A DNA stretch of 64,000 bases from an uncultured bacterium. Lineage in GTDB: Bacteria > Cyanobacteriota > Cyanobacteriia > Cyanobacteriales > JASJDA01. How positions within the stretch are numbered: the stretch's first letter is position 1; every line of letters begins with the position of its first letter. This document shows positions 1-64,000 of this stretch, piece after piece. The stretch lies in assembly GCA_964458305.1 (NCBI GenBank), contig CAYWIH010000005.1, positions 1,591 to 65,590 of the forward strand, written 5' to 3'. Both the position numbers and the translations under genes were made by a program. The notes beneath the pieces are model-generated. The model was not told the DNA's origin and did not search any database. It saw only the letters and a list, made by a program, of their open reading frames with translations.

Positions 1-153
1 TGGGTAGCTGGGAATATAAATACTCCCGTCTCTGTTTTAGAAAAATTAGCTAATGACGAACATTATTATGTCAGAAAATCAGTAGCTAAAAATTTAAATA
101 CTACTTTATCGATATTACAAATATTAGCGATCGAAATGATAATATTCGCTTAA
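1..153 (+). CDS. 3' end of a HEAT/LRV-type repeat protein (5' part lies outside the window)
   Basis: Frame 1 is open from nt 1 to TAA at 151-153. The translation WVAGNINTPVSVLEKLANDEHYYVRKSVAKNLNTT shows the NxNTP..VLEKLA.D....VR..VA.N repeat of HEAT/leucine-rich-repeat-variant proteins. Confidence 0.4.
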   Translation, partial: WVAGNINTPVSVLEKLANDEHYYVRKSVAKNLNTTLSILQILAIEMIIFA

Positions 154-429
154 CAGTAAATAAAAAAATCCAGCCTCTTTTATCTGCTTTAAAAAAATCG
201 ATCGCTCCTTAAAAAAAATAACCCTTAATAACATAAAAAAAAATTATATCTCTAAATGAGATAATTATTTACTCTTGAACGATCGGATAAAATAGAACAT
301 ACTAAAAATAGCAAATCTAAGCTTTTACTTGCTTTCTAGTTATCCGGTTTATAGTTGTTTTTTCTTAATTGGTTTTACGGATATTGCTAGCGACATAACC
401 AAAAATGTTATCTACTTAACCTTTAGATT

Positions 430-963
430 ATGATGGAAACAAATAGAGAAAAATCCGCCTTAGATATTAGCAGTCAAATTGTTCTGTTACAAGACAAATC
501 CCAGCAAAACGGCGATCGCTTTCTCAAATTTTCTTTGAATCAACAAGTTAATACTTTGCTTCCTCTAGGAAAATTACAAGCAGTAATTAATGTAAAAATA
601 GAGGATATTTTGCCAGTTCCGCAAGTCAAAGAATTTTGGTTAGGTATCATTAACTGGCGCGGACAAGCAATATGGATTCTAGATTTAGCCAGTTTAATTG
701 GGGCAAATCATTGGTGTCGAGGAACGCAAATTAAAGATGCAGGAATGGCAATTTTAGTTAAAATTGAAGACCAAATAATTGGATTTTTAGTAGAGAAAGT
801 AAGCACGATCGCAACTTTAGATCCTAGCAAACAATTATCTTTGTCAGAATCAATGCTTCCTGAAAATTGGGCAGCTTTTTTCTCTGGTTATTTTCTCGAT
901 CCTGACAACAATCCTTTGATGTTAATTGACCTCGAAGTAGTGTATAACGAAGCTTTTGAATAA
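430..963 (+). CDS. CheW-like coupling protein (PixI/TaxW class)
   Basis: 177-aa ORF with ATG start. It has a CheW-type core (LPLGKLQAVINV..ILPVPQV..LGIINWRGQAIWILDLASLIG) and lies directly upstream of the MCP and CheA genes. Confidence 0.85.
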   Translation: MMETNREKSALDISSQIVLLQDKSQQNGDRFLKFSLNQQVNTLLPLGKLQAVINVKIEDILPVPQVKEFWLGIINWRGQAIWILDLASLIGANHWCRGTQIKDAGMAILVKIEDQIIGFLVEKVSTIATLDPSKQLSLSESMLPENWAAFFSGYFLDPDNNPLMLIDLEVVYNEAFE

Positions 964-1275
964 ATATTAATTTTGCAAATGTAAAAAAAGATAAATTTTT
1001 TCTTCAAAATGATATTTCCAGAGCAATTTTGGGAATTTTCTATATGTAGAGCAATTGCGTACTGACAGAAAAAACAGAAAATATCGGTATAGATTTTAAA
1101 ATTATAATCTATACAAATTTCTGATTTTATTTGAATAATTACCAACAGACATCGGCTCAGAAAAATTTGTTTTAAAAGAAAATCGTAAGTAGTTCGGTAC
1201 GTAATCTCTAAATTTATCGCAGCAACGATCTAGAACAAATCATTTTAAATCGGTCAAAAAAACAGGTCAATATCT

Positions 1276-4200
1276 ATGACAAACTCCACGTTAGAACAGC
1301 CTAATCAACCATCAAAAAAAACATCATATCAAGAATTAATTGAAACTTTAGCAGAGCTACAAAAGGAATTAGAACAAACTGATTGTACGGAAAAAGACTT
1401 CATACAAATAAGGATAGAAGAGGTTACAGAATTAGTCGAACGTCTCTCTTCGGAAAATAAAGATCGTATTTTAAATGAAGCAGAAAGAGATGAAAGTTTT
1501 TTCGGAAAAATAGCTAATCGCATTTTAGATGCAGAAGATTTAGATGGTGTTTTTCGCACTGCAACTAAAGAATTAAAAGAAGTATTAAACTGCGATCGAG
1601 CGGCAATTTATCGTTTTAATCCCGACTGGAGCGGTCGATTTGTTGCTGAATATTTTGAAGGTAATTTAGTTTCTTTATTAGAAGAACAGCGTTACAATCC
1701 CGATATTGTTGATAACGTTAACGCCTGCAGTATCAAAGATTTAGCCCACAAAGGTGGACTACTGCAACCAAATTATGGCAACGGAAATGGCAACGGAAAC
1801 GGTTCGATCGATACTTATTTAAAGGCTACTCGAGGCGGATCTTTTTTAAGAGGAGAAACTTACCGAGTTTGTCAAGATATTTACAATAGCAACTTTACTC
1901 CTTGCTACATCAGGGTCTTAAAATCCTATCAAGCAGAAGCTTACGTTATCGCTGCAGTTTATCAAGGTAATAATTTATGGGGCCTGCTAGCAGCATATCA
2001 AAGCAAACCTCGTCAGTGGAAAGATGGCGAAATAGATGTCGTAGTGCAATTAGCAAAAATGTTAAATATTGCCCTACAACAACAAGATTTTCAAAATAAA
2101 GTAGAAATTCAAGCTAAAAAATTAGCCACTCGCAACCAAAGAGAAAAATCTTTAGCTAAGATAGTCGATCGCATTCGCGAAACCGATAACATCAAAACCA
2201 TCCTCAACGTTACCGTCAGCGACATCAGAGAAATGATGCAATGCGATCGAGTAGCGATATATCATTTTAACCCCGATTGGAGCGGTGAATTTATCGCCGA
2301 ATCTGCTAATTCTGAATGGGTATCTTTACTAGAAGAACAGCGTAACGTACCTGAAATCGTTGAAAACGTTAATCGCTGTAGCATTCGCGATCTAGCAGGT
2401 TACGAAGGAGTAGCAGGAGGTTCGAAATCCCTCAAAGAAAGTGCCGATACCTATTTACAGCAAACTAACGGCCGCGATTTTATTCAAGGTGTAAACTATC
2501 GCGTCTGCGAAGATATCTATAATTCTGGCTTTTCCGATTGTTACATCAAAGTTTTAGAAAGATATCAAGCCAAAGCTTATATTATTGCTGCGATCTACTA
2601 CAACAAACAATTATGGGGTTTGCTGGCAGTTTATCAAAATTCGGGCCCTCGCAAATGGGAAGCAGAAGAAATTGAATTAATAAGTCGTTTTGCCAGCCAA
2701 ATTGGGGTAGGAATCCGCCAAACAGGCTATTTGAAAACAATTAAAGCCCAAAACAAGCGACTCAAAAAAAGTGCCCAACAAGAACAGACTTTAGCTAAAG
2801 TAGTCGATCGCATCCTTCAGTCTACAGAATTACAAGAAACTTTAGACAATACAATGCCCGATTTGCGTAACCTTTTAAACGCCGATCGCGTCGCAGTGTA
2901 TAAAATATGTTTCGAAGCTGGCAACAGACACGGTAAATTTATTGCCGAAGATGTAGATAAAAAGTATCCTCGCGCGGTTTCAGTTGAAAGAGTAGAAGAC
3001 CATTATAGCCTCGGAAACGAAGCAGAAATCTACGAGCAAGATAACTATTGGGTAGTCGAAGATATCTACCAAACCAAGTTCAAAGAATCTAAAATCAAAA
3101 TCGTCACTCAGTTTGAAACCAAAGCATACATTAACGTAGCTTTGCTCTGTCAGGGTAAATTGTGGGGTTTATTATGCGTCCATCAGTGCGGGGATACGCG
3201 TAAATGGCAACAAGAAGAAATTAATTTAGCCCTTCAAGTCTCTACTCAGCTGAGTGTCGCGATCGAGCGATCGGAATACGTCAAACAATTAGAAGCCAAA
3301 CAAGCAGAAATCATCAAAACAGCCGACTCGGAAAAAGCCATTTCTCTGCTAGTCGAACGCCTCACCGAAAGAATCAATCAATCCCAAGATTTAAGCCAAA
3401 TTTGGCGCAGTTCCCTTTTAGCCGTCAGAAAAATCATCGAATGCGATCGAGTCACAATTTACCGTTTTAATCCCGACTGGAGTGGGGAATATATTGCCGA
3501 ATCTGTCAGTAGCGATTGGGTGCCATTAGTCGGAGACAATATCAAAACAATTTGGGAAGATACTCACCTCCAAGAAACTCAAGGAGGACGCTATCGCAAT
3601 AACGAGACTTATGCAATAGAAGATATCTACAAAGCCGGCCACTATCAATGTCATATCGACCTTCTCGAACAATTCCAAGTCAGAGCCTATATAATCGCTC
3701 CAATTTTTGCCGGAGATAAGTTATGGGGTTTATTAGCTGCTTATCAAAATACCGGCCCTCGTCAGTGGAACGATCGAGAACAAAGACTGATAACTAAATT
3801 AGGAGTACAATTCGGTTTAGCAGTCAAACAAGCCGAGTATTTACAACAGTTACAACAACAAAACTCTAGACTAGTTCGCACCGCACAAATCGAAAAGAAA
3901 CAAGCCGAATTAGCCGAAAGAATTCGCCAAGATCGCAACCTCGATAGTATCTTTAATCTCGTTACCGGAGAAATTAGGCAATTATTAAACTGCGATCGAG
4001 TTGTAGTTTATCGCTTTAACGATGACTGGAGCGGTGAATTCATTGCCGAAGCGATCGGATCTTCTCAGTGGGTATCTTTGTTAGAACAGCAAAACATCAG
4101 ACCCGAAATTAAAGCCAATGTCAACGATTGCAGCGTCAAAGACTTAGCCGCAAATCAAAATAGCCGCAATTCTTTCAGCGCAGATACTGAAATTCAAGCA

Positions 4201-6720
4201 ACTAAAGGCGGCAATTTAACCCAAGATAAAGTTTATCGCGTTTGCGAAGATATCTATAATTCTGGCTTCTCCGATTGTTACATCAAAGTTTTAGAAACCT
4301 ATCAAACCAAAGCTTACGTAATTTCTGCGATTTACCAAAACGGCGAATTGTGGGGCTTATTTGCTGCCTATCAAAACGATCGACCTCGCCAATGGCAAGA
4401 AGAAGAAATCGATTTGATGACTGGGGTAGCAGAAAAACTCAGTATCTCACTCGAACAAGCCGAATATATCAAACAACTTCAAGCTAAAAATAAAGAAATC
4501 GCTCAAGTTGTCGAAACAGAAAAAGCTTTAGGACTCTTAGGGGAAAGAATTCGCCAAACTAAGGATCTAGATGCTGTTTTTAAATATACTCTTCCCGAAA
4601 TTAGGGATCTGCTCAAATGCGATCGCATTGTAGTTTATCGTTTTAATCCCGATTGGAGCGGCAAAATCATCGCCGAATCTGTAACTGAAGGTTGGATCTC
4701 TTTAATGGATTTACAAGAAAGCGATTCTAAAATTAGAAACGATTTAGTTCCCTCCGACGATTGTACCGTTAAAGAATACGGCAGTTTACAAGGGGATGGG
4801 TTTGGAGATACCTACCTTCAAGAAAACAAAGGCGGTATTTATTCTGCTGGCCGTCGCTATCGTAAAGTAAACGATGTCAGTGCTGAGAATTTCTCTGCTT
4901 GCTATTTAGATACTCTTCGCAAATTCCAAGCAAAAGCTTACATTAACGCACCAATTTACCAAGGAGGTAAACTTTGGGCACTTTTGGCAGTTTATCAAAA
5001 TTCCGGCCCTAGGGTTTGGCAAGATCGCGAAGTCGATTTATTAGTTAAAATTAGCGTCCAATACAGTATTGCAGTTCAGCAAGCTCAGTATTTCCAAGAA
5101 GTCCAAGATAAAAACGAAAAACTGACCCGATTGTTAACAACAGAAAAAGCCAACGCGCGCTTTTTATCTCGTCTTCCCAGTCGTTTAATCGATCTCGCAC
5201 AATCAACCGGAAAAATTGCAGAAATCTTAGATTATGCAGTTCGTGACCTGCGTCAGTTATTGAAAGTCGATCGAGTTGGAATTTATCGCTTCGATCCAGA
5301 TTGGTCGGGAGAATTTATCGTCGAGTCCGTAGGTAGTCAATGGCCTAAGTTAGTCGGAACTTCTCAAGCAAGAGTTCAAGATACTTATCTCCAAGAAAAT
5401 CAAGGCGGTCGTTACGCTCGTCGCGAAGGGCTTAAAGTCGATAATATCTATACCGTCGGACACGATGAATGTCACATTAACCTGCTCGCAGAATGGGGAA
5501 CTAAAGCTTATACGATCGCTCCGATTTTCGTTGGCGATCTGCTTTGGGGACTGCTCGGAGTTTATCAAAACGACCAACCCCGTCAATGGGAACAATCCGA
5601 GTTAGACGTAAGCATCCAAACCGGAATCCAAATTGGTACGGCGATCAAATTAGCTGAAACCCTAGAAAAAGTTAAGAAACAAGAACAACAATTAAGCGAA
5701 ATCGCCGATCGAGAAAAAACCGCCAGACAACAATTACAAAAAAATGCTCTCAAAGTTCTCAAAGCGGTACAACCTTCTTTCTCTGGAGATTTGACCGTTC
5801 GCGCGCCCCTTTCCGAAGACGAAATCGGTACGATCGCCGATGGTTACAACACTACCATTCAAAGATTGCGGCAATTAGTCGGACAAGTTAAGCAAGTTGC
5901 TTCTCGTATTGGCGAAACTTCCACCGATAGCGATCGCTTGGTAAGTCGACTGTCTAACAAAGCAGACCAACAGGTTCAAGAGCTTAGAAATGCTTTAGTT
6001 CAACTCAATTCCGTGGTTGCTTCTTCTCAAACAGTAGCTAACGACGCGCAAAAAGTAGAACAAGCTTTACAAGATGCCAACCGCATCGTCAACAGTGGCG
6101 ACTCTTTAATGGAGAAAACTGTCGATGGTATCGAAGAAATACGCGAAACAGTCTCCGAAACCTCCAAGAAAATCAAGCGTTTGGGCGAAGCTTCCCAGAA
6201 AATTACTAAAGTGGTCAATTTGATCGAAAACTTTGCCACTCAAACTAATTTACTAGCCTTAAATGCTGCTATTGAAGCTACCCGCGCTGGCGAATACGGT
6301 AAAGGTTTCGCTGTAGTTGCCGATGAAGTACGCGCCCTCGCCTATCAGTCTGCTAATGCAACCACCGAAATTAGCCGCATCGTCGCAGAAATTCAAGCTG
6401 AAACTAGCGAAGTGACCGAAACCATGGAACTGGGAATTACTCAAGTAGTTCAAGGTACTCAATTGGTTAACGACACTCGAGACAGTCTCAACGAAATCGT
6501 TCGAGCCACCAATCGCATCAGTCAATTGGTAGAAAAAATTACCCAAGCGGCTTCGGTACAAAGCCAACAATGTCAAGGCTTAACTACGGCAATGAATGAC
6601 GTATCTTCGATCGCTACTTCTACTTCAGATAGTGCTAGCTCGATCGCCGAGTCTTTCCAAAAACTACGGCACAATTCTCAAGAGTTACAAACTAGCGTCA
6701 GTAAATTCAAAGTCGAATAA
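1276..6720 (+). CDS. Soluble methyl-accepting chemotaxis protein with seven tandem GAF domains (PixJ/PtxD-like putative cyanobacteriochrome photoreceptor)
   Basis: 1814 aa. There are seven repeats of the GAF pattern DR(V/A)[17 protein letters not shown]...[14 protein letters not shown]. These are followed by a HAMP-like linker and the MCP signalling domain ([32 protein letters not shown]). No hydrophobic TM stretch was seen. Confidence 0.9.
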
Positions 6721-6727
6721 TTCTAAC

Positions 6728-6752
6728 ATCGGCAGGATCGGCAGGATCGCAG
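6728..6752. repeat. 9-bp tandem repeat ATCGGCAGG x2 plus a partial copy, just after the MCP stop
   Basis: Read directly: atcggcagg atcggcagg atcgcag. Confidence 0.8.
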
Positions 6753-6809
6753 AAGACAATATTCTTATTTGTCCTACTCATTTAATTCAAAAACTCCCAA
6801 ATTCTGCCG

Positions 6810-6891
6810 CTTCCGATTTCTTTACCAACATACCATCATGGTACGTCCCTACTTCCGATTTCTTTACCGACGTACCATGGTACGTCTCTAC
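6810..6891. repeat. Tandem duplication (42 + 40 bp) of an element with a palindromic core, in the MCP-cheA spacer
   Basis: Unit A (6810-6851) is cttccgatttctttaccaacataccatcatggtacgtcccta. Unit B (6852-6891) is cttccgatttctttaccgacgtaccatggtacgtctctac. Unit B contains a perfect 18-bp palindrome gacgtaccatggtacgtc (6869-6886). Confidence 0.85.
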
Positions 6892-6912
6892 TAACCCCTA
6901 CATCCCAAAATC

Positions 6913-9900
6913 ATGGAACAATTAGATCCTTACTTTGCCGAAGAAGCAAGCGAAATATTACAAAAAATCGAACAGACGCTTTTGAGCCTTTTTGATGAGG
7001 GAAAAACAACTGAAAAAGTTCATACCCTCTTAAGAGGTGCTCATACTATCAAAGGCAGTGCTGCCAGTTTAAAATTAGATACGATTAAAATCATCGCCCA
7101 TCACTTAGAAGATGTCTTTCAAGCTCTTTACGCTCCAGAATTAGAAATAGATTCGGAATTGAGTGGTTTATTATTAGAAGGTTACGAATGCTTGCGATCG
7201 CCTTTGAGCGCGATGCTATCTAATACTACTTACGATGAAGAGGTAATTTTAGATCGCGTTGCTTCTGTTTTTGCTAAATTACAAAATAAATTAGGGGATT
7301 TTTTCGGTCGCGAAGCTACTATCCCTTCTTCAGAAGAACTCGGTTTTGACGTAGTTGGTTCGATATTTCAAGATAGCGTTCCCGAAGATTTAGAACAACT
7401 ACAAAATGTCATTCTCAACTCAGATCCCGAAGAAATCGAACAAGTTCTTCTTTCTCAAGCTAATTTTTTCCTCAGTATTGCTAAATCTTATACTCTACCA
7501 GGTTTAGAAGAAATTGCTCAAAGCATATTAGCCGCTTTAGAATCTTCTCCCGAAAGAGTTTTAGAAATTGGTTTAGCAGCATTAGAAAACTTACAACAAG
7601 CACAAAACGATATTTTAGCTGGCGATCGCATTAAGGGAGGCGAAGTATCTCTGGAATTACAAAGTTTTGTCGAAGAAGAAGAAGAACAACTAGAAGAAAC
7701 TATCTTTTTTGTATCTAAAAATACAGCAGTAACTCCTGAAGTTATAGTTGAAAAAGAACCAGAAAAAGAGCCAGAAACTATTAACAAATCCCCAACTCAA
7801 TCTGAAGAAAATTCAGATTATTCGTTAGTTAAAATTCCAGAAATAAAAACTCTTACCAACACTCACGCACTTGTTCCAATAGAAAATAGATCCCCTCTCG
7901 ATCGAATTTTTAACTCGATTTGGACTCCCGATCTCGAAGATAGTAAACCGCTTCAATCGATCGATCTCTCCGCTCCACCAAAACCAGAAAAAAAATCTCC
8001 AACTGCAACAATTAGAGTTGCAATAGAATTGCTCGATAATCTCAGTCATAGTATCGGCGAATTAATAATCGAAGAAAGTCAAAACTTTTTACAATCAGAA
8101 CTGCTCGATCGGCAAACTCAACATACCCTAGTTCAATTCTTTGATTGCCAAAAACAAATCGATCGAATTCGCGAATGGTCGGATAAAAATTTACGCTATT
8201 CTCGGCTAAAAAAAAGAAAGAAAAGAGAAAAACTTAAACAACAATATTCTCAGTCCAACTTATCATTAACCAAGCTAGATTCTCAATTCGATAGTTTGGA
8301 AATGGATACTTATAGCGACCTCCATTTACTATTACAAAATCTCAGTGAAAAAGTAGCAAGTTTAGGAAGAGAAATAGAAAGTATTCAAGCAAATATTCAG
8401 CAATCTCACCTCCAAAGTCGCAAACGCAAACAAATCCTTTTCTCAGCTCGAGAAAATTTATTTGAAGCGAGAATGGTAGAACTAGCTACTGTTTTAAATC
8501 GGTTTCCTCGTATTGTCGAACAGATGGTAGCCAATCATAAAAAACCAGCCGCATTAAAAATTATTGGTGCGGAAGTTTTAATAGATAAATCAATTTCAGA
8601 ACGACTTTACGAGCCTTTATTACATTTAATTCGTAATGCTTACGATCATGGCTTAGAATCCGTCGAAACAAGGATTGAAAATGGCAAACCAGAAACTGGG
8701 AAGATAACCATTCACGCTTCCCATCAAGGCAATCGTACTACTGTCAAAATTAGCGACGATGGTGGGGGTTTAAACTGGGAGAAAATCCGCAATAAAGCCT
8801 TAACAAGAAATTTAATTACTCCCGATTTAATAGATAAAATAACCGAAGCAGAATTGAGCGAAGTTTTATTCGAGCCGGGCTTTTCTACAGCAGATCGAGT
8901 TAACGATTTATCCGGTCGCGGTGTAGGATTAGATTTAGTTCGGAATCAATTAGAAGCGATCGACGGTTCGATTGCAGTGCGATCGGAATCTGGTAAAGGA
9001 ACTAGTTTCACTTTACAATTACCTTTAAATCTGACTACCGCTCGTTTGCTTGTTTGTCAGTGTTGGGGCATTACTTATGCTTTATTAAGTAAATCGATCG
9101 AACAAATTTTACTGCCAAATTCTCAACAAATTCAAACACAAAAATCCCCCGAAGGAGATTGGCAAACTTATTTAGTTTGGAATGATAACGAACGTTTGAT
9201 TGAGATTCGACCTTTTGCCGATCTATTTAAATATCCTTATCCCATCAAAAAACAAAATAAAAGTTCTTCTTTAAGTACTTTTCCCCTCAAAGGAAACAAC
9301 AATCTCAATCCTTTACTAATTTTAAAACAAGAAGAGCAGATATTTTGCTTGCAAGTCGATCGAGTATTATTCGAGCAAGAAATAGTCATTAAAACTTTGG
9401 CAGGAAAAATTGATTTACCAAGTTACATTCAAGGTTATAGCGTTTTAGGAGATGGGGGTCTTACTTTGGCGATCGATCCGCTAGAATTAATTGCTAAAAA
9501 TTGGGACGATCGAACTTCTCTTGCTGTTGCTGCTCTTGCTCCGGCTGACAATTTTAAAGCCTTAGAAACTTCTTTAAAAAATACTCAACTTTTAACTGCA
9601 AGTAAAGACTCTCTCGATAACATTCAACTAGAAAAAGCTGTCAAAAAAATTACTATTTTAGCTATCGAAGATTCTATAGTTCAAAGGAGAACTTTAGTAG
9701 ACAATCTCGAAAAAAATGGCTATCAGGTTTTCCAAGCAGGTAACGGGCAAGAAGGATTAAATGTCTTAGAAAAAAATCCAGAAATTAATTTAATTATCTG
9801 CGATATTGAAATGCCTGTTATGAACGGTTTTGATTTCTTAAATCAGTGCCGTCACAATCCTAAATTTTCTCAAATACCCGTAATTATGTTAACAACTCGT

Positions 9901-10011
9901 GGCGGCAACAAACATCGAGAATTGGCTTTTGCTTTGGGTGCAAAAGCTTATCAAACTAAACCTTTTTCCGAACAAAATCTTTTAGCTGCAATCGTTCAAT
10001 TATCTAATTAA
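6913..10011 (+). CDS. CheA-type histidine kinase fused to a C-terminal receiver (PixL/TaxAY class)
   Basis: 1032 aa. It has an N-terminal HPt (LLRGAHTIKGSAASL), HATPase boxes (HLIRNAYDHGLE, DDGGGL, GRGVGLDLV, GKGTSFTL), a CheW-like domain and a C-terminal REC (ILAIEDS..ICDIEMPVMNG..TKP). Confidence 0.9.
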   Translation: MEQLDPYFAEEASEILQKIEQTLLSLFDEGKTTEKVHTLLRGAHTIKGSAASLKLDTIKIIAHHLEDVFQALYAPELEIDSELSGLLLEGYECLRSPLSAMLSNTTYDEEVILDRVASVFAKLQNKLGDFFGREATIPSSEELGFDVVGSIFQDSVPEDLEQLQNVILNSDPEEIEQVLLSQANFFLSIAKSYTLPGLEEIAQSILAALESSPERVLEIGLAALENLQQAQNDILAGDRIKGGEVSLELQSFVEEEEEQLEETIFFVSKNTAVTPEVIVEKEPEKEPETINKSPTQSEENSDYSLVKIPEIKTLTNTHALVPIENRSPLDRIFNSIWTPDLEDSKPLQSIDLSAPPKPEKKSPTATIRVAIELLDNLSHSIGELIIEESQNFLQSELLDRQTQHTLVQFFDCQKQIDRIREWSDKNLRYSRLKKRKKREKLKQQYSQSNLSLTKLDSQFDSLEMDTYSDLHLLLQNLSEKVASLGREIESIQANIQQSHLQSRKRKQILFSARENLFEARMVELATVLNRFPRIVEQMVANHKKPAALKIIGAEVLIDKSISERLYEPLLHLIRNAYDHGLESVETRIENGKPETGKITIHASHQGNRTTVKISDDGGGLNWEKIRNKALTRNLITPDLIDKITEAELSEVLFEPGFSTADRVNDLSGRGVGLDLVRNQLEAIDGSIAVRSESGKGTSFTLQLPLNLTTARLLVCQCWGITYALLSKSIEQILLPNSQQIQTQKSPEGDWQTYLVWNDNERLIEIRPFADLFKYPYPIKKQNKSSSLSTFPLKGNNNLNPLLILKQEEQIFCLQVDRVLFEQEIVIKTLAGKIDLPSYIQGYSVLGDGGLTLAIDPLELIAKNWDDRTSLAVAALAPADNFKALETSLKNTQLLTASKDSLDNIQLEKAVKKITILAIEDSIVQRRTLVDNLEKNGYQVFQAGNGQEGLNVLEKNPEINLIICDIEMPVMNGFDFLNQCRHNPKFSQIPVIMLTTRGGNKHRELAFALGAKAYQTKPFSEQNLLAAIVQLSN

Positions 10012-10013
10012 TT

Positions 10014-11054
10014 ATGGTCAAAATTCAAAACGCTATTGAAACATCTCTAAATTTTAAGCGGTTATCTGGAACTAATAGTTCAAAAAATTCGGTCAGGGTA
10101 ATTGTTTTTGCTGTTTTCGATTATCTTTTTGCTATTTCCGTTGGAGCGGTTAATAAAATAATTCCCTGTCCTCCTTTACATTTAAAATTTGAAGATGGTA
10201 CTACTACGATCGATTTGGAACGAGAAACAATTACGATTGTAGATTTACGTCACAAATTTATTAAAGAAGAATTAGAACCGATCGAAGTATCCACTTCTAA
10301 CAATTCTTTTTTGATTTTAATTCAAACAATTACTGGAGAATCTTGCGGAATTTTTACCGAAAAACCACCCCTAATTATCGAAATACCTTTACAAAACATT
10401 CGCCCCGTACCTTCATCTTATCGGGAAATAGGAAAACTTACTTTTGTCAGTCATATGGCTATTTTACCAGCCGCAGAAGGTAACGAACCCACTAAAATAT
10501 TTTTATTGGGTATGAATCAAATTATCGCCCGAAAATTAGGTATCTCCTTACCGGAAACCTCTCTATTAGTTACTGAAACTAGAGAGATCGAACCTCAACA
10601 GCGTTTTCTACCGGTTATTTTGGGGGATGGAAAAGCTTTATTACCTCTCAACTCCGTATGTGGTAAGATGCCAGTTGCGATCGAAGATATTTATCCCACT
10701 CCTGCTTTACCTCGATGGGTTTTAGGTATTTACAATTGGAACGGACATATGTTACGTTCGATCGATCTCAACAGTCTGATGGGTTACCCTCCCCTATTTG
10801 CCGATCGAGCGAAGACTGTAACACCAATAACTATCGTTGTCGAATTTCAAAATCAATTTTTGGGTTGTTTGGTTGCGGATATATGCGATCTTGAAAATTA
10901 CCAATTAGATCGAATGGAGTCGATCGACGATCGCGATCTTCGAGAGGGAATGAAAAGGTTTGTTAAAGGTGCTTTTGGAGATCGACGCTGGGTGTTAGAT
11001 GTAGAACAATTATTTAAAGCAGTTCGATCGCTTAATAATCATCCTGCTAGTTAA
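10014..11054 (+). CDS. Double CheW-like coupling protein
   Basis: 346 aa, with the ATG 3 nt after the cheA stop. The C-terminal half parallels the CheW at 430-963 (LGIYNWNGHMLRSIDLNSLMG vs LGIINWRGQAIWILDLASLIG). The N-terminal half looks like a second, degenerate CheW module. Confidence 0.7.
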   Translation: MVKIQNAIETSLNFKRLSGTNSSKNSVRVIVFAVFDYLFAISVGAVNKIIPCPPLHLKFEDGTTTIDLERETITIVDLRHKFIKEELEPIEVSTSNNSFLILIQTITGESCGIFTEKPPLIIEIPLQNIRPVPSSYREIGKLTFVSHMAILPAAEGNEPTKIFLLGMNQIIARKLGISLPETSLLVTETREIEPQQRFLPVILGDGKALLPLNSVCGKMPVAIEDIYPTPALPRWVLGIYNWNGHMLRSIDLNSLMGYPPLFADRAKTVTPITIVVEFQNQFLGCLVADICDLENYQLDRMESIDDRDLREGMKRFVKGAFGDRRWVLDVEQLFKAVRSLNNHPAS

Positions 11055-11071
11055 TAATAATAATAATAAAT

Positions 11072-11110
11072 ATACCGGATAGCATTTTTGCAACCCGGTA
11101 TTTTTGTTTT
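11072..11110. terminator. Hairpin plus T-run between convergent cheW2 and the cheY-like gene
   Basis: ataccgg (11072-11078) pairs with ccggtat (11095-11101) across a 16-nt loop. It is followed by tttttgttttt. Confidence 0.6.
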
Positions 11111-11133
11111 TATGCACGTTAATAAATTTGTTT

Positions 11134-11502
11134 TTATTTGTAAGCTAGCGATTGGTTGATAGTTTCTAATAATTGGTTTTCATCTATAGGTTTAGTTATA
11201 TAAGCATTTGCACCGCTCATATCTCCCCAAGATCGATCGAGATCTGTATTTTTTGAAGAACAAATTACGACCGGAATGAATTTTGTACTCGGATCTTCTT
11301 TAAGCTGACGACACAATTCAAAACCACTTTGTCCGGGTAAAATTACATCCAATACGATTAAATCTGGTTTGTTTTGTTGTATCCTAATTAGTGCTTCTTC
11401 AGCACTTTTAGCCGTAACTACAGTTAATCCTTCTTTTTCCAGACAGGTTTTAATTTTTTCTCTTTGTTCCAGACTATCTTCAACTACAAATACTTGACTC
11501 AT
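11134..11502 (-). CDS. Single-domain CheY-like response regulator (PixH/TaxY class)
   Basis: 122 aa with receiver motifs: VFVVEDS, DLIVLDVILPG and ITKP. Confidence 0.85.
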   Translation of the reverse strand: MSQVFVVEDSLEQREKIKTCLEKEGLTVVTAKSAEEALIRIQQNKPDLIVLDVILPGQSGFELCRQLKEDPSTKFIPVVICSSKNTDLDRSWGDMSGANAYITKPIDENQLLETINQSLAYK

Positions 11503-11689
11503 ATTTACCTCTTTAAATTTAAACTAGATTTCTTTAATACCCATTAATGAAAATGATAGGATTTTTTTCTGCCCGATCGCCAAGGGTAATTATCTATTTA
11601 AAGTTTAACCTTTAACACCTTGCTCTGTCCCTGGCAATTTGCTTTAAGCCATTTAAATAAGTTGCTAAGTTTATTGCAACCTTTAAAAC

Positions 11690-12871
11690 TTATTTAACTG
11701 GCAAATGTTTTTTAAGTAACCCTAATACTTCTTCTGGATTTGCTGGTTTAGAAATAAATGCTGTCGCTCCTACAACTTTAGCCCTTACTCGATCGACTAA
11801 GCCATCTTTTCCAGTTAAAATTACGATCGGAACATCTTTGAAATTTGGTATTTTTCTTAGTTGAGCGCAAAGTTCGTAACCGCTCACAACTGGCATCATC
11901 AAATCTAGAAAAATGAAATCGGGGGAGTTTTTAATGATAAAAGGAATTGCTTTGACCGGATCTTGTAAGCTAATAAAACGGTAGGAACTTTCAGAAACTA
12001 TTTTTTCCATATCTTGACAAATTACCGGACTATCGTCGACGCAAAGCACTAAAAAAGAAGGCTTTTCTGGTTCTAAAGGACTAAAAATAGAATCCTCATT
12101 ACTAGAAGAACTAATAGCTTTAAAAGATTCGAGATCTGGTTTTCTATGAGTTGGAAATTCTTGTAAAGAAATAGCACCCGCTTTAAGATCGGGTAGCAAA
12201 TATTTTATTAATTCTGCCAATTCTAAACCTGTTTTAGCAGCTAAGAAACGCAAGCTTTTTGTGCCATCAATTAAAGAAATAAGCTTTGGATTTAATTGTT
12301 GTTGAGCTGCATTTAAATCTTCGATCGCTAAGAAATAACTAGGGTAGTATGAGGACAATCCTGCTGCATTCCATTCTTTCCACTCAGCAAGAGCTTTTTG
12401 ACTTACTAGATCGGTTTTGATTAAAGTTACCAGACTTTCTGGTTTTTCGTTAGCAATGGTTATGTATGATAATCGTTCTTTATTAAGAGCATCCCATTGA
12501 ATCAAATCGAACAAAGTTTCGACAAAAATACTTGTTATTAATTCAGTAATATTCTGTTTGTCTTGTGGGTTTCCTTGACGATATAACTGAGCTAATATTG
12601 TGTAATATTCAGCTTCGTTTTGGTTTAAAATTTCATCTCGTTTTTCATCATTTAAATTAGCTAAAAATGAGTCGATGTGTCGCTGCCATTCTTCTTTAAA
12701 ATAAACAGCTTCGCTAGTTACCCAAATTAAACGACCGAGGCGAAAATATATCTTCCAATTTAAGCCGTTCTCGTTCTCGATCGAGAGGCTTCCAGTAAAG
12801 TTTCGCTTAGCTAATTCTTCTAACTGAATTATGGGCTGGCTCAATTTTGTTTCGTTATTAATTGTTTGCAT
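11690..12871 (-). CDS. PatA-type response regulator (PATAN-like N-terminal domain + receiver; PixG/PilG class)
   Basis: 393 aa. A C-terminal REC (VLCVDDSP..IFLDLMMPVVSG..ISKP) is preceded by a WKIYFRLGRLIWVTS-type N-terminal domain as in PatA-family regulators. Confidence 0.8.
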   Translation of the reverse strand: MQTINNETKLSQPIIQLEELAKRNFTGSLSIENENGLNWKIYFRLGRLIWVTSEAVYFKEEWQRHIDSFLANLNDEKRDEILNQNEAEYYTILAQLYRQGNPQDKQNITELITSIFVETLFDLIQWDALNKERLSYITIANEKPESLVTLIKTDLVSQKALAEWKEWNAAGLSSYYPSYFLAIEDLNAAQQQLNPKLISLIDGTKSLRFLAAKTGLELAELIKYLLPDLKAGAISLQEFPTHRKPDLESFKAISSSSNEDSIFSPLEPEKPSFLVLCVDDSPVICQDMEKIVSESSYRFISLQDPVKAIPFIIKNSPDFIFLDLMMPVVSGYELCAQLRKIPNFKDVPIVILTGKDGLVDRVRAKVVGATAFISKPANPEEVLGLLKKHLPVK

Positions 12872-13215
12872 TTTTTTAATGGCTGGATGCTGATTTTTTT
12901 AAGTTAATATCGAGCGATCTGAATCAATATTTTTTGTCTTGAAGTTCTAGATATATTTTATTGATTGTTTTTATATCGATCGAATTGGTGGGTTAAAAAA
13001 AATACTAGATACTATCTTTCTGGAAATCGAAATCAGCTTAGTACTTATATTTTTAATGTTAATTAAAGTTTTAAAAATTTTATAGGGCAATTTTACGTAA
13101 TATCTAAGTACATTATGCCCAATTGATTAGTAAAATTAATTTCAATTCTAAGGAAAAATACAAATAACTTTTATAAAGTTTTGTAAAGTTTTGTTAGATA
13201 ACATCGGATACTGAC

Positions 13216-13242
13216 AACAAAAAAAGAGCGCGAAAGGCTCTT
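13216..13242 (-). terminator. Rho-independent terminator downstream of cnfR
   Basis: On the minus strand the stem aagagc/gctctt (7-nt loop) is followed by an 8-nt T-run. On the plus strand this reads acaacaaaaaaagagcgcgaaaggctctt. Confidence 0.7.
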
Positions 13243-13270
13243 AAATAGCAATTTTTTTGGCTTAAAACAA

Positions 13271-14920
13271 TCAGACTTTCAGTAATTTCCGTAATAATTC
13301 GCGATCTTCTGGCTTAGCCGATAAACGACCATTTTCTAAATCGCGAATCCAACTTTGACTTTTACCGACTTTTTGAGCTAAACTACGCTGAGAAAATCCT
13401 TGACGCTTTCTAGCTTCTAAAATCTGTTTGGCACTGAGATCTTTGCTTTTTCTAGATCCGAATCTTTGATGTTTTTTGCGCTGCTTCTTGTGGATTAATT
13501 TAGTCAGCTTTTCTTGCCATTCTGTGGGTAAATCGAAACCTAAAAGACGTGCTTTGACGAGCATATTCCATTTACCTGGAGGGCTAGAATCAATTAAAGA
13601 TCGATCGCTTTTGGCATCATTAATCCAAAATTCTACTGCTGCATCGCCATCTTCGGGAATATTGGCTAATTTAGCCCACAAAGGTTGAATTTCTATTTTG
13701 TAGGTAACGGGGTCAAAAATAGGTTTAATCCCGTAATAATTGAGGGTTTCTAAGTCGCTTTCAAAAGTTCGCAACAAACGCTTTCTAAAATCTCGCTGTA
13801 AAGCTGCTCGCTCTATTTTATCGTTACCATAAGCAACTTGCATTAATTTAGAGATTGTAATCGGCTGTTTTGTCCCCATTTTAGTTTTAAATAGCAGCCA
13901 GAGCATCATTCTGGCCGCTCCTTCATGTTGCTGCCAAATTGTGGCGATCGCATTTAAAAGGAATTTAGGCAAAGTGCCGTATTGATAGTAAGCAATTTTG
14001 TCTTTATAGCCTTGTTTGTTTAAAAAGTATTTTGCCCAAATACCTGCTTTGATTCTAAATGTTAGACCAATTAGATGCTTACAACCCAAAGAATCTTCTT
14101 GAAAATGATGTTTTATTTCGAGTAAATTCCAAATACGGCTGTTAGCGAAAGAAAAACCATTGACTTTACCTTGTTGGGGCCAGTCGATCGAGGCGATAAT
14201 TTTGCAAGGTTGTTGAGCGAGATCTTTGATGATGCTTAGTTTAGTTGCTTTACTGAGATCTTTGCGTTTATCTAAACCCAAATATTTTTCGATTTGTCGA
14301 TCGCTGATGACAAATTCTTGTTCCCAAGGTCGTTCTAATGTTGTAGCATAAGCAGCATAGATTAGGTGCAAACAAGCAGCTCTAATATCTATGCTGGCAA
14401 TGGCATATCGAGCTGCTTTTTCTTTTAATGCTTGAGGTACTTCGGATTTAAGTTCGTCAGTAATTTGAAAACTAATGCTTGCTTTTCCTTGTTTTAGAGA
14501 TCTTTGATAATATAAATTTTCTTCGGCATCGGTTTGCCAAGCTAAGGTTTTAGCACTACTTAATAAGTTACTTCCTTCCCAGATTACGATCGAAGAAGCG
14601 AGGGAATTATTTTTACCATTAATAAAAAGATCTTGACTGGTTAAGACATTTTTAGCTGCTTTATAGCGGCCTTTTTTGGGTGTTAAAGGTACGGGGCTGC
14701 CGATCGGACAGCTAACGATACATTGAGGATCTTCGTGGTGGCCTTGGCAATTATTACATAATTCTGTTTCTATTTGATAATGTTGTTCTCGATTGGATGT
14801 TATGGCATTTGTAGGACAGTGAGGTTGACAAATACCACAGCCAAAACAACTATTAGTAATTGTGTAACCTGTTGCAGTCTTTTGTGATTCCATCTCGAGG
14901 GTAGCTTGAGTTTTTGCCAT
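13271..14920 (-). CDS. cnfR: CnfR/PatB-type nif transcriptional activator (2x[4Fe-4S] ferredoxin-like N-terminus + XRE HTH C-terminus)
   Basis: 549 aa. It has CFGCGICQPHCP and CNNCQGHHEDPQCIVSCP motifs at the N-terminus. The C-terminus has an HTH (FSQRSLAQKVGKSQSWIRDLENG). This architecture matches PatB/CnfR of Anabaena and Leptolyngbya. Confidence 0.8.
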   Translation of the reverse strand: MAKTQATLEMESQKTATGYTITNSCFGCGICQPHCPTNAITSNREQHYQIETELCNNCQGHHEDPQCIVSCPIGSPVPLTPKKGRYKAAKNVLTSQDLFINGKNNSLASSIVIWEGSNLLSSAKTLAWQTDAEENLYYQRSLKQGKASISFQITDELKSEVPQALKEKAARYAIASIDIRAACLHLIYAAYATTLERPWEQEFVISDRQIEKYLGLDKRKDLSKATKLSIIKDLAQQPCKIIASIDWPQQGKVNGFSFANSRIWNLLEIKHHFQEDSLGCKHLIGLTFRIKAGIWAKYFLNKQGYKDKIAYYQYGTLPKFLLNAIATIWQQHEGAARMMLWLLFKTKMGTKQPITISKLMQVAYGNDKIERAALQRDFRKRLLRTFESDLETLNYYGIKPIFDPVTYKIEIQPLWAKLANIPEDGDAAVEFWINDAKSDRSLIDSSPPGKWNMLVKARLLGFDLPTEWQEKLTKLIHKKQRKKHQRFGSRKSKDLSAKQILEARKRQGFSQRSLAQKVGKSQSWIRDLENGRLSAKPEDRELLRKLLKV

Positions 14921-15161
14921 TTCTTTTTTATTGTCGCTCGGTTTTGTAACTTTTTGTTTAAAACTTTGCTCGTAATTTTTTGACCTATTTTCTTGTTGTT
15001 GTCAATTAAATTTATCACGCTGGGAAGGTGATTTTTGTTCTCTTCGATCGGTTTCATTATTGTTTAATTTTTCCAAGGATAATAAACATATTCAAACTTA
15101 CTTTAAAAAAAAGCTACAAACAGAAAAAATATTGTTTGCAGCTCGCTCGATGCAATTGGTT

Positions 15162-15662
15162 TTAGTATTCTTCGTCACCTGGATTATTAAGAATGTCGAG
15201 CATTGTTTTTGCACCGAATTCATTGAGAGAATCAATTTGGTTAACGCGACTTAAAATTTGATAAGCGCGATCGAATTGTTTCAATTTAGTCAGAACAAAA
15301 CCGCTTGCCGTGTATGCATTGAGATAGAGTCGAATATGAGGATTATCTCGATCGCTAATTAGGATCGCTTTGAGGTTTTCCCAATCGGAAGGTAAATTTT
15401 GTAAAGTGCTAATGCGATCGACAATTATTTCGGCGGCTTGAAGTGCTTTAGTAAAGTTTTGTTTGTAAAAAAAATAGCGATAAGCTGCGATCGCTACGTT
15501 TAAAGATTCTGGGGCTGCTTTTAAGGCGGCTTGGATATATTTTTCCGATTCGGGGGTATTTTCCCAGTTAAGTATCGCTAAATCGAGTAATTCCTTTATC
15601 TCTTCAGAAGTGTCAAAATAAGACTCTACTCGGGCGCGATCGTCTGCAATCAATTCTTTCAT
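15162..15662 (-). CDS. Hypothetical helical (TPR-like?) protein between coxC and cnfR
   Basis: 166-aa ORF with an ATG start and no recognisable catalytic motif. Amphipathic helix-repeat-like composition is the only support. Confidence 0.4.
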   Translation of the reverse strand: MKELIADDRARVESYFDTSEEIKELLDLAILNWENTPESEKYIQAALKAAPESLNVAIAAYRYFFYKQNFTKALQAAEIIVDRISTLQNLPSDWENLKAILISDRDNPHIRLYLNAYTASGFVLTKLKQFDRAYQILSRVNQIDSLNEFGAKTMLDILNNPGDEEY

Positions 15663-15717
15663 CTTCAGCCGCTAGTGAACCACAAACAACTAATAGCAGA
15701 TCGAAGATACCCCAAAT

Positions 15718-15746
15718 AAAAAAATACACCAAATCTTTGAGATTTG
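15718..15746 (-). terminator. Putative terminator after coxC
   Basis: On the minus strand the stem caaatc/gatttg (5-nt loop) is followed by ggtgta and T7. The stem is AT-rich and therefore weak. Confidence 0.4.
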
Positions 15747-15774
15747 ATGTAAATATTCGGAAATAATCGCTCAA

Positions 15775-16404
15775 TTAAAACTGAGTTAGAACGTAAATTA
15801 GCGCAAACAGAATAATCCAGATAATATCGACAAAGTGCCAGTAGATTTCTGCCATTTCTACGCCAGTATGCTTGGTGTTGCTATAGTGACCTTGACGACG
15901 CGATCGCCAAATTACTCCTAAAATCAGACAGACTCCAATTGTGACGTGCAAGCCGTGAAACCCAGTCATGACATAAAAACAGTTAGAAAAGATGTTTTCT
16001 GTCAAACCATAACCGAGACTCATGTATTCATAGACTTGACCGCCAAGGAAGACGATCCCCATTAATGCAGTGACGGCGTACCAGAGGCGTAATTTGCCGA
16101 TATCATTTTTCTTAACTGCATTATCGCCGAGATGAATCACAAAACTTGAAGAAACTAAGATGATGGTGTTGATGGTCGGTAATAATAGCTCCACTTCCGT
16201 TCCTTCGGGGGGCCATTCAGCAGCACCACCCCGGTACAATAAGTAAGCTGCAAACAGACCGCCAAACATCAAAGATTCTGAAACCAAGAAGGTTAGCAAT
16301 CCTAAAACGCGATAATCGGGATGTTCGGAATGATGGTGTTCGTGAGCTACTTCTGCTGCATGATGGACGACTCGATCGGTGCTTTCGATTGGTTGAGATT
16401 GCAT
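15775..16404 (-). CDS. ctaE: Cytochrome c oxidase subunit III
   Basis: 209 aa, polytopic, with typical CoxC motifs (FHGLHVTIG, HFVDIIWI). Confidence 0.92.
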   Translation of the reverse strand: MQSQPIESTDRVVHHAAEVAHEHHHSEHPDYRVLGLLTFLVSESLMFGGLFAAYLLYRGGAAEWPPEGTEVELLLPTINTIILVSSSFVIHLGDNAVKKNDIGKLRLWYAVTALMGIVFLGGQVYEYMSLGYGLTENIFSNCFYVMTGFHGLHVTIGVCLILGVIWRSRRQGHYSNTKHTGVEMAEIYWHFVDIIWIILFALIYVLTQF

Positions 16405-16437
16405 AGTTTTAGTGCTTTTCCTTTATTTGCTTGTTAT

Positions 16438-18123
16438 CTATTCGCTTTTTTGTTTGCTAACTACCATAGTTGCCGGATCGACTGTTACAGTACCGTAGTC
16501 GTAGGGGCCGTGAGTGACGATCGGATCTTCATCGAAGTTTTCGATCGCTGGTGGGGAGGTAGTTTGCCATTCTAAAGTCAAAGCACCCCAAGGATTTTCT
16601 GGCGCGTCTTCACCGCCAACCCAACTCCAAATAACATTAACTACGAAAGGAAGCAGGGATAAACCTAAAATCATGCTGCCGTAAGTCACCAACTGGTTGA
16701 GGCTGGCAAATTGAGGATCGTATAATGCTACTCTTCTGGGCATTCCTTGCAATCCTAAAATGTGCATCGGGAAGAATGTTAAGTTAGTACCGATGAAGGT
16801 GAGGAAAAAGTGAGCTCGGCCCAATCTTTCATCGAGCATTTTTCCGGTGATTTTCGGAAACCAGTGGTAAATTCCGGCATAAATTCCAAATACCGATCCG
16901 CCAAAGAGTACGTAATGGAAGTGACCGACGACATAGTAACTATCGTGAACGTGAAGGTCAAAAGGTGCGTTACCTAAAGTTACGCCGCCAATACCGCCAA
17001 CTACGAACATTAATAACAAGCCGACGGCAAATAGCATTGCAGAAGTGTAGCGAATTTTACCGCCCCACATCGTACCTACCCAACTGAAGATTTTAACTCC
17101 TGTCGGCACTGCTACGAGTAAGGTGGTGATGGTAAAGAACATCCGCATCCAGCCTGGCGTACCGCTAGTGAACATATGGTGTACCCAAACGATCAAACCG
17201 ACGGCACAAATTGCCATACTGGAGTAGACGATCGCCATGTAACCGAAAATTGGTTTGCGGGAGTGAACCGGAACTACTTCGGACATGATACCGAAGATCG
17301 GCAGAATCATGAGATATACTGCGGGGTGAGAGTAGAACCAGAATAAGTGCTGATAAACTACTACGTCGCCGCCCATTTCCGGTCTGAAGAAGCCAGTACC
17401 GAAGTTGATATCGAATAGAAGTAAGATTAAGCCTGCTGCTAATACTGGGGTGGAAACTAATGCTAGTAAGGATGTAGCTAAAATTGCCCAGCAGAATAGA
17501 GGTAATTGAGTCCACTTCATTGTCGGAACTTTAAGCTTCCAAGTGGTGATGACGAAGTTTAAAGAACCTAAAATTGAGGATGTTCCTACGCAAACAATAC
17601 TTAAAATCCAGAGACTTTGGGCTGTATTTGCGGTAATGATACTTAAAGGTGGATATGCAGTCCAACCTGTTTGCGATCCGCCAAAGAAGAAACTGGCGAT
17701 TAAAAATGCTCCGGCTAAGGGGTTGAGCCAGAAAGCGATCGCGTTTAAGTTGGGAAATGCCATATCTTTAGCACCGACCATCAGGGGAACTAAGAAGTTA
17801 CCAAAACCCCCGATCGCGGAAGGAACGATCCAATAAAAGATCATGATCGTCCCGTGATTGGTCATGAAGGCGTTATATACTTCGGGACTGAGAAAGTCTA
17901 CATTTGGGGTAAACAGTTCGATCCGAACCGCCATCGCCATCAAACCGCCGATTAAATAGAAGAAAAAGGCTGTAACGATGTATTGAATGCCGATTACTTT
18001 ATGGTCGGTGTTGTACCAAAAATAATGGTACCATTCCCATTTTTCTGGATGAGAGTGAGCGGCGGCGTGAGTATTTTCTACGCTACCCGCTACTGTTATT
18101 TGTGATGGTTTGGTTTGTGTCAT
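16438..18123 (-). CDS. ctaD: Cytochrome c oxidase subunit I
   Basis: 561 aa with heme-copper oxidase signatures (WFYSHPAVY, VWVHHMFTSG, HFHYVLFGG). Confidence 0.95.
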   Translation of the reverse strand: MTQTKPSQITVAGSVENTHAAAHSHPEKWEWYHYFWYNTDHKVIGIQYIVTAFFFYLIGGLMAMAVRIELFTPNVDFLSPEVYNAFMTNHGTIMIFYWIVPSAIGGFGNFLVPLMVGAKDMAFPNLNAIAFWLNPLAGAFLIASFFFGGSQTGWTAYPPLSIITANTAQSLWILSIVCVGTSSILGSLNFVITTWKLKVPTMKWTQLPLFCWAILATSLLALVSTPVLAAGLILLLFDINFGTGFFRPEMGGDVVVYQHLFWFYSHPAVYLMILPIFGIMSEVVPVHSRKPIFGYMAIVYSSMAICAVGLIVWVHHMFTSGTPGWMRMFFTITTLLVAVPTGVKIFSWVGTMWGGKIRYTSAMLFAVGLLLMFVVGGIGGVTLGNAPFDLHVHDSYYVVGHFHYVLFGGSVFGIYAGIYHWFPKITGKMLDERLGRAHFFLTFIGTNLTFFPMHILGLQGMPRRVALYDPQFASLNQLVTYGSMILGLSLLPFVVNVIWSWVGGEDAPENPWGALTLEWQTTSPPAIENFDEDPIVTHGPYDYGTVTVDPATMVVSKQKSE

Positions 18124-18294
18124 TCGAGGATAGAAAATATTAAAATTTCTTTGTTTTGATTCAAGTTTGTATCTGAGGAGAAGGGGAACAGTTTTTAAAT
18201 CCAGATTCGTTTTTGCTTTGTCAAACTCGTCTCATTTTTGTTGGTTCTGCTCCCTGCTGTCTGCCTCAAAGCCTGGATAGGATTGCTGCAAGGT

Positions 18295-19326
18295 CTATTG
18301 ATATGCCCGTCCGGTCGTCGCACTGGCTACGTGGCGATCGCTTTTGATTTCGATTAATGTATCTTTATCTACTCCTAAATCGGAACTGTAGGGTTCTAAA
18401 AATTCTCGATCGCTCATGTCTCTAGTGCTTGCTGCTACTGTTTCTGTAGCATTTTCTTGTTTTTGAGCCGTAACTCCGTTTTCTGCTAACCAAGCGTCGT
18501 ATTCTTCTGGAGTGTGGACGTAGATTTTCGATCTCATCCCACCGTGATAGCTGCCGCATAGTTCGGCACAGACGATCGGAAATATTCCTGTTTTAGTGGC
18601 TACAAAGCGCATTTGACTTGGTTTGCCGGGCATTACGTCTTGTTTGATGCGGAATTGAGGCACCCAAAAGGCATGAAGTACGTCGGTTGCCACTAATTCT
18701 AGTTGAACTTCTTTGCCTACGGGAACGTGGAGTTCGCCGGACATAATTCCAGTTTCTGGATAGTTAAACAGCCAAGCAAATTGCAGTCCTGTTACTTTAA
18801 CTTTTAGATCTGCTGCGGTATTTTCTCTACCTGGGGCCGCACCTACACCGTATTTGCTGCTTTCGCTATCGGCGATCGCTGGGGCTGTCATTGCTTCTGC
18901 CATTTCCGAATGGCTTTCGTGCGTTCCCCCCATGTGATGTCCGGGTGGTTCTAAACCTCCCATTTCTTTAAATACGTCGGTGCTGTAAATACCTAAAAAG
19001 ATTACGATAATTGCTGGGATAGCCGTCCAAAATATTTCTAAAGGTAAATTACCTTTAATCGGTTCGGCATCGCTGTTATCGCCCTCGCGATGGCGGAATT
19101 TTATTAATGCGTAAATAATCGCTCCATCTGTCAGTAGAAATAAAGCCGTTCCGATCGTGATTAATATATCGAAAAGATTATCTACTAATGGTGCTTGTAG
19201 CGATGCTTGCTCTGGCATCGTCCAGGCTAGGTTTTTTCCCACCCAAAGACTAATTACTGTTACTAGCACTCCAATGGCTAGCGTCCACATTGAGCCGGGA
19301 ATTGTTTCTTTGTGATTGTGCTCCAC
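18295..19326 (-). CDS. ctaC: Cytochrome c oxidase subunit II (CuA type)
   Basis: 343 aa with the CuA motif HAFWVPQ...CAELCGSYHGGM. The annotated start is GTG, and an internal ATG (M13) is possible. Confidence 0.9.
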   Translation of the reverse strand: MEHNHKETIPGSMWTLAIGVLVTVISLWVGKNLAWTMPEQASLQAPLVDNLFDILITIGTALFLLTDGAIIYALIKFRHREGDNSDAEPIKGNLPLEIFWTAIPAIIVIFLGIYSTDVFKEMGGLEPPGHHMGGTHESHSEMAEAMTAPAIADSESSKYGVGAAPGRENTAADLKVKVTGLQFAWLFNYPETGIMSGELHVPVGKEVQLELVATDVLHAFWVPQFRIKQDVMPGKPSQMRFVATKTGIFPIVCAELCGSYHGGMRSKIYVHTPEEYDAWLAENGVTAQKQENATETVAASTRDMSDREFLEPYSSDLGVDKDTLIEIKSDRHVASATTGRAYQ

Positions 19327-20122
19327 GCTTCTCCTCCTTATTTTTTCGTAGCTCGAGCCAAGTTTCGGCTTGAGAAGCTATCTGTATTTAATCTTGTTAC
19401 TAAGACAGGAAGTAGTACGTTATTTTAATAACTTTTTAATTCCTTTGAATCGGAACTTAATTCATCGAAAAAAATTGAGATCTTTTTGCCGTTCTTTTCT
19501 GTTTTGTTCTACTTTCCGAGACAATAAATATCTGTTTTTTGTTATGCTTGCTACCAAATACTGACTCTTTTTTATCTTTAATTGCTCTTTTTAATTATTC
19601 TAGCTCTAGAAACTGTTAATTTTATCGATAAAAGATTAAGTTTTCTAAAAAATTTTCCCACTTTGCCAATTTTTTTAATTTATACTTGGAGCGATAAATT
19701 AGCTTCGAGAGATGCTCGCAATACGATAACCACAATTACTGTCGCAAATTTTTTTATTTAGAAAAAATTAATTTATATTAAAATTTTTTGTATTTTTGCT
19801 TTGGCTCGATAAAAATTGTAAATCAGACTCAGAATAGCTTAAATTTTAATAAAAATAATATTAAATTTTCTTTAAAAATAAATGGCCGTGGTTTAAGAAG
19901 GTCAGAAGTCAGAAATAAAAATCTATGCGGAGATCGATCGCAATTACTAAATAAATTGTTTATCTATCTAGCTAACGCTTGAGGATTGGTATAATAGCAG
20001 CGACGAAAAAAAGACTAAAGAGCGAGTAAAAATCAATTATTCAAAGATTCGTTAATTATTATTCTGACTCGATCGAGTGTAGAAATATTAAAGAGAAACA
20101 GTAAAAGAGCGATCGCGGGCTA

Positions 20123-20878
20123 ATGAAAAGAATTTTGGTTTTTAGTTGTGGATTAGTTAGTTATTTAATTTTTTTAGGGACTTTTTTATATTTAATTGCT
20201 TTTGTGAGTATTCCGGTTGAAATCGTCCCAAAAACATTAGATTCTGAGGCGCAGAGTTCGATCGCGCGATCGTTAATTACGGATATTTTGTTAGTTGGAT
20301 TATTTGCATTGCAGCACAGCGTGATGGCAAGAAAGGAATTTAAACAAAAATGGCAGCAGTATATTCCTAAATATTTAGAAAGAAGTATTTATGTGTTGTT
20401 AGCCTCGATCGCGCTGTGCATCTTATTTTGGCAATGGCAACCTGTCGGCGGTATTGTTTGGAATCTAGAAAATATAACATTAAAATATATCTTTTATACT
20501 TTATCGGCAACGGGCTGGCTGATAGTATTAATCAGTACGTTTTTAATCGACCATTTTGATTTATTTGGAGTGCGACAAGTATATCTTTATTTGCGCCAAC
20601 AGGAATATCGTCCTTTAAAATTCGAAACTAAATGGTTGTATAAATACGTTCGCCATCCTTTGATGCTAGGATTTTTAATTGCTTTTTGGTTTGCGCCAAA
20701 AATGACAATATCCCATTTCATCTTTGCCGTTGCGATGACAATTTATATTTTTGTGGGTATATATTTAGAAGAAAGAGATTTAATTGCAGAACATGGAGAA
20801 AATTATCGCAATTACCAAAATAGAGTAGGTGCAATTTTGCCTTTTTTTTTCGCAGAAGGCAGAAGGGATAATCCTTAA
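20123..20878 (+). CDS. ICMT/PEMT-family integral membrane methyltransferase, MddA-like (candidate methanethiol S-methyltransferase)
   Basis: 251 aa with about 5 TM segments. The motifs IDHFDLFGVRQV and YKYVRHPLMLGFLIAFW...EERDL are typical of this family. The specific substrate is not established. Confidence 0.6.
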   Translation: MKRILVFSCGLVSYLIFLGTFLYLIAFVSIPVEIVPKTLDSEAQSSIARSLITDILLVGLFALQHSVMARKEFKQKWQQYIPKYLERSIYVLLASIALCILFWQWQPVGGIVWNLENITLKYIFYTLSATGWLIVLISTFLIDHFDLFGVRQVYLYLRQQEYRPLKFETKWLYKYVRHPLMLGFLIAFWFAPKMTISHFIFAVAMTIYIFVGIYLEERDLIAEHGENYRNYQNRVGAILPFFFAEGRRDNP

Positions 20879-20951
20879 AATTCAAGCATTTTGTCAATCT
20901 GCAATGTCCTAAGCTTGGTTTTTACTGGGTGAACTAAGTATCTTATTACTT

Positions 20952-23900
20952 TTAAAAAACGGTATTATTCGTCCATTTTGTAATGGTGGTTTCTAGATCT
21001 TCGATAACGATCGGTTTACTGAGATAATCATCCATACCGACATGCAAGCATTTTTCGCGATCGCCTCTCATGGCGTTACCAGTCAAGCCGATGATGATGG
21101 TGTGTTGTTCTGCTCCTTCTGTTTCGCGTAAAATACGAGTAGCTTCGTAACCGTCCATAATTGGCATTTGACAGTCCATTAAAATAATATCGTAATCTTG
21201 TTCTCTCCATCTTTCGATCGCTTCTTGACCGTTAACAGCTTCATCAAAAGAGTATCCGAAACTTTTCAGGGCGCAAGAAAGGACAAAACGATTGTCGGCA
21301 TAATCTTCGACAATGAGAATTTTAAGAGTGCGATCTTTTGGTTCTAAAGGAGTAGAATTAGCAAAATCGGATGAAGAAATTGCCGAGCGATCTTGATTGT
21401 TGACTGTCTCTAAAGGAATTTTAAACCAGAAAGTAGATCCAGAGCCTAAAGAACTTTCAACGCCTATTTTGCCATTCATTAACTCGACAATGCGGCGACA
21501 AATAGTCAAACCCAGTCCCGTACCTCCATATTTGCGGGTAGTGGAAGCATCTGCTTGAGTAAAGGGTTGAAAGAGACTGTTTTTAATTTCTGGGGAGATG
21601 CCTATTCCAGTATCGGTAACTTTAAAAAGCAGAGTAATTTTATTGGGATTATTTTCATCTCGATCGACATAAGTAACCGAAACATCGATCGATCCGGTTT
21701 CGGTAAACTTAATCCCATTACCGACGAGGTTGCTAATAACTTGTTGGAGTCGAAAGTTATCGCCGTATAGGTTTTTAGGAAGATCTGAATCAATATTAAA
21801 GTTTAATTTTAGATCTTTTTCTGATGCTAAGGGACATAGACAATCAAAGAGATCTTGAAATAGCTTTTCTAAGTTAAATTCTTTAAATTCTAATTCTAAT
21901 TTTCTTTCTTCGAGTTTGGACAGATCGAGAATATCGTTAATCAGACCTAGCAATTTCTCGCCGTTTACTTTGAGAGTTTGTAATAACTTGATTTTCTCTG
22001 GGTCTTGTTCTTGTTGCAGTAATAATTGACTGACACCGAGAACTGAATTCATCGGGGTGCGAATTTCATGACTCATATTAGCTAAAAATTCGCTTTTAGC
22101 TTGGTTGGCAGAATCGGCAGCTCTGGCGGTAGCGATCGCTTTTTCAAGGGCTTGATTGTTGTCTTTTAGTTCCCGTTCGATTTGCTTGCGATCGCTAATA
22201 TCCATAACTATCCCGTAAAGCAAAACCCCTTTTGATTTTTCCCCTTCTGGGCTGCTAATATTGGTGGCACGACCGATCGTGTTGATGTGGCGCAACTGTC
22301 CGTCGGGACGATAAAAGCAAAGGTCTATATTGTAAGAAGTAAAGTCTTCTAGCAATCGATTGGTAGCTGTTTCTAGCTTTTTGCGATCTTCTGCGGGATG
22401 GTATGATAATAATTCAGCTAAAGTTGGCGGTTCGCTTTCTGGGTCGAAGCCGTAGATCTCAAATAATTCTTGCGACCAAACGGGGATAGTGTTGTAAAGA
22501 TCTTTAGCCTTGGTAATTTTTACTTCCCAATTACCCAAACGAGCCAATCTTTGAGCCTCTTTGAGTTTGATCTCGCTTTGTTTGAGTGCTTCTTGGGCTT
22601 GAAGGCGATCGGTAATTTCGACGACTACCGTACCTACTCCGAGACCTTCATTGACAAAATTAACGGGATAGTAGCTAGCTTGCCAAACTCGATCTGTTTC
22701 GGGATCTGCTGCTGTTGTGCCGCGAATTTCGATATTATTAATAGTCTGCTGGGTTTCGAGTACTTGTTTTAAAATCGATTCGATGTACGATCCTAAGTTT
22801 AAGACCTTTTTTTTCCCAGTCTTACTGATATTTTTTCCCTTTACGATTGTAGAAAATACTTCTGTAGGAGTTTTTCCGATATGTTCGGCGATGCTCGTAC
22901 CGTTAATATCTGCTAAAGCTTGGTTGATTCGCAAGTGTTTGAGATTTTTATCGTGCAAACTCAAACCTACGGGACTGTTATTGTACAAATTTTCTAATAA
23001 AATATTGGCTTGAGATAGTTCTTTTTGTACTTTTTTGAGTTCGCCAATGTTAACTAAGGTAATGACGATGCCTTCTTTTGTCCCGTCTTCTTTCAAATAA
23101 TTATTGATTCGCATCAATAATTCTTCGCCGGTTTTGGAGATATTAACTTCTTGCTCGATCGGCTGGGAAGTTTTTTTAACTGTTTCGAGAATTTCAATTA
23201 AATCTAAGTTATTTAAATTGTGAGTCAGTTCGGAAATGGGACGATTAATATCTGCGGGCCTTAGATTAATAGCTGAAGTTGCGGCTGGGGTGAATTTGCG
23301 AATATTTAGCTCGAAATCGAGAAATATGACCCCGATATCGGTGCTGCGGAGTAAATTATCGACATCGTTATTTAGTTGAACTAATTCTTGAATTTTAGAT
23401 TGATATTCTGCATTAACTGTATATAGCTCTTCATTTACCGATTGCAGTTCTTCGTTAGTACTTTGCAATTCTTCGTTAGAAGATAATAATTCTTCGTTGG
23501 TGGCTTGTTGTTCTTCGTTATTTGTTTCTAATTCTTCAATGGTAACTTGCAGATTTTGGCGAGTTTGCCGCAGCTCGTATTCTAGTTCTAAAATTTGCTC
23601 GGTGGCTTGTTTTTCTGCTTCAAAAGGTAAAGCTGTGTTGGATGAAGCGGTAGCTTTTTCTATTTCTAAAACGACAATTAAATATTTCTCACCGTTGCGA
23701 TCGCTCGGATCTAATCCTACTTTGAGATTGACGCTTTTATTTTCTCCATCTTTAATTAGATTAATTCCGGTGTATTGAATTGGTTTTTTATCTCTTTTGG
23801 CGCAGTGTAGGGCGGTAGAAACGGGTAATTTTAGGGCGGGGTTAATAATTTCGGTGATATCTAAATTAGCTTGTCCTACGGGAAATTCTAAGAGATCCGC

Positions 23901-25523
23901 AGCATTGTAAAATATACGCAGGAGTCGGTTGTCTTCGTCGACTAACAAGCAAGTTAGCTCTCTTTGGGGCAGACAATATTTAAAAGCTTCTGCTAAAGAT
24001 CGATCTATCTTATCTTTTCTGGATTTGTTGCGAGCTTTATAATTAAAAGATGGAATAAGAGTCTGTCGCCTCATCGGCATCAAAGAGAAAGAAACGTCTT
24101 TACGCTTGCGAAAGATTTTCCATTTTGGTTCGATCGGGCTAAATTCTTCGGTTAAGTCTGCTAATGTTTCCGAACTACCTAAAAATAAAATTCCTTGTTT
24201 GTCTAGGGCATAGTTTAGCAGTCTTAAAACTTGTTGTTGCAGTTGAGGCTGCATATAAATTAAAACGTTGCGACAGCTAACTAACTGCATTTGGGAAAAG
24301 CCAGCATTTTTTGTTAAGTCGTGGGGAGAAATAATTAACATTTCCCTCAAACTTCGCCTGACTTGATAGCTTTCTCCGGTGTAGATAAAATATTTTTCTA
24401 ACCTTTCTGGGGATATATCGTTAATAATACTTTCTGGATAAACTCCACTGGCTGCTATTTCTAAAGCTTTATCGTCGATGTCGGTAACAAAAATTTTCAC
24501 CTGTAGGGATTTATTTGCTTTTTCTAAGGCTTCATCGATTAAAATTGCCATAGAATAGGCTTCTTCTCCTGTAGCGCAAGCGCAAACCCAGATTCTGAGT
24601 TGTTCTTCTGGGTTTCGATCGGCAATAATTTTAGGTATTATTTCTGCTTCTAAATATTCCCAGGCCGGCCTGTCGCGGAAAAAACAAGTGACTCCGATCA
24701 GCAAATCTTGACGCAGGGATTTTTGCTCTTCTTCTGCATTTTCGAGCAGTTTAATATAATCGTCGATATTTTTATTGCGGGTTAAAACGCAGCGATTGGC
24801 GATCCGCCGCGAGATGGTACTAATTTTATAATGAGAAAAGTCTACTTCTTCTCGTTCTGCTAATATATCTAAAATTTCCTGCAGTTTGTCCGAGGCGATC
24901 GAACCGGCTTCGTTAATTATTGCAGAATTATAGGCTCTAAAAAAGTGAATTAAATCGAATACTGTAGCGGCTAAATCTTCTGGAGAAAGTATTTCATCTA
25001 CTAAACCTGAAGGTATCGCACTGGTTGGCATGCTGGTAAATTGGGCTGTTTCGGGAGATTGAACTAATGCCGTACCTCCTGCTTTGCTAATTGCTTCGAG
25101 TCCTTCTTTTCCGTCGCTTCCCGTACCCGAGAGCAATATTGCTATTTTTCTAATGCTTTCTTGCTCTGCTAAAGATTTCAAAAATCGATCGATCGGATAG
25201 TTTACTTTTGTCCCTCGATCGCTTAATTTTAATTCTCTATTTTTTAAGATTAAATTTTTTCCTGGTGGCAGTAAATAAACTTGACTTGGCTCTAAAATCG
25301 TACCATCTTCGATCGCAACGACTGACATTGCTGTTTCTTTTCGTAAAATTTGGCCCATCATGCTTTTATGATTTGGAGACAGGTGCTGCACCACTACGAA
25401 AGCTGCTTTCGGAGTATCTGGTAAACGGCGAAAAAATTTTTGTAATGCTTGAACTCCCCCCGCAGAAGCTCCAATACCAACTACACACAAACTTTTAAAA
25501 TTATTACCAAGTCGATCGTTCAT
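20952..25523 (-). CDS. CheB-CheR fusion / PAS / hybrid histidine kinase with receiver
   Basis: 1523 aa. It has an N-terminal CheB methylesterase-like region ([14 protein letters not shown]), a CheR SAM-methyltransferase region and a NEEL-repeat coiled coil ([26 protein letters not shown]). PAS domains, HisKA ([10 protein letters not shown]), HATPase (GTGLGLTI) and a C-terminal REC ([12 protein letters not shown]) follow. Confidence 0.85.
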
Positions 25524-25981
25524 CTTATTAAAATATAATTTTATTTTTTATTATCTTTTATTTTTATTTCCCGACTAGGATACAAATTAATTGACGTTTG
25601 TATTTTTTTTATCCGTCTTAAGTAAGATATATTTTTAATTACTAGTTTTAGGAAATATTCTCATCGCTCTGGCAGCGAATTTTTTTATTTAAAATTGTTC
25701 GATTCAGGTGCAAAATCTGCTTTTTTTAAAATTACTAATTTCTTTGATAATTTTATTTTATCAAATTAAATGAAAAAATGCTGAAATCATATCATTATTT
25801 ACAAAGCGATCGCAGACTTAATCAAGCAAGTCAAAAATCAAAATTTCTAGGGTTTTTAGTAATTTTTTAAAATTAAATAAAATTGCTATTTATTTTGTTT
25901 TTTTTGAAATTTGTTATAATCAACAGGATTTGGTATCAATTAATTTTAACAACATTCATTTAATAGTAAGACAAATTAAAC

Positions 25982-26015
25982 CAAAAAATCTTAACAATTG
26001 CGAAGATGTTAAGAT
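25982..26015 (-). terminator. Rho-independent terminator ending the minus-strand nif operon (after the arsC-like gene)
   Basis: The 9-bp stem atcttaaca/tgttaagat has a 10-nt loop. On the minus strand it is followed by tttttt. Confidence 0.6.
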
Positions 26016-26061
26016 TGCGATCGATAATAATTAATTAAGAAAGGTGAGCTAAGAATAATTT

Positions 26062-26496
26062 CTATTCCCCAACTGGCACTTCTTTACAAGGATTATGGCT
26101 GTGACTGTTAGGACAAGTTTCAACATCGCGCTCGGTATTTTCTAAATTCAAACCGATCCAGCGATCGACTGTTTTGAGATCGAAACCTACTTTATAAACC
26201 CCATTAAATTCTAATAAAGGACGGCGAATTAATAAAGGTTCTGCTAACATTAAATTTAATGCTTCTGTTTCATTTAAATTGGCAATTTCTAACTCTCCAT
26301 GTTTTATTTTAGGTGCAGATTTATTAAACCATTCTTTAACGGGTAAATCCCCAAAAAAAGGACGCAAACTTGTAGCAGTCCAAGGTTGAATTAATAAATT
26401 GCGGGCTTCAATTTCGTGACCGGCTGCTGTTAAGATAGCTTTTTGTTTTTTATTACCACCGCAACCAGGTTTTTCGTAAAAAACCACTTTGACCAT
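26062..26496 (-). CDS. ArsC/Spx-fold nitrogenase-associated protein
   Basis: MVKVVFYEKPGCGGNKKQKAILTAAGHEIEARNLL is the thioredoxin-fold N-terminus of the ArsC-related nitrogenase-associated family. The track ORF extends to a GTG at 26559, but the ATG at 26496 fits the family N-terminus better. Confidence 0.7.
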   Translation of the reverse strand: MVKVVFYEKPGCGGNKKQKAILTAAGHEIEARNLLIQPWTATSLRPFFGDLPVKEWFNKSAPKIKHGELEIANLNETEALNLMLAEPLLIRRPLLEFNGVYKVGFDLKTVDRWIGLNLENTERDVETCPNSHSHNPCKEVPVGE

Positions 26497-26600
26497 TGTT
26501 TTTATTTTGCTCCAAAATCGATTATTAAAAGGTGGACAGAGCCACCTCGATCGAACCACTTTTAAAATGTTAAAAGCGATCCAAAAATATATAATTAAAT

Positions 26601-27227
26601 TTAAACAGATAGAATTTCTTTGTGGCGAATTTCTAAAACTTCGGGATGTTCGTCACAAAATAGTTGAAAAGCGGTTTTTTCTGGAGATGCTACCCCTTCT
26701 TGATATGCTGCTTCGGCTTCTAGATCGTCAACTAAAGACCAAGCCTCCAAACATTCTGCGGAAGTCGCGCCTTTATTTGCTGCAATTTCTTGAGCTTCTG
26801 CGATCGCTTTTTCTAATTCTCTTTGTAATAAAGGAAGTTTGGGATTTTCTAAGAAATCACCTTTATAAAGAATGTCGCTTTCGGAGACAATACCTATGAC
26901 CTCTTCTCTAATAACAGGAGCGATTCTAATCCCACTTTCGGCGAACAAACGAGCTATATATTCTACTCCCAAATCTGGATTGACCACAATACAGGGTTTT
27001 TTCATAATTTCGTGTACCCTGATTTTATCGAGGTCTTTTCCGTAAGCAACTACTTTATTGACTACATCGGTGTGAGTAATTATCCCGTAAGCATCTCCGG
27101 GATTGCGAATATTGACGACTAAAGCGCGTAGTTGTTTCAATTTCATCAGCTTAACAGCTTCAGCAACAGTCGCCGAACCCTTAATTAGGGCTACATCTTG
27201 GGTCATAATGTCAGACGCTTTTAACAC
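26601..27227 (-). CDS. CBS-pair domain protein fused to a C-terminal CP12-like domain (CBS-CP12)
   Basis: 208 aa, with a GTG start preceded by GGGAGGA. An N-terminal CBS pair is present. The C-terminal segment ATSAECLEAWSLVDDLEAEAAYQ...FCDEHPEVLEIR resembles the CP12 core (AWD.VEEL.AEA) and its C-terminal loop, with the second Cys missing. Confidence 0.75.
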   Translation of the reverse strand: MLKASDIMTQDVALIKGSATVAEAVKLMKLKQLRALVVNIRNPGDAYGIITHTDVVNKVVAYGKDLDKIRVHEIMKKPCIVVNPDLGVEYIARLFAESGIRIAPVIREEVIGIVSESDILYKGDFLENPKLPLLQRELEKAIAEAQEIAANKGATSAECLEAWSLVDDLEAEAAYQEGVASPEKTAFQLFCDEHPEVLEIRHKEILSV

Positions 27228-27385
27228 GACATTCCTCCCTACATATCTAGAGTAATAGTTAATAATATTTGTTATTAATTATTGTTATCATTTTCATAAA
27301 CAAAAACTAATAACTAATAACAAACATATTTATATAACTAAACCCTTTTTTTGCTGCTGCTTTATTCTCTAAGCATCCTTTAAGA

Positions 27386-27586
27386 TTATAAGCGTTTTGC
27401 GTTTAAAGTTTGGGGTAATTTAGTATCGTCATTGAGATCGTTAAAAGCTAATTGCCAACCGTTAGCTAATGTTAAGATTTTGCCTTCTTCTGAGGTAGTT
27501 TGTTCGACCACTTCTTCTTCTAAATCTTTTTTGGGAACGTAAACAGACAGATGTCCGGCTGAATTGCGACGTAACATAACTTTCAT
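27386..27586 (-). CDS. nifT: NifT/FixU
   Basis: 66 aa. MKVMLRRNSAGHLSVYVPKKDLEEEVV matches the NifT consensus. Confidence 0.85.
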   Translation of the reverse strand: MKVMLRRNSAGHLSVYVPKKDLEEEVVEQTTSEEGKILTLANGWQLAFNDLNDDTKLPQTLNAKRL

Positions 27587-27589
27587 AAA

Positions 27590-27853
27590 TTATTCCTCAA
27601 CTAGTTCTAGTTCTTTTTTGCGACAGCCTACAACTACACCTTTCTCAATAAAATGAACTGCATAGATGTAATAGGTTTGCAGATAAGTGCCGATATCAAC
27701 TACATAGCCGACATCTCCTTTTTTGGCTAAATGTGCCCCAACTTCTTTGCCTGGAAAAGTTCCGTCGTTACGAATTAGCTTCTTTAAGCGGACTTTTTGC
27801 TCGATATTGAAAGTCGGAGGGCCATTTAATTCTATTTCATCATCCCATCCCAT
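27590..27853 (-). CDS. nifZ: NifZ
   Basis: 87 aa. KVRLKKLIRNDGTFPGKEVGAHLAKKGDVGYVVDIGTYLQTYYIYAVHF is the NifZ signature. It overlaps nifV by 14 nt. Confidence 0.85.
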   Translation of the reverse strand: MGWDDEIELNGPPTFNIEQKVRLKKLIRNDGTFPGKEVGAHLAKKGDVGYVVDIGTYLQTYYIYAVHFIEKGVVVGCRKKELELVEE

Positions 27854-28976
27854 GAACTATTCTCCTTTGAGATACTAAATTTAATAATTCTTCTGAAGTT
27901 AAATTGCGTTTGACTTCTGCAGAAAGTTGACGCACCGAGTCCAAAACCGATTGACTTTCTTCTCGACTCAGATCGACTCCATGCTGTTTGAGAAGGTTAG
28001 TAAGTAAATGTCTTCCAGAATGTTTACCTACTACCAAAGTCCTTTCCCTACCGACTTCTTTGGGGTCGAAAGGTTCGTAAGTGCTAGGATCTTGTAAGAT
28101 ACCGTGAGCGTGAATGCCAGATTCGTGAGCGAAAGCATTATCACCGACGATCGCTTTCCAGGGAGGTACGTGACAACCAGAAGCAACAGCAACGTATTCT
28201 GAGAGTTCTCGCAGTCTTTGGGTGTTAATACCCAAATCTATTTGATGTATGCGTTTGAGAGCCATTATTATTTCTTCTGTTGCTGCGTTACCCGCTCTTT
28301 CTCCCAAACCGTTGACGGTTGTATTTACCGATGTCGCTCCGGCCATAATACCAGCTAGAGCATTAGCTGTTGCCAAACCAAAATCGTTGTGGGTGTGCAT
28401 TTCGATCGCGATCGGCACGTTTTTGACTAATTTGCTGACTTTTGCTGCGGTAGCATTGGGATCTAAAATGCCGACTGTATCGCAAAAACGAAATCGCTGT
28501 GCCCCCCATTCTCTAGCCAAACCCGCTACTTCTAATAAAAAGTTTTCTTCGGCTCGAGATGAGTCTTCTGCTCCTACGGTAACGAACAAACCTCGATCGA
28601 GTGCGTAATTAACTGTATTTTTGAGGCGATCGAGAACTATTTGATAGTTTCCTTTAAATTTGGCATCGATCTGAATTTTTGAAATGGGTATGGAGATATG
28701 CACTCTTTTTAAACCGCAAGCGATCGAGGCGTCGATGTCGGATTTTACCGCACGATTCCAACCGAGAAGTTCTGCTTGCAAACCTAATTTATTGATGGTT
28801 GAAATTGCTTCTGCTTCAAAGCTTCCCATTGCTGGAATGCCTACTTCTAATTCTTGAATGCCGATTTCGTCCATCAAAATAGCGATCGCTACTTTTTCTT
28901 CTAATGTAAAAGCTACCCCTGCTGCTTGTTCGCCGTCTCGCAAGGTAGTATCGTTAATTTTAATTCGATCTTTCAT
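27840..28976 (-). CDS. nifV: Homocitrate synthase
   Basis: 378 aa with INDTTLRDGEQAAGVAF and HTHNDFGLATAN motifs (HMGL-like family), in nif context. Confidence 0.9.
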   Translation of the reverse strand: MKDRIKINDTTLRDGEQAAGVAFTLEEKVAIAILMDEIGIQELEVGIPAMGSFEAEAISTINKLGLQAELLGWNRAVKSDIDASIACGLKRVHISIPISKIQIDAKFKGNYQIVLDRLKNTVNYALDRGLFVTVGAEDSSRAEENFLLEVAGLAREWGAQRFRFCDTVGILDPNATAAKVSKLVKNVPIAIEMHTHNDFGLATANALAGIMAGATSVNTTVNGLGERAGNAATEEIIMALKRIHQIDLGINTQRLRELSEYVAVASGCHVPPWKAIVGDNAFAHESGIHAHGILQDPSTYEPFDPKEVGRERTLVVGKHSGRHLLTNLLKQHGVDLSREESQSVLDSVRQLSAEVKRNLTSEELLNLVSQRRIVHGMG

Positions 28977-29009
28977 TGGAATTGAGCTTTTATAATAGTT
29001 TTTTTTTTA

Positions 29010-29243
29010 CTAGATTTTGAATTCTATTCGCTCGTCGAACCAATCAAAAATTCTTTGGAGTTGTTCTTTAGAAACCAAACCGTACTGCCACAGTAACATC
29101 GGGATCGGATCGTTTAAGTTTTGTCTTTTTTGAAGTACTATGGCAATTTCGGAATTTGAAATTGCTAGCTCCTCTTGCAAAAATTTAATTAATTCTGTAG
29201 GTCTACAATCTAATTCCATTATTTCACCATATATCTTTAGCAT
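29010..29243 (-). CDS. Small conserved cyanobacterial protein (DUF2949-like)
   Basis: 77 aa. LIKFLQEELAISNSEIAIVL...PIPMLLWQYGLVSKEQLQRIFDW resembles DUF2949. An alternative ATG lies at 29219. Confidence 0.5.
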   Translation of the reverse strand: MLKIYGEIMELDCRPTELIKFLQEELAISNSEIAIVLQKRQNLNDPIPMLLWQYGLVSKEQLQRIFDWFDERIEFKI

Positions 29244-29572
29244 TCAAAATTTAGACAAATCGAACTCCTTTTTTGTAATTTAAGTCACTTGAAAATAAAT
29301 TTCTGTTTATTTGATACAATTTACTTTTTTTTCCTATTTAATTATTTTTCTTAATTTTTTTTACCGATATATTGGGAAATTTTACGAAATTAGACTTTTT
29401 TTTTAAGATGTGTGTTCCCTCAGACAGATTTAATTTAATAAAACTTTATTCTATTAAATTTCTTAAATTAAACCGATTTTCGAGCGAACCTTTAAGATCG
29501 ATTCGCAAACAATCGGCTGCAGTTTAAGAACTCAAAAGCGATCGAGTCTAACTATATTCAATAAAAAAAGGA

Positions 29573-30271
29573 TTATAAATGGGGTAATTTTTTTTCTAAT
29601 ACTTCGATTCGCCGAATCAATTGCTCGATTAAATTATCTTTGAGATCTCGATTTAAAAGATTGAGAGAATTATCTTGAGATCTGACAATACGACCCGGAA
29701 TACCAACAACGGTACAATCGGGCGGCACGTCCGTCAATACTACCGAACTCGCACCGATCCGAACTCGATCGCCGATGTAAATATTTCCTAAGATCTTCGC
29801 TCCCGCACCAACAGTAACATTTTGACCTAAAGTAGGATGGCGTTTGCAGTCTCGATCGCCAGTTCCTCCTAAAGTCACATCTTGATAAATCGAGCAATAA
29901 TCGCCGACAATAGCCGTTTCTCCGATCGCCACTCCCATACCGTGGTCGATGAATACTCCTTTACCGATCTTAGCTCCGGGATGAATTTCAATTCCGGTAA
30001 TTAATCTGCCTAAATGAGAGATTAAACGGGGTAGGAGAGGAATTTTTAAGTACCAGAGCTGATGGGCTATTCTATGTAAAATTAAAGCTTGCAAGCCAGG
30101 ATAACAAAATAATACCTCTAGCCAGTTGCGAGCGGCGGGATCTCGCTCGAAAATAATTTGCCAATCTATTTTTAATAACTCCCACCAGTGAAGGTTTGAA
30201 GTGGAATCTTGATATATTGAAATGTTTAATTTTTTTTGAGAATCGTTTTTAGTTGCGATCGGCTCTAACAT
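29573..30271 (-). CDS. cysE: Serine O-acetyltransferase (nif-associated CysE = NifP)
   Basis: It has hexapeptide-repeat acyltransferase motifs ([28 protein letters not shown]..). The track ORF starts at a TTG (30274), and ATG is the next codon (30271). Confidence 0.85.
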
Positions 30272-30444
30272 CAAATTCTACGCTTGAAAGTTGATAAAGT
30301 TTATTTTTTAATGCTTATAGCAACTGAAGGGGTTGAAGTTAGTATAGTCAATCGCTATTAAACTAATTATTATTATTATTCGGTACTCAAAAAAAGCTAA
30401 TCCCAGCTATAGCAATGGTTAAAACCTCGTTTTAAAAAAAATTT

Positions 30445-30467
30445 GGGTAGGGGTACGAGTATTTTTT
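30445..30467. repeat. Inverted copy of the 22-bp element (GGGTAGGGGTACGAGTATTTTTT)
   Basis: It is the reverse complement of the unit at 30897-30940 with one mismatch. Confidence 0.85.
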
Positions 30468-30896
30468 GAATGGGGTTCGATTATTTTGGGAGCGAGGGAT
30501 TGATATTTTTGTACTCGATTTCAAGCCAAATATATCCAAAGGATCGCCCCAATCGATCCCCTGTCGGGCTTAACTAAAATTTGTACTCACAATAATCTCA
30601 AATCTTAAACGGTTCTATCCCTTATCAAATCTACCTTTAGACTATTTTAGTACTCGAGATAAAAGCTTAAGATACGTAGGAATAGCAAATACCACCCCGA
30701 AAAAATGTTAAATTAGCTACAGAATTTGAATTCCGTGATAGCACTGGGGAAGTTGGAGTTTTTCCCCCAGGCTTTTATCTAGCCCAACCAACCTGAATAC
30801 AAAACTAAATGCGATCGAAAAACAGAACGAAGATTGCTATAAGCCCGATCTAGTAACGATTAGAGCTTGAGTACTGTAATACCAGCCCCCCAAAAG

Positions 30897-30940
30897 AAAA
30901 ATACTAGTACCCCTACCCAAAAATACTAGTACCCCTACCC
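30897..30940. repeat. Perfect tandem duplication of the 22-bp unit AAAAATACTAGTACCCCTACCC
   Basis: Read directly. The units are 30897-30918 and 30919-30940, and the core TACTAGTA is palindromic. Confidence 0.9.
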
Positions 30941-31227
30941 CAAGAAAAAAATCAGACCCTCATCAGTTGGGAGTTAGGAGTATTGAGTACTAGATTAATT
31001 AACTCTAATAAATCTAAACTGAGTACAAAAAAAAACGAGTTAAATTCGGCAATGGTATAAAGAATACAACGTATCTAAGCCGCAGAACAAAAGTAAAGCG
31101 ATTTATTTCTTAATACTCGGAAAAATTTAGGTCAGGGAAGAATAGTTTTTGTTATGTTTCACTTCACGCTTTAACTTTAGATCGCTGGTAAATATCGTTC
31201 AATTATATTAATATTTCACGGAATTCA

Positions 31228-32691
31228 ATGTTACAAAATTCAGGCATTGTTACTACCTCAGATGTAAACACTGTAAGTAAGCCCGTTAGTGGTTGTGCAT
31301 CTTCTGGATGCGGTTCGCCAAGTACTGAAGTTCAAGATAAAAAGATACAAGAAAGAATAGCCAAACATCCTTGTTACAGTGAAGAAGCGCATCACCACTA
31401 CGCAAGGATGCACGTAGCAGTAGCACCAGCTTGTAACATTCAATGTAACTACTGCAACCGGAAATACGATTGTGCTAACGAAAGTCGTCCTGGAGTGGTC
31501 AGCGAATTATTAACTCCAGAAGAAGCAGCTCATAAAGTTTTGGTAGTTGCCGGACAAATTCCACAAATGTCAGTATTGGGAATTGCCGGCCCGGGAGATC
31601 CCCTAGCCAACCCGAAACAAACTTTTCGCACCTTTGAATTGATTGCAGATGAAGCACCAGATATCAAACTTTGCTTGTCAACTAACGGATTGATGTTACC
31701 CGAATACGTCGATCGAATTAAAGAATTAAATATCGATCACGTCACCATTACCATTAATATGGTAGACCCAGAAATCGGCACGCAAATTTATCCTTGGATT
31801 CGTTACAATCGCAAACGCTACACTGGATTAGAAGCAGCAAAAATCCTTCACGAAAAGCAAATGGAAGGATTGCAAGCACTCGCAGAAGCAGACATTTTAT
31901 GTAAAGTGAACTCGGTATTAATTCCGGGGATCAACGATCGCCACCTAGCAGAAGTCAATAAAGTCATCAGATCTAAAGGTGCGTTCATTCACAATATTAT
32001 GCCGTTAATTTCTGCTCCAGAACACGGCACCCACTTCGGTTTGACCGGACAAAGAGGGCCCAAACCAAGCGAACTAAAATTCGTTCAAGATTCATGTTCT
32101 GGCAATATGAAAATGATGCGCCACTGTCGTCAGTGTCGGGCCGATGCAGTAGGATTGTTAGGAGAAGACCGATCTAAAGAATTTACTAAAGATAAGTTCT
32201 TAGAAATGAGTCCAGAGTACGATGTAGATAAGCGTCAGGAAGTACATCAAACAATCGAACAATTCCAAACGCAACTCAAAAAAGAAAGAGTAGAAAAAGC
32301 CGCAGCTAAAAAAGTCAAAAAAGACAATCCAAAAATATTAGTAGCCGTAGCAACCAAAGGCGGCAGAATAGTCAACCAGCATTTCGGTCACGCTAAAGAA
32401 TTCCAAATCTACGAAGTAGACGGAGTCGAAGCCAAATTTATCGGACATCGCAAAGTAGACCAATACTGTCAAGGCGGTTACGGTGAAGAAGCCACCCTCG
32501 ATAACGTCATCGCTGCGATCGGAGACTGTAAAGCCGTTCTCGTTTCAAAAATCGGCGATTGTCCCAAAGAAAAATTACTTGCGGTTGGTATAGAAGCAGT
32601 CGAAGCATATCAGGCGATCGATACCGCAGCTATAGATTTCTACGAACAATACGTTTCGCAGAAAACCCCCCTCTCAGGAGTTAAATCATGA
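31228..32691 (+). CDS. nifB: NifB (radical-SAM FeMo-co biosynthesis protein with C-terminal NifX-like domain)
   Basis: 487 aa with the radical SAM motif [14 protein letters not shown]. The C-terminal NifX/NifB-type domain reads [26 protein letters not shown]. Confidence 0.95.
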
Positions 32692-32858
32692 GTTATGCCA
32701 CAGTAAAAGATAACGATTATTGGGAATCTTGGTTTGTTACCTATAACCAGTTTCTCGAAAGACTAAAAAACAAAAAACAATCTGATTATTGGGATCGTTG
32801 GTTTGAAGTTTATTCGGCAAAAATGAGTTTATTGGGATCTAATTCTGCACCACAATAA
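32688..32858 (+). CDS. orf56: Cys-free Trp/Tyr-rich microprotein, translationally coupled to nifB (below the ORF-track size cutoff)
   Basis: Its ATG overlaps the nifB TGA (ATGA at 32688-32691), and AGGAG lies 7 nt upstream. The translation is [56 protein letters not shown], with the internal repeat DYWxxWFxxY occurring twice. Confidence 0.45.
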
Positions 32859-32890
32859 TAAACTTCAAAAATCGGAGATTGAGAGGAGTT

Positions 32891-34075
32891 ATGAGGGACT
32901 GCACATATCTGGACAATAATGCCACAACCAAAATTGATGACGAAGTAGTAGCTCAAATGCTGCCATACCTAACCAAATATTACGGCAACCCTTCGAGCAA
33001 GCACCAATTTGGCGGACAAGTAGCTAAAGCAGTCAGAATAGCAAGAGAAAGAGTCGCTGCTTTGTTGGGTGCAAAAAATAGTTCTGAAATCGTCTTTACT
33101 AGTTGTGGTACGGAAGGAAATAATGCAGCAATTACCTCAGCTTTGTTAGCTAATCCGGCAAAAAAACAAATCGTAACCACCAGTGTCGAGCATCCAGCGG
33201 TACTGAAGGTTTGCCAGAGTTTAGAACGACGAGGCTATCAAGTAACTTATCTCTCAGTCAACGATCGAGGACAATTAAACCTCGATGAAGTAGAAAAAGC
33301 CATAACCGACGAGACAGCTTTAGTTTCCGTCATGTACGCCAATAACGAAACCGGGGTCATTTTCCCGATCTCAGCTATTGGCGAGATCGCTAAAAGTAAA
33401 GACGCTATCTTTCATGTCGATGCAGTTCAAGCAGTAGGGAAAATTCCCTTAAATATGCAAGATAGTTCGATCGATCTCCTCAGTTTGTCCGGGCATAAAA
33501 TTCACGCCCCCAAAGGCATTGGCGCGCTTTACGTTCGTCGAGGTTTTAAATTCTCCCCCCTAATAATTGGCGGCTCTCAAGAACGAGGTCGTCGCGGTGG
33601 CACCGAAAACGTACCGGGAATTGTTGCATTAGGTAAAGCAGCCGAACTCGCAGAGCAAAACTTGTGTAATATAAGACAAGAACGAACGCTGCGCGATCGA
33701 TTAGAAAGTAAAATTCTCTCTACTATCCCCAATACCGCAGTCAACGGAGATACAAATTCTAGATTACCGAACACTACCAATATAGGCTTCAAACAAGTCG
33801 AAGCAGAAGCAATCCTTTTATATTTAGAACGTCAAGGCATTTATGCTTCTTCCGGTTCTGCTTGTACTTCAGGAAATCTAGAACCTTCCCACGTACTTAA
33901 AGCAATGAAAGTATCAGATAGTATAATTCAAGGCTCGATTCGTTTTAGTTTGTCGAAATATAATACCGTCGCTGAAATCGATCGAGTATGTCTTGTATTA
34001 CCTAATATTATTGAAAATCTCAGAAATTTATCTTCATTAGATATCGAAGAAAGTGTAACGGGGACTATCAAATAA
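32891..34075 (+). CDS. nifS: NifS cysteine desulfurase
   Basis: It has the class V aminotransferase motifs YLDNNATT, SGHKIHAPKGIG and SSGSACTSG. The track ORF starts at TTG 32879, but ATG 32891 preceded by GAGAGGAG is more likely. Confidence 0.9.
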   Translation: MRDCTYLDNNATTKIDDEVVAQMLPYLTKYYGNPSSKHQFGGQVAKAVRIARERVAALLGAKNSSEIVFTSCGTEGNNAAITSALLANPAKKQIVTTSVEHPAVLKVCQSLERRGYQVTYLSVNDRGQLNLDEVEKAITDETALVSVMYANNETGVIFPISAIGEIAKSKDAIFHVDAVQAVGKIPLNMQDSSIDLLSLSGHKIHAPKGIGALYVRRGFKFSPLIIGGSQERGRRGGTENVPGIVALGKAAELAEQNLCNIRQERTLRDRLESKILSTIPNTAVNGDTNSRLPNTTNIGFKQVEAEAILLYLERQGIYASSGSACTSGNLEPSHVLKAMKVSDSIIQGSIRFSLSKYNTVAEIDRVCLVLPNIIENLRNLSSLDIEESVTGTIK

Positions 34076-34327
34076 ATGAAAGAGAATAATAAAGAAAAGT
34101 TAAGCCGATCGTTCGCAAAAATAGCTTCACAAACACTCGTCAATCCATCAATGAGATTGGAACTTGAGACAGTTAAAAATATTCCATCCTACTCGATATC
34201 AAAAATATCCTTGCAGCAATTATCCACAAAAAGAAAACAGACCAGACGGTGGCAAAATAGGCTATTGTCGCTCGATCGCGTAGTTGGGAACAACGAGAGA
34301 GAAGCGATCGGCAAACAATCCTTATAA
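34076..34327 (+). CDS. Doubtful 83-aa ORF abutting the nifS stop (not NifU)
   Basis: The ATG immediately follows the nifS TAA. The sequence is low-complexity and K/S/L-rich, with no Cys and no recognisable motif. Confidence 0.2.
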   Translation: MKENNKEKLSRSFAKIASQTLVNPSMRLELETVKNIPSYSISKISLQQLSTKRKQTRRWQNRLLSLDRVVGNNEREAIGKQSL

Positions 34328-34808
34328 ATAAGATTTATTGAAAAATCTCTTCTTTTTAGCCCAAATCTTAAAATTTGTCATCGAAGCAAAGTTAAATTAG
34401 GTATTTTGTCCTATCGTAATAGTAGAAATAAATTAGATAGATATTTACCACAGAAAAAATTAAAGCTTAAAAGCACAAAGAATTGCCGAAATATAACTTG
34501 AATTATTTAAATTCAAAACTCTGTAGTAACTAAAAAAAAGTAGCTCAAACTCGAGACAAACATGATATTTTTCAAGATCGAATCAAAAGGAGAACGCTCT
34601 CCTCCAGGCTTTCTCCTCGAGAAGATCTAAATCGAACCAGAGATATTTAAGGTAAGCCACGGAATTAATAATCCGATCCTCACCTGAATTAGTTGCCCGA
34701 CTTTCTTTCTTTGGCTCTCGATCGCTAGATCCCCTCAACTTGAATGGTGCAAAAAATTAACGCCATTCTTCCTCCAGATTTTAGACAACCAACTTCGGTC
34801 GGGATTGA

Positions 34809-35786
<978 letters not shown>

Positions 35787-35880
35787 AAAAACAGGGGAGA
35801 AAAGTCGAGTTAACTGTTAGTGCCAATAACTGATAACGACCTTCCCAACTCCCCATTTACAAGATCCGCTCGCAATCTTC

Positions 35881-35903
35881 AGTTGTCGTCCGACCCGACA
35901 ACT
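35881..35903 (+). other. Intercistronic stem-loop between nifH and nifD
   Basis: The 8-bp stem agttgtcg/cgacaact has a 7-nt loop. No T-run follows, so an RNA stability or processing element is more likely than a terminator. Confidence 0.5.
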
Positions 35904-35947
35904 AGGGATTTCTATACTCTAAAATCAACAAATTACAAGGGATCGCT

Positions 35948-37384
35948 ATGTCTACTGTAGAAGATAGGAAGCAACTAATCAAGGAGGTTCTGGATGCTTA
36001 TCCAGAGAAAGCGCGCAAAAGACGCGAAAAGCACCTCAACGTTTACGAAGAAGGTAAATCCGACTGCGGCGTAAAATCTAATAAAAAATCTCTTCCTGGT
36101 GTAATGACTGCTCGCGGTTGTGCTTACGCAGGTGCTAAAGGGGTTGTTTGGGGCCCGATCAAAGATATGATCCATATCTCCCACGGGCCAGTTGGTTGCG
36201 GTTATTACTCCTGGTCTGGTCGTCGTAACTACTATATCGGTACTACTGGAGTTGATACCTTCGGTACGATGCAATTCACCTCCGACTTCCAAGAAAGAGA
36301 TATCGTTTTCGGTGGTGACAAAAAATTAAAAATAATCATCGACGAATTAAACGACCTCTTCCCCCTCAACAACGGCTTTACGATCAACTCTGAATGTCCG
36401 ATCGGTCTGATTGGAGACGACATCGAAGCTGTTGCCAGACAAAAATCTAAAGATATCGATAAAACTGTAGTTCCTATTCGTTGCGAAGGTTTTAGAGGAG
36501 TTTCTCAATCTTTAGGACACCACATCGCTAACGACACGATCCGCGATTGGGTTTTCAAACCAGAAGATGAAAAAGAATCTACTTTTCAAGGTACTCCTTA
36601 CGATGTAGCAATCATCGGTGACTACAACATCGGTGGTGATGCTTGGTCTTCTCGTATTTTACTCGAAGAGATCGGCTTGAGAGTTGTCGCTCAGTGGTCT
36701 GGTGACGGTACTTTAGAAGAGATGAAGCTTACTCCCAACGTGAAGCTAAATCTAATTCACTGCTATCGTTCCATGAACTACATCAGCCGTTACATGGAAG
36801 AAAAATATGGTATTCCCTGGTTGGAATACAATTTCTTCGGCCCCACTAAAATTGCCGAATCTTTAAGAGCGATCGCCGCTAAATTCGACGAAACTATTCA
36901 ACAAAAAGCTGAAGAAGTTATCGCTAAATACGAGCCTACTGCTAACGAAATTCTTGCTAAATATCGCCCTCGTTTAGAAGGCAAAAAAGTAATGATGATG
37001 GTTGGTGGTTTGCGTCCTCGCCACGTCGTTCCAGCTTTCAAAGATTTAGGCATGGAAATCGTTGCTACTGGCTACGAATTCGCTCACGGTGACGACTATA
37101 AACGTACTACTGATTACGTTAAAGACAGCACAGTTATTTACGATGACGTAACAGGTTACGAATTCGAGAAATTTGCTGAAACTTTAGAACCCGATCTAGT
37201 TGCTGCTGGTATTAAAGAGAAATATGTATTCCAAAAAATGGGATTACCTTTCCGCCAAATGCACTCTTGGGATTATTCTGGCCCCTATCACGGCTATGAC
37301 GGTTTTGCTATCTTCGCTCGCGACATGGATTTAGCACTCAATAGCCCCACCTGGGATTTAATTAAAACTCCCTGGAAGAAGTAA
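35948..37384 (+). CDS. nifD: Nitrogenase MoFe protein alpha chain (uninterrupted)
   Basis: 478 aa. Typical NifD motifs are present ([28 protein letters not shown], and HCYRSMNY containing the FeMo-co Cys ligand). Confidence 0.97.
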
Positions 37385-37386
37385 AA

Positions 37387-37420
37387 CAGGGGAGCAGGGG
37401 AGCAGGGAGCAGGGAGCGAG
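37387..37420. repeat. G-rich 7-8 bp tandem repeat (CAGGGGAG x2, CAGGGAG x2) directly after the nifD stop
   Basis: Read directly: caggggag caggggag cagggag cagggag cgag. Confidence 0.85.
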
Positions 37421-37475
37421 TAATAAGATACTAATTCCAAGTATTGCTGTTTTAGAATCAACTCCGAATTTAAAA

Positions 37476-37507
37476 CCTCTGACCTCTGACCTCTGACCTC
37501 TGACCTC
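37476..37507. repeat. Heptamer tandem repeat CCTCTGA x4 plus a partial copy (STRR-like) in the nifD-nifK spacer
   Basis: Read directly: cctctga cctctga cctctga cctctga cctc. Confidence 0.9.
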
Positions 37508-37563
37508 AATATCGCCATCATCAATCTAATTAAGACGAGAATCACCATAATAGGAGTTATCAA

Positions 37564-39099
37564 ATGGCTCAAGATCCTAATAATATTAAAGACCACGTTG
37601 AGTTATTTCATCAACCAGAATATCAAGAACTTTTTCAAAGAAAACAAGAATCCGAGGGTATGGCCCCTCCTGAAGAAGTAGCTAAATTTGCTGAGTGGAC
37701 TAAATCTTGGGAATATCGCGAAAAGAACTTCGAGCGCAAACACTCTGTTATCAACCCAGCAAAAGCTTGCCAACCTCTAGGTGCTATTTTAGCTGCTGTT
37801 GGTTTTGAAGAAACTCTTCCCTTCGTTCAAGGTTCTCAAGGTTGTGTAGCTTACTTCCGTACTCACTTCTCCCGTCACTTTAAAGAGCCTTTTAACGCTG
37901 CTTCTAGCTCGATGACTGAAGATGCTGCAGTTTTCGGCGGTATGAAAAACATGATCGACGGGTTAACTAACAGCTACACCCTCTACAAACCCAAAATGAT
38001 TGCTGTCTGTACTACTTGTATGGCAGAAGTAATCGGTGATGACTTGGGTGCGTTCATCGGTAACGCTAAAAATGAAGGTGCTATCCCCAAAGATTTCCCA
38101 GTACCTTTCGCTCATACTCCTAGCTTTGTCGGCTCTCACATCACTGGCTACGACAATATGCTAAAAGGGATCCTTTCTAACTTGACTAAAGACCAGAAGA
38201 AAGAATCCACTAACGGTAAAATCAATTTCATCCCCGGGTTTGAAACTTATAGCGGTAACTTGCGCGAACTCAAGCACCTCGTAAGTGCAATGGGGGTAGA
38301 TGCGACTATCTTAGCAGATAACGAACACAATCTCGATTCTGCTAATACTGGCGAATATAAAATGTACCACGGTGGTACTCCTCTAGCAGAAGCAGCAGAT
38401 TCGATCAATGCCGAAGCTACTTTCGCTCTACAAACTTACACTACTCCCAAAACTCGCCAATACATCGAGAAAGAATGGGGTCAAAAAACTGGGGCTTTCC
38501 GTCCTTGGGGTATCAAAGCTACTGACGAGTTCTTAATGGCTCTATCTGAAGCTACTGGCAACCCAATTCCTGCCGAACTAGAACTAGAAAGAGGTCGCGC
38601 TGTCGATGCGATGACTGACTCTCAAGCTTGGGTTCACGGCAAGAAAGCAGCTATTTACGGCGATCCCGATTTAGTAATGGGTATGTTACAGTTCATGCTC
38701 GAATTGGGCATCGAACCCGTTCACGTACTCGTCACTAACAGCACTAAAGAGTTTGAAGCTGAAGCTAAAGCACTTCTAGAATCTAGTCCCTACGGACAAC
38801 AAGCTACTGTTTGGTGTGGTAAAGACTTGTGGCACTTACGCTCCTTGTTATTCACCGAGCCTGTAGATTTCTTAATCGGTAACTCCTACGGTAAATACCT
38901 CTGGCGCGATACTGGCACTCCATTAATCCGCATCGGCTATCCTCTGTTCGATCGCCATCACTTACATCGCTATTCTACTATCGGTTACAACGGTGCTCTC
39001 AACCTACTCAACTGGATTGTTAATACCGTTCTCGATGAATTAGATCGCAATACTATCGTCCCATCTAAAACCGATATCTCCTACGATTTAATTCGTTAA
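37564..39099 (+). CDS. nifK: Nitrogenase MoFe protein beta chain
   Basis: 511 aa with typical NifK motifs (CQPLGA, GSQGCVAYFR, CTTCMAEVIGDD). Confidence 0.97.
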   Translation: MAQDPNNIKDHVELFHQPEYQELFQRKQESEGMAPPEEVAKFAEWTKSWEYREKNFERKHSVINPAKACQPLGAILAAVGFEETLPFVQGSQGCVAYFRTHFSRHFKEPFNAASSSMTEDAAVFGGMKNMIDGLTNSYTLYKPKMIAVCTTCMAEVIGDDLGAFIGNAKNEGAIPKDFPVPFAHTPSFVGSHITGYDNMLKGILSNLTKDQKKESTNGKINFIPGFETYSGNLRELKHLVSAMGVDATILADNEHNLDSANTGEYKMYHGGTPLAEAADSINAEATFALQTYTTPKTRQYIEKEWGQKTGAFRPWGIKATDEFLMALSEATGNPIPAELELERGRAVDAMTDSQAWVHGKKAAIYGDPDLVMGMLQFMLELGIEPVHVLVTNSTKEFEAEAKALLESSPYGQQATVWCGKDLWHLRSLLFTEPVDFLIGNSYGKYLWRDTGTPLIRIGYPLFDRHHLHRYSTIGYNGALNLLNWIVNTVLDELDRNTIVPSKTDISYDLIR

Positions 39100-39212
39100 T
39101 TAGGATTTGGGGACTATGGAGAATTGGGAAAAATTCAACCTACTTTTCTCAGTTTTCTCCTCTCTTTTGAAGGGAGGATCTCTCCCCAAGGCTTGGTTTT
39201 TTCTCTGAATGT

Positions 39213-39282
39213 CGAGAAAACCTCGGCCCTCCTGCGGGCCTTGTCTTCGCTACGGCGAACGAAATCCACTTTCTCGTTTTTT
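39213..39282 (+). terminator. Compound RNA structure plus U-tract downstream of nifK (terminator/attenuator or stability element)
   Basis: The outer stem cgagaaa (39213-19) / tttctcg (39270-76) encloses two hairpins. These are ggccc-tcctgc-gggcc at 39225-40 and ttcgc-tacg-gcgaa at 39246-59. T6 (39277-82) follows. Confidence 0.45.
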
Positions 39283-39301
39283 CTGACAATGAGGCTTCGT
39301 T

Positions 39302-39616
39302 ATGACTGCTACAACTCGCTTTGTTGGTCTGCGACCGCTTTTTTTGTTTCCTCTGAATTTATTACTGTTTCCAATTCGTCTTTTAATCGACAAAATTGAA
39401 GTCAAAAATGAGGAAACTGCTCGTTTGATTTGCAAATTAATCCCTTGCAATTGTCCTTTTGAAAGAGATTTCATTTTGTTTGGCAAACGACTTTTTCACA
39501 TTCCGCCGATGTGCAAGCTCAATCCTCTCTATAACGAATTTGTCGGTTTGCGTTTGCGCGCTCTTAACTATCTCAGCGACGATCTGAGCGAGGATGTTTC
39601 TCAATACATTTGCTAA
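39302..39616 (+). CDS. Mo-dependent nitrogenase C-terminal domain family protein (Mo-nitro_C-like)
   Basis: 104 aa. ICKLIPCNCPFERDFILFGKRLFHIPPMCKLNPLYNEFVGLRLRALNYL matches the small protein conserved after nifK in cyanobacteria. Confidence 0.75.
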   Translation: MTATTRFVGLRPLFLFPLNLLLFPIRLLIDKIEVKNEETARLICKLIPCNCPFERDFILFGKRLFHIPPMCKLNPLYNEFVGLRLRALNYLSDDLSEDVSQYIC

Positions 39617-39849
39617 CAATAATTTTTTAAAATTTCGGGCAATATAACAATTACTAACTTAATAATTGATTGCCTCTTTCTAACATAAGTTAATATTCGT
39701 TTTTGAGTACATATTCCCTCAATATATCTGTATAAGATTTTACCAAAAAAAACTAATTTTTGTTTGCATTGCTAATTTTTTTTAGATTCGCTGAGATACC
39801 TGCGATCGCAGATCGCCTAATTTACCTCTAAACAGTCAATTTTTCTATC

Positions 39850-41292
39850 ATGAAATCTAAAACTAAAATCGCCGCACTTTTAAACGAACCTGGTTGCGAC
39901 CACAATCACAAAAAAGATAAAGATAAAAACAAAGCTTGCAAACAACAAGCCAAACCCGGAGCAGCTCAAGGTGGATGTGCTTTTGATGGTGCTTCAATAA
40001 CTTTAGTTCCGATTACCGACGCAGCCCATTTAGTTCACGGGCCGATCGCTTGTTCTGGAAATTCTTGGGGCAGTCGGGGCAGTTTATCTTCGGGGCCTAC
40101 TTTATATAAAACAGGATTTACGACGGATTTAAGCGAAAACGATATTATTTTTGGCGGTGAAAAGAAATTATATAAAGCAATTTCTCGGATTATTAAAGAA
40201 TATCAACCCGCCGCAGTTTTTGTTTATTCTACTTGCGTAACGGCATTGATTGGAGACGATCTCGATGCAGTTTGTCAAGCCGCAACAAAGAAATTTAACA
40301 AACCAGTAATTCCGGTTCATTCTGCGGGTTTTGTAGGTAGTAAAAACTTGGGCAACCGATTGGCAGGAGAAGCATTATTAGAACACGTGATCGGTACTGG
40401 CGAACCGGAATATACTACCGATTACGATATTAATTTAATCGGAGAATACAATATTGCCGGAGAAATGTGGAACGTTTTACCCTTATTTGAAAAATTGGGA
40501 ATTAGGGTACTGGCAAAAATGACCGGAGATGCTTGCTATGAAGAAATAACTACAGCACACCGCGCCAAACTTAACGTAGTAATTTGTTCTAAGGCATTAA
40601 TCAACGTAGCCCGGAAAATGGAAGAGCGTTATGACATTCCTTATATCGAAGCATCATTTTACGGCATCGAAGATATCAATAAATGCTTGCGAGATATTGC
40701 GGTTAAATTAGGAGATAAAAATTTACAAGAAAAAGTAGAGAAATTAATTGCTTACGAAACTGCCAAACTCGATCGGGCTTTAGCTCCTTACCGAGAAAGA
40801 TTAAAAAACAAACGCATGGTATTGTACACCGGTGGCGTAAAAAGTTGGTCGATAATTGCAGCAGCTAAAGAGTTAGGCATGAATGTCGTCGCTACGAGTA
40901 CCAGAAAAAGCACCGAAGAAGATAAAGCGCGCATCAAAGAATTATTAGGTAAAGACGGGATCGCCCTAGAAAAAGGCGGAGCGACGGAAATACTTAAAGT
41001 AATTGAAAAAACCAAAGCCGAGCTGCTCGTTGCTGGTGGCAGAAACCAATATACAGCCCTCAAAGCTCGCATTCCCTTCCTCGATATTAACCAAGAACGA
41101 CACCATCCCTATGCAGGATATTCGGGACTGGTAGAAATGGCTAAAGAAATAGACGAAGCTCTTTACAGCCCAATATGGGAGCAAGTACGTTCGATCGCAC
41201 CTTGGCAGCAGCAGCAAGAAGCATCGGTAGCAAGGGGCACATCGGCAGCAAGAGCAATAACGGGACTGAGAAATAACCCGTCTGAATTCTAA
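39850..41292 (+). CDS. nifE: NifE FeMo-co scaffold subunit
   Basis: 480 aa, NifD-like, with GCAFDGA, HGPIACSG and STCVTALIGDD motifs. Confidence 0.95.
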   Translation: MKSKTKIAALLNEPGCDHNHKKDKDKNKACKQQAKPGAAQGGCAFDGASITLVPITDAAHLVHGPIACSGNSWGSRGSLSSGPTLYKTGFTTDLSENDIIFGGEKKLYKAISRIIKEYQPAAVFVYSTCVTALIGDDLDAVCQAATKKFNKPVIPVHSAGFVGSKNLGNRLAGEALLEHVIGTGEPEYTTDYDINLIGEYNIAGEMWNVLPLFEKLGIRVLAKMTGDACYEEITTAHRAKLNVVICSKALINVARKMEERYDIPYIEASFYGIEDINKCLRDIAVKLGDKNLQEKVEKLIAYETAKLDRALAPYRERLKNKRMVLYTGGVKSWSIIAAAKELGMNVVATSTRKSTEEDKARIKELLGKDGIALEKGGATEILKVIEKTKAELLVAGGRNQYTALKARIPFLDINQERHHPYAGYSGLVEMAKEIDEALYSPIWEQVRSIAPWQQQQEASVARGTSAARAITGLRNNPSEF

Positions 41293-41347
41293 CTTCTCTA
41301 CTAAACTACCGCAATAAGCCCCGACCAATCTCTGACTTGATAAAATC

Positions 41348-42724
41348 ATGACTACGATCGACGCTCCGAAAAAATCTTTAACTGTCAAACCCCTCAAAAT
41401 TTCCCAGCCTTTTGGTGCATCTTTAGCTCTTTTGGGATTAAAAGGTACTATTCCCCTATTTCACGGCTCTCAGGGCTGTACTGCTTTTGCTAAAGTGCTG
41501 TTAGTACGTCACTTCCGCGAAGCTATTCCCCTCGCAACTACAGCAATGACTGAAGTGAGTACTATTTTAGGAGGGGAAGATAATATCGAAAAAGCAATTC
41601 TTACTTTAGTCGAGAAAAATAATCCCGAAATAATCGGTCTTTTCACTACGGGTTTGACCGAAACTAGGGGAGACGATATGAAAGGTATTTTAAAAACCTT
41701 TCGCGATCGCCATCCAGAATTAAATTATTTGCCGATCTTCTTTATTTCTACCCCAGATTATAAAGGAGCTGCCGAAGACGGCTATAAAGCTACTGTAGAG
41801 CAAATAGTAGCTTACGATTACGCATCATTAACAGAGTCGATCGAATCGATCGATAAGATCGCTTCGGTACACCCTCAACCTCAAGTTACTATCTTAGCCG
41901 GTTCTTTACTTTCTCCTGGAGATGTTAGAGAAATTAAAGAGATCGTTTCAGCTTTCGGTTTGCATCCTTTAGTAATACCGGATCTTTCGGAGTCTTTAGA
42001 CGGTCATCTAGTCGATGAAAAATATAGTAGCGTGACTTGCGGGGGTACTGACTTAAAAGATTTAAAAAGGTTATCCGATTCTATTTTTACCGTGGCGATC
42101 GGAGAAAGTATGCGATCGGCCGCTGAAATTTTAAAAACTAAATTTGGCACTGAATATAAATTATTTCCCAGTTTGGCTGGCTTGAGCGGGGTAGATCGAT
42201 TTGTTTGGCAATTGGCTCGGATCGTTGCAAGAACCAGCGATCCCCATTTTATCAGTCCCCCACGAGTTCCCGCAAGTTTCGATCGCGCCCGTCGTCAGTT
42301 ACAAGATGCGATACTCGATACCCATTTCTATTTTGGCCGCAAAAAGGTATGTTTAGCATTAGAGCCAGATTTACTTTACCAAACCAGTTGGTTATTACAC
42401 GAAATGGGCGCGATCGTCTCGGGGGCTGTAACTACTACTAAATCGCCGATTTTAGCAAATTTACCGACAGATACGGTCACGATCGGCGATCTGAGCGATT
42501 TTGAAGAGATGGCTGTTGGTGCGGATTTATTAATTACCAATTCTCACGGTAAAGATATCGCGAAAAAACTCGATATTCCTCTTTATCGCATGGGTTATCC
42601 CATCTTCGATCGCTTAGGAAACGGTCAACGCTGTACGATCGGCTATCGCGGTACGATGCAGTTTCTTTTTGATGTCGGCAATATTTTTCTCGAAGCAGAA
42701 GAAACGGCGATCGCTCCCTATTAA
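41348..42724 (+). CDS. nifN: NifN FeMo-co scaffold subunit
   Basis: 458 aa, NifK-like ([27 protein letters not shown]), directly after nifE. Confidence 0.93.
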   Translation: [458 protein letters not shown]

Positions 42725-42809
42725 TTGGCAGGTTCTGGGGATTTTTTCGATCTTAATAAATCTCTGGGATCGTCGCAATTATTTTCAATACACTACCTGA
42801 GATAGAACA

Positions 42810-43274
42810 ATGATCCAAGCTATCGAGTTAGCAGAAACAAAACAATCCGATCTTTTTGAGGGGGTCTTTTTACAAGAGTTCGTGCGACAAGTTCGCCATC
42901 GAGATACTCGCGGAATTTTCTCGAACTGCGACGATCTCATGTTAGTAAGCTCTTTACTTTTTACCTCAGAATCGGAACGGGAAAATAAAGATATCGACCT
43001 TTTAACTAATTTGCGAGTTTCGGCTTTTTTTTGGGCGGTCGCCACGATAATCGAACGAGAAACCGGACACATGACAGAAACTTTTATTAATCTTACTAGC
43101 AAAAAATTAAGTTCCGCGCTAGTTTTTTGCGGCGGCGTTCTCGTAGTTTATCAGATTATAAGAAAACTTGAACTTTTTGAGTTTGAATCGATCGATGGAC
43201 TAACATTTAGAGCAAGTATGTTAATAACAAATGCTCTGGCTAAGGCGGGTCAATATTTAGATTGTACTCCTTAA
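42810..43274 (+). CDS. Divergent DUF269-like (NifX-associated protein) paralog located upstream of nifX
   Basis: 154 aa, alignable along its length to the DUF269 protein at 43754-44230 (GVFLQEFVRQVRHRDTRG / SVFLQELVLQIRAQDTFG; AVATIIERETGH / AIAAVIEKETGR). The family motifs are changed: HEGFG to TSKKL and RFGF to LFEF. Confidence 0.6.
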   Translation: MIQAIELAETKQSDLFEGVFLQEFVRQVRHRDTRGIFSNCDDLMLVSSLLFTSESERENKDIDLLTNLRVSAFFWAVATIIERETGHMTETFINLTSKKLSSALVFCGGVLVVYQIIRKLELFEFESIDGLTFRASMLITNALAKAGQYLDCTP

Positions 43275-43315
43275 GAAAAACAGAGTTTTCAACACGATTA
43301 AAGGGCGAGATATCT

Positions 43316-43729
43316 ATGAAAGTAGCTTTTACCACTCGAGACAAGGTACATATTAACGCTCACTTCGGTTCTGCGAAACAAATAGACGTTTACGATGTCA
43401 ATACCGAAGGTTACAATTTTGCCAAAACTTTAGAGTTTAATGGTAACCTCGAGCGAGATGGAAATGAAGATAAATTAGTGCCAAAAATTGAGGCTTTATC
43501 TGATTGTACGATCGTTTATGTTTCTGCGATCGGCGGTAGTGCTGCGGCTCGTTTAATTAATAGCAGAATCACTCCAATTAAAGCTAGAAGCGAAGCGGAT
43601 AAAATTGAAGAAATTCTGAGTAATTTGGTAAAAACTCTCAAGGGTAATCCTCCTCCTTGGTTGCGGAAAGTAATGCAAAAAGAGTCGGGAGCGAAAACTT
43701 TTGATTTTGAAGATGACGAAGACGAATAA
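43316..43729 (+). CDS. nifX: NifX
   Basis: MKVAFTTRDKVHINAHFGSAKQIDVYDV is the NifX/NifB-type dinitrogenase cofactor-binding fold. The track ORF begins at TTG 43262, but ATG 43316 with an upstream AAGGGCGAGA fits the family N-terminus. Confidence 0.88.
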   Translation: MKVAFTTRDKVHINAHFGSAKQIDVYDVNTEGYNFAKTLEFNGNLERDGNEDKLVPKIEALSDCTIVYVSAIGGSAAARLINSRITPIKARSEADKIEEILSNLVKTLKGNPPPWLRKVMQKESGAKTFDFEDDEDE

Positions 43730-43753
43730 AAAAGTCAATAAAAATTAAAAATT

Positions 43754-44230
43754 ATGAGTATCGAAACCAATTCACAAACCGAAACTAGCAGCATCGTTAG
43801 CGAAAGTGTTTTCTTGCAAGAATTAGTTCTGCAAATTCGCGCCCAAGATACTTTCGGAACTTACAGCAAATGGAAAGATGAATTAGTTTTAGCTCCTTTT
43901 GTTGTTACTAAAGAAAGAAAAAAGAAAATACCTCTAGATAAAGAAATAAATCCCGCTACTCATCTGAGAATTATGTCTTTTTATCGGGCGATCGCTGCGG
44001 TAATAGAAAAAGAAACGGGACGTTTTTGTCAGGTAATTGTTAACCTGAATCATGAAGGTTTCGGTTACGCTTTTATTTGGTGCGGTCGTTTGATTGTCGT
44101 CAATAAAAGCATGAGAGACGCGCAACGTTTTGGTTTTAATTCTTTAGAAAAGTTGGCGGAGAGAGGGGAAAAATTAATTAAATCTGGACTGGATGCGATC
44201 GAACGTTTTCCTGAAGCAGCTAAGGCCTAA
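43754..44230 (+). CDS. NifX-associated nitrogen fixation protein (DUF269)
   Basis: 158 aa with the canonical motifs NLNHEGFGYAFIWCGRLIVV and RDAQRFGFNSLEKL. Confidence 0.85.
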   Translation: MSIETNSQTETSSIVSESVFLQELVLQIRAQDTFGTYSKWKDELVLAPFVVTKERKKKIPLDKEINPATHLRIMSFYRAIAAVIEKETGRFCQVIVNLNHEGFGYAFIWCGRLIVVNKSMRDAQRFGFNSLEKLAERGEKLIKSGLDAIERFPEAAKA

Positions 44231-44303
44231 TTCTTAAGGCTGATGGCAGAGGTTTTAATTGCTTCTGCCGAGCAGAAAATCAGAGCAAAGCAAGGGTTAA
44301 AAA

Positions 44304-44540
44304 ATGGTACAAACAACAGAACAAGTTCCAACACCAGAAACAATTGAAGCCTTAAAAAAAAGAATAAAAAGGCTCAATAGTAAAGCGGGTCAGATGAAAA
44401 TGGATCTGCACGATTTGGTCGAAGCTTTACCAACCGATTATCAAAAGTTGCCAGCAGAAAGCGCGAAAACTTACGAAATTTATTGCGAATTGGTAGAACT
44501 AAAACAGCAATTAAAAACTTGGGAGAAACAATTACAATGA
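44304..44540 (+). CDS. Small nif-cluster protein (DUF683 / Rop-like, CCE_0567 family)
   Basis: 78 aa. The motif MKMDLHDLVEALPTDYQKLPAESAKTYEIY and the position between DUF269 and nifW match Cyanothece-type clusters. Confidence 0.75.
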   Translation: MVQTTEQVPTPETIEALKKRIKRLNSKAGQMKMDLHDLVEALPTDYQKLPAESAKTYEIYCELVELKQQLKTWEKQLQ

Positions 44541-44878
44541 CAACAACAAAAACTTTAGCAGATTTCGAAAAAATTGTTAATGCAGAAGATTATTTTCAAT
44601 TTTTTGAACTAGAATACGATCGCAGATTTGTTAATGTCAATCGGCTGCACATCTTAAAACAATTTTCTTTGTCGATAGAAGAAATTGAAAGTAGTTTTCC
44701 AGATTTAAATGAAGGGGAAAAGCTAAACAAATATCGCGAAGCACTAGCAGCAGCTTATCAAGTATTTGAATCCAAAAGCCCCCTAGAAACCAAACTATTT
44801 AAAGTATTTCACGAAAACAGACAAAACGTTGTCTTGTTAGAAGATATCGAAGAAGAAGAAGAAGAAGAAGAACAATAA
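44537..44878 (+). CDS. nifW: NifW
   Basis: Its ATG overlaps the upstream TGA (ATGA). AEDYFQFFELEYDRRFVNVNRLHILKQFS is the NifW signature. The C-terminus is a poly-Glu tail. The track ORF begins earlier at an alternative start (44483). Confidence 0.88.
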   Translation: MTTTKTLADFEKIVNAEDYFQFFELEYDRRFVNVNRLHILKQFSLSIEEIESSFPDLNEGEKLNKYREALAAAYQVFESKSPLETKLFKVFHENRQNVVLLEDIEEEEEEEEQ

Positions 44879-44890
44879 TAATAAAAAACT

Positions 44891-44912
44891 AGTAAGTAGT
44901 AAGTAGTAAGTA
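44891..44912. repeat. Heptamer tandem repeat AGTAAGT x3 after nifW
   Basis: Read directly: agtaagt agtaagt agtaagt a. Confidence 0.85.
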
Positions 44913-45029
44913 TTTTTGGGATCGCGCTACTCCTGAAGTCTCTAAAAATAACGAAAAAGAGAAACTTAAACCCCTTCAATTTACTCTCTACTTATTACTA
45001 ACTATTTACAAATAAGGAGCGATCGCAGC

Positions 45030-45836
45030 ATGAAAGAATTAACCAGCAAAGAATTAGAACGCTATCGACGACAAATAATGATTCCCGGATTTGGAGTTGA
45101 AGCGCAAACAAAATTAAAAAATTCAACTGCGATCGTTAGCGGTGTCGGTGGTTTGGGTGGAACGGTAGCTTTATATTTAGCCGTCGCTGGAATTGGTAAA
45201 CTAATTTTAGTTAGAGGCGGAAATTTAACCCTCGATGATATGAACCGTCAAATTTTAATGACGGACGACTGGGTGGGTAAAAATCGCGTCTCTAAAGCAA
45301 AAGAAACCCTCAGTAAAATCAATCCCGATGTAGAAATAGAAGCGATCGCCGAATTTGTAACCGCAGAAAATGTCGATCCTTTAGTTAAAAAATCTGATAT
45401 TGCTTTAAGCTGTGCTTTTGATTTTAAAGAAAGGGATTACCTCAACGCTGCTTGTGTATTGTGGAACAAGCCGATGGTAGAAGCAGCTATGGATGGGATG
45501 GATGCTTATTTAACTACGATCGTTCCGGGTAAAACTCCTTGTTTGTCTTGTATTTTCCCCGAAAAACCTCCAGAATGGGACAAACGCGGTTTTGGGGTAG
45601 TCGGTGCAGTACCGGGAACTTTAGCCTGTTTGGCTGCATTAGAAGCAATTAAGTACCTTACCGGATTGGGAGAACCCCTCTTAGGTAAACTCCTGACTAT
45701 GAATTTAAATCGTTTAGAATTTGCCAAACTTCGTCCTTATCACGATCCCAATTGTCCGGTTTGCGGCCAAAAAGATTTTAGAGGGATCGATCGAGCTTCT
45801 CAACTTATTCATCCCAAACAACTCCTCAAAGTTTAA
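45030..45836 (+). CDS. hesA: HesA (ThiF/MoeB-family adenylyltransferase)
   Basis: 268 aa with RYRRQIMIPGFG, GVGGLGG and C-terminal CLSC...CPVCG motifs. AAGGAG lies upstream. Confidence 0.88.
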   Translation: MKELTSKELERYRRQIMIPGFGVEAQTKLKNSTAIVSGVGGLGGTVALYLAVAGIGKLILVRGGNLTLDDMNRQILMTDDWVGKNRVSKAKETLSKINPDVEIEAIAEFVTAENVDPLVKKSDIALSCAFDFKERDYLNAACVLWNKPMVEAAMDGMDAYLTTIVPGKTPCLSCIFPEKPPEWDKRGFGVVGAVPGTLACLAALEAIKYLTGLGEPLLGKLLTMNLNRLEFAKLRPYHDPNCPVCGQKDFRGIDRASQLIHPKQLLKV

Positions 45837-45854
45837 TAGAAACGGTATAAAATT

Positions 45855-46229
45855 ATGGCGGTTACTTTAACAGATAAAGCAGCATTTAAGATTCGCACCC
45901 TGCTGGAAAAGAACTCTACAAATAGCAGTAGCGATCGCAAAGGAATTCGGGTGGGTGTAACAACAGGTGGTTGTAGCGGTTACGAATACAAAATCAAAAT
46001 AGCCAAACAACCCAAACCCGAAGATCTAGTATTCGAGCAAAATAACGTACTCATCTATATCGATCCCCAAAGTATGTCTTTGCTCGATGGGGTAGCGATC
46101 GACTTTGCAGATAGTTTAACTCAAAGTGGATTCGTTTTTACTAACCCCAATGCCGGAAGCACCTGCGGCTGTGGTAAATCTTTCGCTGCTGCGGCTGATT
46201 GCCCTTCTAAAGGTGGATCTTGCGGTTAA
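45855..46229 (+). CDS. hesB: HesB (A-type Fe-S cluster carrier, IscA-like)
   Basis: 124 aa with GGCSGYEY and the C-terminal CGCGKSF motif. Confidence 0.88.
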   Translation: MAVTLTDKAAFKIRTLLEKNSTNSSSDRKGIRVGVTTGGCSGYEYKIKIAKQPKPEDLVFEQNNVLIYIDPQSMSLLDGVAIDFADSLTQSGFVFTNPNAGSTCGCGKSFAAAADCPSKGGSCG

Positions 46230-46259
46230 ATTTACAAACTAATAAGGAGATTATTTCTC

Positions 46260-46571
46260 ATGACTACTTACAAAGTTCGTTTGATTAAAGGTAAAAGGAA
46301 AAAGCCCCCCGAGATCGACGTAACGATCGAGGTAGATGAAGATACCTATATCTTCGATGCTGCAGAAGACCAAGGTATCGAGTTACCTTCTTCCTGTCGT
46401 GCTGGTGCTTGCTCTAGTTGCGTCGGTAGAGTGATCGAGGGAGAAATCGATCAAGAAGATCAAAGTTTCTTAGATGACGAGCAAATGGCTAAAGGATACG
46501 CTTTACTTTGCGTTACTTATCCTCGCTCCGATTGCACCATCAAAACTCACCAAGAAGCTTATCTAGTCTGA
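46260..46571 (+). CDS. fdxH: Plant-type [2Fe-2S] ferredoxin, FdxH-like
   Basis: 103 aa with the [14 protein letters not shown]...LLCVTYP cluster ligands, in nif context after hesB. Confidence 0.85.
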
Positions 46572-46591
46572 GGTTATTATCTCAGATCCCG

Positions 46592-46616
46592 GGCGAGTAG
46601 TTCTCGCCTTTTTTTA
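46592..46616 (+). terminator. Rho-independent terminator after fdxH
   Basis: The stem ggcgag/ctcgcc (46592-97 / 46603-08) has a 5-nt loop and is followed by T8. Confidence 0.7.
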
Positions 46617-46722
46617 TTATTCTCTTTTTTGTCGTCGATCCCGATCGCCAAATTAAAAATATTGAAATGAAAATTTTTCCCCATTTAAGGGATAATTATT
46701 TTGTAGCTCTGATTAAATTACA

Positions 46723-47073
46723 ATGCTTAGCCGAGAATCATTAACTAAAGAATATATTTCAGTTGTCGATAGTTATTATCCCGCGATCGGCAAACTCTTG
46801 AAGCATTGCTATGTCAAAATTCTCGAATGCTACATTCAAAAATTAGGTAAACGTTTATATTATATCGGCATATATCATCCTCAAGGACTGCACGAACGAT
46901 TGCAAGCACAACAGGAAAAGCTCAAAGAAATCGCAGAAAATATGGGTTTGATTGAAGTTGTGTTTATTAATGCTACTCCTTTGATTCGCGATCCTCTCTC
47001 ACAATTAAAAAGAGATAATCCTCGTCTTTGGTTAGAATTATATTGGGTCGCAACTCACAACATTGACGATTAA
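46723..47073 (+). CDS. Hypothetical protein
   Basis: 116-aa ORF with an ATG start and no recognised motif. It lies between the fdxH terminator and mop. Confidence 0.4.
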   Translation: MLSRESLTKEYISVVDSYYPAIGKLLKHCYVKILECYIQKLGKRLYYIGIYHPQGLHERLQAQQEKLKEIAENMGLIEVVFINATPLIRDPLSQLKRDNPRLWLELYWVATHNIDD

Positions 47074-47304
47074 AATTGTCAAGACTTTTTTAATATTAAT
47101 TAATGAAATTTGTAGCACGAATTCGATCGAGACTAACTTTAGTTGGTCTTTACTTTTATGTAAAATTTTTTAATTGAGGCTCTAAATACAAGTATTAAAA
47201 AAACCATACACTTAGATCGACTGACCTACAGAGTGCAAATAAAAATAAAATTGGTATTAGTGAGGACTAAAATATAATTTAAATCCCCACTTAATATTTT
47301 GATT

Positions 47305-47517
47305 TTAATGGTCTACTGCAACCATTACATCAGAAGATTTAATAGCAGCATAAACTTCTTTTCCTTCGCTCAAACCTAATCTTTCTGCCGAAGTTTTGGT
47401 AATAATTGAAGTTATTTCTACTCCAGGAGCGACTTCAATAGTTACCTCGGTATTAACAGAACCGGGAACAATTTTTTTTATCGTACCTTTAAAAGAGTTA
47501 CGCGCGCTAAATTTCAT
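47305..47517 (-). CDS. mop: Molbindin (Mop / TOBE-domain molybdate-binding protein)
   Basis: 70 aa. MKFSARNSFKGTIKKIVPGSVNTEVTIEV...AAIKSSDVMV is the Mop/TOBE signature. Confidence 0.85.
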   Translation of the reverse strand: MKFSARNSFKGTIKKIVPGSVNTEVTIEVAPGVEITSIITKTSAERLGLSEGKEVYAAIKSSDVMVAVDH

Positions 47518-47650
47518 TTTGTTGAGATCCTAATTATTTATTGTTAACAGAGTTATTATAATGCTAAAGTGTAAAAAAATTTTCAAAATTAAGTTTGAAA
47601 GATAATGCAAAAAAAAACAGATCGCATTTTTTAGTTGGATAATATTAGCA

Positions 47651-48400
47651 TTGCTTATAACGATCGGCTGTAGTCAAATTAACAACTCTCCCGATAATAC
47701 CGCGCCACAAACAGAATTAAAAATATCCGCAGCAGCTAGTTTAACCAATGCAATGAAAGCGATCGAACCGCTATACATAAAAGAAAATCCAGATATTAAA
47801 ATAATCTATAATTTTGCTGCTTCCGGTTCGCTGCAAAGACAAATAGAACAAGGCGCGCCAGTAGATATATTCATCTCAGCAGCACCAAAACAGATAAATA
47901 TGCTATCTGAGAGGGGATTAATTATAGAAGAAACGCGTCAAGATTTACTGACAAATGAGATGGTATTAATCGTGGCGCAAGATAATAAAGAAGTTAAAGA
48001 TTTCCAAAGTTTGCGAGAAGATAAAATAGAAAAAATTGCGATCGGAGAACCAAAAAGCGTACCGGCCGGAAAATATGCCAAAGAAATACTAACAAGTTTG
48101 GGAATATTTAAAACAATAGAATCAAAATTAGTATATGCCAAAGACGTGCGCCAAGTTTTAAACTATGTAGCAACGGAAAATGTAGATGCGGGGATCGTAT
48201 ATAGGAGCGATACAAAAATAACCGATCGAGTAAAAGTAGCAGCGATCGCGCCAGAAAATAGTCACTCGCCGATCGTCTATCCGATCGCAGTAATTAAAGA
48301 TAGTAAAAATATCGCAGAAGCAAAAGAATTTATTAAATATACTTTTTCTGCTCGAGCAGAAGCACAATTAAAAAAATATGGTTTTAAAATTGCAAAGTAA
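47651..48400 (+). CDS. modA: Molybdate ABC transporter substrate-binding protein (5' end unresolved, see finding)
   Basis: ModA-type periplasmic binding protein (ISAAASLTNAM..., FAASGSLQRQIEQGAPVDIFISA). The given start is a TTG inside the lipobox, and the signal peptide is encoded upstream in this frame but lacks an ATG. Confidence 0.85.
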   Translation: MLITIGCSQINNSPDNTAPQTELKISAAASLTNAMKAIEPLYIKENPDIKIIYNFAASGSLQRQIEQGAPVDIFISAAPKQINMLSERGLIIEETRQDLLTNEMVLIVAQDNKEVKDFQSLREDKIEKIAIGEPKSVPAGKYAKEILTSLGIFKTIESKLVYAKDVRQVLNYVATENVDAGIVYRSDTKITDRVKVAAIAPENSHSPIVYPIAVIKDSKNIAEAKEFIKYTFSARAEAQLKKYGFKIAK

Positions 48401-48432
48401 TTGCAAATAACTAACAATCAATCAAATCAATA

Positions 48433-50310
48433 ATGATTCCAAATATCGATCTATCTCCTCTATTTGTTTCCTTAAAAACAGCCACCACAGCCACAGCGAT
48501 CGCTTTTATATTGGGAATTATTGCCGCAAGAATAATGTTAAATTATCGCGGTAGGGCTAAAGGGGCGATCGATGCTTTATTTACTTCTCCTCTGGTTTTA
48601 CCTCCGACAGTGTTGGGATTTTTATTGCTGTTGCTGTTAGGAAAAAACGGGCCAGTTGGTAAATTGTTGGGATTGTTCGATATTACTATTATTTTTACTT
48701 GGTACGCTACTTTAATAGCGGCGACAATAGTGGCTTTTCCTCTGGTTTATAAAACAGTATTGGGGGCTTTTAAGCAAATCGATCCTAATACGATCGCGGC
48801 TGCAAAAACGTTAGGGGCTTCGGAATTTACGGTTTTTTGGCGGATCATGCTTCCTTTAGCCAAACCTGGGGCTGTTTCGGCTATTTTTTTAGCATTCGCT
48901 CGGGCTTTGGGGGAATTTGGCGCAACTTTAATGTTGGCTGGTAACATTCCAGGTATTACCCAAACTATTCCTATTGCGATCTATATTGCTGCAGAAAGCG
49001 GTCAAATGGATCTGGCTTTGGCTTGGGTAATTGTAATTTTAATTATTTCTTTTGGGGTAATTATTGCTGTTAATGCTTATTCGGATCGTAAAAGTACTAC
49101 TTTAGCGATCGCGCGCTCGAAAAAAGGATCTTTTAGCAAACGTTCCCTAAAATCTCTCAAAAAAATATTTCTTGCTACTACCAACTCAAAACATTTTATC
49201 AAAGGTTTCTATCCTTTTTCTAACTCTCCAGAATTGATCGTAGAGATTGAAAAAAGGCTTCCAGGAGGGTTTTGTTTGGATGTATCTTTTCACACTAGGG
49301 ATAAACCACTGGGTTTGTTAGGGGGATCTGGATCGGGAAAAAGCTTAATTTTAAAGTGCATAGCTGGGATCGAAACGCCCGATCGAGGCAAAATAATCTT
49401 AAATGGAAGAACTTTATTCGACAGCGATCGAGGGATAAATATACCCAGCAGATCTCGTCGAGTCGGTTTCTTATTTCAAAATTATGCTCTTTTCCCCCAT
49501 TTAACGGTAGCCGAAAATATTGCCTTCGGAATGAGAAAAAAAAGATCGGCCCGGAAAATAGCAGCAAAATTAATCGATGTCGGTTTGGAAGGATATGGCG
49601 ATCGCTACCCATCCCAACTATCGGGAGGCCAACAACAGCGAGTAGCATTAGCTAGAGCAATAGCCGCAGATCCTGAAGTATTATTATTAGATGAGCCTTT
49701 TTCTGCTTTAGATACTTATTTGCGCGATCGCTTAGAAAAGGTTTTAATCGGTAGTTTAAGTAACTATTGGGGTTCGACTTTATTTGTCACCCACAACTTA
49801 GAAGAAGCATATCGAGTTTGCGAGAATTTATTAGCGATCGAAAACGGAAAAATCTCGGCTTTTGGCAAAAAACAGGATATATTCGAACGTCCACCTACAA
49901 AAACGGTTGCTTTAGTTACTGGGTGTAAGAATTTTTCTGATGCTGTAGCGATATCTTCAACAGAAATAAAAGCGATCGACTGGGAGTGTAATTTACAAGT
50001 AGTCGAACCAATTCCCGATCGTCTTGCTTATGTTGGTTTGCGGGCCCATCAAGTTATTTTTCCTGAAGATTTTAGCCAAGAGAATACTTTTAATTGTTGG
50101 TTGGTGGATCTTAGCGAAACTCAACATCGAGTTACTCTATACTTAAGATTGCATCGATCTGGAAATAATGGCCAAGACTATCATTTACAAGCAGAAGTGT
50201 TTAAAGAAAAATGGGCTACTCTCAAAGATCGTCCTTTTCCTTGGCCGGTTCGACTTGATTCTTTGCAATTAATGCTTTTACCGTCTGAGAATCGATCCAA
50301 TGATGGTTAA
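48433..50310 (+). CDS. modBC: Fused molybdate ABC transporter permease-ATPase
   Basis: 625 aa. The N-terminal ModB permease has the EAA-like loop (AAKTLGASEFTVFWRIMLPLAKPG). The C-terminal ABC ATPase has GGSGSGKS, LSGGQQQRVALARA and LLLDEP, plus a TOBE-like tail. Confidence 0.9.
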   Translation: MIPNIDLSPLFVSLKTATTATAIAFILGIIAARIMLNYRGRAKGAIDALFTSPLVLPPTVLGFLLLLLLGKNGPVGKLLGLFDITIIFTWYATLIAATIVAFPLVYKTVLGAFKQIDPNTIAAAKTLGASEFTVFWRIMLPLAKPGAVSAIFLAFARALGEFGATLMLAGNIPGITQTIPIAIYIAAESGQMDLALAWVIVILIISFGVIIAVNAYSDRKSTTLAIARSKKGSFSKRSLKSLKKIFLATTNSKHFIKGFYPFSNSPELIVEIEKRLPGGFCLDVSFHTRDKPLGLLGGSGSGKSLILKCIAGIETPDRGKIILNGRTLFDSDRGINIPSRSRRVGFLFQNYALFPHLTVAENIAFGMRKKRSARKIAAKLIDVGLEGYGDRYPSQLSGGQQQRVALARAIAADPEVLLLDEPFSALDTYLRDRLEKVLIGSLSNYWGSTLFVTHNLEEAYRVCENLLAIENGKISAFGKKQDIFERPPTKTVALVTGCKNFSDAVAISSTEIKAIDWECNLQVVEPIPDRLAYVGLRAHQVIFPEDFSQENTFNCWLVDLSETQHRVTLYLRLHRSGNNGQDYHLQAEVFKEKWATLKDRPFPWPVRLDSLQLMLLPSENRSNDG

Positions 50311-53300
50311 AAACGTTTTCATAAATTAGGTTATAAACTTTAAGTTTTCCTTGTTGTTGAGATATTAACCCGGATAAAAGTAATTCGGTAATTTCTGGGG
50401 AATTATTTGAGCTGAAATCGCTTCGATTTAAAATTTTGCGGTAGATTTTTAATATTTCTGGAAAAAAAGATTGTTTGCGATCGATTCGATCGCGTATGGT
50501 GCGTAAATGTTGGGGTTCGTCTTGAAATTCCCAGTTGGCGATGATTTTTTCGCTTACTAGCTTATCGATCGATTCTTTTTCTTTTCCTGGTTCTATTTGG
50601 AGCTGGGAATTGAGAATTAAATCGCAGATTTTTTGAGTTAAAAAAGGTTGTCCTCCCGTCCATTTTAAGATTTCTTTGCAGATAATTTGTACGTTATCAT
50701 ATTTGTTAGTCAAACCGGCTGCTAAGGGTTCTATTTCATGTAATTTAAACCCTGAAAGAGCGATCGCCCGACCGAGATTAAAAGGAGTGCGTTCTTTATT
50801 TTTAATTAGATTAGAGGGGCTGGCTACTCCTAATAAGACAAAAGTAAGTCGTTGATATTGAGGATAATCGGGACGTTGGTTATAAAGAGAACGAATGAAT
50901 GCAAAAAAGTCATCCATATCAAATTTTAAGCTAGAAATACTGTCAATTTCGTCGATAAAAATAACTATTGGCTCTTGAATTTGTTTTAATAAAACTTCTT
51001 TGATAAATTTACTTAATTTTTGTACTGGGGAAAACTTTTCTAAACTTTCCCACCAAGTTTCGCAGTCAAAATTGTCAGAGAGATTTAATCGATAAGTTAA
51101 CTCATCAATTAAACCAAAATACCATTGTTCGATAGTAATATTTTGATTGCCAATTACGGTTAAATCGACAGAAATACAAGTAAATCCTTCAGTTTCTAAT
51201 TGACGAGCCATTTGCACCCGCAAACTAGATTTTCCCATTTGCCTAGCATTTAATATATAACAAAATTCTCCTTTTTTTAAAGCATTATATAAATCTCGAT
51301 CGGCTTGTCTAATTACATAACTAGGAGAATCAAATCGCAAACAACCTCCAACTTGATAGCGATCGATTTCGGCTAATTTTTCATTTTGTAATAAAGCATT
51401 TTCGATCGCGATCGCCATTTGAGAAGAAATTAATTTTAATATTTCCAATCTTTCTTCAGTAAAAGCCCCTACTGTTAAATTATTTTCAAGATAAATTACT
51501 CCGATCGATTTGCCTTTTCCTAATAATGGCAAGCATAAAATAGATTTTATTTCTTTTTTTATGATATAAGGATCGTTGCTAAAAATACTTTCAGATCTAG
51601 CATCTTTTAAAATAATATTTTCTTGAGTTCTTCTCACATAATTAATCAAAGAAAGAGGAAATCGATCGCTATTTTCGCAATTCAAATCTAAAAATACGAT
51701 CGGCCGTTCGGTTGCAGCTGTTAATAATTGTTTTCCGGGATTATCTAAGATAATTGCTCCAGTTTTAGCCCCAACATTTTCGATAGTAAATTTTAAAATA
51801 ATATCTAATAATTTGTCTAAATCCATTTCTTTTTCTAAAGAGCGAGAAGTTTTAATAATAGTGACTAAATCAATATCTTCTGAAGTTATTTTATTCGAAC
51901 TACTTCCTGAAGTATCGGTAACTTTTGTTTGATTTTTTTTCGACTGTTTAGAAAAGAATTGAGAATGTTCTTTTTCCATTGCTTTAACTTTTGCATTCGC
52001 ACCCCATTTTTGATAACAATAACGAGCATCTTGTAAATAAACCTCAGCAATTTTAACTTTATTTTCTGCTAAGTAAAATCTTCCTGCTAGTTCGTTTGCT
52101 AAAGCCTCTTCTTGAATGAATTTATATTCTTTTGCTAAAGCTATAGCTCGATCGTAATGTTCAATCGCTGCTAATTTTTTCCCTAATACTCGATATTTTT
52201 CTGCTTCGACTAAATGATATTTATTTAAATTATTTTCGGGGCAGTGATGCGCCCATTTTTTCATTTTCTTTTGATTGTTTCTTATTTTTGATAAAGTTTG
52301 TTTTTTATCTAATTGGCTCGATAATAAAATCAAAGAATTATAAAAATAAAACTCACGAACCGCTATCAATCCATTACAATCATTTAAATATTCTTCAGCT
52401 AGAATAGTATTTTTTAATGCTAAATTGTAATCTAAAAATAAATAATATAAATGACTTAGATATGTATGTATCCGTAAAAATGGCGATCTTTGCTTTGTAT
52501 TTTTTAATTGTTTAATTGTTTTTTTTATTTGTAAATCAAAAATATCGTTATTTTCTTGTAAATTAAATATATAATCCTGCAAAAAATTATACCAAATAAT
52601 CAATGCTTTTCTTTGGTAAACAATATCTTTATATAGCTCGAGTTTTTGTGATATTTTTGCTAAAGACTTACCACTACTATATAAATTTAAGAAATATTGA
52701 ATTAAAGCCATATTGCTACATTCAAGATCTCCTGTTTCCATTGCTTTTGAGTAAACTTCTAAAAAAGGTTTTATTGTCGTTTTAATATGCTCTTTCCAAT
52801 GTCTAATACCGAAGTTAAATGTCAAAATTATTTTAGCCTTTTCCTTTTTATCCTCGAAGCGATCGATTAAATTTATGCCAATTTTACCAAATTTATAACT
52901 AAGATCGAGATCTTCAAATTTACTAGATAAAATTAAGCCATAAAAAGTATAAGCTGAAGCAGATGAGGAAGTATTTCCATATTTAATCGATAAATCAATT
53001 TGTTTGAATATAACTAAAGGTAATAGTTCGGGAATAGCTATATAAACAACATTATAAATACTGGACAAGATCCGCATTGCTGCTAATTTATAAGGATCTT
53101 TCATTAAAGGTAAATCTGTTAAACTTTCAATATTTTTGCCAGCTAAGATTAATTTAGTATTGATAATTCCTAGCAAAATATCAAATTTACTAGGCTTTAG
53201 TGGCAAATTTATTCCCAACATTTTTAGAACTGGTAGAACAATTTTTACCGCGTCTAATAACTTATTTTGAGCTACATATCCTTGAATTTTGATTTCATAT

Positions 53301-55804
53301 ATTTTTACTCGATCTAATAAACTATTAGAATTTGCTAAAACTCGATCGCCAAACTCTTCCATCGCGATTAAATTGCCATTTAAGAAAGCTAATTCTGCGG
53401 CTTCTGTATATATTTCTAAGCTGAGATCGTAAGTTATTTTCCAACTATTTGTATCTAATAAAGCCAAACAAATTTTTAAATAATTAAATGCTGTTTGATA
53501 TGCTGCCGATCGCTTGGCTTTTTTTCCGGCAATTAAATTTAATTTTGCTAATTGATTTTTTTCTGGCTGAGTCTCGATTAATTCTCTACCTAAATTTAAT
53601 TGATTGACGATCTTAAATATTTGCTTTTCTCGTTCTTTTTCTGGGATATTTGCTAATAATAATTTTCCGATTTGCCAGTGTAAAACTGGTTTTTTTTCTG
53701 GAGAAATTAAAGAATAAGCTGCTTGTTGAATGCGATCGTGACTAAATTTATATTCTATTTCGATCTTCTCTAAATCTAGTTTAATTCCTAATTCGATCGC
53801 TTTGTAAGCATCCCCGAGAGGATAAATTAAATTTGCGGCGATCGCTTCTCTTAATAATAATGCTGTTTGTTGCGGAGTATTTTGGGAAATAATTGCTAAC
53901 GTTTCGATTTCAAAGCGGTCGCCAATACAAGCAGCTAATTGTAATACTTTTTGGATTTCTGGATTTAATTTTTTAATCGATCGCGATAATAATTCGACGA
54001 CATTTTCAGTAATATCTCTTTTTTTAATTGCTTTTAGATCCCATTCCCAATTGCGCTCTCGATCGTTAAAATATAAAAGATTTTCGGCATAAAGCGATCG
54101 CAAAAATCGATCGATAAAAAATGGATTTCCATCTGTTTTACTTAAAATTAATTCTCCTAAATTTTCTGCAGCTTCAAAAGAACAATTAAAACTATCTACA
54201 ATTAAATCATTAATTTCAGACTTTTTTAAAGGATCGAGTAATATTTTCTCAATTTTAACCCCTGCTTTTTCAATTTCTTCTACAGTAGAAATCAAAGGAT
54301 GGAGCGGACTTACTTCATTATCTCGATAAGTGCCAATTAATAATAAATAATTCTCTTCTAATTCTGTTAAAATCGACTCTATTAATCCTAAAGATGCCCG
54401 ATCTGCCCATTGTAAATCGTCTAAAAAAATTACTAATGGATGTTCCGATCGAGCGAAGACTTTAATAAACCTTTTAAAAACAAAATTAAACCGATTTTCT
54501 GCTTCTTTTGGCGGCAAAATAGCAACTTCAGCAACTTCACCAGTGATTAATTTTAACTTCGGAATTACCTCAATAATTACCCCACCATTAACCCCCAAAG
54601 CAGTTAATAATTTGTCTTGCCATTGCTTTAAATTAGCTTCAGTTTCAACTAATAAATACTCAATTAAATCCCCAAAAGCTTGCACGATCGCGCTGTAGGG
54701 AATATCTTTTTGATATTGGTCGAATTTACCCGATATAAAATATCCTTGCGCTTCAGTAATCGATCGATATATTTCTTTTACTAAAGCTGATTTACCAATC
54801 CCAGAATAACCAGAAATAAAGACGGCAGCACTGTTTTTATTTTCATTATCTCTAACCTTTTTAAATGTCTTTAATAAGGTTTCTATTTCATTTTCTCTGC
54901 CGTAGATTTTTTGAGATATTTGTAAGCGATCGCAAATATCTTGACTGGCTAATTGAAAATTATCTATTCTCCCTTTAGTTTTTAATTGTTGCAAACAACA
55001 TTCTAAATCTGCTTTAATTCCCCAAGCAGTTTGATACCTTTCTTCGGGATTTTTTGCCATCAGTTTCGTGACAATATTTGATAGCACTAAAGGTATTTCT
55101 AAATTATTTTGCTGGGGTATTTCTGCGACTTTTGCCAAATGACAATATAATAGTTCTAATAAATCTTCCGTTAAAAAAGGTCTTTTATTTGTTAGTAATT
55201 CATAAAAAGTTACTCCCAATGAATAAAAATCAGTTCGACGATCTAAAGCTAGGTTAATCCTTCCCGTTTGTTCTGGAGAAATATAAGCTAAAGTTCCTTC
55301 TAAAATTTGCGGATTTTTGAGAGTAGGATTTTCTTTTGGTAACCTCGTTGCAATTCCAAAATCAATAATTTTAACTTCTTTAGTCGATATATTATAAACA
55401 ATATTAGCCGGATTTATATCTTTATGAATGATATTAGCTGCATGAATTTCTTGCAACCCAGCAGTTATTTTTATCGCTATTTCTAAAAATTCTTCGATCG
55501 TAAATTTACGCTCTTTTGCGATAATATCTAACGATCGCCCGCCAAAATCTTCAAAAGCAATTACTAAAGTATTTTGATATTTTTTTAGATCGTAAGCTGC
55601 GATAATACGATCGCTTTTTAAATTTTTGGTAATTTGATATTCTTGCTCGTATCTGGTTAGTTCTTCAGTACTAGGATAATTTGGGTTAAGAAATTTTAAG
55701 ATAACCGGACGAGTAGTTTTTTGCTCAACTCCTCGATATACTAAAGAGTTATTGCTTTGATAGATGGGATCGAGGGTTTGATATCCACTCAGTTCGATCT
55801 TCAT
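50222..55804 (-). CDS. Giant multidomain signalling protein: Ser/Thr kinase - AAA_16-type ATPase - TPR-like region - GAF - AAA_35-like ATPase module
   Basis: 1860 aa. It has a Hanks kinase (HKDINPANI, DFG, SPEQ), a P-loop (ISGYSGIGKSALV), a long helical-repeat region and a GAF domain. The C-terminal roughly 380 aa begin YQVGGCLRFDSPSYVIRQADRDLYNALKKGEFCYILNARQMGKSSL, typical of stand-alone cyanobacterial AAA-like (AAA_35) proteins. Confidence 0.85.
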   Translation of the reverse strand: MKIELSGYQTLDPIYQSNNSLVYRGVEQKTTRPVILKFLNPNYPSTEELTRYEQEYQITKNLKSDRIIAAYDLKKYQNTLVIAFEDFGGRSLDIIAKERKFTIEEFLEIAIKITAGLQEIHAANIIHKDINPANIVYNISTKEVKIIDFGIATRLPKENPTLKNPQILEGTLAYISPEQTGRINLALDRRTDFYSLGVTFYELLTNKRPFLTEDLLELLYCHLAKVAEIPQQNNLEIPLVLSNIVTKLMAKNPEERYQTAWGIKADLECCLQQLKTKGRIDNFQLASQDICDRLQISQKIYGRENEIETLLKTFKKVRDNENKNSAAVFISGYSGIGKSALVKEIYRSITEAQGYFISGKFDQYQKDIPYSAIVQAFGDLIEYLLVETEANLKQWQDKLLTALGVNGGVIIEVIPKLKLITGEVAEVAILPPKEAENRFNFVFKRFIKVFARSEHPLVIFLDDLQWADRASLGLIESILTELEENYLLLIGTYRDNEVSPLHPLISTVEEIEKAGVKIEKILLDPLKKSEINDLIVDSFNCSFEAAENLGELILSKTDGNPFFIDRFLRSLYAENLLYFNDRERNWEWDLKAIKKRDITENVVELLSRSIKKLNPEIQKVLQLAACIGDRFEIETLAIISQNTPQQTALLLREAIAANLIYPLGDAYKAIELGIKLDLEKIEIEYKFSHDRIQQAAYSLISPEKKPVLHWQIGKLLLANIPEKEREKQIFKIVNQLNLGRELIETQPEKNQLAKLNLIAGKKAKRSAAYQTAFNYLKICLALLDTNSWKITYDLSLEIYTEAAELAFLNGNLIAMEEFGDRVLANSNSLLDRVKIYEIKIQGYVAQNKLLDAVKIVLPVLKMLGINLPLKPSKFDILLGIINTKLILAGKNIESLTDLPLMKDPYKLAAMRILSSIYNVVYIAIPELLPLVIFKQIDLSIKYGNTSSSASAYTFYGLILSSKFEDLDLSYKFGKIGINLIDRFEDKKEKAKIILTFNFGIRHWKEHIKTTIKPFLEVYSKAMETGDLECSNMALIQYFLNLYSSGKSLAKISQKLELYKDIVYQRKALIIWYNFLQDYIFNLQENNDIFDLQIKKTIKQLKNTKQRSPFLRIHTYLSHLYYLFLDYNLALKNTILAEEYLNDCNGLIAVREFYFYNSLILLSSQLDKKQTLSKIRNNQKKMKKWAHHCPENNLNKYHLVEAEKYRVLGKKLAAIEHYDRAIALAKEYKFIQEEALANELAGRFYLAENKVKIAEVYLQDARYCYQKWGANAKVKAMEKEHSQFFSKQSKKNQTKVTDTSGSSSNKITSEDIDLVTIIKTSRSLEKEMDLDKLLDIILKFTIENVGAKTGAIILDNPGKQLLTAATERPIVFLDLNCENSDRFPLSLINYVRRTQENIILKDARSESIFSNDPYIIKKEIKSILCLPLLGKGKSIGVIYLENNLTVGAFTEERLEILKLISSQMAIAIENALLQNEKLAEIDRYQVGGCLRFDSPSYVIRQADRDLYNALKKGEFCYILNARQMGKSSLRVQMARQLETEGFTCISVDLTVIGNQNITIEQWYFGLIDELTYRLNLSDNFDCETWWESLEKFSPVQKLSKFIKEVLLKQIQEPIVIFIDEIDSISSLKFDMDDFFAFIRSLYNQRPDYPQYQRLTFVLLGVASPSNLIKNKERTPFNLGRAIALSGFKLHEIEPLAAGLTNKYDNVQIICKEILKWTGGQPFLTQKICDLILNSQLQIEPGKEKESIDKLVSEKIIANWEFQDEPQHLRTIRDRIDRKQSFFPEILKIYRKILNRSDFSSNNSPEITELLLSGLISQQQGKLKVYNLIYENVFNHHWIDSQTVKALIAKNQVEPAKEKDDL

Positions 55805-56097
55805 ATGTTTGGTTTCGATCTTAGATGGGAAAACAAATTAAATTGTAGATCTATTTGTTGCTTCTGTCTTGCTGAGATCTCGACAATTTACCTAGTAATT
55901 ATTAGCTTACTTAATTGATGCTACTTTTTACGACGATCTGGCTACTTTTTATTACTTTTGAATAATGAAAATCGATCTAAAAAAAAATAAACTAAGTATA
56001 ACTAATTAAATCGATCGAACTTAATCCTATCAAGATCGATCTATTTAAATATTTGTTAATTTTTTAAAAATACTTTTTTGAAGCGCGAGAATAAGAC

Positions 56098-56502
56098 ATG
56101 AAAAATTTATTAGAAAGTTTATTAGCTCTAGCAATTGCTAGCATTAATCTTGCTAACTTTTCTCATAATAATACTAATAAAAAAAATAAGTCAGAACTTA
56201 GTAATTCAAGTTTGAGTTCAAAACAAAACATATTTACTAACAAACTTGCGATTAAAGCTAATAATTTGCAAATCTCTCCTCGATTTGATATAGGACAATT
56301 TATAACAGTCGAAGTTAGGGAACTTGACAAACAAACTAATCAAATAATCTCCAAACAAGAAGTTAACCAAGTCAAAAAAATCAGAGTTATTATCGAAATT
56401 GGGAACAACCAGCAAACAGACGTAGAAACAACCAAGGTTCAGTATTTAATCGCTTCAGTATTTCGAGAACTTTGGGTAGACGAAGACAATCTGATTATTT
56501 AA
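56098..56502 (+). CDS. Doubtful hypothetical protein (possible signal peptide)
   Basis: 134-aa ORF in a very AT-rich segment, with a hydrophobic N-terminus (LLESLLALAIASINLANF) and a low-complexity N/K/S-rich body. Confidence 0.3.
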   Translation: MKNLLESLLALAIASINLANFSHNNTNKKNKSELSNSSLSSKQNIFTNKLAIKANNLQISPRFDIGQFITVEVRELDKQTNQIISKQEVNQVKKIRVIIEIGNNQQTDVETTKVQYLIASVFRELWVDEDNLII

Positions 56503-57087
56503 TAAGTAATTATTATTAACAGATTAAAATTATCTAATATTCGAGACTTGAAAAACAGACTGCAGATCGAGAAAAAATCAATTACTCAAAGACTTCTAAG
56601 AACGCGCGATCGGTACAAAAGTATTGCAGTACTTTCTTAGTTCAATAAGTTTAGCAATATTAAAGTTTATGCTACTTTTTGCTACTTATTTCGAGAGAAA
56701 TCTTAAAACAATCTTAAAAATAAGCTACCTTTTTAAAAAATATTGTAATGACAAGTGTAAATTTATTGTTTATAAAGGAATTGTAAGAGAATAAAACCCT
56801 TCTCGAACTAAATATCTTTTGTGACAGTATTCTTAAAAATCTTAATCTTTCGAGGAATTGGTTAAGAAATATTTCCTGACTTGACAATAAAGTAATTACA
56901 ATTTTGAGATCGATTTGATAACAATTGAAAAATCGATCGGGACATTTTTCAATTCTTAGAAAAATTAATTTTAAACAAAAACAAGGCAAACATTAAAAAT
57001 TAAAGCTTAAAATTTCAGCGAGAGCGGTGTTGAGGATTATACTCGTTCTCGGTATCGTGTAAATAATAAATTATTGGAGCAACAAAG

Positions 57088-57417
57088 ATGACAAAATATT
57101 ACTTTGTGCTAGCTTCTCAACGCTTTTTATTAGAAGAAGAACCTCTTGAAGAAGTTCTCAGAGAAAGAACTCGGGACTACGAAGACAAAGGCAAAGAAAT
57201 TGACTTTTGGTTAGTTAAAGACCCTGCCTTTTTAGAATCGCCAGAATTTGCTGAGATTAAAGCTCAGTGTCCGCAACCTTGTGCTGCGGTGATTTCTACC
57301 GATCGAAATGTAATCGTTTGGTTAAAACTGCGCTTAGAATACGTCCTCAAAGGCGAATTCCAAGCTCCAAGCGATAGCATTCCCAATCCGATCGGGTCTT
57401 TGCAAAAAGTCTCTTAA
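57088..57417 (+). CDS. ycf54: Ycf54-like protein (Mg-protoporphyrin monomethyl ester cyclase complex factor, DUF2488)
   Basis: 109 aa. YYFVLASQRFLLEEEPLEEVLRERTRDY...EIDFWLV..PAFLESPEF...WLKLRLEYVLKGEF matches my recollection of the Ycf54 family. Confidence 0.75.
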   Translation: MTKYYFVLASQRFLLEEEPLEEVLRERTRDYEDKGKEIDFWLVKDPAFLESPEFAEIKAQCPQPCAAVISTDRNVIVWLKLRLEYVLKGEFQAPSDSIPNPIGSLQKVS

Positions 57418-57425
57418 GGGATTTG

Positions 57426-57881
57426 CTACTCAAAAGCTGGCAGAATCATTAAAGAAACACTTACCCCCAAAAGTAATCCAACCAATACTTGAAAGGGGGT
57501 GTGTCCCAATAACTCTTTGAGTCTTTCCTCATTCAAATCTCGATCGTGAAATAGTTCGTCGATCAGTTGGTTGAGTATTTTAGCCTGTTTTCCCGCAGCT
57601 TGACGAACTCCAGCAGCGTCGTACATGACGATGACAGCGAACAAACAAGCGATCGCGAATTCTGGAGAAGACCATCCTAAAGTCTGACCGATGCCGCAAG
57701 CCAAAGCTCCTACTAAAGCCGAATGCGCGCTCGGCATTCCTCCGGTGGTAAATAAATAGCTCAATTTTACTTTACCGTGTTTGAGCAGTTCGATCGCCAA
57801 CTTAAATCCTTGGGCTATCAAACAAGCCGAAAGGGCCACTAGCAAAATTTTATTATCAAAAATTGTGGGTAATTGTTCCAT
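57426..57881 (-). CDS. Divergent PAP2-family membrane protein (DUF212)
   Basis: 151 aa with GGMPSAHSALVGAL and VMYDAAGVR motifs. Confidence 0.75.
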   Translation of the reverse strand: MEQLPTIFDNKILLVALSACLIAQGFKLAIELLKHGKVKLSYLFTTGGMPSAHSALVGALACGIGQTLGWSSPEFAIACLFAVIVMYDAAGVRQAAGKQAKILNQLIDELFHDRDLNEERLKELLGHTPFQVLVGLLLGVSVSLMILPAFE

Positions 57882-57934
57882 CCTCTCTTTCTATTGCCTC
57901 AATAATCTCTAAATATTTTAAAAGCTTAAATTTA

Positions 57935-58861
57935 TTAATTTTTGCGATCGACAATAAACTTAGCTAAAGCTTGTAAAGGTTCTGCTTTTTCTCCAAAAGG
58001 ATTTAATTGTTCGATAGCAGAATCGATTAATTCTCTAGCTCTAACTTTAGACTCTTCCAAGCCCCAAATACTGGGAAAAGTCGCTTTTTGTGCCGCCAAA
58101 TCCTTCCCAGCAGTTTTTCCCAACTCCTCATCGGTAGCGGTGATATCTAAGATATCGTCGACAATTTGAAAAGCCAAACCAATCTTTTGGGCGTATTGAG
58201 AAAGTCGTTCGATCTCATCTTCGTTTGCACCCGCCAAAATTGCCCCAGAAAGTACCGAAGCCTCTAATAAAGCACCTGTCTTACGAGTGTGAATGAAATT
58301 GAGAGTTTCAACGGAAATATCGGGTTTGCCTTCAGATTCTAAATCGATCGTTTGACCCCCGACTAAGCCCCAAGCACCTACAGCACGGCCCAAACGAATT
58401 ATTACTCGTACTACCCGCTCTGGGGGCACATTTTTAGTTTGAGCGGCATATTCAAAAGCATAAGCGAGCAGGCCATCTCCGGCAAGAATGGCGATATTTT
58501 CGCCGTAAACTTTGTGATTGGTCAATTTACCGCGCCGATAGTCATCGTCGTCCATTGCAGGAAGATCGTCGTGGATCAACGACATAGTATGAATCATTTC
58601 TAAAGCGCAGGCTGTTGGCATCGCCATTTCTATAGTTCCGCCAGTCAATTCGCAAGCAGCCAGGCAGAGAATGGGGCGCAACCGCTTACCACCAGCTAAA
58701 AGCGAGTAACGCATCGCCTCATAAATTTTTTCCGGTTTGGCAATAGGAAGACTTTGCTCGAGAGCAACTTCTACCAAATGTTTGCGCTCTTTGAGATAGT
58801 TTTCTAAGCTGAATTCTAAAAATTGCTCCCCGTCGCTGAGTTTTTCGTCTGTCTTCACCAT
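57935..58861 (-). CDS. crtE: Geranylgeranyl diphosphate synthase (polyprenyl synthetase)
   Basis: It has the FARM motif [18 protein letters not shown] and the SARM motif FQIVDDILD. The ATG is at 58861, and the track ORF starts at TTG 58882. Confidence 0.88.
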
Positions 58862-59069
58862 ATTTCGATCTTTATTATCCAACGGACTGTTTTAATTATT
58901 ACTCTACGCGTAACTCGAACCAAATAAAACTTTTTTTGAGAAATTATCCCTCTGAAATAGTATATAAAACAAAATATTAAATGTAATTGCAACGATCGAG
59001 CAGAAATTAACGCATATCATAATTTTGGTGTAATAAATTTCTTTTCGAGAGGCGATCGAGTAGCGGCAA

Positions 59070-60851
59070 ATGAAACAAATTTTCGGCTTGACGGCACTAA
59101 CCACAATAATTTTTGCACTTCACAGTCCCTCAGCCTCAGCACGACAAGAGCAATTGAGAGAAAATCTTTACTTAGCTTATCCGCCACCAAACCACCAAAC
59201 TACCGCCGACAAAATTTTCTTTATCGGCAACGCCCCACCCCAAGGAGAAGTTTTAATTAACGATCGCCCGATCGATCGCAGCAAAACTGGCAATTTCGCC
59301 CCCTCCTTTCCCCTCGAAATCGGCGAAAATACCTTTACAATCAGCTATCAAGACGAAACCATCGCAGTTACAATAACTCGTCTTTCCGTCCAACCCAAAA
59401 TCCCCGATCGAGTTGCTTTCGCCGAAAATAGCCTGACTCCAGCCAGAAATATTACCAGACTTCCCAACGAATCGATTTGTTTTAGCGCGATCGCTCCTCT
59501 CGATGCTAAAGTTTCGGTACGTCTCGGTTTTAAAACTATTCCCCTTTTACCCCAAACAGATGAAGTAGATCTTCCTCCTAATTGGGCGATTTACACCTCA
59601 GAAAATCAAAAAACTTATATCAAAATCGGCCAGTACAAAGGATGTACTAAAATATCCAGACCGGGTAATTGGGGCCGCCCTTTATTTCGACTCCGCAAAG
59701 ACCGTCAAACCTTTACCAAAAGAGGCCCCGCATCAGTTACCATTCTCGCTGCCGATCGCCGCAATATTATCGAAGTTATTGCCGATGCTGGAGTAGCTAG
59801 AACCGGCCCCAGTACCACTTATTCTCGCCTCACTCCCCTACCTCGAGGTACTAGAGCCACCGTAACCGGAAGCGAAGGAGATTGGTTGCGTCTCGATTAT
59901 GGTGCTTGGATAAAAGCCAGCGAAACTAAAATTCTCCCCGATCTGAGTCGCTCGCGATCGATTATTAGAAGTATTATCGCCAAACAAGTTAATAATTCTA
60001 CTGAAATAGTTTTTCCTTTGCAAAATCCCGTGCCAGTCTCGGTCAAGCAAGGCGATCGCACTTTTACTTTAACCCTGCACAATACCACCGCTCAAACCGA
60101 CATCATTCGCCTCGATGACAATCCTTATATCAAACGTCTCGACTGGGAGCAAATTAACCCGACAACTGTCGAATATACTTTTATCCTCAAATCAAAACAA
60201 CAATGGGGCTACGATCTCAAATATCGCGGCCGAAGTTTAGTTTTGACCCTGCGACATCCTCCCCGAGTTTTATCTAGATCTAAGAATATAGGCTCTTTAA
60301 AGGGCATTAAAATTTTACTCGACCCCGGACACGGCGGCAAAGAACTCGGTGCGAGAGGCCCCACCGGATATCCTGAAAAGGAAGTTAATCTGATCGTTGC
60401 TAAATTATTGCGCGACGAACTCGAAAGTCGCGGCGCGATCGTTTATATGACTAGGGAGGAAGATCGATTCGTTTCTTTAGGAGATCGGGTTAATTTAATT
60501 AATACCGTTCGGCCCGCGATCGCCCTTTCAATTCATTACAATGCTTTACCCGATAGCGGTAACGCGATCGATACTCGCGGTGTGGGTATGTTTTGGTATC
60601 ATCCCATGGCCCACGATTTGGCTGTTTTTTTAGAAAGTTATTTAGTTAAAAAGCTCGATCGACCCAGCTACGGAGTTTTTTGGAACAATCTCGCTCTGAC
60701 TCGCCCCCATACTGCTCCTGCGGTACTTCTCGAATTGGGTTTTATGATCAATCCCGAAGAATTTGAATGGATCTCCGATCCCCAACAGCAAACTATCTTA
60801 GCCGTTTCTCTAGCTGATGCTTTAAGCGAGTGGTTCGCTACTGTCGATTGA
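59070..60851 (+). CDS. N-acetylmuramoyl-L-alanine amidase (Amidase_3) with N-terminal signal peptide and SH3-like region
   Basis: 593 aa. The C-terminal amidase_3 domain reads ILLDPGHGGKELGARGPTGYPEKEVNL...SIHYNA...LLELGFMINPEE. An SH3b-like GDWLRLDYGAWIKAS segment is also present. Confidence 0.85.
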   Translation: MKQIFGLTALTTIIFALHSPSASARQEQLRENLYLAYPPPNHQTTADKIFFIGNAPPQGEVLINDRPIDRSKTGNFAPSFPLEIGENTFTISYQDETIAVTITRLSVQPKIPDRVAFAENSLTPARNITRLPNESICFSAIAPLDAKVSVRLGFKTIPLLPQTDEVDLPPNWAIYTSENQKTYIKIGQYKGCTKISRPGNWGRPLFRLRKDRQTFTKRGPASVTILAADRRNIIEVIADAGVARTGPSTTYSRLTPLPRGTRATVTGSEGDWLRLDYGAWIKASETKILPDLSRSRSIIRSIIAKQVNNSTEIVFPLQNPVPVSVKQGDRTFTLTLHNTTAQTDIIRLDDNPYIKRLDWEQINPTTVEYTFILKSKQQWGYDLKYRGRSLVLTLRHPPRVLSRSKNIGSLKGIKILLDPGHGGKELGARGPTGYPEKEVNLIVAKLLRDELESRGAIVYMTREEDRFVSLGDRVNLINTVRPAIALSIHYNALPDSGNAIDTRGVGMFWYHPMAHDLAVFLESYLVKKLDRPSYGVFWNNLALTRPHTAPAVLLELGFMINPEEFEWISDPQQQTILAVSLADALSEWFATVD

Positions 60852-61276
60852 AACCATCTGTCTTAGTTTATAATAACGATCGGCGAGTCACTACTTTCCT
60901 AATATATTTAGTTTTACTAAGGCAATAATTATAATCTTTTAATCTAAAATTATTAAGGATTATTACATTATGAGTAATTATCGGCTAAATAAATTTATTC
61001 ATTTAATATCTATCTTTCGGTCGAAACCAGGAAAATATGGGTAGTTTGTCGTAAAAAAGGTTCGGTTTGCCATAATTCAAATTTCGATAGGATAGTGTAA
61101 ACTCGTAATAAATATAGCTTATAAAAATTATCCAATTGTTCGATGATTTATTTAAAAATAAAGTTCAAAATATAACTGTAGGTAGATATTTCCTTGATGG
61201 GGAACGAAACTTACTAATTAAAGTCATTTAAAAAAAAGACTTAGTTCGTTTATTTAGTTATCAAAAAGAAAATAAT

Positions 61277-61933
61277 ATGTCTATTTGGACTGATACATTA
61301 GAAAAAGTTGTAAAATTCACAGTCGATAACTTAACCGCAGAAGAATCGGCAACCAGATATTACCAAAAAGCTCAAGAATTAAGAGCTAGAGGAAGATATG
61401 ACGGTGCTTTAAGCAATTACGAAAAAGCGATTAATACCGACCCAGGAGTATATATATATTGGCACGATATGGGTTCTTGTTTGCTAGATTCAGAACGCTA
61501 CAAAGAAGCAGTATTTTACCTAGAAAATGCTAGCAATCTAGAAACTAACGACGTATCAATTTGGAGTAATTTAGCATTCGCACATATTGGCTTACAAGAA
61601 TATCGTAAAGCTAAAGAAGCAAGCGAAAAAGCAGTCGAGTTAGATCCAGAAAACCATCTTTGTTGGTCTACCTATGCTTTTTGTTACCAAAATTTAAAAC
61701 GCTACGATCGAGCCAAAGAATCTTATCAAAGAGCGATCGATCTCGAAGGAAACAACCCCGAATACTGGAAAAATCTGGGTTTTTGTTGCGAAGAGCTAAA
61801 ACAATATAAAAAAGCTTTAAATGCTTACAAAAAAGCCAAAGAGTTAGATCCAGAAAACCCAGAATATCTCCAACTGATCTGCGAAGCTCAAGATCGCTCC
61901 CATAAAAAGAAAAAAGGATTTATTTTTTGGTAA
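61277..61933 (+). CDS. TPR repeat protein
   Basis: 218 aa with about five 34-aa TPR units (..Y.KA...DP.N...W...). Confidence 0.8.
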   Translation: MSIWTDTLEKVVKFTVDNLTAEESATRYYQKAQELRARGRYDGALSNYEKAINTDPGVYIYWHDMGSCLLDSERYKEAVFYLENASNLETNDVSIWSNLAFAHIGLQEYRKAKEASEKAVELDPENHLCWSTYAFCYQNLKRYDRAKESYQRAIDLEGNNPEYWKNLGFCCEELKQYKKALNAYKKAKELDPENPEYLQLICEAQDRSHKKKKGFIFW

Positions 61934-61951
61934 AAATAACGATCGAGGAGT

Positions 61952-63226
61952 TTACTTCTCAAAATGTTTATAAGCGGTGCGAGAAATCTTCTGAATTATA
62001 GTTCTCGCATCGTTCTCGTTTTGATAAGTATAGGGATGTTTTACCATAACTGCAGCCAAATAACGTTTACCGTTGGGCAGATCGATTAAACCAGCATCGG
62101 CGAGAATAGTGCCAATATCGCCAGTTTTATGGGCGATTACCGCACCTTTACCCAAACCTTGAGGAAGCAGAGTTTTCGTGCGAGTTTTTCTCATAATCCC
62201 AAAGAAACGATCGCGCGATCGCAAAGAAAGCAAATCACCACGCTCGACTAAAGCTAAGACATAAGCCAGATCGAAAGCACTAGTAGTATTAGTACCTTTT
62301 AAATCGGCCAGAGGATTATTAATAACGGTATTTTTCAATCCCCAACTGAGAAAGCGTTTATTTAAAACTTCCGCACCTCCCATACGCTCGATCAGCATAT
62401 TTGTTGCGGTATTATCGCTGATAACAATAGTTTTAGTAGCCGTTTCCAAAGCACTAAATTGAGTCCCGGGTTTGCGATATTGCATCGATCCCGATCCGCC
62501 AGCGATCGCCTCTTTATTCATTGTCAGCATTTCATCGAGAGCGATTTTTCCCGCATCTACATCTTGAAAAAACGCCACTAAAATCGGAATTTTAATCGTA
62601 CTGGCTGCAGAAGTTGCCGTATTTGCTTCTATATCTACATAACTACCGTCGTCGAGATCGAAAAAGAAAACCCTCGGTTGCATTTGCGGATGTTTACTGG
62701 CGATCGCGATCGCTTCGTGTTTTAGCGAAGTTAGTTCTCGATTTAAATTTAAACCGGGTATCTTACCTAATGAGGTTTCTTCAGTGGCGGCGATTTTTGG
62801 TGTTTCTGCTTCTAACGGAGGTGCTGAGGAAGTCAGATCTAAAGAAGATAAAATTGTCCCGGCGATCGCCCCCAACCCGACACCAACGATCGTCAATCGA
62901 ATCCCATACAAACATACTTTCGTCCAAAATGGTAGTTCTGGACGCTTTTTTTTCCGCTTAATTGGGATTGTTTTGGCTTTTGTAGCCCGAGCTTTTGTTT
63001 TTTTGGGCTGACTTTTTGGCTCGAACTGAGGTGCTGGTAAATTTAGTTTTACGCTGCGATTTTCTGCTGGCAAGGGAACTATTTCTCGCTCGGTTATTTG
63101 TGGTTCTTCTTTTGCTATTTCCAAAGTAGTTGTTGGTTTTCTTACTACTGGAAATAATGCGATTTTACTCCCAGAGAGATCGGGAGAAGTCCGTTTTCGA
63201 TCTTTGTTTGTTTTTCTTACAGCCAT
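61952..63226 (-). CDS. Class A beta-lactamase-like serine hydrolase with N-terminal membrane anchor
   Basis: 424 aa with STIK (AASTIKIPI), SDN (VISDNTATN) and KTG (AHKTGDIG) motifs. The basic N-terminus is followed by one TM segment. Confidence 0.75.
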   Translation of the reverse strand: MAVRKTNKDRKRTSPDLSGSKIALFPVVRKPTTTLEIAKEEPQITEREIVPLPAENRSVKLNLPAPQFEPKSQPKKTKARATKAKTIPIKRKKKRPELPFWTKVCLYGIRLTIVGVGLGAIAGTILSSLDLTSSAPPLEAETPKIAATEETSLGKIPGLNLNRELTSLKHEAIAIASKHPQMQPRVFFFDLDDGSYVDIEANTATSAASTIKIPILVAFFQDVDAGKIALDEMLTMNKEAIAGGSGSMQYRKPGTQFSALETATKTIVISDNTATNMLIERMGGAEVLNKRFLSWGLKNTVINNPLADLKGTNTTSAFDLAYVLALVERGDLLSLRSRDRFFGIMRKTRTKTLLPQGLGKGAVIAHKTGDIGTILADAGLIDLPNGKRYLAAVMVKHPYTYQNENDARTIIQKISRTAYKHFEK

Positions 63227-63419
63227 TGTTTTACCAGATTTTAGGAACGTTCTATACTTTTAGGTTTCAAGTGTTTTTGTAATCTTAAATACTTGCGCTC
63301 GACTTCACTTTTAATAGCTAAAACTTTACGGGGTATTAGGACTATATTTAACGCTCGAAGCTATATAAAAAAACAAAAATTAAAATGCTGTAAAAAAACT
63401 CATTTATTTCTTAAACTAA

Positions 63420-64000
63420 CTAACGCTCCGCTCCTTCGGAATTAATTGCCCAATTTACCTGTCTGATAATACCCCGCAACATCGCTACTTCTTCGGAACT
63501 GAGAGAATTACGATTGTACAAACGGCGAAATTTTTCCATACGCGATTCTACAGTATGAGGATAAAGATAGCCAATTTTAAGTAACAATTGTTGTAAATCT
63601 TGATAATATCCTTCTAACTGTTCGATCGGCGCGGGAACGATCGCAGTTTTAGGGATTACTTCGGCCGAAATATTTGCTTGATACAATTCGTAAGCACAAA
63701 CTGCAACAGCTTGAGCCAAATTTAAAGAAGGATATTCGGGATTAGCCGGAATGCAAACGAATCTTTGTGCGTATGCCAGTTCTATATTACTCAAGCCTCG
63801 ATCTTCAGGGCCGAAAATTAAAGCAGATTTAAGATTATCGATCAACAACCAAGGTAAAGCGACTCGAGGGGTTTCTAAAGGAGTATTAACGGAGCGCGAT
63901 CGAGCGGTAGTAGCGATCGCCCGATGATGTCCTTGTAAAGCTTTTTCTAAACTATCTACTACAATAGCCCTATCTAAAATATCGCCAGCGTGGACGGCCA
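63420..64000 (-). CDS. SpoU/TrmH-family RNA 2'-O-methyltransferase (TrmJ-like), 5' end beyond the window
   Basis: The frame stays open upstream of the track start (TTG 63848) to the window edge (..AVHAGDILDRAIVVDSLEKALQGHHRAIATTARSRS..). The motifs ALIFGPEDRGLSN and SLNLAQAVAVCAYEL are present. Confidence 0.75.
   Translation of the reverse strand, partial: AVHAGDILDRAIVVDSLEKALQGHHRAIATTARSRSVNTPLETPRVALPWLLIDNLKSALIFGPEDRGLSNIELAYAQRFVCIPANPEYPSLNLAQAVAVCAYELYQANISAEVIPKTAIVPAPIEQLEGYYQDLQQLLLKIGYLYPHTVESRMEKFRRLYNRNSLSSEEVAMLRGIIRQVNWAINSEGAER

Follow-up and report, generated by a model that had tools for sequence, protein, structure and literature searches.

The receptor gene and its surroundings

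The window, which is the whole stretch of 64,000 nucleotides that was analysed, contains a gene for a large receptor of the PtxD/PixJ photoreceptor MCP kind, in which cyanobacteriochrome (CBCR) GAF domains are arrayed N-terminal of an MCP signalling domain. The receptor is identical to database protein P0001, labelled 'MAG Prochloraceae cyanobacterium', and is surrounded by a che-like cluster that comprises CheW, CheA-REC, double CheW, CheY and PatA-like proteins. The features are as follows (position, strand, description).

430..963, + strand: CheW-like coupling protein in a PixI/PtxC-type position upstream of the receptor (Pfam CheW, E=6.8e-19)
1276..6720, + strand: receptor, 1814 aa, with an N-terminal hydrophilic region, seven GAFs, a HAMP-like stretch and an MCP signalling domain
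1501..2106, + strand: GAF1 (aa 76-277), insert-Cys CBCR of the NpF2164g2/NpR1597g2 (near-UV/blue) type
2152..2745, + strand: GAF2 (aa 293-490), insert-Cys CBCR of the g2 type
2791..3294, + strand: GAF3 (aa 506-673), degenerate GAF with Ser-Lys for Cys-His/Tyr and DHYS for the D-x-x-L motif, without the insertion
3352..3855, + strand: GAF4 (aa 693-860), canonical Cys-His CBCR, nearest the NpF2164g4/g6 type
3901..4482, + strand: GAF5 (aa 876-1069), insert-Cys CBCR of the g2/NpR1597g2 type
4528..5106, + strand: GAF6 (aa 1085-1277), insert-Cys CBCR of the NpF2164g3 (violet/orange) type
5176..5676, + strand: GAF7 (aa 1301-1467), Cys-His CBCR of the NpF2164g7 type
5782..5874, + strand: HAMP-like linker stretch (aa about 1503-1533; Pfam HAMP, E=5e-4, 20.8 bits, a weak match below the 25-bit cut-off)
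6070..6612, + strand: MCP signalling domain (aa 1599-1779; Pfam MCPsignal, E=1e-42)
6913..10011, + strand: CheA-type histidine kinase with a C-terminal receiver (Hpt, H-kinase_dim, HATPase_c, CheW, REC)
10014..11054, + strand: second CheW-domain protein, with two CheW stretches (domain search)
11134..11502, - strand: CheY-like response regulator that consists of a single domain and is oriented convergently to the receptor operon (Pfam Response_reg, E=3.3e-26)
11690..12871, - strand: PatA-like response regulator with an N-terminal PATAN/DUF4388-like region and a C-terminal receiver (Pfam Response_reg, E=5e-22)

The count of seven GAFs in the first-pass annotation agrees with Pfam, which returned seven GAF stretches (E=4.8e-132). 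The suggestion that the receptor is soluble also stands: a Kyte-Doolittle scan of the protein revealed no TM segment, and the highest 19-residue mean, 1.57, falls within a GAF core strand. In this respect the receptor differs from SyPixJ1, which has TM segments. The DUF4388 match of the PatA-like regulator (E=1.1e-4, 22.7 bits) lies just under the 25-bit cut-off. The convergent orientation of the CheY and PatA-like genes is unlike that of Synechocystis tax1, where the CheY/PatA-like regulators are presumably located upstream. A separate gene for a CheB-CheR-PAS-histidine kinase lies 10 kb away.

GAF3, GAF4 and GAF7

From GAF1 to GAF7 the D-x-x-L region reads DTYL, DTYL, DHYS, DTHL, DTEI, DTYL and DTYL, and the DXCF motif is present in none of the seven receptor GAFs (0/7), which places them outside the DXCF CBCRs. 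The canonical Cys-His pairs that had been assigned to GAF4 and GAF7 were found at the expected codons (C792-H793, codon 3649-3651; C1399-H1400, codon 5470-5472). GAF4 shares 67% identity with NpF2164g4 and 65% with NpF2164g6. Canonical red/green CBCRs are recognised by Cys-His, a lid Trp that precedes the Asp by two residues, a helix Phe at Cys+8 and a beta2 Phe; GAF4 has the first three (the lid Trp in TIWEDTHLQ, F800 at Cys+8), and its beta2 position is Tyr (SGEYIAES) where Phe is expected. GAF7, which is 66% identical to NpF2164g7, has DTYL and is without the lid Trp.

GAF3 had been described as lacking the Cys altogether. This is correct for the canonical site, which is occupied by Ser-Lys, but not for the domain as a whole, since C545, C625, C634 and C638 are located elsewhere in it. 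GAF3 is only 25-34% identical to any NpF2164 GAF, and a Cys-less GAF occupies the equivalent place in P0002 and P0003, two orthologues from Prochloraceae. Covalent bilin binding is probably absent from GAF3.

The Cys-Tyr GAFs belong to a known subfamily

GAF1, 2, 5 and 6 carry Cys-Tyr at the canonical site (C210, C422, C1001 and C1209, each where it had been placed earlier), and a lid Trp is absent from all four. From the beta2 region to the Asp motif there are 37-47 residues in these domains versus 12-13 in GAF4 and GAF7, and therefore the shared insertion described in the first-pass annotation amounts to about 24-35 residues. It contains a Cys in each case: C151 in GAF1 (CSIK, within NVNACSIKD), C368 in GAF2 (CSIR), C952 in GAF5 (CSVK) and C1163 in GAF6 (CTVK, within [10 protein letters not shown]). 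Insert-Cys CBCRs are defined by an insertion-loop Cys in a CXXR/K motif (PMC5240096, PMC7332365), and all four motifs match it; the insertion Cys, for which a resemblance to dual-cysteine CBCRs of the insert-Cys kind had been noted, is indeed their insert-Cys. GAF1, 2 and 6 combine DTYL with CY, and GAF5 deviates at the Tyr, having DTEI with CY.

The characterised insert-Cys CBCRs NpF2164g2, NpF2164g3, NpR1597g2, Mbr3854g4 and Mbl3738g2 share the CXXR/K insertion Cys, DTYL in place of DXCF, and Cys-Tyr. UG1, UG2, NpR1597g2 and NpF2164g3 are all listed as 'DTYL/CY' and all four photoconvert (Supplementary Table S2, PMC5240096); the group has been placed within the AnPixJg2-related red/green clade (PMC5240096), a placement that GAF1, 2, 5 and 6 share. 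The same cysteines can be read from the NpF2164 sequence, where g2 has C331/C384-Y and g3 has C546/C591-Y, with C546, the published insert-Cys of NpF2164g3 (PMC5240096), lying within SSERCNIKDYG. Clustering at 50% identity groups GAF1, 2 and 5 with NpF2164g2 and GAF6 with NpF2164g3. Identity to NpF2164g2 is 53-54% for GAF1, 2 and 5 (53% for GAF1), and identity to an NpR1597g2 orthologue is 47-55%, the highest value belonging to GAF5; GAF6 is 51% identical to NpF2164g3. An AlphaFold model of GAF2 adopts the CBCR GAF fold, with AnPixJg2 and Slr1393g3 as top PDB matches.

NpR1597g2 (UB1) is a near-UV/blue insert-Cys CBCR for which a stable second linkage has been reported (PMC5240096). Its Nostoc orthologues have the same three-cysteine pattern as GAF1, 2 and 5, with residue 298 as the insert Cys (NVSECSAKD) and the third Cys in the context YR[IV][13 protein letters not shown], and their beta1 Ala, beta2 Phe and helix Tyr match the UB1 table (PMC5240096). 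For NpR1597g2 of N. punctiforme PCC 73102 the third Cys is deduced from 32 orthologues, in all of which (all that could be scored) it is present. The host protein is a DXCF/insert-Cys/.../histidine kinase and not an MCP, unlike the receptor described here.

In three samples of insert-Cys GAFs, Cys-Tyr occupied the canonical site in 153/153, 107/109 and 404/406 cases, and in a divergent alignment the canonical Cys, the insert Cys, the Asp of D-x-x-L and the Tyr after the Cys were all invariant. The idea that Cys-Tyr together with extra cysteines marks a distinct class was consequently not upheld: Cys-Tyr is the rule and the third Cys is widespread. Comparison with known CBCRs uncovered a subfamily that is already characterised and shows this Cys pattern, essentially the outcome that the first-pass annotation had itself named as contrary to its proposal. 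By their residues, GAF1, 2, 5 and 6 are ordinary insert-Cys CBCRs of the already characterised UV/violet-sensor family.

The third cysteine

The additional RVC-type Cys that had been recognised in three of the four Cys-Tyr GAFs is located 11 residues before the canonical Cys, as C199 in GAF1 (RVCQDIY), C411 in GAF2 and C990 in GAF5; GAF6 has Val in this position, and the third Cys occurs in 0/130 of the g3-type GAFs that form its cluster. On the one hand, GAF1, 2 and 5 could constitute a functionally distinct redox- or colour-tuning subclass, in which the third Cys might pair with the insert-Cys as a disulfide or rival it for bilin C10, and the UV/blue channel would report thiol redox state plus light. 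Several observations speak for this reading. Its frequency is 12-25% among insert-Cys GAFs, and it is nearly absent from single-Cys GAFs. In 120 PixJ-like MCPs it was counted in 19/153 insert-Cys, 9/76 DXCF, 1/408 single-Cys and 0/191 Cys-less GAFs; among representatives at 50% identity, in 27/109 insert-Cys, 5/133 DXCF and 1/172 single-Cys GAFs; and by clusters at 60% identity, in 25/85, 5/92 and 1/124, respectively, the sampling having been seeded partly by a protein selected for carrying the third Cys. Outside insert-Cys GAFs and a small DXCF sub-clade the residue is rare. Its inheritance follows clades (22 Fitch changes versus about 104 when shuffled), and P0002 and P0003 keep it while the flanking residues vary. 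In the GAF2 model it ends the predicted strand Y-R-V-C (local 116-119), two residues past the equivalent of AnPixJg2 F308, which is located near bilin rings C and D (PMC8156171). A literature search found no paper on the role of a third Cys, and none in which 'cyanobacteriochrome' and 'third Cys' were paired.

On the other hand, NpF2164g2 has Thr where the NpR1597g2 orthologues have the third Cys, and both are reported as near-UV/blue; therefore the third Cys is not a first-order determinant of colour. Half of the g2-type cluster manages without it, having V, T, A or I instead. Its association with DXCF GAFs is weak when counted by clusters (5/92), and its orientation towards the pocket is deduced from strand periodicity. 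A separate subclass is thus unlikely, and it is doubtful that C199, C411 and C990 act as a functional third thiol, whether by disulfide exchange with the insert-Cys or as an alternative C10 nucleophile that would make the UV/blue channel redox-dependent in a large subset of insert-Cys CBCRs. If they did, phototaxis would integrate light colour and cellular thiol state through three such domains per receptor. A third Cys in the putative pocket strand, common in insert-Cys GAFs and apparently unstudied, is a small lead beyond annotation.

Relationship to PtxD and proposed function

PtxD of Nostoc punctiforme (NpF2164; P0149, ACC80768.1) is a seven-GAF CBCR-MCP that hormogonia require for phototaxis; homologues of CheY, CheW and CheA are encoded alongside it (PMC5812497). 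The likeness to PtxD and PixJ proposed earlier was confirmed by an end-to-end alignment with the Nostoc PtxD family (48% identity, 99% coverage) and by the che-type gene neighbours. In both receptors an MCP signalling domain comes after seven GAFs, and both contain g2-type and g3-type insert-Cys, g4/g6-type and C-terminal g7-type domains, whose relative order agrees at the C-terminal end. The domain order nevertheless differs, being x-I-I-H-Y-H-H in PtxD versus I-I-x-H-I-I-H here (I, insert-Cys; H, Cys-His; x, Cys-less). The N-terminal Cys-less GAF of PtxD is missing, and the Cys-less GAF of the present receptor is internal; the g2-type module is present three times, each with the third Cys that NpF2164g2 lacks; and a single Cys-His g4/g6-type domain (GAF4) corresponds to three domains (g4-g6) in PtxD. 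The receptor can be regarded as an orthologue, itself uncharacterised, of a phototaxis photoreceptor that is already known, and as a natural example of the PtxD scaffold rebuilt by shuffling of CBCR modules. SyPixJ1 and TePixJ, which are DXCF-type blue/green sensors, resemble it in the fusion of CBCR GAF(s) to an MCP and in the tax/pix che-like cluster; their second Cys, which forms a C10 adduct, belongs to DXCF, whereas the second Cys here is in the insertion loop.

It is very likely that the gene encodes a soluble PtxD/PixJ-type photoreceptor MCP with insert-Cys GAFs. The sequence analysis shows the domain content, the residue patterns, the orthology and the gene context; bilin binding, colours and phototaxis output are taken from characterised homologues. 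The CBCR GAF array would be linked to the methyl-accepting domain and control the neighbouring CheW, CheA-REC, CheY and PatA-like proteins and, by way of them, type IV pilus-based phototaxis. Weighed against this reading were the opposite strand of the CheY and PatA-like genes and the origin of the sequence in a MAG labelled Prochloraceae.

An output other than phototaxis steering (biofilm, aggregation or development) is quite unlikely. Cyanobacterial che-like clusters with PatA-type regulators do have several outputs, the organism is represented by an uncultured MAG, and the distant CheB-CheR-PAS-histidine kinase gene could be in keeping with such an output. Against it stands PtxD, the closest characterised relative by full-length alignment, which is needed for phototaxis and has the CheY, CheW and CheA homologues alongside (PMC5812497).

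In the photoreceptor MCP proposed here, six of the seven GAFs are predicted to hold phycocyanobilin by the canonical Cys, and GAF3 would be a degenerate Cys-less spacer. In GAF1, 2 and 5 the insertion-loop Cys of CXXR/K should attach to bilin C10, with photocycles of the near-UV/blue type as the result, and GAF6, which is of the NpF2164g3 kind, would be violet/orange with a light-labile second linkage; GAF4 and GAF7 are nearest to NpF2164g4 and NpF2164g7. That the Cys-Tyr GAFs are instead degenerate, non-photoactive spacers or dimerisation modules, whose bilin chemistry was abolished with the His, is very improbable. The His of the CH dipeptide is indeed replaced and the lid Trp absent in GAF1, 2, 5 and 6, but the four insert-Cys CBCRs tabulated in PMC5240096 are all CY and all photoconvert, the key residues are invariant in the divergent alignment, and these GAFs share 47-55% pairwise identity with characterised domains.

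With the g2-type UV/blue module present three times and the N-terminal Cys-less GAF of PtxD missing, the receptor should lean to short wavelengths, and the four insert-Cys domains, three of near-UV/blue type and one of violet/orange type, point in that direction. These colour assignments are carried over from homologues that share about 50% identity, and the colour of a CBCR is known to be difficult to foresee from its sequence.

The DTEI of GAF5 is unique among 406 insert-Cys GAFs, and replacing the DTYL Tyr with Cys lowers photoconversion to 12-24% in UG1 and UG2 (PMC5240096); GAF5 may therefore photoconvert poorly or differently, and its Glu in place of a photoconversion-relevant Tyr is a second small lead beyond annotation. 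GAF1, 2, 4, 5 and 6 also have a further conserved Cys, which the first-pass annotation did not mention, in the beta1 'CDR' motif.

The receptor and its relatives

The receptor is encoded by an open reading frame of 1814 amino acids (1276..6720, plus strand). Its Pfam matches comprise seven GAF stretches (E=4.8e-132) together with an MCP signalling domain (E=1e-42), in agreement with the first-pass annotation of a seven-GAF photoreceptor-like MCP; a HAMP match remains under the Pfam threshold. A listing of all cysteines reproduced every residue and codon previously named for the GAF domains.

Cysteines of the receptor GAF domains (all-Cys listing; codons are window positions)
GAF1: C151/C199/C210; third Cys C199, codon 1870-1872
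GAF2: C368/C411/C422; third Cys C411, codon 2506-2508
GAF4: Cys-His, C792-H793, codon 3649-3651
GAF5: C952/C990/C1001; third Cys C990, codon 4243-4245
GAF6: C1163/C1209
GAF7: Cys-His, C1399-H1400, codon 5470-5472

The canonical site of GAF3 is Ser-Lys. The segment before the Asp motif comprises 37-47 residues in the four Cys-Tyr GAFs (GAF1, GAF2, GAF5 and GAF6), whereas it comprises 12-13 residues in GAF4 and GAF7. The earlier reading that there is no transmembrane segment also holds, because the highest 19-residue hydropathy mean is only 1.57 and falls within a GAF core strand, which rejects a membrane-anchored receptor.

An identical sequence is present in the public collection (P0001, a 'GAF domain-containing protein' from a Prochloraceae MAG), and the nearest sequences after it are two Prochloraceae proteins with 58-62% identity, followed by a tight Nostoc family of 1745-1748 amino acids (48% identity, 99% of the query aligned). 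ACC80768.1 (P0149) of N. punctiforme is a member of this family, and its Cys546, within SSERCNIKDYG, matches the published insert-Cys of NpF2164g3, C546 (PMC5240096), which identifies the protein as PtxD/NpF2164. PtxD is a seven-GAF photoreceptor needed for hormogonium phototaxis and is encoded together with CheY, CheW and CheA homologues (PMC5812497). The receptor has the same kind of che-type neighbours:

430-963, CheW
6913-10011, CheA-REC
10014-11054, two-CheW protein
11134-11502, minus strand, CheY, convergent
11690-12871, minus strand, PatA-like regulator

The proposed likeness to PtxD and PixJ is thus borne out by the full-length alignment to the Nostoc PtxD family and by these neighbours.

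Assignment of the GAF domains

What defines insert-Cys cyanobacteriochromes (CBCRs) is a second Cys, carried by an insertion loop within a CXXR/K motif of low conservation; this Cys adds to C10 of the bilin (PMC5240096; PMC7332365). When the criteria of PMC5240096 and its supplement are applied, the insertion cysteines of the four Cys-Tyr GAFs are found in CSIK, CSIR, CSVK and CTVK. The 'DXCF/CH-motif' is 'DTYL/CY' for Mbr3854g4, Mbl3738g2, NpR1597g2 and NpF2164g3 alike (PMC5240096 Supplementary Table S2); DTYL/CY is present in GAF1, GAF2 and GAF6, and DTEI/CY in GAF5. The domains of NpF2164 itself are built in the same way, with C331...C384-Y in g2 and C546...C591-Y in g3. The CXXR/K cysteines and the Cys-Tyr signature bear out the suggested resemblance to insert-Cys dual-cysteine CBCRs. 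The DXCF class is rejected for the window GAFs, none of which contains the DXCF motif. None of the retrieved proteins fits the residue numbering of Mbr3854g4 or Mbl3738g2.

An isolated GAF2 query returned 10 short proteins from a database of 5.8 billion proteins, and full-length queries and an exhaustive search of representatives were used instead; the GAFs of the retrieved homologues were parsed with an HMM built on the seven window GAFs. Cys-Tyr occurs in 153/153 insert-Cys GAFs from 120 PixJ/PtxD-like MCPs, in 107 of 109 from 144 further representatives (50%-identity-clustered library) and in 404 of 406 across all sets (2007 unique GAFs). Given these counts, Cys-Tyr is the rule in the insert-Cys family and no novelty. 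The suggestion that Cys-Tyr with an extra Cys marks a distinct class is unsupported; these GAFs fall within the insert-Cys subfamily, which is already characterised.

Each window GAF was compared by BLAST with each GAF of NpF2164. The best match of GAF1, GAF2 and GAF5 is g2 (53-54% identity), that of GAF6 is g3 (51%), that of GAF4 is g4 (67%, followed by g6 with 65%) and that of GAF7 is g7 (66%); GAF3 has no clear match in NpF2164 (25-34%). NpF2164g2 and NpR1597g2 are reported to be near-UV/blue and NpF2164g3 to be violet/orange (PMC5240096 Fig. 1 legend), and a literature search for NpF2164g7 found no paper naming that domain. On average-linkage clustering the 406 insert-Cys GAFs fall mainly into two groups at ~50% identity, a g2-type group (n=211) holding GAF1, GAF2, GAF5 and NpF2164g2, and a g3-type group (n=130) holding GAF6 and NpF2164g3. 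The AlphaFold model of GAF2 (mean pLDDT 75.9) has a CBCR GAF fold, with AnPixJg2 and Slr1393g3 as the best PDB matches, and places the insert Cys within a helix of moderate confidence.

With I for insert-Cys, H for Cys-His and x for Cys-less domains, the order in the receptor is I-I-x-H-I-I-H, whereas in PtxD it is x-I-I-H-Y-H-H; the I-I-x-H start is common to both Prochloraceae relatives. The receptor belongs to a known type, with its own domains in a changed order. Four insert-Cys GAFs are present in 9 of the 120 homologues, five in one and six in one, so that this architecture is not unique and receptors with several insert-Cys GAFs are no rarity.

GAF5 (3901-4482) is the only one of the 406 insert-Cys GAFs with DTEI (amino acids ~973-976); DTYL occurs in 217 of them, and the Prochloraceae orthologue P0003 has DTQI. 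Changing the DTYL Tyr to Cys lowers photoconversion to 12-24% in the insert-Cys CBCRs UG1 and UG2, and Tyr-to-Phe is tolerated (PMC5240096). Five of the seven GAFs share a Cys in the beta1 'CDR' motif; it is equivalent to C672 of UG1, and the Ala mutant of C672 is wild-type-like (PMC5240096). The UG1 mutant C713A is red-shifted and photoconverts poorly.

Distribution of the third cysteine

The third Cys, that of the 'RVC' sequence 11 residues before the canonical Cys, aligns with V310 of AnPixJg2 and V676 of NpR6012g4; the corresponding residue is Thr (T373) in NpF2164g2 and Val in NpF2164g3.

Occurrence of the third Cys by GAF type
120 MCP set: insert-Cys 19/153; DXCF 9/76; single-Cys 1/408; Cys-less 0/191
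50% representatives: insert-Cys 27/109; DXCF 5/133; single-Cys 1/172
60%-identity clusters: insert-Cys 25/85; DXCF 5/92; single-Cys 1/124; Cys-less 2/179

It is largely confined to insert-Cys GAFs (~12-25%) and a small DXCF sub-clade (4-12%), and the lone 'single-Cys' example among the 120 MCPs is a domain truncated at its N-terminus. Since it is present across these samples of insert-Cys GAFs, the third Cys is no feature of this receptor alone. Within the insert-Cys GAFs it is restricted to the g2- or NpR1597g2-type cluster (103/211, a share raised by a third search in the sampling), and a small NIDTEGCT cluster (11/26); none of the 130 g3-type domains has it. It is passed down in clades: 22 Fitch changes are counted, compared with ~104 after shuffling. 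A literature search on a third Cys in cyanobacteriochromes found no paper on the subject.

NpR1597g2 as a probable three-Cys domain

One histidine-kinase family was seen with the order DXCF, insert-Cys, DXCF, Cys-His, which we take to be the GAF-type order of NpR1597 as well. Species-representative genomes were scanned with an alignment of the two N-terminal GAFs of this family, and 34 Nostoc orthologous loci, from 80 of 559 loci, were used; the NpR1597 sequence of PCC 73102 lies outside these 80 and outside the matches of the search seeded with protein P0203. In 29 of the 34 the natural Met (MENSSTTQP...) puts the insert Cys at residue 298, and C298 is the published insert-Cys of NpR1597g2 (PMC5240096). 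The beta1 Ala, beta2 Phe, DTYL/CY and helix Tyr of the Nostoc loci equal the Table S2 row for NpR1597g2, and YR[IV]CNDIY is found in all 32 Nostoc loci with a recognisable canonical motif (same 80 of 559 loci). Judging from these orthologues, the characterised near-UV/blue NpR1597g2 very likely already has the three-Cys pattern, with its third Cys at residue 330, 11 before the canonical C341, and the three-Cys variant, which is common, would very probably be represented by it. NpF2164g2, in which the third Cys is missing, is near-UV/blue as well, so this residue is no first-order determinant of colour.

In Nostoc NpR1597 orthologues (loci L037-L080) the third Cys is often present both in the N-terminal DXCF GAF ('IWAC.DIY') and in the adjacent insert-Cys GAF ('FRVCNDIY'); 24 of 41 members of the NpR1597-type kinase family have it in both GAFs of one protein. 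Many g2 domains of the Nostoc NpR1597 family contain a further Cys five residues upstream (S.CEVYRIC).

Possible role of the third cysteine

In the GAF2 model the third Cys is the final residue of the strand Y-R-V-C (local 116-119), and the position two before it is equivalent to F308 of AnPixJg2, which is close to bilin rings C and D (PMC8156171). Following the periodicity of the strand from the F308 equivalent, the side chain of the third Cys should face the pocket. Given this predicted geometry and an occurrence almost limited to insert-Cys GAFs and a single DXCF sub-clade, the third Cys might take part in thiol chemistry around C10, either by pairing with the second Cys in a disulfide or by serving as an alternative nucleophile, although we consider such a role unlikely.

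Other genes in the window

A 109-amino-acid open reading frame (6596-6925, plus strand), which overlaps both the MCP gene at its 3′ end and cheA at its start and has no Pfam match, is probably not a gene. About 10 kb away from the che-like cluster, a 1523-amino-acid fusion (20952-25523, minus strand) combines CheB methylesterase, CheR methyltransferase, three PAS domains, HisKA/HATPase and a receiver. Another large protein (50222-55804, minus strand; 1860 amino acids) contains a Ser/Thr kinase domain, AAA_16, GAF and a C-terminal AAA_35. Cytochrome oxidase subunits I/II, a homocitrate-synthase-like gene and a NifB-like gene with radical SAM and FeMo-cofactor domains are located at 16438-19326 (minus strand) and 27840-32691, and their proximity suggests that the host is a diazotrophic cyanobacterium.

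Follow-up and report, generated by a model that had tools for sequence, protein, structure and literature searches.

The divergent genes nifP and nifB of an uncultured cyanobacterium are separated by a spacer of 953 bp, read directly in a stretch of DNA of 64 kb (here called the window). The spacer carries several copies of a GAGTAC box and three copies of a 22-bp unit, two in tandem and one inverted. What are these repeats for? An earlier note on this DNA had regarded them as candidate CnfR cis-elements facing each gene and, as an alternative, had considered the 22-bp repeats as the ends of a mobile element. The first reading is supported by a motif known from the literature and by a module match found throughout the phylum: The spacer very probably consists of two divergent copies of the canonical cyanobacterial CnfR-type nif upstream activating module.

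NCBIfam and Pfam searches identify, leftward from the spacer, cysE/nifP, a gene encoding a DUF2949 protein, nifV, nifZ and nifT. Rightward, nifB, a small ORF and nifS follow, with nifH and nifE located beyond. In the ORF list, the nifP call reaches a TTG at 30274. The earlier note had placed a CnfR/PatB gene at 13271-14920, and the domain architecture found by the same searches fits CnfR: An N-terminal 4Fe-4S dicluster combined with a C-terminal XRE-type HTH is the arrangement described for CnfR/PatB (PMC8510180). The product is presumed to be CnfR-like, with orthology judged by architecture and location. The spacer is 100% identical in the Logan assembly SRR6462991, which may share one source sample with the window's assembly, a MAG with the accession GCA_050331515.1. 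This means, the perfect 22-mer tandem discussed below is not an artefact of one assembler.

The 22-mer AAAAATACTAGTACCCCTACCC occurs as a perfect tandem at 30897-30918 and 30919-30940 (+). Direct reading and a motif search agree with the earlier note on both copies. The single copy on the - strand is also present and has one mismatch, as had been described. It extends from 30445 to 30466, so that the end given previously, 30467, was one base too far. When up to three mismatches were permitted, three matches were obtained in 64 kb, all of them in the spacer; 100 shuffles yielded 0. Both strands of the 64-kb window together contain 23 copies of the box GAGTAC, compared to a shuffle mean of 13.3. 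Seven of these 23 GAGTAC/GTACTC copies are located in the 953-bp spacer, where ~0.2 would be expected (Poisson P ~2e-9), and the reported excess over chance is thus confirmed. TGAGTAC at 30868, 30984 and 31020 (+) and GTACTCA/GTACTCG at 30383, 30511, 30583 and 30650 were all found where they had been claimed. Their polarity is real, too: Four boxes point leftward in the left half of the spacer and three rightward in the right half, each set toward its own gene. Three kinds of elements were absent from the earlier note. These are a box with one mismatch, TGAATACAA, at 30794, which is the nifB-side 1A, degenerate 22-bp units at 30875-30896 (+), 30467-30488 (-) and 30489-30510 (-), and the conserved extended -10 elements of both promoters.

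Upstream of nifB1, nifB2 and nifP of Anabaena variabilis, and likewise between nifB and nifP of Leptolyngbya boryana, TGAGTACA(A) has been published as conserved motif 1A/1B/1C (bioRxiv 10.1101/2025.04.01.646610; PMC8510180). As the heptamer of the window matches this motif, the boxes are known and not new. Two A/C-rich motifs, 2A and 2B, have been described between 1B and 1C (bioRxiv 10.1101/2025.04.01.646610). By their position, number and A/C-richness, the 22-mers of the window would correspond to 2A and 2B. CnfR-type promoters have an extended -10 and no -35 (PMC8510180). The same elements are found in the window: Both sides of the spacer comprise three TGAGTACA boxes in the same orientation (1A of nifB with one mismatch) and two A/C-rich motifs between 1B and 1C. 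In both promoters, an extended -10 follows 1C at a constant distance and a -35 is missing, and the genome contains a cnfR-like gene (13271-14920). A sigma-70 -35/-10 scan yielded one weak match, fewer than in shuffles, and no -35/-10 pair at either extended -10. This scarcity of matches is consistent with promoters lacking a -35. An NtcA site (GTAN8TAC) was not found in the spacer. A search for known RNA families between 30000 and 31500 detected none; its sole match, RsaJ with an E value of 0.09, is far under the gathering score and meaningless.

How widespread is this arrangement? For comparison, 80 listed nifB loci from species-representative genomes were used, 67 cyanobacterial ones and 13 from other phyla. 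The source species is not among them, and the best match has 79% identity. A profile HMM was built from 62 modules of other cyanobacteria, with the window excluded, and nhmmer was run with it on both strands of the 64 kb. Exactly two matches were obtained, the two spacer halves, and nothing else at E up to 10. Each of them extends over almost the entire model, 1A and the -10 included (Table 1). Both halves match the phylum-wide module end to end. Among the listed loci, a module is located at most 900 bp upstream of nifB in 63 of the 67 cyanobacterial ones, and 32 of these have a divergent second copy; this count is partly circular, as the profile derives from the same loci. The profile matched none of the 13 listed non-cyanobacterial nifB loci. 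In almost every listed cyanobacterial locus, GAGTAC is found three times upstream of nifB at constant spacing. Where a divergent nifP is present in these loci, a mirror set of GTACTC occurs on the far side. The listed non-cyanobacterial loci do not contain a comparable GAGTAC array. Both modules of the window are present, complete, oriented toward their own genes and conserved across the phylum. In L054 and L066, two of the listed cyanobacterial loci, more than 2 kb separate the module from the nifB match downstream, compared to the usual few hundred bp. This points to an inserted element or to a nifB gene interrupted at its 5' end.

Table 1. Coordinates of the two promoter modules, additional boxes and relevant genes in the 64-kb window
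Feature	Position	Strand	Sequence, match or remark
cnfR-like gene, presumed trans-acting activator	13271-14920	-	549 aa; Fer4 / 4Fe-4S dicluster, residues 20-82; HTH_3 (XRE type), residues 500-538
cysE/nifP	29573-30271	-	NCBIfam and Pfam
Complete nifP module and core promoter, mirror orientation	30603-30307	-	nhmmer, model positions 9-304 of 316, 94.9 bits, E 8.1e-29
Predicted extended -10, nifP promoter	30314-30322	-	TGCTATAAG; fits nifP-type consensus CTGATATAAGCAG
nifP box 1C	30383-30389	-	TGAGTAC on - strand; motif search, module alignment
nifP motif 2B	30445-30466	-	AAAAATACTCGTACCCCTACCC; 21/22 identical to consensus
nifP motif 2A, degenerate	30467-30488	-	CAAAATAATCGAACCCCATTCA; 15/22 identical to 2B, typical of other species
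nifP unit 0, degenerate	30489-30510	-	22-bp register
nifP box 1B	30511-30517	-	CGAGTAC; 128 bp before 1C, long spacing class (124-129)
nifP box 1A	30583-30589	-	TGAGTAC
Extra distal box	30650-30656	-	CGAGTAC; 67 bp distal to nifP 1A; its flanks and those of 1B share 93% identity (direct repeat D2)
Complete nifB upstream activating module and core promoter, 1A to extended -10	30792-31071	+	nhmmer, model positions 21-307 of 316, 110 bits, E 1.9e-33
nifB box 1A, degenerate	30794-30802	+	TGAATACAA, one mismatch; aligns to 1A of the model
nifB box 1B	30868-30874	+	TGAGTAC; motif search, module alignment
nifB unit 0, degenerate first 22-bp unit	30875-30896	+	TGTAATACCAGCCCCCCAAAAG; shares 2A/2B register; phylum consensus of unit 0 aaaAA..C..g..CCcc
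nifB motif 2A (22-mer)	30897-30918	+	direct reading, module comparison
nifB motif 2B (22-mer)	30919-30940	+	22/22 identical to consensus of 62 2B motifs
Conserved A-tract after nifB 2B	30941-30951	+	module comparison
nifB box 1C	30984-30990	+	TGAGTAC; 116 bp after 1B, short spacing class (114-120)
AT-rich element downstream of 1C	30995-31015	+	TAATnAnT..AATAAAT; consensus TAATaAaTccAATAAaT in 62 modules
Extra non-canonical TGAGTACA box, nifB side	31020-31027	+	36 bp after 1C; ~-48 to -41 from predicted start site
Predicted extended -10, nifB promoter	31053-31061	+	TGGTATAAA; TGnTATAA
nifB	31228-32691	+	NCBIfam and Pfam
TGAGTAC upstream of nifE	39704-39710	+	
nifE	39850-41292	+	NCBIfam and Pfam

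The geometry of the module was determined for the 62 modules from other species; totals of 64 include the two of the window. Box 1A precedes 1B by 70-75 bp (74 bp for nifB and 72 bp for nifP in the window), and 2B starts 50-52 bp after 1B in 64 of 64 modules (51 bp on both sides of the window). The period of 2A and 2B is 22 bp in 56 of 64 modules, among them both of the window. A third, weaker unit in the same 22-bp register, unit 0, follows immediately after 1B. From 1B to 1C, all species read alike: TGAGTACA is followed by an A/C-rich stretch, ..AAATACTnGTACCCC.., AAAATACTAGTACCCCTACCC, an A-tract, GGGTTT.. and again TGAGTACA. In the window, the upstream flank of nifB 1C, GGGAGTTAGG, fits the conserved gGgTTt. 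At every one of its 22 positions, the 22-mer of the window has the majority base of 2B across the 62 modules. These modules also share a conserved element TAATaAaTccAATAAaT, located between 1C and the extended -10. In 61 of the 62 modules, the distance from 1C to TGnTATAA is 65-68 bp. In the window, nifB 1C is followed by TGGTATAA at 68 bp and nifP 1C by TGCTATAA at 66 bp, and from these elements start sites are predicted near 31068 (+) for nifB and near 30307 (-) for nifP. Between the end of 2B and 1C, the modules have either 42-46 or 52-56 bp, two classes that differ by one helical turn; the window has one of each (44 bp for nifB, 56 bp for nifP). In modules L001-L063 and the window, this is the two-class distance, and the other distances within the module are fixed. 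A palindrome within the 22-mer, TACTAGTA, was considered as recognition core and rejected: It occurs in just 8 of the 62 2B motifs and is, therefore, incidental.

Could the inverted 22-bp repeats instead be the termini of a MITE-like insertion of about 500 bp, as proposed in the earlier note? As in MITEs, inverted 22-bp repeats are located a few hundred bp apart: The 22-mers are mutually inverted at a distance of ~430 bp and are part of a longer imperfect inverted repeat, I1, whose 75-nt arms are 71% complementary. However, these would-be termini are found 50-52 bp after 1B in all 64 modules. This register is constant across more than 60 species, even in genomes where nifB lacks a divergent nifP. 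Between the would-be termini, each gene has its conserved boxes 1A and 1B. Its flanks, AAAAAAAATTT|...|CAAGAAAAAAA, are the inverted A-tracts of the conserved module and not a direct target-site duplication. Furthermore, no other copy was detected in the 64-kb window, neither with up to three mismatches nor with the profile. In contrast to MITEs, the spacer has neither a target-site duplication nor dispersed copies within 64 kb, and its position relative to the nif genes is conserved phylum-wide. An insertion of this kind is contradicted by these data and extremely improbable. Two divergent promoter modules account for the inverted repeat.

The perfect tandem on the nifB side deserves separate consideration. 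Here, 2A and 2B agree at all 22 positions, compared to 9-19 of 22 in the remaining modules. One might assume that a recent slippage or gene-conversion event generated a duplication without a function of its own and that one copy is sufficient. The restriction of complete identity to the window would be in line with this, and so would the near-identical nifB-side pair of L029, which has 79% NifB identity and is the closest among the matches listed. The identical pair suggests concerted evolution in the lineage of the window and L029 rather than a new element. By contrast, two units with a 22-bp period are present in essentially every species. As unit number and register are canonical, the module was not lengthened by a duplication, and at most, 2B has overwritten 2A. 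In addition, 2A and 2B have been described as partially redundant, yet both contribute (bioRxiv 10.1101/2025.04.01.646610). A functionless second copy is, hence, quite unlikely.

How might the two canonical modules work? CnfR dependence and the contribution of each motif are transferred here from studies on other cyanobacteria. CnfR binding to the region and CnfR-dependent transcription under low oxygen and nitrogen limitation are known for L. boryana, A. variabilis and Nostoc 7120 (PMC8510180; bioRxiv 10.1101/2025.04.01.646610). Purified CnfR binds such fragments from Nostoc 7120 in vitro (bioRxiv 10.1101/2025.04.01.646610). From distal to proximal, the module would consist of box 1A (TGAGTACA), ~72 bp, box 1B, unit 0, 2A, 2B (consensus AAAAATACTAGTACCCCTACCC), an A-tract, box 1C, an AT-rich element TAATAAAT..AATAAAT and the extended -10 (TGnTATAA) without -35. 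CnfR, an oxygen-sensitive Fe-S/HTH activator presumably encoded 16 kb away, would bind this array under low oxygen and nitrogen limitation, mainly via 2A/2B, with the TGAGTACA boxes contributing. Bound CnfR would then recruit RNA polymerase to the two promoters that lack a -35. The rightward promoter is predicted to drive nifB-fdxN-nifS-nifU-nifHDK-nifENX and the leftward promoter nifP-DUF2949-nifVZT.

Published findings differ on which element is contacted by CnfR: 1B is dispensable in an L. boryana reporter and important in A. variabilis nifB1 (bioRxiv 10.1101/2025.04.01.646610). It is conceivable that boxes and 22-bp units are read by different proteins, with CnfR acting at 2A/2B only and the boxes serving another conserved factor or having a DNA-architectural role. 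Alteration of 2A or 2B (elements IV-V, VI-VII) of L. boryana abolished CnfR-dependent activation of a nifB reporter in Synechocystis, and alteration of 1B had little effect (bioRxiv 10.1101/2025.04.01.646610). A separate role of the boxes would also agree with the observation that motif 1A lowers nifP expression in A. variabilis (bioRxiv 10.1101/2025.04.01.646610). The box spacing of ~72 and ~116/128 bp is much wider than that of a simple operator, and the two 2B-1C classes (42-46 and 52-56 bp), differing by one helical turn, suggest face-of-helix or looping constraints. However, loss of either 1A or 1B halves transcription of A. variabilis nifB1 (bioRxiv 10.1101/2025.04.01.646610). Moreover, the 22-bp units hold a box-like core (TAGTAC vs. 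GAGTAC), so that one HTH could read both, and a second factor is not known. Two separate readers are, therefore, unlikely.

Two boxes of the window do not belong to the canonical set. The position of the box at 31020 is empty in 61 of 62 modules; the sole parallel is the nifP side of L029, at +35. The box at 30650 has no counterpart among the 62 modules. That these TGAGTACA boxes were added in this lineage and serve to retune the module is doubtful. If this were so, the 31020 box, ~-45 of the nifB promoter, could for example mediate a promoter-proximal class-II-like contact, and the 30650 box could for example provide an extra turn of a CnfR-DNA wrap. In a related, similarly doubtful reading, the strict 22-bp period of three units together with the two 2B-1C classes would indicate that a region of ~270 bp is wrapped or looped on an oligomeric activator instead of being composed of independent sites.

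A further TGAGTAC upstream of nifE had been added to the box system in the earlier note. This box exists and starts at 39704 instead of 39703; another TGAGTAC, absent from that note, is present at 41556 inside nifN. For nifE, 80 loci were fetched from metagenomes, and GAGTAC was counted within 400 bp upstream of the gene in 79 of them. It was found in 3 of 79, which is under the chance rate. In three relatives with 93% NifE identity, GAGTAC is absent upstream of nifE, and the homologous place reads CCAGCACA or TTAATACA. Consequently, the nifE box is not conserved and was rejected as a part of the system; it probably arose by chance. In A. variabilis, a promoter was not found upstream of nifE1 (PMC4284476). 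Beside the nifE box, the -10-like stretch TCTATCTGTATAAGATTTTACCAAAAAAAGCTAATTTTT (39725-39765) is almost invariant between the window and L083-L085, the relatives with 93% NifE identity. It shows one or two substitutions, and the surrounding spacer diverges. This stretch may represent a lineage-specific internal promoter or a processed 5' end.

The spacer adds one genome to those with the CnfR-type nifB/nifP promoter architecture known from the literature: The observation is real but ordinary. The L. boryana nifB/nifP region (Tsujimoto et al. 2016, elements I-VIII) resembles the window in three respects. Divergent nifP and nifB operons share one spacer, this spacer contains TGAGTACA boxes and two A/C-rich elements (compared by description), and cnfR is located inside the same nif island. 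Downstream gene order differs: In the window, nifP-DUF2949-nifVZT is arranged leftward and nifENX belongs to the nifB operon, whereas in L. boryana, nifPENXW is leftward. Compared to L. boryana, the window also has one extra box per side, and its nifB-side 2A equals 2B. The genome-specific details are the identical nifB 2A/2B pair, the extra box near the nifB promoter and the extra box distal to the nifP module.

The second known system comprises nifB1, nifB2 and nifP of A. variabilis ATCC 29413 (Vernon et al. 2017; Pratte, Vernon and Thiel 2025), where the motifs are also named CS1-CS3. As in the window, the 8-bp TGAGTACA motif is present three times, A/C-rich motifs lie between 1B and 1C, and an extended -10 is found without a -35. 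The listed Nostocales loci have the same layout as the window. In heterocyst formers, nifP is unlinked from nifB, and the modules are, therefore, not back to back. Nostocales nifB modules have the long 1B-1C spacing (124-129 bp), whereas in the window, nifB has the short (116 bp) and nifP the long one (128 bp).

The window thus contributes a clean and complete CnfR-type nif promoter pair from an uncultured cyanobacterium. For annotation, it suggests where transcription in the nif island starts and how its operons are delimited, and it points to a predicted canonical regulator over the island. In addition, it provides a compact module definition for genome scans for CnfR targets: a 2B register of 50-52 bp, a 22-bp period, two spacing classes and 65-68 bp to the extended -10.

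Several minor features of the spacer and its surroundings were recorded. A perfect 13-nt inverted repeat, I8 (TTGAATTCCGTGA / TCACGGAATTCAA), is formed by 30726-30738 and 31216-31228; ~0.01 such pairs are expected in 1.1 kb. Its second arm ends on the first base of the nifB start codon. The first arm precedes the start site predicted for nifB, so the two arms should not pair in the mRNA. Within the predicted 5' UTR of nifB, a degenerate reverse-oriented 2B-like stretch with an A/T flank (31121-31150) is 70% identical to 30437-30466 (D1); this may be a low-complexity chance similarity. The stretches between 1A and 1B in the two modules show 70% mutual complementarity (30546-30572 / 30840-30866), and the one of nifP contains a potential 10-bp hairpin followed by a T-rich run at 30537-30563 (-), which resembles a terminator. 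The cyanobacterial HIP1 palindrome GCGATCGC is present 47 times in the window, but the 8 kb between 28882 and 36869, which extend from nifV across the spacer to nifD, do not contain a single copy. The nif island is flanked by very long ORFs at 1276-6720 (1814 aa), 20952-25523 (1523 aa) and 50222-55804 (1860 aa).

Follow-up and report, generated by a model that had tools for sequence, protein, structure and literature searches.

The 56-codon reading frame between nifB and nifS in this cyanobacterial nif cluster is almost certainly a headless fdxN, in which an in-frame deletion removed the ferredoxin domain and left the C-terminal tail. Similar frames behind nifB elsewhere indicate that the head was lost repeatedly across cyanobacterial lineages, and the repeated retention of the tail suggests that this uncharacterised domain has an unrecognised function. 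We call the frame orf56, and the whole stretch of DNA that was analysed, 64 kb from an uncultured bacterium, the window.

orf56 and the surrounding nif cluster

The window carries a complete nif cluster of the cyanobacterial (Cyanothece-type) kind, as identified with Pfam and NCBIfam. On the plus strand, nifB is followed by orf56, nifS, an 83-aa ORF, nifH, nifD, nifK, a Mo-nitro_C gene, nifE, nifN, a NifX-associated-like ORF, nifX, a NifX-associated gene, nifW, hesA, hesB, fdxH, modA and modBC, while nifT, nifZ, nifV, a DUF2949 gene and cysE are encoded on the minus strand. Relative to the canonical order nifB-fdxN-nifS-nifU-nifH, which is present in the loci L006, L012 and L014, the window has neither a ferredoxin-sized fdxN nor a nifU. 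We did not find nifU elsewhere within the 64 kb, and the 83-aa ORF in its place was rejected as a NifU remnant (no similarity, E=9.5). The features used below are:

13271..14920, minus strand: CnfR/PatB-like regulator, with an FdxN-like Cys head and a C-terminal HTH
31228..32691, plus strand: nifB, 487 aa, radical-SAM and NifX-like Nitro_FeMo-Co domains (Pfam PF04055, 4.8e-24; PF02579, 1.4e-21)
32676..32680, plus strand: Shine-Dalgarno AGGAG, 7-nt spacer to the orf56 ATG, read as the ancestral fdxN ribosome-binding site
32688..32858, plus strand: orf56, assigned as headless fdxN, 56 codons plus TAA
32688..32705, plus strand: N-terminus MSYATV, retained from FdxN (canonical M-[AST]-Y-x-I-T; 20-sequence alignment)
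32715..32744, plus strand: first repeat DYWxxWFxxY, aa 10-19, aromatic face of predicted helix 1 (aa 3-28)
32784..32813, plus strand: second repeat DYWxxWFxxY, aa 33-42, aromatic face of predicted helix 2 (aa 32-51)
32891..34075, plus strand: nifS, class-V aminotransferase / cysteine desulfurase (Pfam PF00266, 4.2e-96), the next gene of the operon

An earlier note on this DNA had described a 56-aa frame that overlaps the end of nifB and is preceded at 7 nt by AGGAG, and we re-derived this arrangement exactly. The nifB TGA (32689-32691) overlaps the orf56 ATG, giving ATGA at 32688-32691, and the last nifB codons span the Shine-Dalgarno sequence. The composition attributed to the product is equally what the sequence gives: it has no Cys or His, 12 of its 56 residues are aromatic (Y3, Y11, W12, W15, F16, Y19, F22, Y34, W35, W38, F39 and Y42), and DYWxxWFxxY occurs at aa 10-19 and 33-42. 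At the DNA level the two copies agree at 22 of 30 bases. Between them lies a short basic linker of 14 residues, a length shared by 33 of 62 full-length tails. The likely start of nifS, ATG 32891, lies 32 nt past the orf56 stop and is kept in L001-L004.

Several observations bear on whether the frame could be fortuitous. Between 32660 and 32900 the other two frames contain many stops, which rules out orf56 as the remnant of a gene in another frame, and an Rfam scan of 29000-36000 gave no match. The exact protein is recorded on nine contigs from independent assemblies, including a 'hypothetical protein' of a Prochloraceae cyanobacterium MAG (NCBI MGF1485680.1). Judged from sequence, orf56 is more than a chance frame.

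Homology to cyanobacterial FdxN

A profile built from orf56 and its two closest relatives was searched exhaustively with HMMER against 1.84 billion representatives (E<=1e-3), and 38 clusters (50% identity) were found to carry the doubled-motif family. Most matches were FdxN-type ferredoxins of 105-186 aa that aligned only in their C-terminal ~45 residues (E 1e-21 to 1e-5); it is this tail that aligns with residues 8-51 of orf56. The full-length matches start with M-[AST]-Y-x-I-T-x-x-C-I-x-C-x-x-C-x-x-x-C-P-T, contain a second Cys cluster, and are named ferredoxin or 4Fe-4S binding protein in their sources (Nodularia, Chrysosporum, Prochloraceae). Those for which we fetched the DNA (L006, 115 aa; L012, 186 aa) have Fer4 domains and are encoded between nifB and nifS, which bears out the earlier view that orf56 occupies the place normally held by fdxN. 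orf56 resembles these genes in its place between nifB and nifS, in its strand and in its tight packing.

In an alignment of 20 sequences, orf56 shows the N-terminal MSYATV, a gap over the whole Cys-rich core and then the tail to its end, with Y11, W12, W15, F16, Y19, W35 and W38 invariant throughout. The N-termini of orf56 (MSYATV) and of its relative in L016 (MSYTTV) compare with MSYTIT or MAYQIT in FdxN. The core absent between V6 and K7 amounts to ~55-60 residues with 8-9 Cys, which places the junction after about codon 6. The tail of orf56 fits the family consensus, [DN]YWxxWFxxY(N), 12 or 14 residues, YWxxWFxxY(S). Pairwise BLASTP aligned orf56 with the 186-aa FdxN of L012 over 40 aa at 58% identity (E=2e-17), L012 being another Prochloraceae MAG and the nearest full-length relative by NifB (79% identity). 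The FdxN tails of L006 and L012, compared with the window by tblastn, match 32715-32834 (E 5e-13 and 8e-13).

No trace of the head was found with orf56. Pfam gave no Fer4 match in it even at E<=1, and the Pfam and NCBIfam scans as a whole returned only noise, with no family match, small nif accessory HMMs included; the known small families (NifT, NifZ, NifW, NifX-associated/DUF269, Mo-nitro_C and others) correspond to other ORFs of the window. An FdxN head used as query had a single match in the window, at 14684-14866, in the N-terminus of the CnfR/PatB-like regulator and far from nifB. There is also no space for a head in orf56, because nifB ends inside its start codon. The earlier note had recognised no named nif-associated family in the product; the profile, the BLASTP alignment and the N-terminus now identify it as fdxN minus its ferredoxin domain. 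With all cluster-ligand Cys gone, the product cannot bind Fe-S clusters or carry electrons. By its alignment it is thus of fdxN lineage by descent, and not a functional 2x[4Fe-4S] ferredoxin.

This origin changes how the translation signals must be read. A GGAG box lies 7-9 nt upstream in all compared loci, headless and full-length alike (L003-L008, L012 and L014), and the tight nifB-fdxN-nifS packing is also seen at full-length fdxN (L006 and L012). The start-stop overlap and the good Shine-Dalgarno sequence, which had been put forward as evidence of co-translation with nifB, do stand as signs of tight coupling, but they are features inherited from full-length fdxN and do not testify to a new kind of coupling.

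Loss of the head in other lineages

Headless tail ORFs occupy the same position in at least four lineages besides the clade of the window. In L005 an ORF of 59 aa that begins with MSY directly follows nifB, and nifS overlaps its stop; it may derive from the window clade's deletion or from a head loss of its own. L007 and L024 also have a headless ORF directly after nifB (69 aa in L007), with the head remnant MAAPITTKLIPALL..., and L024 differs from L007 by indels of 17 nt and 1 nt in this remnant while ~130 nt of the tail core are identical. The ORF after nifB in L008-L010 has 76 aa, and its remnant MNVTTTQTDKTSDRYRF is MAYQITQKCISCDRCRP with every Cys substituted. Finally, in L014 (Leptolyngbya sp. 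'hensonii' BST81_19780) a headless ORF of 74 aa after nifB begins with MMY, nifS overlaps its stop, and the second motif is degraded (WTTDY; F-to-T). The head remnants thus differ, and in the NifB tree the headless lineages interleave with full-length ones, which together point to several independent losses of the head.

Headless alleles are a minority: of 79 classifiable loci from a metagenome scan, 75 had the Cys head. Their tails nevertheless follow those of full-length proteins closely. The Y, W, W and Y positions of both repeats and the F of the first do not vary across the 62 unique full-length tails and the 12 headless ones, and the F of the second is present in 53 of the 62 and in 11 of the 12, the headless exception being L014.

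A number of other candidates did not withstand inspection. Hydrocoleum sp. CS-953 (L011) has a broken fdxN, with MSCTIISKCVSCYH* after nifB, the tail in another frame and no nifS next to it; with a stop in the head and the tail out of frame, it was rejected as a clean headless allele. Since its tail is intact within a broken gene, an intact tail alone does not prove function. P0028 (L015) is a gene-caller artefact, with a full head starting at L015:4744, P0023 has a full-length cluster mate of 137 aa, and P0029, P0009 and P0026 seem to be half-genes of an interrupted Nostocales fdxN. P0042 (784 aa), which falls in the same 90% cluster, is unrelated and a clustering artefact. A word-indexed protein search returned only near-identical relatives for orf56 and only short proteins for the tail profile, and is thus unfit for counting head-bearing members.

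Evolutionary constraint on orf56

Relatives of orf56 within its clade came from TARA metagenomes (L001-L003), from the MAG MO_167.B41 (L004, L019 and L020), and from L016, L017 and L018. Relatives 68-91% identical to orf56 keep the reading frame, the ATGA overlap and the Shine-Dalgarno sequence, all three being conserved in L001-L004, L016 and L018. No indels occur within the 56 shared codons of the clade sequences. Among seven distinct clade sequences, variation is confined to 25 of the 56 positions and spares all 12 aromatic ones (hypergeometric P=2.5e-4). Similarly, orf56 and its counterpart in L005 differ at 25 positions with a single aromatic change, F22 to L (P=0.004).

Substitution rates are less telling than this site pattern. 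Between clade pairs, dN/dS of orf56 ranges from 0.12 to 0.56 (NG86), compared with 0.07-0.12 for nifB, 0.13-0.19 for nifS and 0.06-0.11 for nifH in the same genome pairs. Constraint on orf56 is clearly weaker than on the neighbouring genes. Its deficit in nonsynonymous changes is significant against L001 (P=0.002) and L003 (P=0.0002), but not in the comparisons with L004, where dN/dS is 0.5-0.56 (P=0.11-0.14). The clade sequences are close (NifB is 91-96% identical), so the time since the head was lost may be short.

The earlier note had proposed to look in related nif clusters for homologues with a conserved frame and overlap and for purifying selection. The homologues exist, with frame and ATGA overlap conserved, and selection is indicated by the invariant aromatic sites and by the L001 and L003 comparisons. 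The best reading of these patterns is that purifying selection holds the aromatic stripes of orf56. Its translation may be inferred from the conserved signals, and it is probably a maintained, translated protein. That it is both a headless fdxN and functionally maintained is the combination that we somewhat favour.

A putative helical repeat

AlphaFold2 (AF2) with the 20-sequence alignment gave, at moderate confidence, helices at residues 3-28 and 32-51 (mean pLDDT 74, pTM 0.36), and the same two helices with an alignment of three sequences. The hydrophobic and aromatic residues of each predicted helix fall mostly within one arc of ~140 degrees. The model thus predicts that the tail consists of two amphipathic helices, each with a [DN]YWxxWFxxY aromatic stripe, which we infer would pack as a hairpin. 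In some FdxN proteins, P0003 (L012) and P0016, the repeat occurs four or five times, suggesting that it is a modular helical unit. The tail profile had no match among PDB sequences at E<=10, a Foldseek search of the AF2 model against the PDB returned none either, and we found no description of the C-terminal domain of FdxN in the literature searched.

Discussion

We read orf56 as an fdxN from which an in-frame deletion took out the ferredoxin domain, sparing the ribosome-binding site and start codon, ~6 residues at the N-terminus and ~45 at the C-terminus. Translation of orf56 would be coupled to that of nifB by the ATGA overlap, so that the product would be made alongside NifB. In full-length FdxN, the tail would serve as a docking module that tethers the ferredoxin to a Nif partner, for which NifB seems the leading candidate; on its own it could still bind, stabilise or organise this partner, the electrons for NifB being supplied by another ferredoxin. 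Because several lineages have kept the tail after losing the head, a role independent of Fe-S clusters is probable for it, and our best guess is that it is a binding module. The choice of NifB as the partner is possible though rather doubtful; it is suggested by the operon position, the translational coupling and, by analogy, the contribution of Azotobacter FdxN to NifB-co synthesis. As a whole, the proposal that the Trp/Tyr-rich tail of FdxN is an autonomous, undescribed Nif accessory module, with an Fe-S-independent function such as docking to or stabilising NifB, and that the head was repeatedly lost while the tail was kept, is put forward tentatively, at somewhat less than even confidence.

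The main rival explanation, which we consider unlikely, is that orf56 is a non-functional relic of a dispensable fdxN, whose frame has not yet decayed or stays open only for the traffic of ribosomes from nifB to nifS, such that the act of translation or the spacing counts and the peptide does not. The gene is indeed non-essential in Anabaena variabilis and pseudogenised or absent in the diazoplasts of diatoms (PMC2246100; PMC6616624; bioRxiv 10.64898/2026.04.23.720389), facts that equally suit our own reading, in which the head is expendable. A relic would also account for the faster evolution of orf56 relative to its neighbours, with dN/dS about 0.5 on the L004 comparisons, and it is compatible with the ancestral nature of the tight nifB-fdxN-nifS packing and with the tail of Hydrocoleum sitting in a broken gene. 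Yet if only spacing mattered, there would be no need for Trp, Tyr and Phe to be conserved, and the 12 aromatic positions are all invariant as against 25 variable ones among the 44 others. The significant nonsynonymous deficits against L001 and L003 also speak against neutrality, as does the maintenance of frame, start codon and Shine-Dalgarno sequence across five or more lineages that lost or scrambled the head in different ways. The fdxN of the Rhopalodia gibba spheroid body, which is truly neutral, has stops and frameshifts across all three frames (PMC2246100).

The remaining alternatives accept a function or a different origin, and each appears improbable to a larger degree. The tail might serve for something other than docking: Trp/Tyr-rich amphipathic helices partition into membrane interfaces, and the tail could be an interfacial membrane anchor, or a Tyr/Trp 'hole-hopping' sink protecting oxygen-sensitive clusters, with the headless form acting in trans. 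This would suit the 12 aromatics, those of the two repeats being on one face of each predicted helix, and the fact that every tail carrier with a named source is an oxygen-evolving cyanobacterium; but the reasoning is purely compositional, the opposite faces of the helices are rich in charge, as those of a soluble helical pair would be, and redox protection without an attached cluster is hard to picture, so that we regard it as quite improbable. A split ferredoxin, in which the tail would cooperate with an FdxN-like ferredoxin that has only the head and is encoded at another genomic site, is about as improbable, or slightly more so. Domain fission is common, and the genome was seen over 64 kb here and 16 kb in L004; against it, the only FdxN head matched in the window belongs to the regulator, and the remnants in L007, L008 and L014 show Cys ligands lost in place and not relocated. 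That orf56 could represent a new small nif-associated family, unrelated to known nif genes and replacing fdxN, might be suggested by the empty Pfam and NCBIfam scans and the database label 'hypothetical protein', but it is scarcely credible given that orf56 is directly and significantly homologous to FdxN in its C-terminal part and has kept the N-terminus and ribosome-binding site of the latter.

Of the products of the cyanobacterial nifB operon, FdxN is the one least understood; reviews describe its structure as undetermined and its role as unclear (PMC6616624). Adding fdxN to an engineered Synechocystis raised nitrogenase activity by 50% (PMC11980358). Headless alleles amount to a natural domain dissection, which indicates that some lineages can do without the electron-carrying head and yet keep the tail, and they provide a concrete, testable hypothesis on how oxygenic phototrophs service NifB. 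This is relevant to the rebuilding of minimal cyanobacterial nif clusters in Synechocystis or plants. If orf56 is only a relic, it illustrates ordinary gene decay in a remodelled nif operon. The annotation is corrected by our assignment: these ORFs are now called 'hypothetical protein', and their clusters would score as being without fdxN.

Relation to other FdxN systems

The closest known system is the FdxN of cyanobacteria such as Anabaena/Nostoc, Nodularia and Cyanothece (nifB-fdxN-nifS-nifU), with which orf56 shares the locus, the strand, the operon position, the GGAG box and the M-S-Y start. Both have the C-terminal DYWxxWFxxYN...YWxxWFxxYS domain, with all aromatic positions kept in orf56. 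They differ in that cyanobacterial FdxN has 105-186 aa, 8-9 Cys and both CxxCxxCxxxCP motifs, whereas orf56 has 56 aa and misses this core.

Proteobacterial FdxN (Azotobacter vinelandii, Sinorhizobium meliloti) has the same gene name and the linkage to nifB, and is the basis for proposing NifB as a partner. These proteins are short ferredoxins not known to carry the DYW-repeat tail, so that orf56 shares with cyanobacterial FdxN only the part that proteobacterial FdxN would lack. The matches of the tail profile with a named source were all cyanobacterial, consistent with this absence. FdxN has been implicated in NifB-co synthesis in Azotobacter (Jimenez-Vicente 2014, cited in PMC6616624; PMC6911178).

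Databases also list short 'tail-only' ORFs from heterocystous cyanobacteria, e.g., P0029, P0009 and P0026, where they are 3' fragments of an fdxN that the excisable fdxN element interrupts (PMC4874684; 10.64898/2026.01.15.699626). They are half-genes that are rejoined during heterocyst development and that begin inside the head (...CPTxxGCVKQPNDYW), whereas orf56 abuts nifB, has an authentic N-terminus and has no head nearby.

The diazoplasts of Rhopalodia gibba and Epithemia provide the nearest parallel for the loss itself, since there, as here, FdxN function was lost inside an otherwise intact and selected nif cluster (PMC2246100; bioRxiv 10.64898/2026.04.23.720389). The spheroid body of R. 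gibba has an fdxN* pseudogene and a truncated nifU (PMC2246100), and the diazoplast of Epithemia adnata has nifB-nifS-nifH without fdxN or nifU, for which SUF was proposed as compensation (bioRxiv 10.64898/2026.04.23.720389). The truncation or loss of nifU in diazoplasts has its counterpart in the window clade, which likewise has no nifU between nifS and nifH. The state of fdxN is different: in the diazoplasts it has accumulated stops and frameshifts or has wholly gone, whereas here the deletion is clean and in frame, and the tail ORF, with its translation signals, is intact and conserved.

The nifB-fdxN junction and the nifU slot

In the window clade, the loci that carry orf56 relatives with an intact frame, NifB ends in ...SGVKS and a stop, whereas in L012, a Prochloraceae locus with a full-length FdxN, it ends in ...YVTK and a stop.

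32665-32691, window: C-terminal end of NifB over the Shine-Dalgarno (SD) region of fdxN

The last ~8 NifB codons of the clade occupy sequence that in L012 is the intergenic SD region, so that NifB appears to have been lengthened as far as the ATGA overlap, taking in the ribosome-binding site of fdxN.

The same clade lacks nifU between nifS and nifH, and tblastn with two NifU proteins as queries gave no match to nifU anywhere in the 64-kb window. In its place lies a small ORF.

34076-34327, window (interval 34076-34910): ORF in the place of nifU
7775-8020, L004 (metagenome-assembled genome MO_167.B41): same ORF
7581-7826, L016 (another member of the clade): same ORF
about 4690-4900, L003 (TARA metagenome): same ORF

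The product (81-83 aa) is Cys-free, has both ends conserved (MK..K.KLS..F.KI ... RWQNKLL..DR....IGK.SL) and diverges quickly: the copies of the window and L004 share 42% identity, against about 91% for the adjacent NifB. It matched nothing in Pfam or NCBIfam, and comparison with NifU revealed no similarity.

Expanded, broken and mosaic fdxN alleles

Some FdxN tails hold more than the usual two tandem DYWxSWFxTYNSL helix repeats, among them that of the nearest full-length relative of the window clade. The database protein P0016 (172 aa) has four to five.

8001-8561, L012: FdxN of 186 aa with four tail repeats (likewise in L013 and L022)
2465-2973, L011 (Hydrocoleum sp. CS-953, LGSU01000389.1): broken fdxN
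606-815, L007, and about 2440-2640, L024: pair of headless alleles

At the broken locus, MSCTIISKCVSCYH and a stop codon lie directly 3' of nifB, and the tail is in a different frame with a new ATG, annotated as WP_168186307.1. GAGTCAG tandem repeats come after the tail, and there is no nifS within 250 nt. The two headless alleles are near-identical: about 130 nt of the tail core are the same even at synonymous sites, while indels of 17 nt and 1 nt separate the head remnants, and the 3' ends have strongly diverged. The sole usable start in L024 is the ATG immediately 5' of NYW. This mosaic pattern could reflect selection or recombination.

In the protein collection, P0042, a helicase/nuclease-like protein of 784 aa, is grouped with orf56 in one 90% identity cluster. 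We rejected it as a relative because its sequence is unrelated, which makes its membership a database clustering artefact.

NifX-associated and CnfR/PatB-like genes

42810-43274 (+), window: divergent second NifX-associated protein
43754-44230, window: canonical NifX-associated protein
13271-14920 (-), window: 549-aa protein with an FdxN-like head and a helix-turn-helix

The divergent NifX-associated copy, directly upstream of nifX, scores under the TIGR02935 cutoff (62.6 vs 132 bits). The 549-aa protein is encoded by the only homolog of the FdxN head in the window (tblastn with that head as query). It joins an N-terminal FdxN-like 2x[4Fe-4S] domain (E=5e-14) to a C-terminal XRE-type helix-turn-helix, the domain layout of CnfR/PatB, which is the master regulator of nif genes in cyanobacteria.
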